DNA of 64,000 nucleotides from Perkinsus olseni (taxonomy: Eukaryota). The translations under genes were made by a program, and so were the position numbers. Position 1 is the stretch's first letter. The number at the start of each line of letters is the position of its first letter. The stretch is taken from positions 62,001-126,000 of the forward strand of contig JABANN010000016.1 of NCBI GenBank assembly GCA_013115125.1, read 5' to 3'. The notes under the pieces are model-generated. The model was not told the DNA's origin. It made no database searches and was given only the letters and a program-made list of their open reading frames with translations. Of this stretch, positions 1-64,000 are shown piece after piece.

Positions 1-2143
1 GAGGGGAGTAATCTTACAAGCCTACGAACCAAAACCAGGCTTGAGGGGCCTTCGCGTGCTCTTCTTAGAGAGTGCGAGCCCGCGAACGCATCTCGGGATT
101 CGAATCCAATTCAACATGCCGCGGGATCTATCCCGAAGCGGCAAAGAAATGCCGATACACCTGCCGGAAGCATTCTGGTGATAGGTCTGATAAATGTGGC
201 GACGATCATCTCGCTCACGCTTGCGGCAATTGGATTTCCCTTGGGGAGCATATGTGGCTGTCCGTCTGATCTTGTCATCTCTGCCTTAGTCGGGGCTGTC
301 GTGTGCGATACTTGGGGCAGCCATCATGAGCGGTAAAACTGTCATTCAAGATGCAGTGGAGTCAAAGGTAGGTGTATGATTGTGCGCAGAGATCCCGAGT
401 ATAACAGGTTTAGGCTGCATGACAGTGTTTAGGTTACGGTCAAGACCTTCGTGAGCAATCTTAGTGGCCTTCTGCAGTTGAAGTACCAAAGAGCACAAGG
501 AGGCTTACTTGACGGAGGCAAGACTTGCCTCTACGGTCTACTGTAGTAGAAGCAGAACTCTGCTTGGACCCGTTCGTACTACGAATAGTTGATTCATACG
601 ATGTGGAGCTTCTCACTGTCTTCTTATATTGTCGAACGATTCGGCTAAACTCCTCACCCGGGCTCACATGTGCACAACAATACTACTTCTGAATCAGATG
701 GACCGGTGGTTTGGAGCGATCTTCAGCGTGTACTTGATGGAGCGAAGAAATGCTTCGTACAAGGGCTGATATCGAAGGCAGCATCGAGCAGCAGCGCGAG
801 CGAGAAGAGCGGAGAAGGTGAGCCTCGCGACTTCGTCTCGAGATGGACTCAGCGAGGCCGAGTCAGCGTTGTGTCATGGACGGGCGCCATTGGTATTAAA
901 AGTGCTCTGATAGGAGAAACCGGAAAATTGCTGTCAACAATTAAGCTAAGGATATTCTCTATGCGTAACTCTCTAAGCCGCTTGTCGACGACCGGTTGGG
1001 ATGAGCTCAGAGAGATGTGGCCGGTGATACGATACACGGTGTATGGGATGAAGTAGCTTGGACTTGTGACATGCTACCCGGCTCACCGGCCTCGCTAGCC
1101 TGATGCTTCGGCTCAAGACTTTCCCTTATTCAGCCTCGACGGACAGTGGTAATGGTGCACCGAGTGTTCGCGTTGACGAGGATGGCGAGGATTTCACCGA
1201 AGGAGCCGCCTCGAATGCGCAGATGAAGAGAGTCGTGGCCGGTTATCAGTCCATCATCAGTGCCCATGAACAGGTATGATGACGTCATTTACAGGACTCA
1301 TCCGGCCAGTCGGCGACACTAATGGGATCTCTAAAGCCGAATAAAGATGATATTCGACGAGTTCTTCGACGTTAACGGCCAGGGTCGTAGCTGTTGGGAA
1401 TTCTGGCCCCATACTTTCGCCCGCCTCAGCCTCGGCGAGGGATCCTGAGGTCCGGTGTTCTGTCTCAGGAGCTTACTGAGCTACGAAAGGAGGTGGATCG
1501 ACTTCATGCGGAGAACGACAAATTGAAGAGCTCAATACAGGTAAATAGGACCGTGGAGGGTTCTACGATTTTACGGTCTCCTGGGAGTGGGCGAGTGATG
1601 TTCTTGCGCAGGCCCAGGGCATCAAGATGACCGAAGCGGGCGACTCTGACGCTACCATGGCCCTTGTGGACAGAGTGGCGAAAAGCCTACGGGAAAAGGT
1701 GAGTCAACTAGTTGTGGAGTATCGAGAACTTCTTCGGATCAGCGTGGTTCGGGTTTCAGGTTGATGGTCTCACCAGGCAGCTGGCGGAGGCTCAGACGCA
1801 GGCAGCTTCGAAAGATGCAAATACGGTACGATGGAGCAGTCCGTGACTTGAGGATGTGGGAGTGGTGTTCGTCATGCAGTATCGGAAGCTCCTAGCAGAC
1901 GATAACGAGAGGCGGACACGGATGATGGAGGCTTTTGAGAAGAATAATAGCGACGGACCAAGTGGGAAACTTATTCTCGTTCTTGTGGATCTGATTGGAG
2001 CTCTCGTTCTGTCGCTGTCGTATTGGCTGTTACCGTCAGATGCGGAAACGACGGTGATGCCTCCCGTTGCCTGCTTGGTTGATAACACGCCGAACGGGTC
2101 GCTGGAAAGATCTCCTGCGGGAAATGAAGGTCCAAGTTCCTAG
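1..2143 (+). CDS. Spliced gene for a hypothetical coiled-coil protein (5' part and exon structure uncertain)
   Basis: Short segments bounded by GT/AG read as heptad-rich peptides (ELTELRKEVDRLHAENDKLKSSIQ; YRKLLADDNERRTRMMEAF); stop at 2141-2143. No family recognised. Confidence 0.4.
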
Positions 2144-2526
2144 TATAGTTCCGGTATCACTTGCAAAGCACGTTGAGCAGTGTACTGTTTCTATCTGTCA
2201 GAGTGTTGGGTTATGAATTTGATTCGAACGATTCTAGACGGGACAGCAGTCCTCGGGAAGATCTGGGCTCTGCAGCTCGGCCCTGCCCGGGGATTCTCGA
2301 TTTTCAAGCATATGTCACTCATAACGCCGAGGGGAGTCGGTTCATCATCGGGCTAAATCATGGAAAGTGAGTCGTCTAGATTTCAGACCCGAGTGCCTTC
2401 CATTTTGAAACTTTTACTGAGGCGTTGATGGCGTTGAGCAGCGAGTCGTAGCTTGGGACTCTTAGAGTGAACCACTCTTGGGAAGCAAATGCAGCTGCAT
2501 TCGCGAAATAGATTGAGGAATTTGTG

Positions 2527-2598
2527 TGGACATGCCGGGGTTTGAACCCGGGGCCTTCTGCATGCAAAGCAGACGTGATACCACTACACCACACGCCC
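2527..2598 (-). tRNA. trnA: tRNA-Ala(TGC)
   Basis: 72-nt cloverleaf GGGCGTG...CATGTCCA; anticodon arm TCTGC-TT-TGC-AT-GCAGA; T arm CCGGG-TTCAAAC-CCCGG; G3:U70 alanine identity pair. Confidence 0.95.
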
Positions 2599-3130
2599 GT
2601 AGAGGATCTTCCTGTGTGTGGCTCCTGCGGTATATTCGCAGTGCTCCGAGATCAGCGAGGGGCCCTGTCATTCTCTGCCTTGCGACTCGTCGATTCAGCA
2701 ATGGGGCAAATCGAGATCCGAGTGTGTAGCTCAAGCGTACACCGTTCGGCTCTCGCCGGCACGTCTTCAACGGCGTAGAAGTATAGTAATGGAGCTTTCT
2801 CATTGATTACCCACTACGTGGACGGGATCACGAATAAGCCGTATACTCAGGGACGGCGCTCACGTCCCCTGATGTTTTCGAGGCGTGAAGCTAAGCCCGA
2901 AACATCATTCCATGAATCCACTGCAACCAACGAGAGTTGATACCAACGAGACTTGGCCCTAGGTACCTCCCGTGAAGCTTGTCAATCAGTTTCTACTTAT
3001 GCGAGATGCTCTGTTTGGTTTCCACTACACTGTTACCGAGACTGGACGAGACTGCAATACTCAATGACGTCTTTATCCTATCTGGGGGTCGTGCTATGCT
3101 GATCAAGGTTTTTGTTTGTCGCCGTGGAAT

Positions 3131-6100
3131 ATGATGATCTGGAGCAGATGCCGTCTGTTTTGCACGACTACTAAGGTAACCATACTGCCATCGTCGGGAA
3201 TCGCAGGCTCTAGGCACGCTTGATCTCGTCAGCCACATGCTCCACTTTCGTGTTAAGATATTCAGATGAATCGCGCAGTCCCTGCTATTTCGCCATGTGC
3301 TTCGCTAGGCGACTGTTAGTGTTCCCTGCGGCCAGGTTGCCTCGACTTCGACCACCGCGGGGAACATCTGGAGCGCCAGAGATGCCTACGCTTGCCCGTC
3401 GCCAAAGGATCTTGTTAAACACTTGGATGAGGTGAGGCACTGCTGTACTCTTCCCCTACGAGGTCTCGGAATATCCTGCAGTCTTCGATCATCCGCAGTA
3501 TTGGGGGCCGTCGGGTGCGGTTGAGTTATTAAATTGTCTGTCATGCATCAATGCGTGACTATGTCAGTTCATTATCGGCCAAACTGATGCGAAGCGAGTC
3601 GTCGCTATAGCGGTGAGGGACCGATGGAGACGCCAGCAGATCGCCGACGCGGGGCTGAGGAAGGAACTGCTGCCAACCAAGTACGGGACAAGCTTCCTTT
3701 TCTCTTGGTCGTCATCAATGCTCTCCAGCATCCTTTTGGAGGGTCCATCAGGATGCGGCAAGACGGAAATCGCGAGGCGGCTGGCTGACGTTATCGGCGC
3801 GCCTCTAGTGAAGGTTGTGGCGACGAAGTAGAGTGGGCTCGCCTTCCTATCGAGAACTCAGTTTCTCATCAAAGCATGGTCTCCGTGCACCCGGAGGGAT
3901 TTCGAGGTACACTGAAGTCGGCTTCATTGGTGAAGATACTCAGACGATGATACATGAGCTGGCAGACTCTTCTTATGACATGGAACGGAAGAGAGTCATG
4001 TCAGAGGTCCAGGTAGGTGGCAGTCGGACTCCACGTCGGGAACGCCGAGCATTATGCGGAATGCTGGGGAAGATCTCAATTGAGTGCTTGACTATCTCAA
4101 TCTGTTTCGCAATCCCGCATCCGCTTAACCTAAGTACAATATGCGAGTATATATTTTTGGTGGACGTGCCGAGGTTTGAACTCGGGGCCTTCTGCATGCA
4201 AAGCAGGATACCACTACACCACACGCCCGTTGGGACTTATGTTCGTATTTCATACTCCGGGAAGCTGCCCCTGGTCCCCCATACAATTCATTTCGCTTTA
4301 GTATATTAAGTATAACCTTCCTGAAACATTCACGCGCTCATTGGTAGTGGGTGAGTGCCGTGTCACTGAGTAACCAGACTTCCATATCGCTGACAAGTAC
4401 CGCGGCTATTCCCAGGTCGAGGCCAGAAAGCTTGCTATTGAAGCGATTGCTAGAGCGTATCTATGCACTCCTGAAGGGACCGGAGAGGAATCCGTGGCAG
4501 CAGCCAAGGTGGGCTGTACACTCTCAACCGTTCCGGTCGATCAGTATTCAACAGTTTCCATCAGGACCTGATCGAGAAAGAGGATCCTCGAACCATGAGG
4601 ATCGAGATCGAAATCGAGAGTCATTTGACGCATCCCGCGCCGCTCGATCCCAGCAGGCCGGGAGGCGTCTTTGATGGAGGCGGCAGCAGAGGCCGTAGAG
4701 GTCCGCAGAGTCCTTGGATCTCCCGTGAAACAGCCGGCCGCGTTGTATCGTCCGAGAGTTTCATGAATGGCGATTTTTGAAGCCGCGACTGCAGTGAGGT
4801 CTTGGTAAAGGCTGCTTGTTTCCCCTCAGACCAAGTCCCGCCGCCCACCCCGGGGATCAACGTGACCGGCGAACGACAGCCGGACAGAGCGGGGCAAGCC
4901 CATTCGTACGGCGCGGAGGAGGCTCTGCGGTGGAGCAAGCTCACTGTACGGGACGCCATGGTAGGTCTGCATCACAATTCTCCTCGCTGTTGGACGGAGT
5001 CGTGACAGTCCACACTGATTCTCTGCCAGTCACTCGTAACTGAGCACTACGCCAGTACTCTCATACTCGACAGAGAGCCCGAGATAAGGGAACGTGCGCG
5101 AGTCACCTGCGAAGAGCGAGGGATGGTTTTCATTGATGAGTTCGATAAGCTCATAAGTGAAGAGCGGGAGGTGTGGTACTCTCTATTCGGTCTTAGCCAC
5201 CGGTGATTTGGCGTCAGTGTCCCGCTGACTCAGGTCGCTAGTGGGTTTGGATCGAAACGAAGAGGAGTACAGAAGGAGTTGCTGTCCCTTATAGAAGGGA
5301 CGGTGGTAACAACTCCGAGACTCGGGCGGATATCAACAGAGCACATCCTGTGAGACGGTCGGCAAGTCCGATCTTCTTCACTCTGCCAAGGGTTCGTACG
5401 CCTTCAACGTGCTGGAGCCATCTGATAGTCTGGTACTTCATCCCACGCACAGGTTCATCTGTGCGGGAGCATTCACCACAGCGAAACCCGCCCAAATCAT
5501 GCCGGAGCTGCAAGGCCGGTTACCGATAAGGAGCGTCTTGAAGCCTCTTACCGCTGAGGATTTTATCCGTATACTAACGGGAATACGGTGAGCCGGAGTA
5601 CCTCCTCTATCAAACTCGGCCATGCCGTCGCTGGGCTGATCGGAGGAGATCTTCTCGGATTCCTGGCCTGCCATTAAGAATGAGTGAACGCGGTCGTTAG
5701 CGAGGCGCCGAGGCTCCGACAACAGGCTATCCCGGTCCCTGAAGCGAAGAGAGGCGCAGGTGGCTCACGGTGCAGTTTCGCAGAGGCGCGGGTCGCCGTT
5801 GACTTAGTCGATTCTGAATTTTCCGAGTCCGCTGAGTTGTCAGGGAAATTACTCTCATGACTGTGGATGATGCACATGGCTTCGTGTACGCTTTTTGCGG
5901 GTGTATGTGCATCCTCGAGGTACACATTGCCGATGCAGCAGCAAGCTCTTCTGAAGGTCGAAGAAGTGGACCTCCAATTTGATGCAGAAGCTCTGGAGGA
6001 GATCTCCAGGTGAGCCTTTCCCCGGGCCCCTCCTCGGTTCTGAGTTCGACGTTCTCACGAGATGAGTTTGCGCCGAACACTCACAGCGTGCTTTTCATCG

Positions 6101-6869
6101 AACCCGAGCATAGGGTCGCCAGTGCCGGCTCTATCACACACCACCAGCAGTGCTGGTCGGACCAGCCTGGTCCAGCATGTCCACGCTCGAGATATTCCCC
6201 AAGGCTGCCTACTTGAGACTGCGGGAGATGCGCTGAATTGCTGTTCGATCTGAATGGCTCAGCCACAATACTGCGCATCGGACTGTCGTTACGTTTCTTG
6301 TGCTGTGGCTCGCGGACATTGTTAAACTTGAGTTCTGGAAGCGGGTTGAATCCGCTGATTTCAGGAGCGCATTCGAGCTGAACCGCAGTTCCGCCAACAC
6401 TGGTGCCCGTCGGCTGCAGAGCGTGATGAGCACCCTGTTGGAAGATATTAAGTGAGGGTTTGCTGTTATGGAAGGAATGTGATTCACGTAGACGCAGCGG
6501 TCGACCCTGCGGTGGGGTGGAATCTACTCGGAATCCGCCCCTCAAAACTACAGTCGAATTTTGAGTTTAACGCGAGCGAACTACGCTCGTTTTTAAGTGG
6601 CATGGTCGGCGTCGGGCAGACATTGCGCACTGTGCCGGTAATGCAACATGAGGCCACATGAGGTAGACCTCTGAGATGCTGATTATGCAGGTTCGAGGCG
6701 GGGTCCGGGGGACCTTCAGTCGTCCGCATTGACAAGAACAGAGTAAGCGCGGTTTGTAACCTCTGAACATTGCTCATCCTGAGAAAGACGGAGCTGTGCT
6801 GTTTGGTAGGTTAAGGAGACGGTGGCAGCGTTGATGACCAAGTCCGACCTCTCCAAATATGTCATCTAA
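3131..6869 (+). CDS. hslU: ATP-dependent protease ATPase subunit HslU (ClpY), multi-exon, probably mitochondrial
   Basis: Spliced exons give [16 protein letters not shown], Walker [24 protein letters not shown], Walker [38 protein letters not shown] and C-terminal DLSKYVI-stop. Putative first exon [15 protein letters not shown] resembles a mitochondrial presequence. Confidence 0.9.
4158..4228 (-). pseudogene. tRNA-Ala(TGC)-derived copy with a 4-nt deletion and encoded 3' CCA, inside an hslU intron
   Basis: Near-identical to 2527-2598 but lacks ACGT at the D-stem/anticodon-stem junction; ends ...GTCCA-CCA-AAAA. Confidence 0.8.
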
Positions 6870-7699
6870 CGCTACTCTGATGCTGGCAGTTGCATGACGG
6901 CGTTTGGTCTGACAGTTTCTTGTGGTCGGGGTCGCTTGCGTTCAGTGCGGACCTCTCAGATATCATCATATAGAATTGACGATTGTGAGTCGCCGAAACT
7001 CATCTCTCTTGCAACAAGATACATCGGTGCTAGCCCGACTAAGTCGGCTCACAGCGTTGGACTTTAAACTCACACGCACGGTTGTAACGACTTCAAAAAA
7101 GCAAAGGTCATGTGTAGAGTTCAAGTAGAAGTAGGGCGCCAATCGCTCCTCGGCCGCCAAGTAACCATGGACTTCCTCATCCTCTCTCGGCTTATTCTTG
7201 CGACTATAATTCTATCTCGATGTTCTTGAGTGATGACGGCAGACGCTGGCCGGGTCTAGCGGCACGAGCTCAAATAACGGCGGGACGGCTTCCGCCTACC
7301 ATTTCTGTTGCCCGCAGCGTCCTCTTGAGTTCACGACAAATTGGTTCACATCTGCGCCTCTCCGCGATATCAAGGGGCGTGGAACGGGTGACATCCTCCA
7401 GTCTTGCAGCAACACTACCGCCATCTCTGAATAATTGAGGAAGGCGAGAGGTCGTCACGAACTGCGTCCTATGGATTTACTTGATGAATAATCGATAATA
7501 ATTGATCCCATTGAAAAACCGAATGGGGTACACTAAACTACTACTGTAATCCCCCTCAGAAAGGAACGTCGGTGGTGCTAGTCTAACTAAGCCGTACTGT
7601 CGTAGGAGTTGGACTCGCACACACATTGAAAAATGCTATTAGCGATACTAATATCAATGAAACAAAAAAGTCTGTGAAAGAGATCGAAGATTTTTCTCG

Positions 7700-10330
7700 T
7701 CTTTAACGAATAAATGCGGCGGGCAAGGGCGAGCCACAATGCCACGAACGGTAGTCGAGCAATTGAAGCAGTGGAGAGTCGAGAAGCAACCTCAAACCAT
7801 TGTCAATAATAGTCTTCATTTTGGCATAGCGACCACACTTTTGCATGTTGCATCTTTTCGTTACATACTGAGTATCACTGCTGCTTTCACGTGGCACAGT
7901 GACCTTTCTACATGTTGCGTTTTTGTCGTTACAGACAGCTGCATCACTAAAAGATGCAAAGAAGCTTACACGATCAATAGGAGTTTGACAGTGTCGGTCT
8001 CGCACGCAAAGGCCGCCCAGTGAAGAGGGGTATGGCCGATGCTGTCTCTCTCCAGCACGTCAGCGCGATGCCTCAGCAGCGTCCGAACGACGTCACAGCT
8101 GTTGGGCTCTGAGGAAGGCAGGATGGCAGGCACGACGAGGTAGCCTTCTACGCTGGCAGGCGGCATGCAACGGAGTCACCAGGGACATGTCTTGCTTGTT
8201 CGGATCAGCACATTTCCTGAACTCAGGCGTTGTGAGGGATTTATCAAAGCGCAAGTATTGCGTACTCGAGCAACTCTCCGACGGTCTTCGTGTCATGCTC
8301 GTATGCAGCCACGTGCAAGTCGGTGATTCCGAAGGCTCCAAGTTGATCATGAATCGACGGCCGGCGGTTGGCCATGCAATGAGGGCAACCCTCAGTCAAG
8401 GACGGAATGTGGGGAGAAGGCTCCTCTCGGTGGTAAGAACTAAACACGGGGGTCGCTACTCACAGCAGAGCTTCATGTAGTGGAACAATGGTCACAATGC
8501 GACGACTTCGGACGACTCAGCATTGTCGGACTCGGAACGCTGCAGTTCTCCTAGCAGCCGGTACGCCTCCAGCGTGGCATCGCTCATCCCGTCAAGCCGC
8601 TGCTCGACGGGGCTCGCGAACCTCGACTGATCGACCCATTCCTCCGAGTCGGGCCTAGAGACACAACAGAAGTCCTGCGGATATTTCTTTTCTGCCACGC
8701 CCTAGCGCAGTGGCACGCACCTGTCAGCTTCAGTCTCCTCCTCGTCCTCTCGAGACTCGGCATCTCGCCTGAACGTGGGTGGGGTCAAAATTAAACAACA
8801 GTAACAACACCCGCGTACCCGCCCCATTCGTTCTCGTAGTCACCGACGTTGAAGACTTCCTTCTCTCCCGGAGGCGGTCGGTCCACTAGTGTTTGGAAGG
8901 ACCGTCTGCTTTTGGAGCAATCCGGGCTAAAACTGGCTTCAAACTTAGCGACCAGTTCGGCGCGCTTTTGCCGCCTTCTCTCAGCATCCCGGTGGAGCCG
9001 ATCGGAGATGGCGCTAGCAGATTTCGATGGGGTTATCGCTCCGGACGTGTTGCGATTAAAAGCCCCCTGTTCAACGCGCCGTCGTCTCTGGCGTCGGTCG
9101 GTCGCGTCTCGGTAGAGCCTTTCGCTGGCCGTTGCCGCCCGAACCGGACTCAAGCTCGAGTCGCCACCAAGGATCCTCGGAGAAAAAGGGCACTGCGCAG
9201 CCTGCCACCGCTGCTCCTCCTGGCGCTTCTGCTCAGCGTCGGCAATCCTACGCTCCCGTTGCCTCACGGCGTCCGAATAGAGGCGGTCGAATATCCGTTG
9301 GCATTTAGCTCTGGAGGCCACTAGTCGACGAGGGCCACTGTCAGAGTCGTCCGTCGAGTGGTTGGTCGAGTACGGCTGAAGAGATGACGGAAACTTGACC
9401 GATCCGATAAGACATAATTTACATCTGCAGCGTCGAGCTGCGGCTCCTCCACAGTAGGCCCGTGAGGATCGTTAATGATATCCCTGAATGGTGGATGGGA
9501 GGCTAGGGGTATCCTTATGGTTCCGTACTCGCTCCGAGGACCGCGCATGTGTGACGCCAGCTGTGATGCCAGTGACCGCAGGAGTCGATAGAAACGCACA
9601 CAGATGCCTGACACAAAAGCTGTCCCCGTACACAGAGGCGAGGGCGAGCTACCTTCAACAGCGCTTCGCTGCATCCGCCTCAGGTGATGCAAAAGCCGAA
9701 CCTCTCTCTCCGCTTCACACTCTTCGGTTGAAGTGCTTGTAGGTGCATTGAGGAGGCTAACGAGGGCTGACACGTCCGCGACGTCCAGCGAGATGCCGGT
9801 TGGGCTCTGAGGGCGAGAGGATCTATCACCAGGCGACTGAGCATTGCGAGCATTGAGCAGCAGCTGGTGCGAGGTCGTAGATTCGGGCCTCGTACTCCGG
9901 TGGTATCATCTCGGGGTGGTGCGGTATCAAAAATGGGCAGCTTGATGACATGCGTGCCTTCAGAGTTCCTCGCGAGGAGCTGATTGTCTCCCTTGGTGGT
10001 TCGACTTGCTAGCAAGTCAAGAGACAGGGCCTGAGTGAGGTAGAGTAACACCGAGGAACCTTCCGCTCGACACGTCGATCTACCCTGTTGGCGAGGGAAT
10101 TCTCAAAGTCGCTGTATCCAGTGGTCAGAGCATCGTAACATGTACGCTCGTTACTAAAGGGAGACCTCGGCTTGGGTTGCCGCCGTCGGGGAGCGGACAT
10201 GAAGGTCGCGCCACTACGCTAGTCTCTGATAATATGCTACCACCAGCCTCGAGGGTAGCCAGGCGGATGAAGGAGGGTCGAGAGGCGAACGAAACGACCC
10301 GTGCGTCCGTGTAGAGACTTGTGCTCACAA
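7700..10330 (-). CDS. Spliced gene with RLYxDA-type helical repeats and C-terminal ankyrin repeats (ends approximate; may be more than one gene)
   Basis: Ankyrin motifs GITDLHVAAYEHDTKTVGELL, ADPNKQDMSLVTPLHAAC, ADVLERDSIGHTPLHWAA (8000-8350); three copies of F/S-D/E-RL(Y/H)xDA in ORF 8791-9321. Confidence 0.65.
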
Positions 10331-10499
10331 CAGCATTCTAACATGCTCGCGTCAACCTGCTGTTACTCTACGGTTGAGGATGATTCATATGAGCGGACGG
10401 TCCCAGGTAGCCTAGGGAGAGCACAGAGGGGAATTAGAGAGAGCTGGGAGTTCAACGATAGGGCATACACCGACAAGACAGTGGGGCTCTGGCAGACCT

Positions 10500-13150
10500 G
10501 AGGACCTACTCATCGTCGTCGTCCGGAGGAGGCGGCCGGCGTCGCGGAGCAGAATCGGGGAGGTGGCCGAAGTGACCGAACTTGGCAATTCTCTGTTGTC
10601 TTGAAACCTATTTAAACAGGGGCGACAGCACCATCGACTCCACTAGGGTACTACAAATGCCATCGAGAATAGATACGCGAGCAGATTTGTGTGAGGACGA
10701 GCGAGAAGGTCGCAGGAGGAGTTGGGAGGCCCTCATACCTCGAGTATGGAAACAACAGGCGGCGGCTTCGGTGGAGGAGGTAAGGTGGGCAGATGAGCCA
10801 CGCAGGGCTCCACGGATCGCTGTTCATCCTGAAGGAGATCGTTGCACCAACTGCAACTGAAGTACACGGTCCTACTTGTCCTTCTTCCTTCGAGCGGTCT
10901 ATTGTCTTTGCAGGCGGCAACTTCATCGATGGCAGTGTCCTCAGGAGATTCTCGCCGCCAATGGGCAGAGCGAAGGGTATGTGGGAACGGTCTATTCTCA
11001 CCTCGTTCAGGTTAACGCCGAACTCCTGATCTCAGGGGAACCAAGTAATGACCCTGGAGACTGCTGTTCTGTCGCGCTCGACACGCGAGTCGTCACTTTC
11101 GGAGCTCTGTGCATGCTCCGCTTCAAGGCCTCCCTTCGGAGTGCCTCCAGGGCCTCCAGTTCGAGCCCTCGGACGCGGTCGGCTGCGGTGACGCCTGCCA
11201 ACGCGAGGTGGTCTAGGGCCTTCATCGCAGCGCTGCTACCCTGACGTCGTTCGAAGTGGTTCGCATCGACCCCTGCCTCCCGCATCTTATACTCTAAAAT
11301 GAAGAGCACCTGAGGTTGAAGCTGGCAAGATTCAAAATCGCTCCGCGATGATACTCACCTCATCAGCTAGGGCATCAACTTTCTGCTCATACCAGTCGAT
11401 CCTGGACGCAAGCGACTGGATGTAGATGGGAATCCGGTTCACATCACGCGCCTTCGGTTCGCCTACAGAGCCGTAGTAAAGTACTCGCGCGAAAAATTAA
11501 AGACAATGACATAGCCGCGAAGTCCCACCTCGAAGCTTGGCGCATCCGTGCAAGAACTCATCGCGATTGACCTCGCCATCTCCATCAGCGTCGAGGCACT
11601 CAAAGACTCGGTTCAAGTCATTGACTGGCATGTTGATCTCCGCTAAGAGCGATATGATTTTGGGATTGTTTGCGGCCTCCTGAGAGGGTGAAAAGCTCGC
11701 CGTCCAGGGTGCCGGAAATCGGTACAAAAGACCCCTGTAACTGGTAAGACGACTACACAGCAGCGGCCTGGCCTCACATGCATAACCTATTACCAGCACA
11801 GGTGATGCATAACAGACCTCACCGATTGAACTCCGGTCTCAGGGACGGTGGTTATCATGAGCTAGCTTACATCAAGCTCCTCTTTGTCAAGTTTGCCATT
11901 CTCATCAACATCGATTTCTTCAAAGATTCTCCTCAGCTTAAGCATGACCTTGGCCTGTGCTCGAGATTTCTGTATCTTCAATTGCTTCTCGTTCGCCTGA
12001 TAGAAGAGCCTTCAAAGAAAATCGCGCCGCTCGGCCGGCGGTAGTCACCTTGGCGGCGTCAATGGCGTTGTTGACAATGGAAGAGAGCATAACATTGAGG
12101 ATAGCATAAGCTGTGATGAAGAGGTATGGCAAGAAAAAGAGCCACATGACAGGATAAGTTCGACCCACCGGCCGGGCTATGCTGACCATCCAGTGGTCCT
12201 GCGTTGTTACTTGGAACAGCGTCAACAAGCCTGCCCAGGGAGTGCCAAAATACTCGTAGGTGTCGAAGTACTCGTAGGGCTCGGCGGTGAGACGATTGGC
12301 GAAGGACCAGGCATTCGACTGGCCGAGGACCATTCTCAAGATGATAGCGCAGACCCATGTTAGTGAAAAGAGCAGCAGCGCCACCCAGGCAAGCGTTTTA
12401 AGCATCGCAATGACGCCAGTGAAGACCAGCCAGAGCTCTCGGAAGAATCTCAGTAAGCGGACCATTCTGATGAGACGAATCATCCGCACTAAGCGAAGAC
12501 TCAGGAGAGACTTCAGGGCGGAATCGGACAAGATGAAAGTTTCGACGATGGTCTTGATGACGAGGACGCAGTCGAAGATGTTGAAGGCGCTGCTGAAGTA
12601 TTCGGCGCGATTGTAGTAGATTCTGACGGTGAGCTCGGCTATGTATATCAGTACAAAGAAGATGTTTAGAGTCTCGAAGACGAGGTGGTGAGGGTCTTCA
12701 GCGTCGGTTTGGATTCCTGCAAAAAGGGCTCCTGCGCCGTTCCGCTTGCATTCACCAGCCTACCTATTTCGATAGCGTTTAGAGCTATTATCACTCCCAT
12801 CATCGCGTTGAACCAAGGACGCTCGCAAATTGGCAACTTGTTCTCGGGGACGGTATCTTGTGAGGGGACGAGGAAACTTTACGGGTGAAGGGAATCTGGG
12901 GCGCTGATAATACCTTTCTTCTGGGTGCCCAGGATTTGTTTTTTCGGAGTCTCTAGAGCGCCCGTCGACGAGTGGAGCTGGGTAGCGAGCTGAAAGGGCC
13001 AAAGTCAAACGGCAGCGGCGGCAGCTCGATTGGTCCCCACTGCGTTGTGCCTTCTCGAAAGGTGCGGATCCGCGAAAGTGACCACAGCTTGTGCCATGAC
13101 GAGAAGTCAAGGAAAGCGCATCCGCTGGGAGTATCCGACTATCTTTATGG
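10500..13150 (-). CDS. Single-domain (6-TM) voltage-gated cation channel with C-terminal EF-hand (ends approximate)
   Basis: S1 WFNAMMGVIIALNAI, S2 FFVLIYIAELTVRI, S3 YFSSAFNIFD, S4 LRLVRMIRLIRMVRLLRFFREL, pore LLTLFQVTTQDHW, S6 YAILNVMLSSIV, EF-hand loop DADGDGEVNRDE. Confidence 0.88.
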
Positions 13151-13207
13151 CCGCTCTCTGTGACAACGCTAAACGAAGGAGACATTTTGAAACGATGTAC
13201 TCAGGCA

Positions 13208-14252
13208 TCATGTAACAAGCAAGTGAGCATCAGCGAGCAGACTTGACGCTCTTTCCAACTTCGAGGATGCCGAGTTGATGCGGTTGCCGTTTTCCCTCTC
13301 GTAGCGCAGGAGAGTCAGCTCCTGAGTCAGCGCATCACGCTCTCGCCCTGGATGCAGTCCTACTACCTGCTGGACAGAGCCAATGCCACGCCGCACCTCG
13401 TGTAAACTCTCTCGGTCGATGGCTTCGATTCGGGACAGCATCTCCAGGGCTCGTCGAACGGCGGCAAGGCTGGAAGAGGATTGAAGGGAATCCTGTTGTT
13501 CCAGTGTCTTCACGCCAGCCTGGAGAGCGAGCGCCCGCAACGTTCCGCTTACAACAGTGATCTAGATAGTCTGTGGAGAGCTGATAGTCAACCATATGCG
13601 GCTTCGACTAGGCCCGGTAGGTTTAATTGGATCCCTGAAAGTGTCGCCATCACGAGTCTTGTGTAGGCCGCAGGATTGCCACCTCCCTCAGCAGGGCTCT
13701 CAGTGAGGTCCTCGTCCAGCATGGACTCACCCTCGAAACATAGTCCTTCGCCAGGGAGTAAGATCACGAGCAGGAAAAGGCGCGACACCCCGACGATCCC
13801 TCCGCCCTTCAACCTGGCCTCGTTGGACAGGGCCATCGGGGTGGAAAATGAGAGGCCTCACTTGCGAGTGATTGCGACCCTCTCTTCATCTTCCGAGCAG
13901 ATAACTGCGCTATTATCATCTCTCCCGGCGCGCAGCTCGTTTGCAATACGCACCTCCATTCCACATGTGATGATCTACGGACGGCCACCGCTAGAGTTCG
14001 CCGACAGCCACCGGAGTGCCTACGTCATCACCACCGACGCTCCGATCATTCGCAGACCACAACAAGCACGTTGTATCGTTCCTTTTGCACAGGGCACGCA
14101 TTCACCCACTCAAACCGTAGCCTGAGGGCGGCGCCATTAGCGACTCGAATATTACTGCTGTACATGGGAGCAATGGTGCGGCATAAAGCTGTCAAACTGC
14201 CCCTGCCTCTGGTCCTCCTCCTCCTCCAGCCAGCGACGTATGGTCTACGCAT
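13208..14252 (-). CDS. Hypothetical protein with coiled-coil-like C-terminus (structure and strand uncertain)
   Basis: ORF 13208-13540 reads as an amphipathic helical peptide; upstream exons not resolved. Confidence 0.3.
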
Positions 14253-14287
14253 TCTTTAGTAGCCGACCCGTATCCGAGAAGAGAAGG

Positions 14288-14409
14288 GAGGCCACCCTGC
14301 CAGGCAGGGTGGCCTCATTTTCCCATTCTGCATTCTGCAGATTCTGGCTTATTCCGCTACAGATTCTTTTCCCATTCATTCTGGCTACAGGCAGGGCCTG
14401 CCTGTAGCC
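14288..14409. repeat. Two perfect inverted repeats (14-bp and 13-bp arms, 1-nt spacers) with short direct repeats between them
   Basis: GAGGCCACCCTGCC-A-GGCAGGGTGGCCTC (14288-14316) and GGCTACAGGCAGG-G-CCTGCCTGTAGCC (14383-14409). Confidence 0.9.
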
Positions 14410-15364
14410 GGTTGAGTGTCTAGAAGGTCCTGATCAACTTCAGAAGAGGCATAGCTAAGCAGATGTGTATGTGAGCACCGCAAGACTCTTCAACCCCTGC
14501 TGTCTGCAGAGGTATCATGTAGCTGGGTTGAACATAAGACCGAGGCCTGCGGAACAGCCTTGCAGGGAAATCCTACTGATGGGCGAAATGTGGTAAGAGA
14601 CTCTAGCTGTTGATGGTCGTTTAGTGCCTGTCGCATCTCCAGAGCTTGTGGGGGGCCTGCTAAAGCCAGAAATGCCCAGCTGCGGTACGTTGAGACAGTG
14701 GGGGTATTACTCTGAGGAAAGGTCGGGAAGTGCTCGCTCGGAGGTACTCTTGGCCAGCTTCCCCCCCTCCCCTACTGGAGGTTCTGGAGACATTTGACAG
14801 CAGTAAGAGACTGGACGCTGGACGACACTGATGAAGCCGCCAAGTGAAACTTCGGTGTCGGGTGCTCGGAAGCGAGTCCAGTCCGGTCCGGTTGTGGATG
14901 GTCCCTTCCTGAATGCGGTATCCTCCCCAAAACTCCTCTTGGTAAAGTGCCTCCGAGCGAATAACCGTAACCGCACACCCTTCGGTCAAGCGAGGAAGTC
15001 AGGAATACATAAGTGCGGGACAGATAGGCGACAGGCTCGCTTCAACTCACATGTGGTGGTTTGAAGTCATCAGCCTGTTCGTGAGACCCCCCTCTCGAAT
15101 GCATCACGAGCAATCGTCCCCGCCAAGACCCCAAGTACCTGTAACATCGTTGAATGCTTTACTACCGCTGTTAAGTGGCAATCGCGCGCGCCCGAAAATC
15201 ATTCGGCCGCACGCAGACGGTGGTCTGTGCGTACAGGACATGGAAGCTGTCGAGAACCGTGACACTGAATGTTCTACCGGAAATCATCGCTTTATTGAGG
15301 CGATATGAGACTTTGCTGCTTTAGTTTGTTTATCCTCCGATCGAAGGTCGGTTTTCGTGGTTCC

Positions 15365-16753
15365 ATGTCCGAAACTGAGACTGACATCAAAGAGATCCCT
15401 CGTCGGAAGAGCACGCTCAACGTATTCCGCGAGAATGGTCATCTTATACTCAAGCTCGGCTCTGGATTCTTCGCGGACGCCTATGATATGTTTGTGATAG
15501 ACATAGTCCTGGCCATCTTGCAGGAGCTTCAGTTCGAGGATCCGGAGGGGATCGGCCTCACAGAGGAGACCAAAGGGCTCATCGCTGCCGCTACTTCCGC
15601 CGGTGCTGTGCTGGGGATGATTTTCTTCGGTGTACTCGGCGACTATGTCGGCCGTCGTGTATCGATCATATGGACTGGAGCTCTGGTCGTGCTCGGTTCT
15701 ATCGCCTCCGCCTGTGTACAGCGCTCCGAGGTCCTGTCGTTGGCCTACCAGCTCTGCATTTGCCGTGTGGTCCTCGGCTTCGGCATTGGTGGCGAGTACC
15801 CTCTGTCGGCGGCTATGGCATCGGAAAGGGCCTCTAGCGACGTTCGGGGTCGGGTGGTGGCCGGGGTTTTCTCTATGCAAGGCGTGGGCATGATCGCCGC
15901 CTCGGTGATACCGCTGATATTCCTGTCTGCTGGAGCGTCGATGCACTTCACGTGGCGCTTCCTGCTGGCCATTGCCGTGCTTCCCAGCGCCGGAGCGCTG
16001 TATTTTAGATTCGGTCTCAAAGAATCGGCTGCCTTCAATCAAGCCAGACGACGAGCCCCGGCGAACTTCGCCTCTCGAGTCAAATCAGTGTTGAACATCC
16101 TGGTCTTGGTTGCCGTGCCGCTCTTCGGCACTTCTCTGTCGTGGTTGTTCATGGATGTTACGTTTTATGGGACGGGTGAGTTCAAGCACGCCGTGGCTGA
16201 CTCGCTCTTCCCAGAGGGCGACGGCCACGATAAGGTCGTCGATGCCGCTATCTTTGCTATGGTCATCTCGTTCATTGCCCTACCTGGTTACATTTGCGCG
16301 TGTCTTTTTATAGATAAGTTAGGGCGATGGACGTTACAAGTTTTGGGTTTCTGCATGATGGTCGTCTTTTATCTGGTCATGGCCGTCTGTATACAGTTCA
16401 AGGCGAATGCATATCTCAATTTGGTGGTCTTCGGTGTGACTTTCTTCTGGACTAACTTTGGCCCCAATACTACCACTTTCATCATACCCTCCGAGATTTA
16501 CCCAACAGAAGTTAAGACCACTTGCCATGGGTTCTCCGCGGCCATGGGTAAAGTTGGTGCTATTATTGGGGCCTATTCGTTTCCTACCTTACAAGCTAGA
16601 GTAGGTCTTCATGTCGTCATGTATGTCTGCTGTGTCGTTGCAGCTGCGGGGCTGGTAGCGACTCTGGTATTCCTCAAGAAGAGCGTAGTTGACAAGGGCA
16701 TCAAACTTCAGTTAGATAAGCATTCGACTGCGCGCTACACAGCGCCGCAGTAA
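15365..16753 (+). CDS. Inorganic phosphate:H+ symporter, MFS PHO84/Pht1 family, copy 1
   Basis: Intronless multi-TM ORF with GFFADAYDMF, GDYVGRR, GIGGEYPLSA, NFGPNTTTFIIPSE, CHGFSAAMGKVGAIIG. Confidence 0.92.
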   Translation: MSETETDIKEIPRRKSTLNVFRENGHLILKLGSGFFADAYDMFVIDIVLAILQELQFEDPEGIGLTEETKGLIAAATSAGAVLGMIFFGVLGDYVGRRVSIIWTGALVVLGSIASACVQRSEVLSLAYQLCICRVVLGFGIGGEYPLSAAMASERASSDVRGRVVAGVFSMQGVGMIAASVIPLIFLSAGASMHFTWRFLLAIAVLPSAGALYFRFGLKESAAFNQARRRAPANFASRVKSVLNILVLVAVPLFGTSLSWLFMDVTFYGTGEFKHAVADSLFPEGDGHDKVVDAAIFAMVISFIALPGYICACLFIDKLGRWTLQVLGFCMMVVFYLVMAVCIQFKANAYLNLVVFGVTFFWTNFGPNTTTFIIPSEIYPTEVKTTCHGFSAAMGKVGAIIGAYSFPTLQARVGLHVVMYVCCVVAAAGLVATLVFLKKSVVDKGIKLQLDKHSTARYTAPQ

Positions 16754-17667
16754 GTTCTCGTCGGCGTTTAAAGTCCCTTCCGTCGTGAAATATTTTACGT
16801 TGCATAGTTCATCAGTATCACGTATTTGGCGCCTACCGTAACTACCTAGGTCTATCGGAAACGCGAGGCTACTCTCGCAGTTTACGAGACTTTCTTATTG
16901 TGGGCGTCTGCCTATCTTATCAATGAGCCAACTATATATGTAACGGGAGTGTGAGCTTCAGCGTCCCTCCTTATTTTTTCCGAGATGGGCGAGTCATTCT
17001 CACTCTCTCAAATAACTGCTACACCTGCTACTACTCTATTTGTTCACTCAGCGAGATGTTTTTTCATTCGGGCAGGATAAGTTGAGAATAAGTCCTGGCG
17101 TCCAGCACGTCTGGTCCAGGAAGCTGCGATGATTTAGTTTTGAGGAGTTGGTGTATTGAGTGGCGGTCTTGCGAGCACTACATTGATTGTTTGCGATATC
17201 TATCATGTGTGTTGTGTTCTGTATGAGGGTTGTCGGGGGGAAATGCTTATCTTGTCTTCGTTTCGGACGGCAATTCTGAAACCCAGAGTCGTTTCTGGAG
17301 ATGATGATAGAGGTCGCATGCGACTGTAGAATTGAATCTAGATTTCCATACCAGTTCTTTCGATGAACTGCATTGATTATCCCCTTGGTATCATGCGCTG
17401 TTGCGGTTGTTACACTAGCTGAGAGAACTCCTCGGGATGTCCCCTTTTGTGTGGCGGCTAGCCTGTCGAGCCATACATCAAATCGTGTACGGTCAGGTTT
17501 CAAGTCGGGTGTGATTCATCCGTTCACGCGTTGTGGAGGATAAGCGGGTTGAACTAGTTACGAAGGAGGTCTCAAATGCGCAAACTCGAGTCAACTGTGT
17601 CGCGGCATTGCTGTGATTTGGTCGTTCACTAGTAGAGTTCCTTTATTTGTTTCACCTCTCTGTTTTC

Positions 17668-19065
17668 ATGTCGTCGACTCCTAAGCCCGTTGTCGAGGTC
17701 AAGTCCCCAAGTACCTTCTCGGTATTTAAGGATAACTTTCCTCTCATATTGAAGCTCGGCTCCGGTTTCTTCGCCGATGCTTATGATATGTTTGTTATCG
17801 ATATCGTACTCTCCATCTTGGGCGAGCTTCAAGACATTGATGCCGACGGAATTGGCTTGGACGACAGCACTAAGGGCCTGATCGCCTCAGCCACTTCTAT
17901 CGGTGCTGTTGGTGGTATGATATTCTTCGGTATCATTGGTGATGAGGTTGGTCGTCGTTTAGCCATCCTTTGCACGGGCTCGCTCGTTGTTCTCGGCTCC
18001 ATCGCGTCAGCCTGCTGTATGAGGGCTGAGGCTTTCCCTCTGGCCTACCAACTCTTCCTTTGCCGTCTAGTTCTTGGTTTCGGCATTGGAGGCGAGTATC
18101 CTTTGTCGGCGGCAATGGCGTCCGAGCGCTCTTCGGCTGCCACTCGCGGTCGCGTCACTGCTGGAATCTTCTCCATGCAGGGATTGGGCGCGGTTGTTGC
18201 CGCAGTACTACCTCTAATACTACTTGCATGTGGGTCGCCGCTCCAGGCTACCTGGCGCGTTCTCTTAGCCGTCGCCGTGCTTCCCAGCGCTTTCGCTCTC
18301 TATTTGAGGTTCTCTCTAAAGGAGTCCGATAGCTTCAAGAACGCTAAAAGCAAGAGACATGGTAACACCATTGATCGGGCCTCCAAGTTCGCGAAGACCA
18401 TCTGGAAGCTCATCTTGCCACTTCTCGGTACCTCCCTGTCCTGGATGTTCATGGACATCACATTCTACGGGACCGGCGAGTTCAAGCACGTTGTGGCCAA
18501 TGAGTTGTTCCCCGGTGGAGAGGGCGTCCAGAAAGTTATGAACGATTCGTGGTTCGCCTTTGTGGTGTCTCTCGTGGGTCTTCCCGGCTATATCTGTGCT
18601 TGTATCTTCATCGATAAGCTCGGACGATGGAGATTGCAGGTTCTCGGTTTCGTGATGATGATATTGTTCTACTTGGTAATGGGTATATGCTCGCAGTTCA
18701 GCACCAATGCGTATTTGAACTTGGTTATTTTCGCCATTACATTTTTCTGGACTAACTTCGGTCCCAACACTACAACTTTCATCATTCCCTCTGAGATCTT
18801 CCCGATCGATGTTAAGAGTACTTGTCACGGTTTCTCGGCTTCTATGGGTAAAGTAGGTGCCATCATCGGTGCCTACTGCTTCCCCACTTTGCAAGCATCA
18901 ATGGGCCTAGCAGGCGTCATGTACGTATGTGCTGGTGTGGCGGCCTTGGGTTTGGCATCAACGTTGATATTCTTAAAGAGGAAGCTGTTGGATGGTGCCG
19001 CGGATGCTTCCCACGATGGTTATTCCACCGAAGATTCCGATGTCGAGCTCAAGCCCTCCGCCTAA
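17668..19065 (+). CDS. Inorganic phosphate:H+ symporter, PHO84/Pht1 family, copy 2
   Basis: Same signature motifs as copy 1; intronless. Confidence 0.92.
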   Translation: MSSTPKPVVEVKSPSTFSVFKDNFPLILKLGSGFFADAYDMFVIDIVLSILGELQDIDADGIGLDDSTKGLIASATSIGAVGGMIFFGIIGDEVGRRLAILCTGSLVVLGSIASACCMRAEAFPLAYQLFLCRLVLGFGIGGEYPLSAAMASERSSAATRGRVTAGIFSMQGLGAVVAAVLPLILLACGSPLQATWRVLLAVAVLPSAFALYLRFSLKESDSFKNAKSKRHGNTIDRASKFAKTIWKLILPLLGTSLSWMFMDITFYGTGEFKHVVANELFPGGEGVQKVMNDSWFAFVVSLVGLPGYICACIFIDKLGRWRLQVLGFVMMILFYLVMGICSQFSTNAYLNLVIFAITFFWTNFGPNTTTFIIPSEIFPIDVKSTCHGFSASMGKVGAIIGAYCFPTLQASMGLAGVMYVCAGVAALGLASTLIFLKRKLLDGAADASHDGYSTEDSDVELKPSA

Positions 19066-19490
19066 GCACTTTTGTGGTTTTCTGTAGAGATGGTGCCAAC
19101 TCAGATGGTCTGCTCGAGTCAACCAACCTGTCATAAATTGTTGGGGTTACTCTCAGCAACAAGGCTATTCTCTCCTCTAGTCAGGAGGTGCTTTAATAAG
19201 TGTTATTCGGTGCAAAGCCGATGATGTTCCTCCGGGCAATAATCAGCATTCTCGGTTATGTGATAGAGATATGTGTACATACGTTGTTATTGCCGATTCC
19301 GGTGTAAATAGAGCAGGCAGAGATTTCTCCGCTCAATTTTGCACGCCCTCGCCGTACCATTCTCTGAAGGAGATGGTGTGGCGTACGCGCACAATCTTAT
19401 TTGGGGCTTTAAAAGCTGCACGTCAGCTGAATGCCTCGTTGCTGAACTAGAACGATCGTTATTATTTTCCGCCGGTTGTCAAGAGTGTCA

Positions 19491-19684
19491 TCGTAGGAGT
19501 ATCGCTCTCGATCGAAGTGTTTATTGCCGGTGTTATCGGCAGATCCCTTGAAGGCTAAGCGATGCCCTGCACGTCAGGATCGTCAGTCTAGAGGCATTCT
19601 GCTGTTTCTACTATAAGTTCTACTACCAAGTTGTCAGGGTGTAGTCGTATACTTATCACCCGTGGTTGTTTCTCCCGTGTCGAT
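19491..19684 (+). repeat. ~195-bp conserved non-coding element, copy A (downstream of transporter 2)
   Basis: Aligns along its length with 26694-26890; invariant blocks include GCGATGCCCTGCACGTCAGGATCG and CTTATCACCCGTGGTTGTTTCT. Confidence 0.85.
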
Positions 19685-20443
19685 GTTAATGGACAAGTGT
19701 TGTGTTTTCTAGTGTAAGGTACTGTTATTCGATAGACGTCCTTTGTCAGCTTTTAGCTCATCTCGGGTTCCCGTCTCCGTTACCTCTTATCGCGGTTCGC
19801 TCTTCGCGCGTCGGAGGAATCCCGACAATCGATGAGTTTGTAGAATAATCGACCGTTACATAGCCCTATTCCTGTATGTAGGACAGATTAGGTCTCAACA
19901 CGCGAGACCCCTGTGTATTTCCCTTTCGCCGCCGGCGACTCGCCGATCGTCTGCTGCGGCCTCGCTCTGAGACGACTGAGCGAAAGCGACGCAATCATTA
20001 CGGTGGAGCTATGAGGACCGCCGTAGTCCTTTCAGAACATCACTTCCAGCCTCCACAATTGAGTATCGGGTTGGTAGTTCTCTTCCGAGCGCGGCTGGCA
20101 TGTGCATGCGTGCAGAGGGCGGTGAGCCCGAGCGTGTACGTGCCAACTGGGGTGACTAGACCAAATAACATTAGAGGCATGGTCGTAGTAGAGATGATAC
20201 TTGCCGCCGAGGTGACACTCGGAGTGCTCAATCACGGGAGCCATACCCCGTCGCAGTGGCGTGCAAGGGGCAGATAGATTCGTCGGGAGAAATGGGAGGG
20301 AGTGGAAGTCGATTAACCGGGGATGGTCGGTGGAGTGCTTGAGGTTTTCCTCACACTTCGGGATACTGCGATCCCGGTGTGATTCCATTTCAATGATGCA
20401 TATGCGCCTCGTTAGGGTTTATATTCTCGGTGAACCTCAGTTG

Positions 20444-21814
20444 ATGCCCTCGAGCGTAAGCTCGACGAGTACAGTAAAAGTCTTCAAGGAGAATGGTCCC
20501 CTGTTGTTCAAGCTCGGAATCGGCTTCTTCGCCGATGCCTACGATTTGTTCGTAATCGATTTAGTTCTGGCGATGCTGAGTGAGCTCAATCACGAGGACC
20601 CTACAGGTGTTGGTCTCAACTCGGCAACTAAAGGGGCCATCGCGGCGGCCACCTCTGTTGGCGCGGTGGTCGGTATGATTCTTTTCGGAGTACTCGGAGA
20701 CCGTGTTGGGCGCCGTGTGTCTATATTGGTGACTGGTACTCTGGTAGCTCTCGGCTCGATCGCCTCTGCTTGTGCACAAAGATCGTCAACCTTTCCCCTT
20801 GCGGACCAGTTAATTTTATTCCGATTCGTTCTGGGTATTGGAATTGGCGGCGAGTACCCTCTCTCAGCGGCTATGGCGTCGGAGAGGTCCAGCACAGACA
20901 TCAGGGGTCGGGTAACGGCTGGTGTCTTCTCCATGCAAGGGTTGGGACTGCTGACAGCCTCCATCGTCCCTCTCGTACTCGTAGCAGCCAAAGTGCCCTT
21001 GGAAGCGGCCTGGCGAACATCCTTAGCCTTCGCGGTGGTCCCCGTCCCCATTGCCTTATACTTGAGGTTCAGGATGTCTGAGTCCGCGGCTTTCATGAAC
21101 TCACAAAGAAGTCGGAGGGGATCGGCTTGTGACCGAGTGAAGGCATCCCTATCGATAATCTTGAGCTTCCTGATACCGCTTCTTGGTACGTCTCTGTCGT
21201 GGTTCTTCATGGACATAACCTTCTATGGAACGGGCGAGTTCAAGCATGCCGTGTCTTCTGATATCTTCCCCTCTGGGGAGGGGCTAGAGAAGATCACAAA
21301 TGACGGAATCTTTGCGGTTATTGTTGCTGTGATAGCCCTACCCGGTTACATTTGCGCGTGTCTTTTTATAGATAAGTTAGGGCGATGGACGTTACAAGTT
21401 TTGGGTTTCTGCATGATGGTCGTCTTTTATCTGGTCATGGCCGTCTGTATACAGTTCAACGCGAATGCATATCTCAATTTGGTGGTCTTCGGTGTTACTT
21501 TCTTCTGGACTAACTTTGGCCCCAATACTACCACTTTCATCATACCCTCCGAGATTTTCCCAACAGAAGTTAAGACGACTTGCCACGGGTTCTCCGCGGC
21601 CATGGGTAAAGTTGGTGCTATTATTGGGACCTATTCGTTCCCCGTGGTCCAGGATGGGATTGGCTTGAATGGCGTGATGTACGTATGCACGGGGGTAGCG
21701 GCCCTTGGTCTCGCCTCTACACTGGTCTTCCTCCGTCGTGCAGTTGCAGACGGTGCCCCTGATGTCTCAGAGTGCCGCACTGCGTCGAAGCTCAGTACAG
21801 TAGATATTGCGTAA
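20444..21814 (+). CDS. Inorganic phosphate:H+ symporter, PHO84/Pht1 family, copy 3
   Basis: GFFADAYDLF, GIGGEYPLSA, NFGPNTTTFIIPSE; start chosen by alignment with paralogues. Confidence 0.92.
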   Translation: MPSSVSSTSTVKVFKENGPLLFKLGIGFFADAYDLFVIDLVLAMLSELNHEDPTGVGLNSATKGAIAAATSVGAVVGMILFGVLGDRVGRRVSILVTGTLVALGSIASACAQRSSTFPLADQLILFRFVLGIGIGGEYPLSAAMASERSSTDIRGRVTAGVFSMQGLGLLTASIVPLVLVAAKVPLEAAWRTSLAFAVVPVPIALYLRFRMSESAAFMNSQRSRRGSACDRVKASLSIILSFLIPLLGTSLSWFFMDITFYGTGEFKHAVSSDIFPSGEGLEKITNDGIFAVIVAVIALPGYICACLFIDKLGRWTLQVLGFCMMVVFYLVMAVCIQFNANAYLNLVVFGVTFFWTNFGPNTTTFIIPSEIFPTEVKTTCHGFSAAMGKVGAIIGTYSFPVVQDGIGLNGVMYVCTGVAALGLASTLVFLRRAVADGAPDVSECRTASKLSTVDIA

Positions 21815-22241
21815 TTACCTGCCCCTTCAGTCGAAGCACGACTTCGAGCACCGAACTTAGGAGATTTCCCGCCGAAAGGGGCGATGTGAACATCGCACGG
21901 ACACGGCATTCGCACGACGAAGTCGCTGCCCGTTGTGTTCCAGTCCTGTTAGTCCTTACTGTTCAGAGTTTTTCGTCTGCTTTTTTTACGTCCGGTGTCA
22001 GACGCGACTCATTTTCCGTTGATTGATTGGAGTGTCTAGGCGAGTCGATTTCTGGGTCACTCGTAGAGTCTAATAGATTATCATTCTGTTTGGAGTGCCC
22101 TCAGTCTCGGGCACAGGTGTCGGTGTTGCGCTGTCACAGTTGGGATAGAGTAAGGTATGCCGTATGCGGTGCATAGATGAAACCTGCGGTGTTGAGCTTC
22201 TTGAGTGCGTAAATTGTCCCACGGCGGCAGTTTGTTCGCAA

Positions 22242-23645
22242 ATGCAGACACCCTTGCTCCGTAGTTACCCTCGGATGGCCGATCTTAGTGAGACCGATGT
22301 CTTCAAGGAAAGAGCCGGACTGATAATGAAACTGGGCTCGGGCTTCTTCGCTGATGCGTACGACCTCTTCATCATAGACATCGTTCTGGCTATACTTGAC
22401 CAGCTGCCCGCCTCCCAAGGCCTCGGTCTGACGAGTGGCTCTCGCGGTTTGATCGCCTGCTCAACGTCACTTGGTGCTGTCATCGGAATGGTCTTCTTCG
22501 GCGTTCTTGGTGACCGTGTGGGTCGCCGCGCCGGCATACTGTGCACTGGCACCCTGGTCTTCCTAGGGTCGATGGCATCTAGCTTAGTCATGAGAACACG
22601 AAGTTTTCCTCTCGCCTACCAGCTGTGTCTGACCCGCTTCGTTCTGGGTTTTGGCATTGGTGGAGAGTACCCTCTCTCGGCCGCTATGGCTGCAGAAAAA
22701 TCCCAATCGGAGGTGCGTGGACGAATGGTGGCTGCCGTGTTTTCTATGCAAGGTGTCGGTATGATTGCAGCGGCACTGGTACCACTCGTCGTGCTCTCCG
22801 CCGGTCTCTCGCTCGAGCTCGCTTGGCGTCTCCTATTGTGTTTTGCGGTGGTTCCCAGCGGCTTGTCCCTTTACTGGCGATTCGGACTCGAGGAAACCAG
22901 CGCGTTTGACCAGCTCCAGTACAGTAGAAGCAGAGAGAGCGACGTTTGGAGCACGCTGAGGTCGACGATTCGCGAGCACTGGACGCCGTTGCTTGGAGCT
23001 GCTCTGTCGTGGTTACTCATGGACGTTACCTTCTACGGCACAGCTGAGTTCAAACACGAAGTTGCGGACAGTCTATTCGCGCAGAAGGCAGGTGTTGCTC
23101 AAGTTGAAAGAGACTCTTGGTTCGCGCTGGTGGTGTCGGTCATAGCTTTGCCCGGCTACGTCTGTGCCTGCCTCTTCATAGACACGGTTGGCCGCTACCG
23201 CCTGCAAGCCGTCGGATTTGCCATGATGACACTGTTTTACTTGATTATGGCCGCGTCCACGCGCCTCGGCGCTGCTCTGTGGGTCAACTTACTTATTTTC
23301 AGTGCAACGTTCTTCTGGACCAACTTCGGACCGAACGTTACAACCTACATCATTCCATCCGAGATTTTTCCCGTGGCGTCCCGCACGACTTGTCACGGCA
23401 TATGTGCAGCGTCTGGCAAGATCGGCGCCATTGTCGGTGCGTATTTCTTCCCGGTCGTCCAGAGCTGGTCAGGTCTTCCGTTCGTGATGGTCGTGTGTGC
23501 CGGAATCGCCGCACTTGGCTTGCTTTGCACAGTCAAGCTTCTACCGGTATGCCACATCGCGATGGACACTCTGTCAACCGCTCCGGCGTCGGGCCTCGAG
23601 ATGGCCCCTCTTTCAACGGTTCGAGAATGGCCTGGCGGGAAGTAA
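22242..23645 (+). CDS. Inorganic phosphate:H+ symporter, PHO84/Pht1 family, copy 4
   Basis: GFFADAYDLF, GIGGEYPLSA, NFGPNVTTYIIPSE, CHGICAASGKIGA. Confidence 0.92.
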   Translation: MQTPLLRSYPRMADLSETDVFKERAGLIMKLGSGFFADAYDLFIIDIVLAILDQLPASQGLGLTSGSRGLIACSTSLGAVIGMVFFGVLGDRVGRRAGILCTGTLVFLGSMASSLVMRTRSFPLAYQLCLTRFVLGFGIGGEYPLSAAMAAEKSQSEVRGRMVAAVFSMQGVGMIAAALVPLVVLSAGLSLELAWRLLLCFAVVPSGLSLYWRFGLEETSAFDQLQYSRSRESDVWSTLRSTIREHWTPLLGAALSWLLMDVTFYGTAEFKHEVADSLFAQKAGVAQVERDSWFALVVSVIALPGYVCACLFIDTVGRYRLQAVGFAMMTLFYLIMAASTRLGAALWVNLLIFSATFFWTNFGPNVTTYIIPSEIFPVASRTTCHGICAASGKIGAIVGAYFFPVVQSWSGLPFVMVVCAGIAALGLLCTVKLLPVCHIAMDTLSTAPASGLEMAPLSTVREWPGGK

Positions 23646-25077
23646 GTTCGGACTGGGGCTGCCTCGGATCGGCTCATTGAGCAGCACGTGGCTCCCGTCC
23701 ATCGGAGTCGCTGGGCTGAGCCTGTCAATATCTGTCTTGCCGTGAAAGTGTGCTCTATTGTATGCCCCACACTCAGGAGTCTCATTGCCCTCCGCTGGGC
23801 TCTAAGAAAGAGTGCGCGACTGGAAGCTATTGTAAGTGCCCCCTTCAGATACACCCGCCTGCCGTCCGTCGGTACTGCCCATGAGGACGCGGAGTTCGAC
23901 CCAGAAGGCCTGTGATTTGAAATTGTGATCATTGTAGCGATATGTTTCTAATCTTTGCAGCGAGCATGGCCTTCCAGTCATCACGAGGGTCGAAATTCCC
24001 CGACGCATGCAAAGCGAATGGCTCAAGCCGAAGACCCGAGAGGTCATCGTTCAAGGACTTTAACCAAAGAACACAGGAGGCTCACAGAAACTGGTTTCTT
24101 GCATGCACCGCCGTGGCACAGCTCATCGTCCGTGCCTCATCCATTTTCGGTATTTTCGAACGATCGAAATGACTGAGAGGTAGGCGAGAGGTTACAATAG
24201 TAACCACGTTGAAACTCACGTGGTCCCGAACCATGGGCAGCTCGTGTTGGCCATCTAGAGCCTGGCGACCTGTGCTTACACCACACATCCAGAGACCTTT
24301 CCTGTGTTACTGGCGCGGTAACTGAAATGACGCTATAGGATGAAGGGCGATCTTCCTAGCTATCTGAAGGAGCGCCAGCAACAGAAAATATGTGACAATA
24401 ACGTTCCAGTGACCTCCGGTTCTCTCTCACGACTAAGCAATGGTGGAAAGTTCGAGCTGAAGATAGGCTATTATGCAAAATCGGAAGACATGGGAAAATG
24501 AACCGCAGCAATCGAACAGTAATAAGTCGGCTAGTTCGAAGCCAACCCCATAGCACTCATATGATAGCGGCTCTCCCGACTTACCGCGAGCTGTAAGGCC
24601 CATCCGCGAGCAGAAGCAGGAACGAGTCGCCCCGTTTACGACGTTCAAACGCATTTTTGAAGGAAGACTGTCGCCGACGGCTCGTTGTTGTTGAATGGTC
24701 GCCCAGATCGTCACGCGCCACAAAATTAGTCCACCGCGCGCGCCCTGACCCTTGACAGCGTCGTGTTGGTCCACAGAGCGGTGTCGGTCTAGCTTCTTCT
24801 TGTACGGCCCATACGCGGACTTCGAATAGGTTGTTGCTACTTCGGATAAGGACTGGTGATCTCACGCTTCTCTGCTCGAACTCTCAACGGACGCGTTTCA
24901 GGGAGGCCTTTGACCAGCAGCAAGCGTGCCTGGCAGTCGACACGGTTAAAGAGTTGGGCTAGGACTCGGCAGGAGTGGGATTTTGGATTTAGAGCTAGGG
25001 AAGGGTGAAGCGGCTAGAGATCTCTGTGGCATGCTGTTAATAGAAGCGTTATTTGTGCTTGTGCTGTAAAAACATTA

Positions 25078-26691
25078 ATGCCCAGCGACGATGGTTCCTC
25101 TTCAAAATCAGTGGTTAATGCCGTACCACAGGAGGCTGGCTCCCCTCCTGCCAAGGAGGAGCTGACCACAATACAGGTGTATACGAAAAACTTTCCTCTC
25201 ATTTGCAAACTGGGTGCTGGATTCTTCGCTGATGCCTACGATATGTTCGTTATAGATATCGTCCTGGCCATTCTCAGCGAAATGCAAGAAGCAGATCCTA
25301 CTGGATTGGGTATGGACGCCAGCACGAAGGGTCTGGTGGCATCTGCAACGTCCATTGGTGCCGTTGCGGGTATGCTTTTTTTCGGTGTTGTCGGCGATCA
25401 AGTTGGTCGTAGAATTGGCATCTTATGTACTGGTGCGTTCGTGGCACTAGGTGCAGTTTGCTCAGCGTGCATACAACGGTCTACGACCTTCTCACTTGCT
25501 CATCAACTCTTCGTATGTCGTTTAGTGCTTGGATTTGGAATCGGTGGTGAGTACCCTCTATCTGCTGCTATGGCATCGGAGCGCTCTGATAACGCAACGC
25601 GTGGGCGCATCACGACTGGTGTTTTCTCGATGCAAGGACTCGGGATGATATTTGCCGCCGTTTTGCCTCTGATACTGCTCTACTCTGGCTGTCCTATGGA
25701 AATCTGTTGGCGTGTTCTTGTCTGCTTCACCGTCGTGCCCAGTCTCACAGCGCTGTACTTGAGGCTGGGCATGAAGGAGTCTGATACTTTCAAGGAGCAA
25801 CAAGCGCGCAAGAAGCAGAATAGGGCGAGTTTCTCTACTCAAATCAAGGGTTTCCTGAGGACCTTACAGGTGTATATAAAACCCCTCATCGGCACTACGA
25901 TGGCATGGTTGTGTATGGATGTCACTTTTTATGGTACCGGTGAGTTCAAACATTCAGTTTCGGCTGAACTTTTTCCCAACGGCAGTGGGGTTCAAGCCGT
26001 AATCCAGGACGCTTGGTTCGCCTTGGTTGTCTCTTTACTAGCCTTACCTGGTTACATCTGTGCCTGTTGGTTCATTGATATCCTCGGGCGGTGGAAAATA
26101 CAAGTCCTGGGTTTCGCTATGATGTGCATCTTCTACGTTGTTATGGCCATATGTACGCAATTCAACGCGAATAAGTACCTCAATTTGATCATTTTCGGCA
26201 TCACTTTCTTTTGGACTAATTTTGGTCCCAATACTACGTCTTATGTTATTCCCTCTGAGATATACCCTACCAGTGTAAAGACCACATGCCATGGTATGTC
26301 TGCAGCTTCTGGAAAGATTGGTGCGATTATAGGATCTTTCATATTTCCCACATTGCAGACTTCTATAGGCCTCGCTGGTGTTATGTATGTTTGCACCGGT
26401 GTGGCCGCGTTGGGTCTGGTCATTACTCTGATATTCCTGCCTAAGAAGCTGGTTGAAGCCGCTGCTAAGGGCATCTTCCTCATTACCCCTCCTACGTCAA
26501 GTCAGGATGAGCAACAAGGAGAGGAAGGCGATTCGAAGGTGATTTCTTCCTCATCGTCCGCCTCCACGGTATCTGTGGATGGGAGTTCGACGGCCTTCCA
26601 TGATATCGAAGAAGGCCGTGTGTCTAGCGAGTCTACTTCTGGTTTTGAGGGAAGTGCGGTACAGATTCGGCCAGCAGAGGGTGAGCAATAA
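25078..26691 (+). CDS. Inorganic phosphate:H+ symporter, PHO84/Pht1 family, copy 5 (long Ser/Glu-rich C-tail)
   Basis: GFFADAYDMF, GIGGEYPLSA, NFGPNTTSYVIPSE; 537 aa, intronless. Confidence 0.93.
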   Translation: MPSDDGSSSKSVVNAVPQEAGSPPAKEELTTIQVYTKNFPLICKLGAGFFADAYDMFVIDIVLAILSEMQEADPTGLGMDASTKGLVASATSIGAVAGMLFFGVVGDQVGRRIGILCTGAFVALGAVCSACIQRSTTFSLAHQLFVCRLVLGFGIGGEYPLSAAMASERSDNATRGRITTGVFSMQGLGMIFAAVLPLILLYSGCPMEICWRVLVCFTVVPSLTALYLRLGMKESDTFKEQQARKKQNRASFSTQIKGFLRTLQVYIKPLIGTTMAWLCMDVTFYGTGEFKHSVSAELFPNGSGVQAVIQDAWFALVVSLLALPGYICACWFIDILGRWKIQVLGFAMMCIFYVVMAICTQFNANKYLNLIIFGITFFWTNFGPNTTSYVIPSEIYPTSVKTTCHGMSAASGKIGAIIGSFIFPTLQTSIGLAGVMYVCTGVAALGLVITLIFLPKKLVEAAAKGIFLITPPTSSQDEQQGEEGDSKVISSSSSASTVSVDGSSTAFHDIEEGRVSSESTSGFEGSAVQIRPAEGEQ

Positions 26692-26693
26692 TG

Positions 26694-26890
26694 TCGTAGG
26701 AGTGTCGCTCTCCGTCGAAATGTTTATTACCGGTGTTATCGGCATATACCTCCCAAGACTGAGCGATGCCCTGCACGTCAGGATCGCCTGTCTGGAAGTC
26801 TTCTATTGTTCTGACTTATACTATAAGTTCTGCCAAGTTATGAGGGTGTAGTCTAGTCTTATCACCCGTGGTTGTTTCTTCCGTGTCGAT
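26694..26890 (+). repeat. ~195-bp conserved non-coding element, copy B (immediately after the stop of transporter 5)
   Basis: Homologous to 19491-19684. Confidence 0.85.
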
Positions 26891-27698
26891 CTTACTAGAA
26901 TGGTTTCGTGCTCATTAGTGTATTCTGTTGCTAAATACCGTCGTTGTGGTGGACAGTGGTTGTTGCCGGTGGGGCGTTTAGTAGACTTCGCCATTGTGAG
27001 CTGCTCTCGGGACTCTGTCTGGGGGTTTCACAAATTCCCTCGGGTAGATGCGGAAATATTACCAACAGCTTCTTTGACACCTAGTAAGATGTGTAAGTGA
27101 AGCTCTTAGGACGGTGATAGTCTACCAATTATCAACCGTGCCCGACTTCGGATTGATTAGGAGCCACGCTGATGCCCGTATCTTCCTCGTGCGCAGATAT
27201 CCTACAGTTTCGGATACTTCCAGTATCTTGGTGTTTTCAGAATCGCCAACCGCTGCTTGCTTTACACACAACTCTCATCAAGGTGAACATGATTTGCAGG
27301 GCTCTGTTTTGTTTCTCCGCAAGCTGTGCCTACACTATGGCAGGATGCCCGCCCCTAACCGCCAGGGCAGCTCCCTCGACGCTTCGGTCGTCGAAGTCTG
27401 TTTTCGACTTGGATAAGATTATGCAGTGTGGGATATTGAGTCCGCTCACTTCAACGAGTAACAGCGGCCACGCTAGACTTGTAGGTGATCCGCTCCCCGT
27501 GTGATTCATCCATAGAGATCCTCTCATTTCTTTTTTCATTCAGGGGCTGCCGTCTGTCACCAACAGCACCGAGCGGTCCGAGAACAGTTCCGAGGTAGTG
27601 TTTCCCAGTCGAACAGGTGCGGGTACATGCTTTATTAGAGTACTGCGATTGCACCGACAAGGCTGGTTGTCGGAGATTCTGTTGAGATTGCAGGCGTT

Positions 27699-29096
27699 AT
27701 GTACGTTATAGAAAAGGCCGTCGGGTCGGGCTCCTTCGGGACGGTGTGGGAAGCGCGAAGTGGAGATGTACGAGTTGCGATAAAGGCCACTGACAAGTCC
27801 GGGGCGAGGGAAGCCGAAGCCATGCAAGCGTGGAAGAACTGTGCGGCAGACGCTCGACTTAGCCGACTTATTGCGTTCGACAGGCGAAGGTGCTTGTTAG
27901 TACTGGAGCTTGTAGCGGACTCCGTGGGTCTGGACGGCTGGGTGCAGAGCGATGATGTTGATCAGGAGATGGATACCGTAGGGGCTGTTGCTGTTTGCAG
28001 GAGGCTTTTGTCGCAGATGGCTGAAGCGTTGGAGCTTACCTCGAAGTTTGTTGTACATAGAGATGTTTGTTCCCATAATATACTAGTTAACGTGAAGACT
28101 GGTGACTTCACATTGATTGACTTCGGCCTCTGTGCCCAGCGACGGACGTTCAACACGCGTCAAGGGTTGGCGGGGGACTGCCGGTATTGGCCAGTGTGTG
28201 AGTGGCTGCTGTTCCTACGGGGGCACCGGTATGTCGAGAATTGCCCGGCGATGCTACATGATTACATTCATAGGCTAGATCATCACGCCCTGGCCCTTAC
28301 TGTTATTGAGGTCCTCTCGAAGTTGTACAGACGCATTGGGCGTGGTCCGATGCTGGAGTGCCGCAGCAGCGAGGATGAATTGTGGCGGTCTGCGGATTTA
28401 TCGACCGCCCTGTTCAGTGTGAGCGAAGGTTCTTGCGGGGATAGCAGTTCGATGGTCAGCGCGAGGTCTTCGAGAGACGGTGAGGTGCCGGAGGAAGTTA
28501 TCGGATTGGACTCTCCCGGTCGTTCGGATGCTGGGTGGGAAAGCGGGAGCTGTGCGGTAGAGAAAGTAGTGGTGGCATTCGAGAAGTACTGGGAAGAAGC
28601 AACGCCGTTTTGGAAGGATCTGCTGGGGACGTTTAAGGAGGAGGGCAACTGGGGAGCTTTACAGCGGAGGCTTGATGCTCAGCGGGTAGTAGGGTTGCGA
28701 ACCATGGATGGATTTTTTCTGGAATTGTCTTCCATGTCGTTGCACGGTTGGAACATCGGCAATGTGCCCCTATGTTAATAACGTTGCTTATCCTTCTTCA
28801 GAATCGGTCTCCTCGTCATTCGCGATCGCGTTATTGCACAACGCTACTCGCCTTCGGATTGACCATCGCCTGCTTTTTTCTTGGCAGGCTCCTACTCGAA
28901 TACACGAGGCCTTAGTGGCGTTGAAGCAGAGTATACTGGATGGGGTGGCCTCTCCCGGTGCTTCGCCAGAGGTACTGGAATATACCCGGGTTGTTCCTCT
29001 CGGCGATACGGTGCGTATCATGCGGATGGATATCTGTTGTTGGGTGATTGCGATAGTCGACTGGTGATTCGTATCACGAACCGCGCGGAAATATGA
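27699..29096 (+). CDS. Protein kinase, divergent (3' end spliced, approximate)
   Basis: Gly loop GSGSFGTV, VAIK, HRDVCSHN, DFG in ORF 27699-28778; probable donor near 28686. Confidence 0.85.
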
Positions 29097-30384
29097 GGAG
29101 CGTGCATTTTTCTTAGGCAACTTCGAATAATCTTCGTTTCTCGTCAACTAAAACGAGTTAAGAGCTGAAATTTCAACAGGGTACGGATATTATGATTAGA
29201 CAGGACTAAACATCAGAGGTTTACTCGAAACGGTTACTGACTTATCTGGGCGAGTGAAAAAATGGCCCTCTCGAAAATCATGCTGCGCGAAAATTATTGG
29301 AAGGATGTGGGCTCCTTACTGTCTAGGAAGAGCTGTCGTTTTCGACTCCCATTGATTTATTGGTAGGCGCGTAGCACTTCACACGCGTTGATAGCAGGTT
29401 CGTTCTCTGCTAACGGCACTCTCGGGTCTGCTGATTTGCGCCTCTCCACCTCCGACTCGCCAAGTCTCTTTCCGAGAAGCCATTCGAATCTTCGAGGGTG
29501 CCACTCCTCTGTCGGCGACGATAGCGCCGGCGAGCGTCGCTCCGCTTGCATTACCCCTCCCTCTTCCGAGTAGCATACCGAGCCATATGCGGCTCTGGAC
29601 AGTGGACAACCCGGTATCTTTGACACGCAACTTGACTCCGGTAAAGATGCTGCAAGGCCATCATCATATCACAAGCCCCTTAGCTGCGACTGCCATGTTC
29701 GGGCGAAAGGGGTTTCTGGGGACAGCTGTCCCGAAACGGTTGACTTTCAATGGGTCTTCGTAGCTATCCTCGTTTGATATCCCGATTCACGAAAGGAGAT
29801 TCTGCATGTTGCCTAGTACTGTATACGTTACACTATGGTAATAGTTCTCGTTGATTGCTCATGGAATGGCATGATTTCCATTATGCTTTGTCAGTGGCTG
29901 CGTTCAATTCGGTGGGCTGCTGCTCGGGCTTCGGCTATTGACTGAATGTTCTGGCGAATGGCCGTGATGGAGCGCTCCTCGTTCAGTCTGTTAAGGTCGC
30001 GCCCTATTGCAGACGTCCCTATTGTAACATGCCCAGCTCGGTACTGCGGGCTGCGTCCATTCGGTACGATGTCGTGAGAGCACTGCGGAGAGGGAAGAAG
30101 AGGCGTAGGACCGCCCAGCAATCTGATGAAGTCGGACTGTCCGTTTCGAACGGACGAGAGGTACTCGAAGGATATTGGGCATGGCGTTTTAGCGTAGTAG
30201 CTGCTCTCCCAGTGAGTTGTGAGTATGTTACTCAACATGGTTCTCGACTGGCATGTTGTCACAGGGGTTTGTTTACCACATTATACTACCATGTTACTCA
30301 AATGATGTTAGCCGTGGAAATTTCTTACCTCCACCAAAATATGGTATATTGCTACCGCAAGGAGACTTGCTCTCCCCCAGAAGC

Positions 30385-31804
30385 ATGTTGATGGCGCCGA
30401 GCGTGGATCGACAAGAGCGGAGCGGCAGCGGGGCTTTTTGGCTGGACCTGGAGATACCGAGAGCCCATCCTCCTCGTCGTGCAGCACAGCACAGCCTGAG
30501 CAGCACGATGATGGACGAGCACTTACTTCAGTCTTATCGGTTCAGGGTAGTATTGAGAGGTTCATGGAATGGCAAGCACTAGCGAGAAGCGGCGGATTTC
30601 TGTGCAGGAAAGTCGTTACGCGAGGAGCTGCTCGTGGAGGAAATCAAGGGAGAACTCCCAAAGGACATGTCCTTTGCAGTGGAACAAGGGTGAGTGAAGG
30701 GTGTATCTTGCGCAGGTCAGAGTTTGATTAAAGCGCGAGTAGGGCGAGGCGCTGCGTTTACCTGTTCAGTTACCTTCCGTTGACAAACATAGTGACTGTT
30801 GTGCAGAACGCCTTGCCAGATAAGCCAGGAAGCATCGGCAAGTGCTTCAAGCTCACACTACAGGTAGGACGCTGCGGATCTTCGGTGGGTATCTTTTAGC
30901 TGTCGGACGTCAGGACTGTATTAGCGAGTTTCTGATGTTCATAACGCATCTAGCGGCCCAGCGATGCACGCGAGAAGGGAGGAGAGTGATGCTAGCGGAG
31001 GACATCCTATGGTAAGGTACAATGCCACGTACGCTTCAGTCATGCGTATCTTTCGACGTATCTTTCCACATTGACGGAGCTCCGTGTTCGTAGCTACTCA
31101 ATATAAAGTGGTGGTGGTACCTCCGTATGAACCACTCGAGTTTGGTGGAGTTGGTCAATCCCTGTCAGGGCACTAGACCAAGCTGGCCTGTGTCAGTACG
31201 GCTCGGTACTCCGTGTCTTCTTGGGTAAACTGCGCGGTCACTTGGAGAAGTGCAAGAGGGATATGACGGAAAAAGCTGATCGCTCAGAGGCTCCACCGGA
31301 TCTGTTTCCAGTGGCGGATCAGGCCGGAGACTCGTCTATGTTCCCCGTGGTAATATAACCTTGTTCTCGTCACTGGGGCAGTTAACATGTCAAACACGAC
31401 TGTGCCTTCCAATAAATTCCTCGTGATATTCTCTGATACTCGGTATACTCTCAACGCATGGAGCGGATTGCCAACATAGACGGTAAATTGGTTACGTTCA
31501 ACTTTGCCACTGAAAGGGTTCGATCGGTCGGCTTCTTTCGTCATTGAATCTGAATTCACTTGCTACATGCTGCCTACGGATGTCGTCTCTCGCCGCTTTA
31601 CAGATGCCAACGTCGCCTACGGAGGTGATGGCGTTAGGAAGCATCTCAGGCAAGGATCAACCTCACGATCTGAGGGAGCGTCGGGACCAGGAGGACGGAC
31701 TATCAACCGTTGCGATCGAGGCAGTTGTGCGAGAGGACTGGGGCGACGAGGAGAGTGCTAGCGATATCTCCTTCATCGACATCATCGAGGGTGAGGTTGT
31801 TTAG
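30385..31804 (+). CDS. NF-YB/HAP3-like histone-fold protein, multi-exon (start uncertain)
   Basis: Exons at ~30770-31260 join to YLPLTNIVTVVQNALP...TLQ-DCISEFLMFITHLAAQRCTREGRRVMLAEDILW-ALDQAGLCQYGSVLRVFLGKLR, matching the NF-YB core pattern (LPIAN...QECVSEFISFIT...DLLWAM). Confidence 0.8.
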
Positions 31805-32107
31805 TCGTAAAACAGTGGTCTGCATGTAGTATTCTTGCTCAGTTATCGAGTTGTGTTTTGTTTCGGGAAGGCTTCAAGTGGTACTCGTTCATAGTGACGG
31901 CCAAAAGAGCATTTAGTGATCTCTCTGGTTGTTCATGCTGCTAGGGTGCTAACGGAGGGTGCTAACGGAGGGTGCGCAGGTATCATTTGCGCGGTGTTGG
32001 CCACTGGCACGCCGACTGAGGCCTGATGGACCATCAGTGATGGTGGATGTCGATTGTCAGTTTGTTCACAGTGTCTCTGATTCCCAAGGCCATTCCAGCC
32101 ACTGTTA

Positions 32108-32836
32108 ATGGGCAACTATCTGAGTCTTCTTTTTTGCTGCCATGGCTCCCCCGCCGACGACGATTCGTGTGACGGAAGTTCTATCCCGAGCGTATTACAT
32201 TTGAGCTTCGACAAACCTCGACTGTCCAAGTCATATTCGGGTAGGAGGGTGCTGCGCGTGGGCATCCGGATCTCACTGCAATCGTCTTCTTCCTGGTTGA
32301 GCGGTGGAGTACGTTGATCTTCGAGTGGACCAGTCGATTGAGTGAAATTCTTTACGGATTTGAACGCTGCATCCCGACCGAGCGGAATGCGGTGACATCT
32401 CGGAGATCGTCCCAGAAAATCAATTGAATAGTCTTTGGGGCCTTTTGAAGACATTCTCAGCTCCATGTCAGGCACAACCCCGAGCCCTGGTTGCGGGAAC
32501 GATGGGTCGGTACGAAGCCTCGTGAGCCAGGCAGACGGGCGTCATTGGAGTGGGGAGATCTTTGAGAGAAAATTCTCGGCTCGACGACTCGAGAGAGCTG
32601 AGTACGTCGCACGAAGGGAGCCCTGGAATGGTGTATTTCACTAGGTGTATTACACATCGGTGGGGCAGCGTCGTTCGCTCACGACCGTACTGGTTGATCA
32701 GGTTGATTTACTACAGTCGGCCAGGCGATCACCAGCCTTCGTTGAACTCCGTTCCATCAACTTCTCGGCCGAATCTCCCTCGATTACCCACGGTATATCA
32801 CGCAGGCTCGCTGACGGCTACACACGACGGTTATAA
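32108..32836 (+). CDS. Hypothetical spliced protein with N-terminal MG..CC (possible dual acylation)
   Basis: MGNYLSLLFCC start; GT-AG junctions can link in frame to a last exon at 32645-32836. Confidence 0.4.
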
Positions 32837-34065
32837 TCACGAGCTGCGATATCGAAGGTTCAGACGCCCGCCGCTTGGTCCGCTATCAAGATCATACACG
32901 TTAAAGTTGACTGGTCGCGGCGTTCAGGAGCCCACACGCTTTTCAGTTTGACTGCATTCTGGTCACTACCCTCTCAGGGCGGCTATCACTAACTATTTAC
33001 ATCATCTTATCTTGCTTCTGGAGCATTCCGCTCAGTCTTTCAATTCTACTTGTGCGCTCTCTTCCAGTCGCTCCATTGCACTGAACAGCTCTCGTCTTCC
33101 TCGCCATTGTAGGCGGCGGAGGTAGGTTTCGAACGTGCGTGAGCTGTACGCTTTATTTTTGACTCTGTGGTATTGAAACGTGTTCTGTCTTTCCCTCTAA
33201 TCCCTTGACCAGAGTTCGGCAAGGCTCGCAGATTTTGGAGTGAGTCAGGTTCTCATTTTCCCTATGGTCACGTTGGCATGTCGCTCATCCCGGTTCTTGG
33301 AAGATGCCGGCTATTCTGATGTGACTCATTTGCGCTGTTCATTTTCGAGTCTCTCGATTCTCATCTGAGAATGACTCACTGAGTCAATTCTTGACAAGAC
33401 AAGAACTCGTCGAACCCACTTCGAGTGACCATGGCAATTAGTCGTCGACTGATCACCGAAGTACTTGGGTTCCCTCATTAATAGCCGTAGCCGTGCTTAT
33501 TATTAGCCGTGTTTTATCGACCGTGCTTCTGACGAGTATCAGATTCTTGTACGGGCTATTCTCGGGAGCGAATGACTCATTCTGGGGACGTCATCATTCT
33601 CGGCTGCACATCTGTCGAGCTTGTCGGTTAGTGTTGCAGACTTCGAGCACGTTTTACGTCGATTATGGGGACGCGCGTATAACGCCGCGTGAATTTCACT
33701 TCCTGCCCGCTTTCAATGATCCTTGACCGAGCTCTAGGCGAAGCCTAGGTCCTCGCTCGCCGAGCAAATGCTCGGTGTATTCGTTCGCGAAAGTAGGGCC
33801 CGCGGGTCTTTCCTATAACCATTTGTGGATAAACGAGTTAAACCTCCCATGGGGGTAGTCCCCACTACGGCCAATCGGAGTTCTGTAGTAATGTCATTAC
33901 TGTAATCAGGGATGCTTGCTGGCATTTAAGCATTCGGATCATATTCGACAACGTGCGACTACTCACATGTTGTCGAATAATCGTCCACTGTGTGACAAAC
34001 ATGGCGTTGAACGGCCTGACTCACCCGGAGATCGTGTTTGCAGTTATACTCTCATCAATACGATT

Positions 34066-35081
34066 ATGGTGATGACCATCATCGGCCGTAGCCCACTGCT
34101 TATGCTCTTCGCCTTGCCTTCGCTTGAGGCCGTGCGTAGCAGTGGTGAAGATCAAGAAGCCCAGGATGAAAATGTCCCGTCCCTTGGACATTCATTGGAG
34201 ATAGATCGCTTGTATGATTCTGCCTGCAGGTGGCGAAACAAACTTTAAAACCCAAATACAGAAGAGCTGACACTGATGTAAACATCTGGGTCAAGCTGCC
34301 TACCGCTTATATGCCCGATCGGGTAGCGGGTCGAATCTGGTTCTCCGTGTCAGTTCAAAATCAGCCACGAGGAAGACGATCAGGAGGGCAGTCTGTGTTA
34401 TCTCCACTGGCACCACTCTGAAGAGCACCAAGAGCCATTGAACTACCTATTCGATAGGCTGCAACTCTGGGTCCATCTAGACCCAAAAGAGAAGGCTTTT
34501 ACTTACATTAAGGCAGACTCGCGCCAAACGAACACCGATCGTTACTTGTCCATTAAGTAAGGCGCTCATGCATTCTACCTGTGCAGCGGTTCATCATCTG
34601 CATCTTCGCCTTCAGAGACAACGAGGATGAGTTAGCTGTGAGCGCCTTCGCATGCGCTCGTGATCTGGGCACTAGGATATATCCGGAAGTCAAAGGAGGG
34701 CCGAGAGGGGATGATAAGAGACGCGAAGTTGAGAAAATGCTTTCGGAAGGAGGCCCCTTCTCTCCCTTGGGTCATCTGACGGAAGGCAATTTGGATGGCC
34801 TCGTGACGACTATTGATTGGAACTCGGACAGTGGTGATTACAAATGCAAGAAGATATACCATTTCTTAGCTTCCAACCCTCCTAAAGGTTATGAAGAGGG
34901 AAACCTTGATTGGCTGTTCGCTTCTGTGAATGAGAAAGCCGATGGAGTGTACGACAAGAACCTTCGTACGAACCAATTGATATTGAGAAGTTGGCAAGGG
35001 AGTTCAGCCAACTTGAAGCGAACCAACGGTCAAGGGAGCAAGTTGAAAGAATCAAACAATGCATTCAATCGAATCGATTGA
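34066..35081 (+). CDS. Putative secreted protein, lineage-specific family, paralogue 1 (spliced)
   Basis: Signal-peptide-like PLLMLFALPSLEAVRSSGEDQ; shares blocks with 37048-37716 (HLDPKEKAFTYI / HLDAEEKAFTYI; IICIFAFRDN / IICILTFREN). Confidence 0.6.
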
Positions 35082-37047
35082 ATCTATGGACAAGAAACCG
35101 TCGAAGGAACAAGCAGCTGGTGGAAAGAAGCCGTCGAAGAGCATTTTCCGCAGTATCGGAAAACCCTTCAGGAAGCTAACGAGAAAAGGACGAAAGAAGT
35201 GATCGTTCTGTCATTGTGTGCTTAGGTGTGTTGTATGTATATCAAGGTTCATCATTCATGAATAAGATGTCTACAATATTTGTCGACAGTTGTGTTACGA
35301 GTGTCGCAGCGGCGGTGTCCCTGGTCTACTGGCCGACATTTTCGATAAGCAGAACAGAAAATTCGTCGGTTCTCCGCCACTACTGACAGTAGTCTACAGT
35401 AACTGTACATAGAGCCCGGTCCAAAAATTGTCCACAGTTGATCTAAACCATTCAAGGGCGTGAATATATTGAATCAAAACTATGCTCAGTAGATCAGAAA
35501 CTTGTAGAGCTTTCACCGAATGGTTCGGATTTGAGCGAGGAGCTCCCACTTCCTCATCGAGAGAAATGGTTTTCAGATTCCATTCTACGGGCGAACGCTA
35601 GTCTCCACTCGGATTCCGGGCCGAATCTAGTGCAGTACTCTTCAACACACGATTAACCATCAATTTCTGGTGGGGCTATCACTACGGCGGTATCACTGCC
35701 ACTGCGATATGGGGCATTATTGCTACTCCTCATACCAGACGCAGCGTATGAGCAGCTTTCAAATGCGTGGCACGAATCGCACCGTAACAGCGCCGGTCCG
35801 AAACATGTCGGTCCGAGGCTCTCGGAATCCGAGAGTCTCGGACCGTCGGTCCGAACGTCGTAAGCGTCGCTTATCCGAGACTCGGATGTCGCAAGTCCAA
35901 GGGTCACCTCCCCTACGTTCAAGGGAGTCCTTCGGTATTGATAGCACAGTCCCGCAGTATGCACTGAGTCGGTGTATGAGTTTGGCAGCCATCGGTGCTG
36001 TGAAAGCTTAGGTTTGGATTTCTGTTCTTTCAAGTATCGGCCCGATACTATCGGGCATTCAATGTCCGAGAACGCATTCGAACTCTTTACTTTGAGCCTC
36101 AAAGTTTGAGGTGGGCAGAGCTCACTCATCGGACAGTTCTCAGGCAGTCTCTCAATTGTAGTTTCTGATCTCTCTTCGCGTGGGCTGGATGGACGCACGG
36201 TGAAAGGTTCGTGACCAGACGTGCCTCATATATTCAATTTATGAATATGTATGAATATCGCCAGTGCGGGTTGGTTGGATACTCTCGAGGTCCTACCTGG
36301 AGTCCATGCCATGGACCGATTAGTGTCGATGAGCAAGGTTCAATGCTGTACCGGTGGATGAGAAATTCGGCCTGGAAGAAGGGAGTCCATTGGAGGACAG
36401 GCTACGAGTTGTGCTCGTTCGAGTATGCTTTTATGATAAGATGGGTAGTCAGTCACAGGCTCCATCATACAGTACATGGAGTGACCCAACGTTGTACAGC
36501 TTTCGACGGAAGCATCAATTCCCAACCCGGAGCACTTTCCCCGTCGATTACGGGGGTGCGCGGTTACCGCGTGCACGAACTACACTCTCCATTCGCTTTT
36601 GGTTGTTTCGCTTACGCTTGCTCTAGGTCGACCCTCTTTAGAGGTAGCAGTATGCGCAGACCCGCTCCGAGGTTCCATTCTAGAGCCCCAGGGTATGCAA
36701 CTCTGCCAGTTAACCACATAGCCGAACGGGCTGAGCGCGGCATAGGTACTGCTCTGAACTTTGCTCTCCTATGATAAACCCAGGCTACGACGTAGCGTAA
36801 TAGCAGTACTACTGTGACTTGACCACAACCAAGGAGTCCTTGGTGAACGCGGACCAGTTACTGGTCTTTGGCAAGGACCAGTAACTGGTGCACGCATAAA
36901 CTACCACTGCCTGTCAAGCCATCACGTATTGCGTGACGAAATATGACGCAAGATCGATAGCGCTTATCAGGAGTAACTCCTGAGGAGTTGAATCTCAACT
37001 GCTGGCATCATGTTCCCAGTTATCCTCTCATCAGCAGTAGAAGAGTA

Positions 37048-37716
37048 ATGATCGTCTTCTGCCCATTACTTGTGTTCTCCATCTTACCTTCCCTCGAGGC
37101 CGTTCATAGCAGTGGTGAAGATCAAAAAGCCCTGCATGTAAGTGACCCTGTTTCGAGCTATATATGACAAGTTTGATAGCTCCCTTGTCTTATGGTGCTC
37201 GCAGGTGAGAGAGCCTGTCGACTTCAGCAAATTGGTGATTACCGACAGGGAACGGAAAGCTTCCGAGCCCATCAAGTTTGATATTCGTCACATAGAAGAT
37301 GAGAAGAAGGGCGACCTCTGTTCCCTAGACTGGCGGTTCTTTGATTTTACTCAATTTCCAACCGGTGGCCACGAAGTACTGAGACTCCAGATACATCTAG
37401 ACGCGGAAGAGAAGGCTTTCACTTATATAAACGCACACGCGGAGTTCATGTTCTATCACCGTGATTTGAACATTGAGTAAGACGCCGCATCATGTGGCCC
37501 ATATGTGTTCAGCTCGCTACTGTACCTGCTGGTTCCTGATACATCACCATCATCTGCATTCTCACTTTCAGAGAGAACAAGAACAAGCTAACCGTGAAAG
37601 CTGTAGAATACGGTCGTGGGGAGAGTGATCGGAAGTATCCAAAGATCGAAGTGGGGGCTAAAGCGTTGAAAAAGGGGCTGTTGCGACTAGTGGAAACGAG
37701 GAAACGAGAGAAGTGA
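37048..37716 (+). CDS. Putative secreted protein, paralogue 2; appears 3'-truncated (possible pseudogene)
   Basis: MIVFCPLLVFSILPSLEAVHSSGEDQ followed by a GTAAGT donor; homology to paralogue 1 stops near 37650. Confidence 0.55.
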
Positions 37717-39120
37717 AAAAGGGGAACCAGAAGTTCCGAACTTCACTCTGACGCAGTAGAGTCACTCTGATGTCACTGTGACGAACTAATGGAGAGTGGA
37801 AACTAAAAGCTAACGCCAGCTCACGAGAACCCATCTCATCGTGTGACAGATTCTCTCACCGTCATGTCGCATTCGGTAGCAGTACCAGTCACAGGAGAAC
37901 TGCTGGTAGCAGTACTAGTCACCAGTCAGTACCAGTCGCAGGAGTACCTCCTTATGGGCCATCAGTGATGGCTGCCTACTCGCAGTAGTACCACTGGTAA
38001 CAAGACTAGCCGCCGGAGTTACTCCCGAGGAGTACCCACGAAGGAAGTAGCATTTTGTAGTTGCGTTTCAAGTGATCTTCCATTATGATGAGTCGTGGGC
38101 CACGACTCGTAGCGGGTCTCGGGTTGACGCGGCCCACCCGTGTGCACCTTACAGGTAGCCTCGCTGATGGGGTGGCCTGGCTTAGCCAGGCTGGCTAGCA
38201 GCCGAGCATGTTATCACCGATAACTTATCAGTGGCCTCATCCGCCAAGTTCTGGATACCTTTGCTACAATGTATTCACTAATGCTGATCATGCGAGGCTT
38301 GTCGGATTCAAACAGTTGGAGGGCTTTTCCCCGGAAACTTTCGGGTTTCCCCTGGAGGCTCCTCAGGCCCTGAGGAGCCCCTGAGGCTCAGGGGAGGCTC
38401 CCCTGGGAGGGATGGAGGCCCCCCTTGGGGGGTGTGCCTCAGGGTGGCACTGCCGGGCTATGAATTCTACACCGAATGGGCAAAACCCACTCGTAGACTA
38501 CGAGTCTTATGCCATTGGATCTCGGGTCGGTGATAGGTGAACCGGGACTCCCGGCATATTCGTCGGAACGTGGGCCTATCTAAAACATGCCGGCTGTGCC
38601 GTCTAGTTCTGCAACAATGGAACGGCTCCATTGGAACCTTAGCTCGGCTGACGCTAGCAGATTATTCCTTTGACTGGATTCCAAGTTGGACGGAATCTCT
38701 GGATTCCACTAAACATCTACTGCTTGACTTCATGTTATGAACATCATAGACTATGAATCATAGTGGTTAACACGCAGAGGCAGTAAGGATTGTCCTACAA
38801 GCAGCCCACTCTCTCTGGTACAGGACCTACCGCAGCGGTAGTACCGCTACTGCTAGTCAACTCTCTGACAGAGAGTCTCTGCCACTCCTCCTGCATCTGC
38901 TCAACCAGAATCTACTGCTGCAGGAAAAGCTCCTTTCCCGCAGGCAGTGCTTGCCACTGGCAGGCTGCCAGCCACGCCTGGCCTCCCACTGAGCTCCCCC
39001 TGCGTTGGCTCCCACTGGGCAATCAACTACGCCGCCGTTACTGCGGCACATCTGGGACAATCATGAACCCGAGGTATTCTGGAACTTGCTTCAAGTCCTG
39101 GAGGAGTTGAACCAGAGTTA

Positions 39121-39270
39121 GGTTACCTGGTAACTTACCGGACTCTTACAAACTCTCCAGACTCTTGAGATTCTCAAGTTGAGAAATTACCAGGTAATAC
39201 CATTACCAGACTCTGATAAAAGAATCACGGTAATACTATTACCTGGTAATTTTACCGTAATACCAGGTCC
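39121..39270. repeat. Cluster of TTACC/GGTAA direct and inverted short repeats
   Basis: GTTACCTGGTAAC, ATTACCAGGTAAT, ATTACCTGGTAAT and fragments within 150 bp. Confidence 0.75.
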
Positions 39271-42200
39271 AGGTTAAATCATTCAACTGCCAATAATGAG
39301 AACAAGACTGTATTCGGGGCTGTTGATTCGTTCAGCGAATTTCGTTGTGCTAGGTCACCACATGCTCATCGAACCAATTCTCCCAAGCAAACGGCAGAGT
39401 GGAGCCTCAACCTTGATATTCCTCGTGTTAAAAAGGAGGAGCGCCAACGAGGAGCAGGGGTTGCCTGCCGAAACACCCGACAGATGTAACAGCAAAGTCA
39501 TCTCCAAGAGGGCGGCCACATCCTAGCAACCGATACGGAGAAATTGAGCACCTTCTCATTTCGGGGAGCGCGCCAAGGAGGATGGAGAAGCTGTATGGCC
39601 TATCTGTGAGATTCCGTGTTGAAACTGGCTTATTTTTAGGTGGAGAAGACAACAGAGCCCGACGAGCTCAGCTCGTGGAAAAAGCGGGGACTCGCTCGAC
39701 CCGATGGAACCATCGGGTGAGATATCCAGTAGATCGGAAGTTCCGATTCGGAACCGTTGCGCCAGGGACACAGTCATGTCACTTTGTTGGGATGGCGCCT
39801 GGAAATGCTAGATACCAGGACAGGAGAAGCTGGCTATGCTAGAAGCGCGACTGTTCCTCGTCCGGTGGCATTGCCGATACCTCGATTCGCGGGGCGGATA
39901 CAGCCTTTGGGCTACAGGCCGGAGCCTCCGGCCTGGGGGTCGAGGGGAGGCCTGAGGGGAGCCTTGTGCACTCACAAAACCGCCGTAATGGAGCCGCCAA
40001 GCACCACGTCGTGCCGAAGCAAGGAACACTGGCCAACCCCTGATCTGCACTCATTTTGATCTTGATCAGGCGCAGGGCCATCATCGATAGAAAGACCGAT
40101 CATGGTGCCGACAACGCCTCTGGTTGGTGCCGACCAGCAAGTCAAAGGCGACAGCATAACTGAACCAAGGACTTAGTCATAGTGGGCGCTTTAGGGCCCC
40201 CTAAACTAGGGGAAGAACCCGTGACAGGCGGCAGCATGCGTTAAACGCGTGCTAAGAACTTTTTACTTGCCCTGCGCGCGGCTGTTATCGCACTGAACGA
40301 ATAATATTGCGGAAGGAATGCATTCTTCCCTGGGGTAGCACTTCGGTGACTTCGGAGTCACTGACTCCCATCCGAATATCAACCACTTCGTATCCAAATC
40401 TCTGGAATATGACAGCTCCGTCCTTGTGAAAACGACTCAATTTGATCTCAAATTGAGATTCTCAATTGATCTCAGAGATCAACTTATATCCGGCCTAGAG
40501 CATCTCAGTCGTGAGAACCTGCAAGAATATCGTTGGGAGATCGCTACCATGAAGGAATAATGATTCTGCTGCGCTACTTCGGGCGCGCTCTACGCGACCT
40601 GATTGCGTCCGTCAGCGGAGATTCGGACTCCGAGGAGTCCGACCGCGAAGAATATGAAGGCGAATCCGAGGGCGAGAGCGAGGAGTCTGAAGGAGCACCA
40701 TCCGAAAGTGATGCACCTAATGGGGGCTAAAACTGTGAGCCTCCCGTGGTCTAGGTTCCGATATATCCCCCATCGAGCGCGTCGGAAACAGCGGCTCCCC
40801 AGCTCTGTGGAACTCTGAGAACGGCATCAATCCGTTCAACTTCATTTCACGAGTGAGCCTAGGGGCCATAAGTTAGAGGGATCGCAGTCGTTTCGTAATC
40901 ACCCCATCAAACAGTTTGATTCAAACTGGATATGAGCTCGGCCCGCTGATTCGGCACAGATTCGATCTCACCAGCTGTCCCGCAGGCTCAGTCTCCGGTT
41001 TGGTCCCCGCTTACTCTAGCACGAGTGAGCCCTCCCAGGTCGCTTCCAGAGGTAAACAGGGAAGGCCTCGTCATTCTACGACATCGAGTCTACGTGATAC
41101 AATTCATTGTGCCATAAGCGATGAAAAATTGCTCACAGCAGCATCCTTGCCTTACACTGCAAGCCTAGACTCTCACTCACTTTCAGAACGTCTGCTCCAA
41201 CCATTCGATGTCTCGCAGCGGGCAGTTGCAGACTAGCAGCAATGCCGGCCACCCGATGAGACTTCGCAGAAGAGAAAGAGTTGACTATCGTGCTTCACAC
41301 AGCCGTGGCAAGCAATGAGCTTCATTGGCCTTCCCGCCTTCAAGGCGGGATTCTAATCAGAGCTCAGAAGCGCTGCCTGAATGCATGTTCAGTTGGTGAT
41401 TTTGGATGTTTCGAGTTCCTATTCGAGTCCATGTGTGCCGTTCGCTATTCCGGATAGCCAGTAAGTCGGCACCATCGTGAAGCCGCTGCCGGGCAGCCCA
41501 TGCCTTACTATAACCCGAAAGCAGGCCGCAGCCAGCTGTACTCGGTCAGCTGCACTGTACCCTCTCCGCGTTGCCCTACACGACGACGGCCGAAACTCCC
41601 CGCAACCCTAATAGGGGCTGCCCTATCAACTGATACCGATTGTGCAGGGAGCTCAGGACTGCCGGACCCAGGTTGGCCCGATATCTGTAGAGAGCCACTA
41701 CCTATGGCGCCATGCAGGAGCTGCAGTGCTTTTTGCAACTCTTCGTTGTTCATCCAATAATCGAGCGATGGATACTGAGCATCAGGGACCGCACTGCAAC
41801 CATCTAGCAACCATTAACAAATCAACGGTGTCGCTCAACGGGTTTACTGCATGCAGTCATGAATCATGACTCATGATGGCGATTCGCCATTGGCGAACGC
41901 CTCAGGAGTGGTTTATTTTTCAGCACCTCGGCAACCTTGCTCAGAAGTGAAAAGTGCTGAGAAGTGTGGGGACTCACTGCCTGACAACGCTCTTTGGCCT
42001 CTTTTCTTTTTGATACGGCACCCCTCCCCGACTTTACACCACCAAAAAATCTACTTTTCGTTACGTACAGTGCTATAATATTTACATTTAGGTATTTTCC
42101 TGCGGAAAATGTTGAGTTGTAATATCTGTCGTGGAGATGTCTGTAATACGTCATGAGGAAGCTCCACCGCAGGCAGTTGTTCTATTCGTAATCTCGTAAT

Positions 42201-42479
42201 GCAACGTTGACAATCTGACATTATACCACAGATGCTGAAATGCGTTGCTAAAGTGCTCAGATGTTGAAATCCTGGAAATCCGCCTACTACTCGACAATCT
42301 TGAAATTCCCCAATGTCTGCGCATTCCTAAAGTGCTCAGATGTTGCAAACCTAGGCCCGATCGCAGCCAACAGAGCCCGATACGTGCTGTTCTTCCGAGC
42401 CCAGCAGAGCAAGATCGATGCCGAGTAGACCGGAGCTTGGTTTGCCTATCAACAAGTCCACTGAGTTCGGAAGGCTGAT

Positions 42480-45158
42480 GTGCTGCGCAGATGGTTTGGG
42501 AAGTCTGAAGGAGGAAATAAGAGGAAGGCTTGGCAAAAGAAATGGCCCCTTACTGACTCGACATGGTCCATGGTCAGCAAATTGATGGATAATGCATACC
42601 TTGATGGCTACGGATCATGCCAGCATAACCAGATAGGATCGCCGCGGTTCATAGTAGCCTTTTGTGACGCTTCGAACGAGGAATGGGGCTTGCTTCTCTA
42701 TGCGGTGGAAGAAGAATATGACCCATCATCAGATGTCTTTCCGCCTAAGGAAAAGCTTATCGAAGCACATGCCGGTGAATGGGACGATAAGAAAGTGAAT
42801 TATCATGTGAACCGGAAGGAGGCGATTACGTTACATCGGACAATGAAGGCCATTACAGAGTGGTTACCTAGGTTCATGTTAGACGTCAGACAACGCCTCC
42901 AGGTTTCCATTTACTGCGATAATAGCAGTGCAGTGGCTTGGGCTAATAAAGGCTCGGTCTCAATGCGTTCGTATGACAAGGTAGCCTTGCAGCGTCTATC
43001 TGAGTCAATGAGCGACATGAGAAGAGATTGCCAACTGCAATTCAGTGTCACCTTGAATGTGAAATACATCCAGGGGTTGAAGAATAAAATCGCAGATCGA
43101 CTAAGTCGTAGTGATATACGGAGTCACATGTTGCCACCGTTGAAGTCGAATACCCATAAGACTCCTACACCGAAGGAACCTGATGAAACAGTAGTCATGA
43201 TAGCAACCCCTTCCGGGGAGCTCGGTCTTGTTGATACTGTAGGATTACCTCATCGTGGTGTATGGAGTAGTCATATGATGGACCCGATGTATGTACCTAT
43301 GAGAACAGACAATGATCTTGACGAGCCACTAGATGTACTCGTAGCCTCACCGCTCAAGGGAGCTGCTGCAACTTCGGACTACGAGAGTCTTGTGGGCTTG
43401 GGGAATTGGCAGTTGCCAGACATATTGGATCACCTGAGACAAGCTTTTAAAGATAAAGCCTTTCTCGAAAAAGAAGAAGTGACCCAAGGAGTCACCTACC
43501 TTGATTTGATAAGCTCATTACAACCCGATATGTATCCCGACTGCAGACCTAGTACCAGGGCTCAGAACCTGGCTGAGGGATCATCAAAGGGTCCATTATA
43601 TAGATGGAACAAAGAGCAAAAGATCTTACAGGCTATTGACCCAAGAGAGGATAAGCCACTTTGGTGTTATGTATTAATCACACATAGGGCCCAGATGTGG
43701 GCTATATACAAAGTGCACGATCATCCTCTGGCTGGGCATAAAGGTCTACCACGAGCTGTATTCTCCATGAGGAAGCTTCAGCTCTGGTGGCCGACTCAGG
43801 TATCTGATACAAATAGATTTATAAGATCCTGTAAGATATGTCAGCTTGCGAAGTTGCATGATGTTCCAAGTACGCAACCACTAGCTTATAGACGCTGGCA
43901 AAAGCGTTTTGAAACGATCCAAATCGATTGGATGGGACCTTTCGCCCCCACGACGCAGAACGGCCCCTGCCCGCTTCTATCGCCAGACTCACCCGTATAC
44001 TATTGCATTATGATCTGTGAAGCCACTAAGGTCATGATGGCGATACCATCTCGCTCGAATGATACTCGATGTCTGATAAGTTGCTTGATGCAATGGATTG
44101 CAGCATACGGTCCGCCGTGTACCCTGCAAATGGATAATGCGGGAGCACACCATAATGCATCAGAGCTTTACCCTTTTTTGCAATATTGGGATATACACCC
44201 TCGATATGGCCTCTCTAGACGACCGGAATCGCAGGGCCTTGTGGAGCGAGCGATAAGGGACCTGAAAGATGGTATAAGGATGGCTAATATACATACAGCA
44301 GCATCTACCCTACCTTGGTGGGCTGCAGTACAAATTGCCACAGTTGTTCATAACAACTCGATGAAGTCTGGGATAGTTCCATGCTCGCCAAATGAACTTG
44401 CCCTAGGTGATGAGAATTCTCTGATACGCAACCTTGGGCGAGGGGGCGGTGAGACACCAGAATCGATCTGGGGGACAGTCAACTCTGTTGTGAAGGACCT
44501 TTTCGAAGCAAACCAGGTAGCGGTAGCAGAGCGTGCCCTTGCAGCTGAAACCCAAGAGTTGGCCAAGTCTCAACCAAAAGCAAGATTCGTACCTGAACAA
44601 GAAGTGAAAATGAGCCGAATTGTTAATGGCAAGAGAGAACTGAGTGGGCCTTACAAGATTCTTAGTGTCAGTAATGACAACCCAATGGTATTTCAGCTTG
44701 AAGGCCACAAGTTTCCAGTACCGATAAGCCATCTTTTGCCCTTCAACATGAGTGTTGAACGAGATAGATACGACCATGCGGCGAAACCTGGCATTGATAG
44801 ACTATCAGTAAGTCTGAAAGATAAAGCTCCTTGGGGAATTCCCCTCGACGAAGCAACTAAACGCCATTGGGTGGTGTACCGTGTATTAGATGAAACAGAT
44901 GAGTCTCCAGAGCCAATAACGACGATCTATATTGCACAAGTCATTGCTCATAAGGCTGATCAGAAACTCCTTGTTCAAGGACTTGATAGTACAAATAGAG
45001 GCTCATGGAAGCTACCACCGAAAGGCCATCGATCTGATGCACAGCACCTCATTCTCTATGATGACGTGGTGGGAAGAAAGGCTTTCCTTCCAACGGCGAA
45101 GGATCGCCTCCCAAAGATTGTTCAAGAGTGGCTCAATTCTGTTGGCGTTTCATGCTGA
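42480..45158 (+). mobile_element. Ty3/gypsy-type LTR retrotransposon pol, 5'-truncated: RNase H + integrase
   Basis: RNase H FCDAS..WG, NRKE, YCDNSSA, YIQGLKNKIADRLSR; integrase HHCC (HDHPLAGH...CKIC), DDE core (QIDWMGP, QMDNA, SQGLVER) and GPY motif (SGPYKI). RNase H precedes integrase; RT core and gag are absent. Confidence 0.92.
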
Positions 45159-45180
45159 CGCAGAAATCAGCGCGCGCCTT

Positions 45181-45365
45181 GGGGGGGCGTGTTGGTTTAT
45201 CAGGCGCGGTACCCCGAGTTGCGACGGATATATTTACGACATTCTAGTCGAGTTGGCTAATATGGTTGTCTCGTGAGCGATGCACCCGGGTACGATCCCG
45301 GTTCACTACATTTTTGTATTCTGTCGCTGTCCCATCATTGCGTATTTTATAGCTATTTATATCAT
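45181..45365 (+). mobile_element. Candidate polypurine tract (G7) and start of a 3' LTR (TGTTGG at 45190) containing a tRNA-like segment; LTR end undefined
   Basis: GGGGGGG 22 nt after the pol stop, then CG-TGTTGG; no second LTR copy found in the window. Confidence 0.45.
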
Positions 45366-45399
45366 CGATTACGCTATGGAGGGAGGGGGAGCCGTTGTT

Positions 45400-48249
45400 C
45401 TATATTGATTGATAAATAATCCTATTATCGGCCTCTGATGTCTGGTGTTGAGTCGACGAGTGATATGTCAATTGTGGGCGAGGATCACCCCTCGGTATCC
45501 CAATCCATCGGGACCGGTAAACACGGTTTCCTCGATCAGTCGTGGAGAAGCATTCCTCGGGAATAGGATCATTCGGACCAGGAACCTATCTCACAAAGAA
45601 CTTATTCGTCGCCGCTAAATGAATGCAGTCTTACCTCGTGATCTCCCTCCTGCCCGTCAGGATTTCCCATAGGTGGTGCACCGGGAGGTGCTTCTCCTTG
45701 GGGTAGTGGCGCCTCTGCCGGCACTTGAGGTGGCTGCGCTGCTGCTGGTGCTGCTACTGGCTGTCGTACAGGATGTGGTGGTACTGCTGCTGGTTGTGGT
45801 GCTTGAGGAGGTGGTGGCGCTGCTGCTGGTTGTGGTGCTTGGGGAGGTGGTGGTGCTGCTGCTGGTTGTGGTGCTTGGGGAGGTGGTGGTGGTGCTGCTG
45901 CTGCTGCTACTGCTGGTTGTGGTGCTTGGGGAGGTGGTGGTGCTGCCGGTGCTGGTTGTGGTACATGAGGTGGTGGTGGTGGTGGTACTGCTGCTGGGAC
46001 TTGAGGTGCTGCTGCTGGCACTTCAATTAATAATTGCTGTGGGAGAAGGCCGCGTAATACCGTCTCGACAGTTTCTCGAACCATGTTGCCGACCAGAGTC
46101 TGCAGTCCAGGAAGTAGTTGTTGGAGCTCGCCTGCCGCCGCCTGTGCAGGCTGGCCTACTCCAATCGCTATTGCGTTACCGACTGGATCCCCTACGGCTG
46201 GGTCGGCTACCGCATCGGCCATTTCATCGTTCACTTCATCGGCTACCGCCTCGGCTACTCCATCGGCTACTCCATCAGCTACCGCCTCGGCTACTCCATC
46301 GGCTACTCCATCGACTGCCGGCTCGGCTACTCCATCGGCTGCCGCATCACCCACTTCATCGGCTACTTGATCGCGCAGTTCATTCCCCGCGTTATCCCCT
46401 AGTGCTACGTCTCGGTCCTCTACTGCATTTGCAGGCTCCACCACGTCTGGCGCGTGGAGGCCATCGTTGACTGCCCCGGCATCGATGTTACCATCGTTCA
46501 AGAGATCGAGATCGATGTAAAAGTCGTCTGGTAGGGGGAGGAGTTGCAAGGGTTGAATGAGGTCCTGTCCGTAGTCTCGAATAACCTCGCCATCACGCAC
46601 GCCCCCAGGGATGGCCCTCTCTCGCCGTATCAACGTTGCCCAATCATTCAGGCCCGAGTAGTGCATCAGAAGTAAGTGAACCGTCTCCGCCGATACTTCG
46701 AACAACCCCTGGGCAGGCACCTGGCTCTCATCAGGAGATAGAGGACACAGCATGTGATTCTCTATGAGCATAGTATTGATAAAACTTCGCACTTGAAGTT
46801 CGAGCGGGTACAACCCCGCGATATTATCGTAAGACCTTCTGCAGTTCGGACAGCGAGGTTCCGCGCCCACCTGATGTGAAGCTCTGGAGCATATCGAGAC
46901 TGCAAGGATATAGCCGAGACAACTTCGGCAGAGCCATTTCTCGCAGGCACATTTCCATTCTTCCTCGTGATTTGTGTCAACGCTGCAGACTATACAAGTT
47001 TCTCGCTCAGCTTGTTGAGCAGGCGGGCTTAGTCGATAAATGCAAGCAGCTACCTCATCTTCAATACTCTCGCCATTCATCTGCATCCTGCTCCCATCAC
47101 AACGAAGCGCAGCCCGAAAGCTGAGCATGCCGTTGGAGTTGGCTATCGTTCGATCAAGGAGTCGCCGGCCTCTCGAGAGCCCAACTCCGAAAATGAACTT
47201 CGGAAGTCCCAAATCAGTCATGACAATACCGGGGGATGCACCAGCAACACCCCCACTAACTTTCCTCAAAGTATTCTGCCGCTCCGCTGCCGGCATGAAG
47301 TTACTCTGTACGAGCGATATCACAGGTATTCGGACCTTCTGCCACAACTCTTGCCTAGTGTAGACTCCTCCCCAAAGAATGTCGACACATTTGACAAGTA
47401 GTTCTCGAGCTCGGTCCTCGGCCCTCTGTAGAAAACTAGCCTCATCCGCGTTAGTAACGGTGAAATTTGAAGATAAAATAAGCCACAGAAGGGGACTAGC
47501 CCTCCAGGCAACGTCGTCGTGATCCTCGGCTGGACGCAGGTCTTCCTCACTCAGGCCAAGTTTAAAACGGACTGCATCTGAGACAGCTCGTCTCACAACC
47601 TGAGGAATTTGATCCAATGCAAAAGGGGATAAGCATCAGTGATACTTTGAGTTTCGAGCCTTGAACGATTTCGTCTATGGCCTTCAACAGCTGCACTGTG
47701 GCATAACGATCAACCTGTACGATGTTCACGCCCTCGAAGCCATAGTGGCGATCAAGGTAACTGCTCCCAGACAGGTAGAGTGATACGCTGCAACTGCGGT
47801 TGTGGTTACCTTATTATCTGAGCCACGTCAAACTGTTGGCCCGTTCTGTTCCAGAAATTCTCTATTGCTACATTAGTGAGTGCTTGACCGGTAGGCGATA
47901 TGAGAGCCTGAAAGGCAATGCGGATAAAGCGAGAATTTCATCCGTTGTTTGACACTACCCCGTAGATACGACCTGTCTCGTCCGGCATAGCTACAGGTCT
48001 TATACGCAGCTCTCTCAGTATTGTAAGAAGATTGGTGAGAACCCCGCTGCCTATACGGCGTCGCTTTCTCACTGCATCACACGTCGCGCAGAACCATGGA
48101 TGCTGAGTATTCTCGTGAATTTGGGGGCGATAGTTATGGGCACAGTGGTGAGTGTGAAACCAACGGTCACAAGTCTCGCATATGACCATAGGCCCGCCAA
48201 GTTCGCCACATAGGCCGCATGCATCACTGATGGGATTGAACGGATTCAT
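45400..48249 (-). CDS. PHD-finger + RING-finger protein with acidic and Pro-rich repeats; five-exon model, about 884 aa
   Basis: Exons 48249-47959, 47907-47810, 47760-47646, 47599-45635, 45585-45400 are joined by four 46-51 nt GT-AG introns that all preserve frame. PHD CGLC..CETC..H..C..CATC; RING-like CIVC..CACEKWLCRSC..CPNC. Confidence 0.75.
45775..46370 (-). repeat. Coding tandem repeats: PPPPQAPQPAAA units and VADGVAE-type units
   Basis: Visible in the translation of ORF 45602-47617 and as ~36-bp and ~12-bp periodicity in the DNA. Confidence 0.85.
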
Positions 48250-48670
48250 TGATGATAGGAGAGTGTAAGATTCCGAAGAAAATACTACACGCAATTACTA
48301 ACGAACGCGGTAAGTAGCCGGGTTTACCGTGTTGTTTCACGATATGACCAATTCGAGATAATTTTTCCTACTGGGAAATTCGTAGTATGGCGGTCTCGCA
48401 TTGCAGCACTCTGTTGTTCATCGTCCATGTTTCTAGGATTGTGCGGCATATCGTATTATGCTTTTTACGAGTGTTTAATCATTAAACTTTCATGCTTCCC
48501 CACAGTGTCGAGACGACACCCCAGACTGACGAACGCAAAACATGACAATGCAGAGTTTTTTGGCAATAAAACAATGAACAAATGATGAATTTATAGCCAT
48601 GAAATGATGGAGGGATGATGACGAAATTGATGACAATGAAATGGTGAAGGTTCGAACGGATAACAGATAG

Positions 48671-48933
48671 ATGGTTTCCGGGCTGACTAGGTTTCGCGGT
48701 TCTGTTGTGTTTGATAAATAGAAATGGTTTCTGGGCTGACTAGGTTTCGCGGTTCTGTTGTGTTTGATGAATAGAAATGGTTTCTGAGCTGACTAGGGTT
48801 CGCGGTTCTATTGTGTTTGATGAATAGAAATGGTTTCTGGGCTGACTAGGTTCGCGGTTCTATTGTGTTTGATGAATAGAAATGGTTTCTGGTCTGACTA
48901 GGTTTCGCGGTTCTGTTGTGTTTGATGAATAGA
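48671..48933. repeat. 53-bp minisatellite, 5 copies
   Basis: Unit ATGGTTTCTGGGCTGACTAGGTTTCGCGGTTCTGTTGTGTTTGATGAATAGAA starting at 48671, 48724, 48777, 48830, 48882; few differences, no spacers. Confidence 0.97.
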
Positions 48934-48959
48934 GGAGTTCATTTTAATTGCCCTGGATT

Positions 48960-49345
48960 TCTACTCTCGGTGTACTGATGAACACAAGAATCATCAGAAT
49001 TCGGACTACGATCTTAGATTAAAAATTTGTCTTCACGATCACCATACTAATCAGACAAAAAGGTGCGAATTTCGGAGTAGAATTGAACAGAAGTGTGACC
49101 ATCACCTTCCTCCTGCTGAAATTGAAATACGATGTGGAGGTCATCAGTAATTACGGCGCTGTGGAAAGTCGCAAAGGGCGATATAGAGAATAGTGAACTA
49201 GAAGCTAATCTGATCACAGCTTGTATGATTACAACGTCGTTGAGGAAGTTAAATACTGTGATGAAACGACTGCCAAGTTGTTCAGTGAATAGTCCAAGTG
49301 AAAAATCTTTATCAAGACAGAGAGCAATGGCATACCCTGGTGTTT
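48960..49345 (+). mobile_element. Degenerate 3' remnant of an RTE-like non-LTR retrotransposon
   Basis: Frameshifted peptides RLKICLHDHHTN, IRCGGH..LRR, TTSLRKL, LYQDREQWHTLV follow the order of RTE C-terminal motifs (ILxIxWxDxVTN, LRWxGHxxR, TTWxR, AxDRxxWxxLV). Confidence 0.45.
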
Positions 49346-50338
49346 TCGGCAGCAGTGCTACCCACTCCACCATACAAGCAGCGAGAGAATCACCAGGATA
49401 GCACACCAGGAGGCATAGCGGAGAGTACCCGTCGGCTCCACCCCAAGATCTCATGCCCCAACGAGGATCTGAAAGTGAGAAAAACACAACGCGGAAGTGA
49501 GGAATGATCTTCAGGCTCAAGCGGGGCTCAGGCCGCCAGTGGTAACTCACCTTCGAGTGACCACCAAGCTGCGGAAAATTCATCACCGGCAATCAGGGAG
49601 CGTCTCCGTTCGAAGCGCCGTCCTGACTACCAAAGCCTCGGGCGCGGCGAATGGCGCTTCGTGAGCCGCTGAACGCTCTCGGCTCGGGGTCTGCAGTAAC
49701 GGGGCTGCTGTGACAGAACCTAACATAATTAACGAATCATTTCACCACCCACCTACTTGCGTTGAGTAACTTACTGTGTGTGCACACGTGCATGAGTGTG
49801 CGTGCGAGTGCACATTCGCAGCAAAACCCAAACACACGGGACTGGTGCAATAGATTTTCGAGGTCATAGAAGAATTCGCATTACTGCCGATCAAATTCTA
49901 TTCTCATTCTGCCAATGAAAAACTACTCCCGTTTGTTATTGGAAAACTCACAGCGTGGATCCGATGGTTAATTACCTCGAAGATCGAGGCTCGAACACAA
50001 TCAACACCAGAGCGAAATATAGGATGCGGGAAGATGTCAACTATGAGACGAGAATACGACAGAGCTCATAGCAGACTCTGCGATGCAGAGCGAGGGAAGC
50101 AGGATGGTATTTGCAATTGGGTGCGGGCCGCACCGTGCGGCACCTCGAGCGTGCGCGCGTACAAATTTTCTCTCTTCAGCCAAAGCGTAAATGCGGCCTG
50201 GACGTACATCAAACGGATTCACATGGTCTCGGCACCTCAGGACGATTCGAAAAACACTTTCGATTGCCACAAGGTTCAAGGTTCACACAAGGTTTCGGTT
50301 GCCCCAGCAAGTTATGCACAAAAATCATTTCGTGACAG

Positions 50339-50415
50339 AAAAAACGCAAGGCTTAGGATTCGAACCGGGGACCCTGGCGTGCAGTGTATATTCCACCATC
50401 TCGAGTTGACGGCTT
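50339..50415 (-). other. Degenerate tRNA-like (A-box/B-box) segment followed by T6
   Basis: Minus strand AACTCGAGATGGTGGAAT ... AGGGTCCCCGGTTCGAATCC ... TTTTTT; stems do not form a full cloverleaf. Confidence 0.6.
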
Positions 50416-51078
50416 CGCTGAGTTCCTCCATCGCGTCGCGAACGTCACGTTACTATTACTGCGCATGACCCTCGTCCCCCCCGCTTACGTCATTGAAGAT
50501 TTCAGACACCGGTGATGCTCATCACTCATCCCCCGGGTCCCCCATAGGAGTCATCTCCCCGCAACATAGCCGGGCATCAAAGCGGTAGCCACCTAACCGA
50601 CACTTCGCAATGACGAAACACATGATCCCAATGATGCCCAACTGAGGAAAGCATCGTATTTGTTTAGTGATCGAACGACTTGGGCCGTGCATACCTCAGC
50701 TCATCCTGTGGCTTCTTCTCAAGCCGTACTTTCCGTGGTCGGGATTCAATCTCTCTTGGAATTCTAAAGTCTCGTACATCCATTGCGGAAATCGAGGGCA
50801 ACCCTGCTGATAAGAACTCCTGTTACAAAAGGAGACAGTCATGTAGCCATGAATAATGAACAGTCAATTCGGTCAGCCCGCAGATATGCCATGAGCATCA
50901 GATCCAATTGCGGATAAGTTGCGGCAGTGTTGTGGCCACGCATGCATTCATAAAGCGTGATATCACAATGGATGGTGTGTCAAGGTCCCTGAGGCTATAA
51001 GCGCTGCAACTCAGGACTGAAGTTTAGCTCGGGGCGGATGGGGCACCAGTCAGCACAGTTAGGGGCAATTCAGTGGGG

Positions 51079-51667
51079 GTGTTCAATAGACCTCTCCCGA
51101 AAATCAGGGCCGCTCCCAGAATTGAATTTAACGTGTAAAATACGATCGTGGGAGCGTTCTTTTTTTGAGTGGAAACGGAATTATACACGTCCGACATGGT
51201 AGATTATACGGATCACAAGTGAAACGTTTATCAACCTTAACCAGCCAAACAGACAGACGAACGCCCGCAAGCACAGGCCAATCAATAGTAAGTAGTATAG
51301 ACATGCTTGCCTACTACGGTGCGCAAGACAGAAGGTTCCGTCGTGAGCTACGATGCATCAAGACCCGCAAACCAGACGACAACTCTGTGCTCCTGGAGAA
51401 CGTCGTGGAGCGGGCGACCACTCCCGTCACCATCGAGCGCAAGTCACCACCTTGCTCGTTCTCAGACGTATCGCCCCGGGACCACCTCCAGGATTCACGA
51501 TCGCCAATCAGGAGACTTCGTTGCCGTCGTGAGAATGCAGGACCTCAATGACATGAAGACACTACTTCCCCCCGGACTATTGCACGTGAGTGCCATACGT
51601 GCAATACATACGTGTAAAATACGATCGTGGGAGCGTTCTTGAAACTCAGGCGAGATCTATTGAACAC
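51079..51667. mobile_element. Possible MITE-like remnant with inverted ends and an internal 31-bp direct repeat
   Basis: GTGTTCAATAGA at 51079 is inverted at 51656-51667 (19/22 when extended); ACGTGTAAAATACGATCGTGGGAGCGTTCTT at 51131-51161 and 51610-51640. Confidence 0.5.
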
Positions 51668-54600
51668 GCGGAGTAATTTAAGGGCACTCGCAGCAATTTA
51701 AGGGCCGCAGCGAGAAATTTCGGGGCGCGCTTAAGTAACCACCATCACCGCCCACCTCACCGGGATTGCCCAGAACGTGATTGTTGTATTCTGCTCATCG
51801 CCCGGCACATCCACTATTCACCACTTTTCACAGCATCTATTTTTCATAACTGAGCAACCATGCACAATTCAGCAACGTCACCAAACACATCTCCGCAACG
51901 ATGCTAATGCTGAAAATCTCAACGCAGTTGCCAAATCTATGATGCTACTGTGAGAACTCTCATTTTTCGCCACATTGCTCGGCTGTTTACTGTTCCGTCA
52001 TTTCGCCGCTTCCACTACTAAGTGCTGTATCGCAGGGTGCTCAAGTGTGTTACCTTCACGCCTCAGCTAAAATTTATGCTAGTGCCGTGTGAGGCTGCCA
52101 CTGCCAGCCATTGCTACGCGTTCCTCGATCGAGCCTCTAACATGCACCTCTTTTAAGCCCCACTCGACTACCTGAACAAACGATGCGAGATAGTTAGATA
52201 GGCGCAGCTTTATTTAATCACCTGTCGTCTGACACGCTTCGTTGACATATTCTTCAAGCAAACTGCGGAGCCGCCGCCTCTTACAGTCCTCTGCGATTGT
52301 GTCATATACGATGACTAGTTGATTCTGATTCTGAGTTGAAGCCCCTTGAAGCACGCTCCAAGCTGGAAATGGCCGGGTTTTGCGTAAGTGGCGCGCGCAA
52401 GAGCAAAAGTGGCGCGCACAGGAATTAAGTTGCTCGGAGGAAAAAAAGTGGCGCCCGCGCAGAAAATGCCGAGAAATCGTCCGGACAAGAGTGAGCAGTT
52501 GCCCGAAGGGGCGCAGACGGGCAAACGTAATATGCGCTGAGTGTATGTGAAACCTTTTCAGGGAGTCCCAGCCTGGGACATAGTTCGGTGACGGATTTTC
52601 GGAAGGATCCGTCAGCTGAGTCGGGCGACCTCGATACATCCTCGAGGACTCGAAGTCGTCTACGCAGTCGCCTGAAACTATAACCTGCTCCCTTCGCGGC
52701 CTTCCACACGTGTGACACTAGAATGATTGTCATTTAATTATGGCAACGCCTGCGGAGATGGTATGGGTAGAACAGCAGGCCCTCATCAGGCAACATAGTA
52801 GGAGACATGGCGGTTGTTGGATGTAATTAGATCTTCCAGACCAGAATGAGGAAAGTGCAATCGGTAATTTCCCAGGCCGGAATTCATGGCCAAATGCTCT
52901 CCCTATTGAGCTGGGTACTCGAAGTCCTCGATAATAAGTATTAATTGAACGTTCGTTCTCTCCTCCCAAGGATATCTGTGGGTTCCGGGACGTCCACTGG
53001 CCTGTCTGTGATTGAGCCGCGCTGCGAAGGAACATCTTACCCAAAAGCGAATCGATCCATTGGCGCTCCACCTGCCTGATGGTCGGTAGTTTTAAGTTGG
53101 TCCCATAAATGGGATGCTGCGGCAGCAATCTAGCACGGGAAGACGATGCCGGTATTCTCACTCGCCACGATTCTGATTGGTCGGTGCCCAGCGTGGTGCA
53201 TCTAGAGTTGACGATGCAGCCCTCGAAGGCTTACTCTGGTAGTATCTGAGGTTGGAGCATGGACCGAAGAAAATCAGAAAATATTTTTTGGCATCTCTCG
53301 GGAGAGAATTGATCTCAGTACGAGACTTTCCAGTGTACCTTTCTACTGACTTTCTGAAGTTTAGTTTTTTTTCGGTAGAGTTTTTTCCATCGACTTCAGT
53401 TGCATCACCAAGTCCTCGAGGTAACGCCTCGGTAAGGAGCATAGTCAGCCAGGTAAACGCTCGGAAATGGAGCGAGGAGATGTTTGAGGAGAAGCTGGCA
53501 AACAGACGCCGAGATCGAGCACAGTAGTACACTTTGGACGGGGAGAATCATCACTTCAAAACGACGGTCACCACTTTGCTTCTTCCCACTGGCCTTTCGC
53601 GAAAGAGCATTATTCCATTCATGCGTCAAGCGTTCACCTGAGACTCTCAGGGTTTCGTCTGAGATTTCGGCTAGGTGAAACCCTGCCTGAGAGTAATGCT
53701 TCATAATGCATAAGCAGTGTATAGTGAATATCTCTCGTTTCCGTGGAGACCGATCTTCTATCTCGTGGCTGCCATCGACCTGGTCGGGCAGGCGGCCTGG
53801 CCCGGATCTGCACGTCGTTTACTGTGCTGCAAACAGACCTTCGGTGGCTGATAGCAGTATTACGGCGCCAGTACTAGTGCTACCAGTTTACGGTTGCTTC
53901 AGTTGTGTCTCCTGATGAGCGTCTTGGGGGTGAATCACCCAGTGATATACTCTCGATTGAATCCAAGAAGATCAGCGATCCCGCCTATCGTCCCACTCAG
54001 GTCAATACAGTCAAATCGTGGTGATCAAACCAACCGATCGACCCGGTCATACCGGACGACCGCTGGTGCATGCTACCGAAGTAGTGCTGGAGGCGAGACC
54101 AACAGGAGCGGCACCAGTGTAGTTGGCAATCGCCAACATATTTCGCGAATATCATCATCCTCCCAAGTGCAGTACACGGGCGACCTCACGACGCGGAGCA
54201 GCGGCAGGTAGTCGACGGCAGCCCTTGTGAATTTCGTGGCGCAGTGAAGCTGCTTGTAGGTCAATCAGCTCGCGTAAGCGAGATTCCTCTGACACATACT
54301 ACTGGGGAGAAGGGGATGTCGATGATAGCATCATTGGCAGGAGAAGGCCTGCCTATTATCCAAGTGTAGGGAAGAAATTTTATGCTACCATCCCTAGGTC
54401 AACGTGATCGTCATCAATTTCGTTCGCGACTATGCGCTTCGGAAGATCCCAAATAGCTCGACATTTCCGGTGCGCTCTAGCTGGAATGAAGCAACGAACA
54501 CCAGCAGCGCTGTTGGCAACTGTCGTCTTGTCCCGAACTGCTCTGCCGTACTCGTCTCGTTCCACCCACCCACTTCCGAGCCCCTTTCAGAGTCCCCTAC

Positions 54601-55273
54601 GACAGCGTCAGAGTCTCAGCGTGAGCTGCTCCAGTGGTGGACGATATGTCCCTAGTCCTCGCGGAACTCTCCTATCACCATGTTTGGTGAATGACAGCTA
54701 TTCTTCCGGCTGATCAATTGACGAAGTCGCCCTCCTTCCGAGTACTGCACACTCACGCTCAGTCTACTCCAATAGCTGTCGTGCTTGTGAACGGCCTGTT
54801 CTACAGTTGTAGATTTTTCCCTCGGTGTTCTCGCGTTAGCTCTGTTGCTGCTGCTACCATAGTAGGCTGTGACCTTTCTCTTGATGTATATAGTATTTCT
54901 ACGTACATACCTACATTCTGTAGCGGTAGGATAGAAATCTTGGTACACTTGGAATTCCTCAAACAAGTCATATAGGATCAATGCTCGTCATCATCATGAT
55001 TATTACATTTCTCATTGAAACAGCGGAAGTAGTAGGAAGCTCCGTTTGGCTTCCCTGCGCGTCTCACTTCTGCCAGGTCGCTGCTTCGGGAAATTTTATT
55101 TTTTATTTCTAATCGTACATCACGACCTCTGCTCAGTATTGAGTTCCGCCAGTCCTCAATGACGGGAAAACTGCCGATTCACAAGGTATCTTCGGCATGT
55201 CTGTTCACCTCGAGTAACCTCTAGAATTCGTCTCCGGCTGTAAGCTAGATGTCACAGTTTCCCCTCTTTTCTG

Positions 55274-55897
55274 ATGTCCGACAAATCTCTTCCCGTAGTC
55301 AGAATATTTCCTGTAGGCCCCTCCTGCGACCCCTTGCCGGTGGTCAAGTCCCTAGGGCTCTCGAGTACGCCCGCAACGCTCGAGCTGGATACTAAGTATT
55401 ACACCTGCAGTGTTGATGTCCATTGCCGCTCTCAAGAAGTGGACGAGGAGCCGGCCGAGGCTGTCGTTGTGGTAGTAGACCGTCCGGGTTCGATCTGTCT
55501 TCCCGAGAGTCGCTTTGACGAGTCCGCGGTTAAATTGATGGTTGCTTTGGGCCCGATGACGACGGCAGCGGAGGAATGGTGTTGGGATAGGGGGTTCGAG
55601 GTGGTTGATTTTCATGAGGAGCCCGAGCGAGTTCTCGAGGCTTTGAAGATGCACCATTGGTCTAACGCTAAGTTGAAAACTGCGCAGGAGGGAGGCGGAG
55701 CGAAGCAGGAGGAGTCGGTGAAGAAGGCCAACGAAGTGAGTATAGAAGAATTGGACGGTCTGATGAGCGAGATAAAAGCGGCCCACGACTTGGCACTGCA
55801 AGGCGGCTCCGACGTAGAAAGGAAGCAAAGGGCTGAGCAGCTGGCTATGAGACTGATGCAGTGTATGGAATCCGACAGTGAGGACGAAGATGCCTGA
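55274..55897 (+). CDS. AAGAB: Alpha- and gamma-adaptin-binding protein p34 (AAGAB/Irc6 family)
   Basis: LDTKYYTCSV, EWCWDRGFEVV, ERVLEALKMHHWSN and C-terminal ERKQRAEQLA match the family motifs; intronless 207 aa. Confidence 0.8.
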   Translation: MSDKSLPVVRIFPVGPSCDPLPVVKSLGLSSTPATLELDTKYYTCSVDVHCRSQEVDEEPAEAVVVVVDRPGSICLPESRFDESAVKLMVALGPMTTAAEEWCWDRGFEVVDFHEEPERVLEALKMHHWSNAKLKTAQEGGGAKQEESVKKANEVSIEELDGLMSEIKAAHDLALQGGSDVERKQRAEQLAMRLMQCMESDSEDEDA

Positions 55898-56146
55898 CCG
55901 TTTCGGATTTGGGAGTCTTGGATTTCCCAGGGGCACCGGGGGTAGCGTCTTATAGATGGTGGAGAGGGCATTTTGAACACAGGTCAGCGTTGCGCAGACA
56001 TGAACCCGCCGAACGCTGATCCGGTGGCACGCAGCTTCCGTGAAATCTGGGTGTCCGGATCTCAGGCTTTGTGCTTTCCTCTCCCACTGTCGTTGTGGTT
56101 GTGGTGGTCCCCTAGCACTTGTACTCGTTAGGTTGCTCTTTTTATA

Positions 56147-58617
56147 ATGCAACACGGTCGTCGTAAGCTCTCCCATGATGAGATACCGTCGGAACAGAAG
56201 GCGCTGGACAGAGAGAAGGCAGCGAGAGCTTTGAAGCATATGCATTCTGTGCTAGAGGCTAGGTGGACATGGTAGGTCCTAACCAGCGTGAATAGATCAG
56301 GACCTCTGCGAGGGTCTTGATGGCGTGCCGAGCTGCTGTGTGTTGGGCTTTTCGGTCGCCTCCGAGTATTGGCTCTTCGTTCTCAGTAAGGAGTTGACCC
56401 CTGAGGTTAACGAGATGACGATGAAGGCTTTGCAGATCAACCCGGAGGTTGCAACTATTTGGAACTTCCGGTAACGCTCACCGGAGGGCCCTCTCGGGAC
56501 TTGGCTGCATCTGCCATTTCCAGTCATCACGGAAGATCGTGGGTGGTTGAAACGATTGACTCCAATTGGCTTCGCTCCGCCTCGGGTACGATTGAGGACT
56601 TGATCTCCTCACTCAGGCGTGACCTACTGTCTCGGTTGCCAGCATCGACCCGAACGGCTGCCCTGAAGAAGGAGTTGGAGCTGATCAATATGGCCACTAA
56701 GCTGTAGGCTGGCCTCTCCCGTGCCTAGTCCCTCTAGAGTTGCCGCATCCTCTTGGCGTCCTTTGAGCCCAATCTTCCCTGGGTAATGCGCTCTTGCAGA
56801 GCCAGTGGAGATGCTTGGGATGTACTGGGGTGTAGACCCTACACTCTAGATTGGAACGCTTTAACTGAAAGGCTACCGCTGTACTACTGTAATTTGCGCT
56901 ACATTGTACGCTGAATCTACGACTTTCACTTCGTCATTTACACTAATAAAATAGAATAATCACAGATAGATCATCTTCAAAATTATGAGGGTATCAGCTA
57001 AATGTTATTTGTAGCGCTCGGCCAATTGCCATAGTAAACAGGCCCTGTCCGTTGGTCGGCGGGCCTCGTTGATGATCAGCCATGTGTCAGGATCACCAAG
57101 TCCTACTGTGTCTGGCATCAGCGGACGTGGGTGGTTAATGAGCTTCTCGATCTAGTGTCGTCTGCGCAGGATGCTTCGGAGGGAGGAGGTAGCTTTCGGA
57201 GGGAGTTGCGTTTGTTGTGGTATGGGCAAGGATATTCCTTCTGTTATCAGCCACCAGCGATCGAGCAGAGGGAACCCCAGAGGAGTTGATAGCGAGCGAG
57301 CTGGGAGTTATTAACAAGCTGCTCTCCTATGATGGGCGCAACTTCCATGTTTGGAACTACAGAGCGTAAGTTGGCGGCGGGCCAGTCGACTGTCGTTGAG
57401 TGCCCGTAGCGAGCAACCGCCCCTTGCCCTACTAGCTAGCTCTTAGCTGCGATCGTGAGAATGTGCTCGGGTAATATTCCTGAGGTCACGGCTGGCTGCC
57501 TACGGTTGGGTTAGCATGTGTTCGGTTGTCGCATCACTATTGGAAAGCACCGCTCCTGCGTCGTGCGGTATCTTATGTAATCGTCTTCTCCCTCAGGTTT
57601 TTGCTCTCTCACCCGGCCTACAAGGGAGACAAGACGAAGCTTGACCGAGAGACCAGTCAGCGACTTATCGATCAGAACTTTAGCAACTACTCAGCGTGGC
57701 ACCTGCGCAGTACATTGAAGGACTTGGACGTCCACGAAGAGCTGGAGTTGGTAGGGCTCACGACTGGTGGAGAAAGCCTGGAGATTCTTACGGTGATTGC
57801 CTCTGCGTTCGGTCATGAGAAGTAGTGAGGAAATCAGTAGATTCCTAGCGTTCCTGTGAGCGTCGTTGTTGTCGAGGAGCACTGATATGATTGTGGTCGG
57901 GGAAATAAAGTCTGCCTGTACTGAATGGTTCAGCACCGGAGGAGTACGTGATGCCTTAGGTCCGTCAAGCATACTATACCGAACCTAACGATCAGTCAGT
58001 ATGGCAGTACCACAACTGGCTCACCATTGCCGCTGAGGGGAAACATAAACTTGGCGATGAGTAAGCGCTGTTTCCATCGTGATGATGAGGGATGACCAGT
58101 ATCGAACCTTTGTCCACGGGGCCTCTCACTATGACAGCCCATTCACTCATTGACGTCCTCCGGAATTGCCCGAACGCCTTGTGTCCACGCTGAGTTGTGC
58201 TCCCATGCTCCTGGTCGAGGGGCCCGTAGGCAAACCCCTGTTTGATAGATACACTCCCGAGCAAGTTAACATTTTGAAGGAAGAGTTGGTGTCCGTGGAG
58301 GAGTTGTTACAAGTCGAACCGGAGGCTAAGTAAGGCTATAACGGGAGGACACGAGGGCTCCCTCAGTACTCCGCCGCTGAGTGGGGAATCAAGCCTTTAG
58401 TATCCTGCCGCAGACTGCGGCGTCATCGTTAAGCAATCCTTCTCGCTGTCCGATGATGTCCCTCGGTTGTAGGTACGCCCTGTTGACGAAGGCGAAGTTC
58501 CTTCGAGCATTGGATAGGAAGGGTTCGAGAGATGAGGTTAGGAGTATCTTCCTCAAGTTGGAGGAGGTCGACCCTCTCCGGAAAGGATTCTACCAGGACT
58601 GGCTCGAAGCCAAATAA
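56147..58617 (+). CDS. RABGGTA: Rab geranylgeranyltransferase (GGTase-II) alpha subunit, multi-exon
   Basis: N-terminal MQHGRRK; prenyltransferase repeats NPEVATIWNFR, KSYCVWHQR, DGRNFHVWNYR, NFSNYSAWHLRS, TEPNDQSVWQYH; C-terminal VDPLRKGFYQD. Confidence 0.9.
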
Positions 58618-58988
58618 TTGACTGAAACAATTCTCCATTTATCAAAAGAAAACTGCTTGCGTTGCAGTTGGCCACCTGTTCAACCTCGCTCGTTCACTGG
58701 GGTCGCATTCCCATCATTCTCTTAACACCACCGACGATCGGCAGATCATAAATTTCCACATAAATCTTATGTGGAATTTTTTGAAAAAAGTGGAAAAATA
58801 TTGATCACCTGGAATTGAAATCGGAGGGTATGAGGCCGTTACGGAATGGTGTAGTGTTGGTTGAACGCGTAACACTAAGCGAGGTGGTGTCACGTTTGTC
58901 GGGTTCGAGTGTTCCACGCTTTCTGCTGGTGAATCTCCAATGATACTCGAGTCCCCGCTGAGCTGTCGGAGGGGGACAGCGTTGCACA

Positions 58989-61343
58989 ATGAGGCCTGCT
59001 AGAGCCAGCGAGTCCTCTTCCACTTCTGCGCGCGTCCTTCGTGGACAGCTGGTATTAATTATGGGAAAGTGTAGTTTTTCCACTGCCATTGTCCCACCCC
59101 TCATGTTGTCGTTGGTCCCCAAGCCCAAGAGTGATATACGGGAATTAGCATCCAAGGTCGGTCCTCGCACTCGGCAAGTCTCGCTCATCTGGTTGCTACA
59201 GATATCTGCTCGTGTTGCCAAGAAGTCGGGCTCGCCAGTGGTGGTTCGTAGCGTTGGCGATTTCGTCGCCCTCCACAACACTGACGTTTTCAAGGGACTG
59301 AACGTTGGCTTCGTAAGTTGGGTTCGCGGAATAACCCCTCGGTGTACTTACGGTCGATTTCGTGCAGTTTCTGTCGGTTCGACCGACGAAGACCTATCTT
59401 AGGATGCGTGCTTCCAGGACTAGTGCAATTTATTTTTCCGAGCTTGACATCGCGGATGGCCCGAGCGTTCTGGGCATCCTTTCTAGTGACGGAAGTGCAT
59501 ATTGACCGGGCCCAAACAAATCGCAGATTGGCAGATCATGAGTTAGCCTCCACTAAGGCCGATGTCGTATCTCAGCGAATATAGGCTCTCCTGGGGTGGT
59601 TCGTTTCGCATTCTGGGGTGTAGTTTCTCCCGTACTGAAGCATCGGGCATTCCTGTCGATGGGGTTTCTTGGTCATGGCCCTTTTCTCAGATCCCCACGA
59701 TGGGTTCGCTCCACTCCGGCCACATGAAGCTCATCGCTGCCGCCCGGCCCAATCACGATGTCCTTGTTTTGTCCATCTTCGTCAACCCCGCTCAGTTTGC
59801 CCCAGAGGAGGACTATGACCAGTAGGCCGACCGGGAGTTTGCTATTTAACAAACACGATGCTAAAGTTACTCGTTGCTCGGTCGCTCTCCGTAGTGAACT
59901 TATACCCAACGAGCCTCGTAGTTCCTTGTAGTACTCTCAATGTGGTCATCCCCGGATACTCTCATCACTCTCTCTGGCGGAATTGGCTCACTTTCAGATA
60001 TCCGAGGAACCTCGAGGGCGACCTCAAAAAGTTAGAGACGGAGTCAGCTGCTGGTGTTGATGTCGTCTTCGCGCCCGAACCAGCTGACATGTACCCGAAG
60101 AACCCCCGAGCTGTAGTGGTAGGGAGGGCGGTGGCACATATTCAATATAGTGGCGCAGGTGTGAAACTCAGGATGTGATAAGCGTGTTGTCTTTCCTCAG
60201 CCCAGCGTGACTGTCGAGCCAAACTTCGTCAACGGTCTTTCGGAAGCAGCATGCAGGCCGACGTTTTTCCGCGGCGTGGCGACAGTTGTTATGAAGCTGT
60301 TGAACATTATTCGCCCGAAGAGAGCATACTTCGGACAGAAGGTACGGGTGTGGATGTCCTCGAGAAACGCGCGTCGAAGGTCGGATTTTCAGGACGCTAT
60401 GCAAGTGAGCGTCATCATTTCCATGGTTAAGGACCTGAATGTTCCAGTGGAGCTTGAGGTGGTGGAAGGAAAGGAAATTATAGTGAATCAGCTTCGCTCC
60501 GCTGTAGATTGTGCCAACAGCCCGTGAAGCAGACGGTCTGGCTTCCAGTAGCCGTAACGTGTACCTCACTTCCGCTATGCGTGAGAAGGCTCCCATTCTC
60601 TACAAGTGAGTGACTGGGAGTGAAGGAAGGGAGGAATGTTGTTTTCGTGTGGCAGGTCGCTGTGTGCTGCCTACGACATGATCAAGTCATCGAAGGAGCC
60701 CGTGAAGGCATCGGAGGTCGAAGAGGTGGTCAAAAAGACTTTGTTGACGGAGCCTATGGTTCTAGGGATCGAGTAGTGCTGGGAGACATATCGGTAGAGT
60801 TTGATTTTGAATATATCATAATTATAGTAATATTGGATATGATATCATGCTGACTTCAGGACATTTTTGCCTTGTACACAGTCATGATATTATGCCAAAT
60901 ATTCATCTCATAGGTTGCCTATAATAAGTGGTGGTTACCATCAATCGATAGATATCACTTAGTGATGTTGCCATCACTGATGGCCCATCAGATGCTTTTA
61001 TCGCCTTGTTATAGTATACCTATAATCTTGAGAATACTAATATGAGTATATAGACGTCTACTTGGTCATGGCAAGTTCGCACTCGTTCGAATAGCACGAC
61101 ACGTTCCAGCAGTCTCTCCGTATTGGTGAATTACAGGTACATTAGCGTGGCATCAGTGGAAACTGCACAAGAGGTGGACACCATCCAGTTTGGACCTGAT
61201 GCGGAGCCGGTAGTAGCATGTGATGAGGCGTGTTGTGGCGATGGTTGTGCCGTCAGGTCCTCGTTGCCATTGCCGTGAAGTACGGCGGCCCTGATCTGCG
61301 GTTGATCGACAATATGTGGATGGACAATCAGCAGCACGCATAA
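58989..61343 (+). CDS. panC: Pantoate--beta-alanine ligase (pantothenate synthetase), multi-exon; start uncertain
   Basis: [68 protein letters not shown]. Confidence 0.93.
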
Positions 61344-61539
61344 GGCCTTTCGGAGCACAATAAACCAATTCCTTACTTCACCAGAGACGCTGTTTATTAA
61401 CCTGTGCATTGTTTCTGCACTGAGGTCTGCGGTTGAGTTGGTGAAATATGACATCGGTGTATTAATAATTTTGGCCCTCCGGAGAAGGGCAGGGTTGTTG
61501 TTATTCAGTTGGAAGATACTTGGGCCATACCTTGCTCGA

Positions 61540-62187
61540 ATGCTCTGGCCGCTGCTCCTCACCGGCGGTGGTCTCGTCGGTCTGAACTATCACGCAGCTA
61601 AGGAGCTAGAAGACAAGCAGGGTTCGAACAGGTAGGGCTCGCGAGGGAAAGATCCGCCGAAATACAAAATAAAGCCAGAACAGTGCGTGTGTCAGTCCAA
61701 CGCAGTCGCCGGCTTAGACTTGATGCCGTTGTGCTAGCAACTTAACGCTGGACAGGGCCTACCTTTTTATCGAGCTTTTCATGTCAGTTCGTCCCGGGTC
61801 TCCACCTTCGTCCCCACGTTCGCGCTCGGCCTCATTACCGGTGTCTGGATGGGTGTCACCTTCGGGCCCTGGTTCTCACGAGTAAGAAATCCCGTACGAA
61901 GTCAACTTCCGTTATCTCCTCTTCAGACATGGTCGACTGTAGACTCCTGGCTGCGGTGGTTACGACTGGCCCCGCCCCTGCCCCCCTCGAGGTCGAATGA
62001 GCCCCTTCGTGGCGAAGGACCCTACCCCTACGGACAAGCGTACCCGTCACAGCCAGTCCCTCCGGCATACGGCCAGCAGGGCCCGCCGCCGCCCTACGGC
62101 CATCCGCCGTCTCACCCGTACGCCGTGGATCCCCACTATCATCAGCCGCAGATGAGTGGCAGCCAGGCAGCCCCTCGGTACGCGTGA
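61540..62187 (+). CDS. Small three-exon membrane protein with Pro/Tyr/Gln-rich tail
   Basis: MLWPLLLTGGGLVGL..., hydrophobic FALGLITGVWMGVTF, PPPYGHPP tail; two GT-AG introns keep frame. Confidence 0.6.
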
Positions 62188-62399
62188 TGCATCGACAACA
62201 GCTTTGCCGTAATTCCCCTACTGTTAACATAGCCCAAGTATTATTAGTGATTGTTTATGTATTTTGTTGCGGAAAATTGTGTTATGAACAGTGGCCCGCT
62301 CGAGAAGTGGAAATTCCGACTACTGACGCAACTCGGGGAGACTTTCGATCAACAAGATGCAAATCATGGAAAAATGCGGTTAACGTCTTCTACCGGACC

Positions 62400-64000
62400 G
62401 CTGGCCTCCACCAGGCTCGCCGTGCTGAGGCATGCCGGAAAGTCGAGAGGGTCGTGATCGGGCAGGCTGCTGTCCCGGTCTGCGACCATTGCTGTTGACC
62501 TGTTCTGAACATTCTCAGTGGCAACATCGGACAGTGGGCTCACCGGCTTTCGCTTGGGGTCCCCCTTGTGTTTCCGAGGGGAGGCCTTTAGTAGAGTACT
62601 CCGTATCAATGGTAGGGAATTATTATTAACCTGTCAACGCCACATTTGCCTCAGCCTAGTAGCTGCGCCCACCCGTTTAATAAAGGCCGCGTACTGTGCT
62701 TGCTGTCTGCTGATGACACCCTTGCCCTGGGCCATGGTTGAGTTGACGTCGAAGTGGCAGACGATGAGGTCGTTGGGAGGGAGTTGCCGCCAATGCTTGA
62801 TCAACAGCGGCGACAGGTCCTCCTCCGACAGGTAGCAGGCCGTGTCCGTGGCGTCGTCCTAGAAGAGACACTCCCACACAGTCGCTTTGAGTAGTGCAGA
62901 CCTCGGGTTTTCGGTCCATGAGGGACTCCGTGGGGCGAGCGCTACGTTGCCTGAAGCGGCCGAGCAGATCTTGAAGCTGGCAAGCTAAATAGTCGCTCTG
63001 AGAGTCGCCTGAGCGAGGAGCTTCCCTTAAAGTCGGCGGAGGGTCGTACGGGAAATGGCGTCCAGTTGGTCTTCCACTACTTGTTCGATACCCAAGGCCT
63101 CGAACTCCCGTCGAACAGCAACTGCGAGGGACGAGGATATCTTTGCGACACGCGAGGTCCTTACGGGAGATGTCCGAGGGTGCGCCGACTAGGAGGTAGC
63201 CGATGAGCTCATACGTGGACTCGCAAATGTAGTTATCGTCGGAGGTTATGAGGGACACCAAAACCTGCTGGCATTTTGCCCGAGGCATGCTTCAACCTAA
63301 GATACCTCTAGGAAGCCCTGGTCGCTGCTGAGCCTTCTGATGCCTTCCTGGCGATTGCAGAGGCACACCACCAAAGCGAGACCCCACCGGACGCCGAAGC
63401 GGGACATCATGCCCTGCTCGATGCGGCCCATCATATTCTCCACCACATCTGACAGCAGTGAAGCCCCTGAGGGTGCCCATCAGGCCACGGGAGAGCCACT
63501 TTCTCGTAGCATGACGGTCTGTGCGTTGTAGCGCATGGAGAGCCTCTGCAGTGCAGCTAGCGAGTGCATGAACGCTGGGGAGTCGCAGGGGGCCTGCAGC
63601 ATGTTGCGGACCAGCTGGACGATGACCTGAAAGGCTGGCTTTACAAGACGCAAGTTACCCATCGTGAGCCGATTGCCCTCGAGAGAGTAAGCTTAGAAGA
63701 ACTCGAAGAAAGACTTTATCCTTCACGCCTTAAATTGACTATGAGCAACAACGGAGGAGCGACCCACGCTCGATTCGGCAGCCATGAACCAGCGCCCGAT
63801 GGCCTCGCAGGAGATGATCCCTATCATGCACGCTGCGAGATCGGACACGATGACATCAGGGCTGCAGAGAAGATCGAGGAGGAGAGTGTCGCCTGTTGTC
63901 GCCGGATCGCCAAGGGCCTGCGGGGCGGTGGTCAGGCTAGAGGGCGTCGGCAGAGGGCTACTACCCCCAAGCCAATCAGACCGAAGATGCATGAACGACG
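62400..64000 (-). CDS. 3' part of a spliced ARM/HEAT-repeat-like protein (possibly ARMC9-like); 5' end outside the window
   Basis: Helical peptides SLAALQRLSMRYNAQTVML and ALVVCLCNRQEG loosely recall ARMC9 (ALQKxSLR, ALLMNLCLR); 3' end approximate. Confidence 0.4.

What the first reader, a model, noticed from the sequence alone, without database searches (positions are those of the whole stretch)
42480..50485. Intact spliced PHD+RING gene facing a gypsy integrase inside a transposon-debris zone: candidate retroelement-borne chromatin reader/E3 ligase
Seen: the ORF track shows a 118-aa PHD ORF and a 671-aa RING ORF separately, but four 46-51 nt GT-AG introns join them in frame into one ~884-aa protein (48249-45400). 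It ends only ~240 nt from the pol stop, on the opposite strand, in a region where most other sequence is decayed. Known: PHD fingers read histone H3 tails, RING fingers are E3 ubiquitin ligases, and some plant gypsy lineages (Tat/Retand, Grande) carry antisense ORFs and tandem repeats 3' of pol. Inference: this could be element cargo acting in anti-silencing or targeting rather than a host gene. The RING is also atypical (no His at the usual ligand positions).
Basis: partly seen in the sequence, partly recalled or inferred. Interest (0 to 1): 0.8.

Follow-up and report, generated by a model that had tools for sequence, protein, structure and literature searches.

The report
Truncated PHD-RING Mutator-like transposase gene
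The spliced PHD-plus-RING gene is real, but it is the front half of a cut-and-paste (Mutator-like) DNA transposon gene of the oyster and clam parasite Perkinsus that has lost its transposase half, not cargo of the neighbouring retrotransposon fragment.

Summary
On the minus strand, five exons (48249-45400) joined by four GT-AG introns of 51, 49, 46 and 49 nt give an 884-aa protein. It has a PHD finger (Pfam above threshold). It also has an eight-cysteine RING-type finger without histidine, invariant in five lineages and RING-like in a predicted fold.

The gypsy-cargo interpretation is not supported. The window is Perkinsus olseni or a close relative. In paralogues 27-65% identical, the same N-terminal module continues in one gene model into a FLYWCH-type zinc finger and a MULE transposase domain. 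A partial protein from another isolate shares the window's exon 4/5 junction and then continues into FLYWCH and MULE. The window copy breaks off about 29 codons into exon 5 (near 45499). The missing half is nowhere in the 64 kb.

The facing pol ORF is an isolated RNase H-integrase fragment with no RT, gag or LTR pair.

A PHD plus RING head on a MULE transposase appears undescribed in my searches. No genome DNA or RNA reads were usable.

The parts
47959..48249 (-). Exon 1: start codon and PHD finger (ligands C11, C14, C24, C27, H32, C36, C53, C56 of the protein)
   Evidence: Pfam PF00628 at 25.9 bits against a cut-off of 24. The PDB sequence search returned 52 matches at E<=1, nearly all PHD fingers, best E 0.0055. 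Conserved in P0003 and P0008.
47810..47907 (-). Exon 2, between introns 47958-47908 (51 nt) and 47809-47761 (49 nt), both GT..AG
   Evidence: The protein across both junctions matches P0001 and P0003 without gaps.
47646..47760 (-). Exon 3, followed by intron 47645-47600 (46 nt, GT..AG)
   Evidence: tblastn of P0003 aa 131-169 matches here.
45635..47599 (-). Exon 4 (655 codons): helical domain, small beta-rich region, RING-type finger, conserved helical region, then a disordered acidic repeat and a proline-rich repeat
   Evidence: Single open exon. AlphaFold2 model of residues 1-400, mean pLDDT 68.3. tblastn of P0003 aa 168-629 matches here.
46841..46996 (-). C4C4 RING-type zinc finger (eight Cys; residues 202-253 of the exon-4 translation)
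   Evidence: The eight Cys are invariant in 7 of 7 aligned sequences. Most of the 50 rows shown by VIA-align wide are RING-type zinc fingers on model residues 196-271, Z 4.5-6.2. A PDB profile search gave TRIM and RNF38 RINGs at E 0.05-3. No Pfam RING hit on the window ORF.
46203..46406 (-). 12-nt-period coding repeat (acidic, Ala/Asp/Gly/Val-rich linker)
   Evidence: the repeat finder family D3; Tandem Repeats Finder.
45671..46056 (-). Proline/alanine-rich coding repeat (periods 18-90 nt)
   Evidence: the repeat finder family D1; Tandem Repeats Finder.
45400..45585 (-). Exon 5, after intron 45634-45586 (49 nt). The first 87 nt (45585-45499) encode the start of the family's FLYWCH-type region. 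The remainder is an unrelated tail that ends at stop 45402-45400.
   Evidence: tblastn of P0007 aa 13-38 and P0003 aa 657-682 matches 45585-45499. The family C-terminal HMM matches only its positions 1-19 here.
45159..45498 (.). Spacer between the pol stop and the break in transposase homology. Origin unknown. It has G-rich runs at about 45181-45188 and 45380-45393 that could be polypurine-tract-like (my reading only).
   Evidence: Sequence read. No second copy anywhere in the window.
42465..45158 (+). 897-codon open frame of an LTR-retroelement pol fragment: RNase H (weak), integrase zinc finger, integrase core and a C-terminal extension of unknown type
   Evidence: Pfam Integrase_H2C2 at 35.4 bits (cut-off 25.5), rve E 9.8e-5 (below cut-off), RT_RNaseH E 0.032. 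PDB matches: PFV integrase 7.4e-8 and Ty3 Gag-Pol 8e-4. No RT, protease or gag upstream. No LTR pair.
48671..48933 (.). 53-nt tandem repeat, 5 copies, about 420 nt upstream of the start codon. It may be subterminal sequence of the DNA transposon; this was not shown.
   Evidence: Tandem Repeats Finder, 95% matches, score 470; the repeat finder family D6.

Best explanation
The gene is a 3'-truncated copy of a Perkinsus-specific Mutator-like (MULE) DNA-transposase gene.

Full-length architecture: PHD finger, helical domain, C4C4 RING-type finger, disordered acidic/proline-rich linker, FLYWCH-type zinc finger, then a DDE transposase of the MULE type.

The window copy keeps the whole N-terminal head intact and spliceable. 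It breaks off about 29 codons into exon 5, inside the start of the FLYWCH region near 45499, and then runs into unrelated sequence to a stop. It therefore has no DNA-binding or catalytic part and cannot transpose on its own.

The 5'-truncated gypsy-type pol fragment lying tail-to-tail with it is a second, unrelated element remnant. The two were brought together by nested insertion and/or deletion in a transposon-rich stretch.

Inferred, not shown: in full-length elements the PHD finger tethers the transposase to histone H3 tails. The RING either recruits an E2 (ubiquitination of chromatin or of the transposase itself) or mediates multimerisation. Either would bias where or when the element integrates.
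For: 1. Organism and relatives. The best hits are P. olseni proteins at 94-99% identity, plus a 65%-identical paralogue, P0003, of 1147 aa with a MULE domain.

2. Fused architecture in divergent lineages. P0006 (38% identical to P0003) aligns to P0003 in one stretch, residues 78-1143, and has Pfam MULE at 34.4 bits against a cut-off of 27.6. P0009/P0155 carry the RING module plus MULE. P0008 (P. chesapeaki) carries PHD plus MULE.

3. The window's own subfamily. The first 33 residues of P0007 equal the window's exon 4 end plus exon 5 start. P0007 then continues into the FLYWCH-like region and MULE.

4. The missing half is absent. tblastn of four C-terminal halves and a 474-position family HMM against the six-frame window find only 45585-45499.

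5. The C-terminal half belongs to a large transposase family. There were 1933 hits at E<=1e-3. Of 14 proteins scanned, 11 matched MULE at E<=0.01, and 6 of those also passed the FLYWCH cut-off.

6. Dispersed fragments typical of a mobile element. Two unrelated P. marinus gene models carry a 129-aa piece 92% identical to P0003.

7. The pol is an isolated fragment.

8. The PHD and RING identities are supported.
Against: 1. No terminal inverted repeats or target-site duplication were found, so the element's boundaries are undefined.

2. The fused architecture rests on public gene predictions. I had no DNA of the paralogues and no RNA evidence.

3. The MULE score of P0003 is just under Pfam's cut-off (26.5 against 27.6, E 8.9e-6). 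Those of P0008, P0009 and P0155 are lower.

4. The truncated copy is fully open over 884 codons. It keeps 22 of 25 residues invariant in four other lineages and 53 of 58 invariant in three. That also fits a gene kept by selection, not only a recent truncation.

5. One P. marinus model (P0004) joins a reverse-transcriptase domain to a linker fragment of this family. So retroelement sequence lies beside family fragments at least once more.

6. Histone binding and E3 activity are inferred from domain type only.
Confidence: 0.8

Rival explanations
1. Domesticated or regulatory derivative. The copy originated as above, but the transposase-less PHD-RING protein is now expressed and maintained. It might act as a chromatin factor, or as a repressor or competitor of the full-length transposases, in the manner of truncated P-element repressors (recalled analogy).
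For: The 884-codon reading frame is intact, with four canonical introns. All eight RING Cys and the PHD ligands are retained. The copy keeps 22 of 25 and 53 of 58 family-invariant residues. The same truncated locus is modelled in a second assembly's annotation (P0160).
Against: No RNA evidence (searches were uninformative). No orthologue of the truncated form was seen in P. marinus or P. chesapeaki among the hits. The 62-aa tail after the break is unrelated sequence. The neighbouring pol fragment is equally intact (897 codons), so intactness here may simply mean the rearrangement is recent.
Confidence: 0.13
2. One reading: the PHD-RING gene is antisense cargo of the gypsy-type retroelement whose pol it faces.
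For: Tail-to-tail adjacency, 242 nt apart. Both ORFs are intact in an otherwise non-coding stretch. One P. marinus gene model joins an RT domain to a fragment of this family.
Against: Every sufficiently long relative links the module to a MULE transposase, not to pol. The window gene itself starts the FLYWCH region. No LTRs enclose the pair. The pol lacks RT, protease and gag. The RT in P0004 has a motif I recall as non-LTR (LINE) type; I did not test this.
Confidence: 0.03
3. The junction between the transposase gene and the pol fragment is an assembly chimera, and the real locus carries a full-length transposase gene.
For: The break lies next to long coding tandem repeats, which are hard to assemble. 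Another isolate's contigs break inside those repeats (P0001 ends in them and P0007 starts after them).
Against: The break (about 45499) is 170 nt beyond the repeats, in unique sequence. Two annotated assemblies give models of the same locus (P0002 and P0160), though they may not be independent. The window contains no N.
Confidence: 0.04

Closest known systems
FLYWCH-MULE transposases of the Mutator superfamily (Phantom/Muta-like groups)
   Same: The C-terminal half of the full-length paralogues matches Pfam MULE, and in some members FLYWCH. It has 1933 relatives at E<=1e-3. The residues D, D, CxxH and E, which I recall as the MULE signature, are aligned and conserved in P0003, P0006, P0155 and P0008 (alignment).
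   Different: The window copy lacks this half altogether. The family adds an N-terminal head of about 650 aa (PHD, helical domain, RING, disordered linker). Among the 150 listed hits, that head was seen in only 5, all from Perkinsus.
Rehavkus elements (MuDR-related) and other MULEs with extra zinc fingers
   Same: Table 1 and text passages of Dupeyron et al. 2019 (PMC6446971) list three relevant cases: a PHD finger and a minisatellite near one end in Rehavkus; a RING-finger ORF in the aphid Ghost element; and a C3HC4 ring finger in a Phytophthora MuDR. Here too there is a 53-nt minisatellite near the gene's 5' side.
   Different: In those passages PHD and RING occur singly, and in Ghost as a separate ORF. 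Here both sit on one polypeptide, N-terminal to FLYWCH-MULE. The hosts are animals or oomycetes, not Perkinsozoa. The paper's supplementary tables could not be opened and may list more.
RAG1/RAG2 recombinase (a domesticated transposase)
   Same: It is a functional analogy only. The abstract of PMC5175335 (listing) states that RAG2 binds H3K4me3 through a PHD finger. RAG1 carries an N-terminal RING with ubiquitin-ligase activity (recalled; review PMC3949197 seen only as a listing). Both are a DDE enzyme combined with a chromatin reader and a RING.
   Different: RAG comes from a different transposase superfamily (Transib-derived, recalled). Its PHD and RING are on two proteins. There is no sequence relationship, and nothing here has been tested biochemically.
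   Same: An ORF on the opposite strand lies 3' of a gypsy-type pol.
   Different: No LTRs enclose it. The ORF's relatives belong to a DNA transposon. The host is an alveolate.

Membership tests
PHD finger (Pfam PF00628) | Profile match above the curated threshold | tested here: met
   25.9 bits against a cut-off of 24, E 1e-5, residues 11-57.
PHD finger (Pfam PF00628) | Cys4-His-Cys3 ligand pattern | tested here: met
   The pattern is C-x2-C-x9-C-x2-C-x4-H-x3-C-x16-C-x2-C (protein). It has one extra residue between His and the next Cys, and this is also aligned with a gap in the PDB PHD matches.
PHD finger (Pfam PF00628) | Binding of histone H3 tails | not testable with these tools
   This needs a peptide-binding assay. 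The W-F-H motif after the fourth Cys resembles methyl-lysine readers, but that is recalled and was not tested.
RING finger (E3 ubiquitin ligase type) | Match to a curated RING profile | tested here: not met
   No Pfam family matched the window ORF at E<=0.1. Paralogues gave only weak PF24921 hits: E 0.0096 for P0006 and 0.71 for P0003.
RING finger (E3 ubiquitin ligase type) | Eight conserved zinc ligands with cross-brace spacing | tested here: met
   Eight Cys are invariant in 7 of 7 sequences. The spacing lies within the RING consensus (recalled) except x4 between ligands 4 and 5, and Cys replaces the usual His. The HMMER alignment to TRIM RINGs pairs all eight positions.
RING finger (E3 ubiquitin ligase type) | RING fold | tested here: inconclusive
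   In the AlphaFold2 model the blocks covering the domain have pLDDT 50-78. In VIA-align wide, most of the 50 rows shown are RING-type zinc fingers on residues 196-271, but Z is only 4.5-6.2. Foldseek found nothing at E<=1e-3.
RING finger (E3 ubiquitin ligase type) | E2-dependent ubiquitin transfer | not testable with these tools
   This needs an in vitro ubiquitination assay.
MULE / Mutator-like DNA transposon | MULE DDE transposase domain in the gene | tested here: not met
   The domain is absent from the window gene and from all 64 kb. It is present in paralogues: P0006 at 34.4 bits (cut-off 27.6) and P0003 at 26.5 bits. The window gene is therefore a fragment of a member, not a complete member.
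MULE / Mutator-like DNA transposon | Terminal inverted repeats and a 9-11 bp target-site duplication | tested here: not met
   No inverted pair brackets the gene in 30-56 kb or in the whole window. This is expected if one end is lost. It cannot be judged without full-length genomic copies.
MULE / Mutator-like DNA transposon | Multiple dispersed copies | tested here: inconclusive
   Sixteen of the 20 hits I looked up are Perkinsus proteins, on many contigs. Fragments sit in two unrelated P. marinus models. Genomic copy number was not countable because no genome is held.
Ty3/gypsy LTR retrotransposon (the facing pol, and the gene as its cargo) | RNase H followed by integrase in pol | tested here: met
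   Integrase_H2C2 at 35.4 bits (cut-off 25.5), rve E 9.8e-5, RT_RNaseH E 0.032. PFV and Ty3 integrases match in the PDB.
Ty3/gypsy LTR retrotransposon (the facing pol, and the gene as its cargo) | RT, protease and gag upstream, with flanking LTRs | tested here: not met
   No such Pfam hit in ORFs >=45 aa in 36.5-42.6 kb. tblastn with two full pol proteins matches only the integrase. No direct repeat pair.
Ty3/gypsy LTR retrotransposon (the facing pol, and the gene as its cargo) | Cargo gene recurs with pol in other copies | not testable with these tools
   No Perkinsus genome DNA was available. No close pol relatives appeared in the protein search (2 distant hits at 24% identity).

The most novel reading that the evidence does not exclude
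Perkinsus MULE transposases carry a built-in chromatin module: a PHD reader plus a C4C4 RING E3. This module steers or licenses integration, a convergent counterpart of RAG2-PHD and RAG1-RING. The transposase-less copy in this window is retained as a trans-acting regulator of the family, or as a new host chromatin factor.
Probability: 0.12. Interest if true: 0.65.

Novelty: new variant of a known kind. Interest (0 to 1): 0.35.

Why it matters
It corrects the reading of this locus. Public gene models here skip the PHD exon. One of them also skips the RING and ends in the antisense strand of the pol fragment.

It also points to a MULE transposase architecture that joins a histone-reader domain and a RING-type domain to the transposase. 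I did not find this architecture described in my searches (passages of PMC6446971).

If the head really directs integration through chromatin marks, it would be a natural model for how cut-and-paste transposases acquire target choice. It could also be a useful part for transposon tools in Perkinsus.

The window copy by itself is an ordinary truncated transposon gene.

Tried and rejected
- Whole genome: none is held for this window.
- RNA support for the splice model: no RNA holder was listed. The three runs laid gave only four short contigs (42-199 nt aligned) and no joints. This is no evidence either way.
The single-protein query found 43 pattern matches, none confirmed.
- ESM Atlas for exon-4 residues 1-195: no usable hit.
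- Foldseek against the PDB with the 400-residue model: nothing at E<=1e-3.
- The missing transposase half elsewhere in the window: a weak tblastn hit at 30508-30386 (E 0.012-0.04) looked collinear, but the family HMM did not recover it. I dropped it.
- LTRs: no second copy of 45159-45500 or of 42000-42470. A polypurine-like run followed by TG after the pol stop is my reading only.
- TIRs: no pair brackets the gene.
- My first script to enumerate intron combinations timed out. I replaced it with a listing of candidate introns.
- My first joined model used a wrong intron-4 acceptor and gave 862 aa. I corrected it.
- Supplementary tables of Dupeyron et al. 2019 could not be seen. They may list Perkinsus or PHD/RING-bearing MULEs.


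Full report
**What is there**

On the minus strand an ATG at 48249 opens a gene of five exons: 48249-47959, 47907-47810, 47760-47646, 47599-45635 and 45585-45400. The four introns are 51, 49, 46 and 49 nt long, all GT..AG. The product is 884 aa and the stop codon is 45402-45400.

The first three junctions are those used in public gene models of a near-identical allele (P0001) and of a 65%-identical paralogue (P0003). The fourth is the one used in P0007. The paralogue alignment crosses each junction without gaps. These are predictions, not RNA evidence. The one search for sequencing runs listed no RNA holder. Laying the three listed runs gave four short contigs and no joints, so expression and splicing remain untested.

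**Domains**

- **PHD finger.** Exon 1 passes Pfam's PHD threshold (25.9 bits against 24). Its PDB sequence matches are almost all PHD fingers (52 matches at E<=1, best 0.0055).
- **RING-type finger.** Exon 4 has no Pfam hit. It contains eight cysteines spaced C-x2-C-x11-C-x-C-x4-C-x2-C-x22-C-x2-C, invariant in all 7 aligned sequences down to 27% identity.
  - A profile of the family matches TRIM and RNF38 RING domains at marginal E-values (0.05-3), with all eight ligand positions paired. Cys sits where those RINGs have His.
  - An AlphaFold2 model of exon-4 residues 1-400 has mean pLDDT 68.3. Foldseek found nothing significant with it.
  - An all-against-representatives structural search put RING-type zinc fingers in most of its 50 rows, on residues 196-271, at Z 4.5-6.2.
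  - I read this as a C4C4 RING-type finger. The fold evidence is moderate.
- **Unassigned parts.** The helical domain before the RING and the helical stretch after it match nothing known.

**Organism and relatives**

The best protein hits are Perkinsus olseni models at 94-99% identity. Two of them (P0002, P0160) are models of this same locus.

The decisive hit is the paralogue P0003 (1147 aa, 65% identical). After the same PHD, helical domain, RING and disordered linker it continues into a cysteine/histidine region and a Pfam MULE transposase domain.

An exhaustive HMMER search with P0003 found 1933 proteins at E<=1e-3:
- P0006 (P. olseni, 38% identical) aligns in a single stretch over residues 78-1143. 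Its MULE score is 34.4 bits, above the cut-off of 27.6.
- P0009/P0155 have the RING module plus MULE.
- P0008 (P. chesapeaki) has PHD plus MULE.
- P0010 and P0014 (P. marinus) have a linker, a weak below-cut-off FLYWCH match (E 0.002 and 0.003) and, in P0010, MULE.
- Only 5 of the 150 listed hits include the N-terminal head. All five are Perkinsus.
- The rest match only the C-terminal half. The six non-Perkinsus ones I scanned all have FLYWCH plus MULE.

So the PHD-RING head is the N-terminal part of a Perkinsus lineage of Mutator-like DNA transposases.

**The window copy is truncated**

Homology to P0003 runs through exons 1-4 and into exon 5 (45585-45499, P0003 residues 657-682), then stops.

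P0007 is a partial protein from another P. olseni isolate. Its first 33 residues are identical to the window across the exon 4/5 junction. It then continues into the FLYWCH-like region and the MULE domain, while the window diverges into an unrelated tail. Complete versions of the window's own subfamily therefore exist.

The missing half is not in the 64 kb. Permissive tblastn with four C-terminal halves and a 474-position family HMM against all six frames recover only the first 19 profile positions, in exon 5.

What remains is well preserved. The window keeps 22 of 25 residues invariant in four other lineages, and 53 of 58 invariant in three.

**The facing pol**

The 897-codon ORF at 42465-45158 has an integrase zinc finger (35.4 bits, above cut-off), an integrase core (E 9.8e-5, below cut-off) and a weak RNase H match. 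It matches retroviral and Ty3 integrases in the PDB.

It is nevertheless an isolated fragment:
- No RT, protease or gag in any ORF >=45 aa upstream.
- tblastn with two complete pol proteins matches only the integrase.
- No direct-repeat pair that could be LTRs, and no second copy of the 340 nt between the pol stop and the break.
- Only two distant relatives (24% identity) appeared in the protein search.

Nothing links it to the PHD-RING gene beyond proximity.

How the two came to lie 242 nt apart is not resolved. One possibility is a gypsy insertion into the FLYWCH-coding region followed by deletion. The spacer has polypurine-like runs, but that is my reading only.

**Mechanism**

Shown: domain identities, the family architecture, and the truncation.

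Inferred: in full-length elements the PHD tethers the transposase to histone H3 tails. The RING recruits an E2 or mediates multimerisation. Together they would bias integration or regulate the enzyme.

Features I recall as typical of E2-activating RINGs are present: a hydrophobic residue after the first Cys, Pro after the seventh, and Arg after the eighth. They were not tested.

The window copy lacks DNA-binding and catalytic parts, so by itself it is inert for transposition. Whether it is expressed as a regulator is open (my estimate is about 0.13).

**Comparison with what is known**

Passages and Table 1 of Dupeyron et al. 2019 (PMC6446971) list a PHD finger and a terminal minisatellite in Rehavkus elements, a RING ORF in the aphid Ghost element, and a C3HC4 ring in one Phytophthora MuDR.

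Swart et al. 2013 (PMC3558436, passages) counted 21 MULE-domain proteins in P. marinus.

I found no paper describing a MULE transposase with both PHD and RING (searches; one search returned 2 papers, only one of them relevant).

The nearest functional analogy is RAG2-PHD (abstract of PMC5175335) with RAG1-RING (recalled).

**Verdict**

The gypsy-cargo interpretation is not supported. The gene is mobile-element-borne, but it belongs to a DNA transposon and is truncated here.

The family architecture is a new variant of a known kind and is moderately interesting. This particular copy is ordinary.

Noticed in passing
window 44406-49454 (minus strand): Public gene models of this locus look mis-built. 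P0002 starts in ORF 49454-49098, skips the PHD exon and the RING, and ends in the antisense strand of the pol ORF (44789-44406). P0160 has the same false start and stops at the unspliced end of exon 4.
   Followed up: partly
window 15299-26688 (+): Five tandem paralogous MFS sugar-transporter genes (Pfam Sugar_tr, E 1e-36 to 1e-45), spaced 1.8-2.9 kb apart.
   Followed up: no
window 2526-2598 and 4158-4228 (-): Two tRNA-Ala (TGC) genes 1.6 kb apart.
   Followed up: no
window 51079-51137 and 51609-51667: 59-nt inverted arms, 73% complementary, 471 nt apart. This could be a small MITE-like element in the non-coding stretch upstream of the gene.
   Followed up: no
window 48671-48933: A 53-nt unit repeated five times (95% matches), about 420 nt upstream of the gene's ATG. 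Minisatellites next to an element end are listed for Rehavkus and Phantom MULEs (PMC6446971 passages). Whether this one belongs to the transposon is unknown.
   Followed up: partly
P0004 and P0005 (P. marinus proteins): Two unrelated gene models (one with an RT domain, one PIG-A) each contain a 129-aa stretch 92% identical to the disordered linker of P. olseni P0003. That is far closer than the P. olseni paralogues are to each other. It suggests recent spread or transfer of that sublineage between species, or contamination.
   Followed up: partly
P0001 versus the window, exon 4: The allele from another isolate carries a 19-aa cysteine-rich insertion just before the RING. Otherwise it differs at only a handful of residues.
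   Followed up: no
P0012, P0015, P0020 (P. olseni, one 36-kb contig): Fragments of the same MULE family lie next to, or are fused in gene models with, CRAL-TRIO lipid-transfer genes.
   Followed up: no
window 11500-12759 (-), 27639-28775 (+), 55244-55894 (+), 59819-60524 (+): Ordinary host genes frame the repeat-rich stretch: an ion-transport channel with an EF-hand, a protein kinase, an adaptin-binding protein and pantoate-beta-alanine ligase.
   Followed up: no
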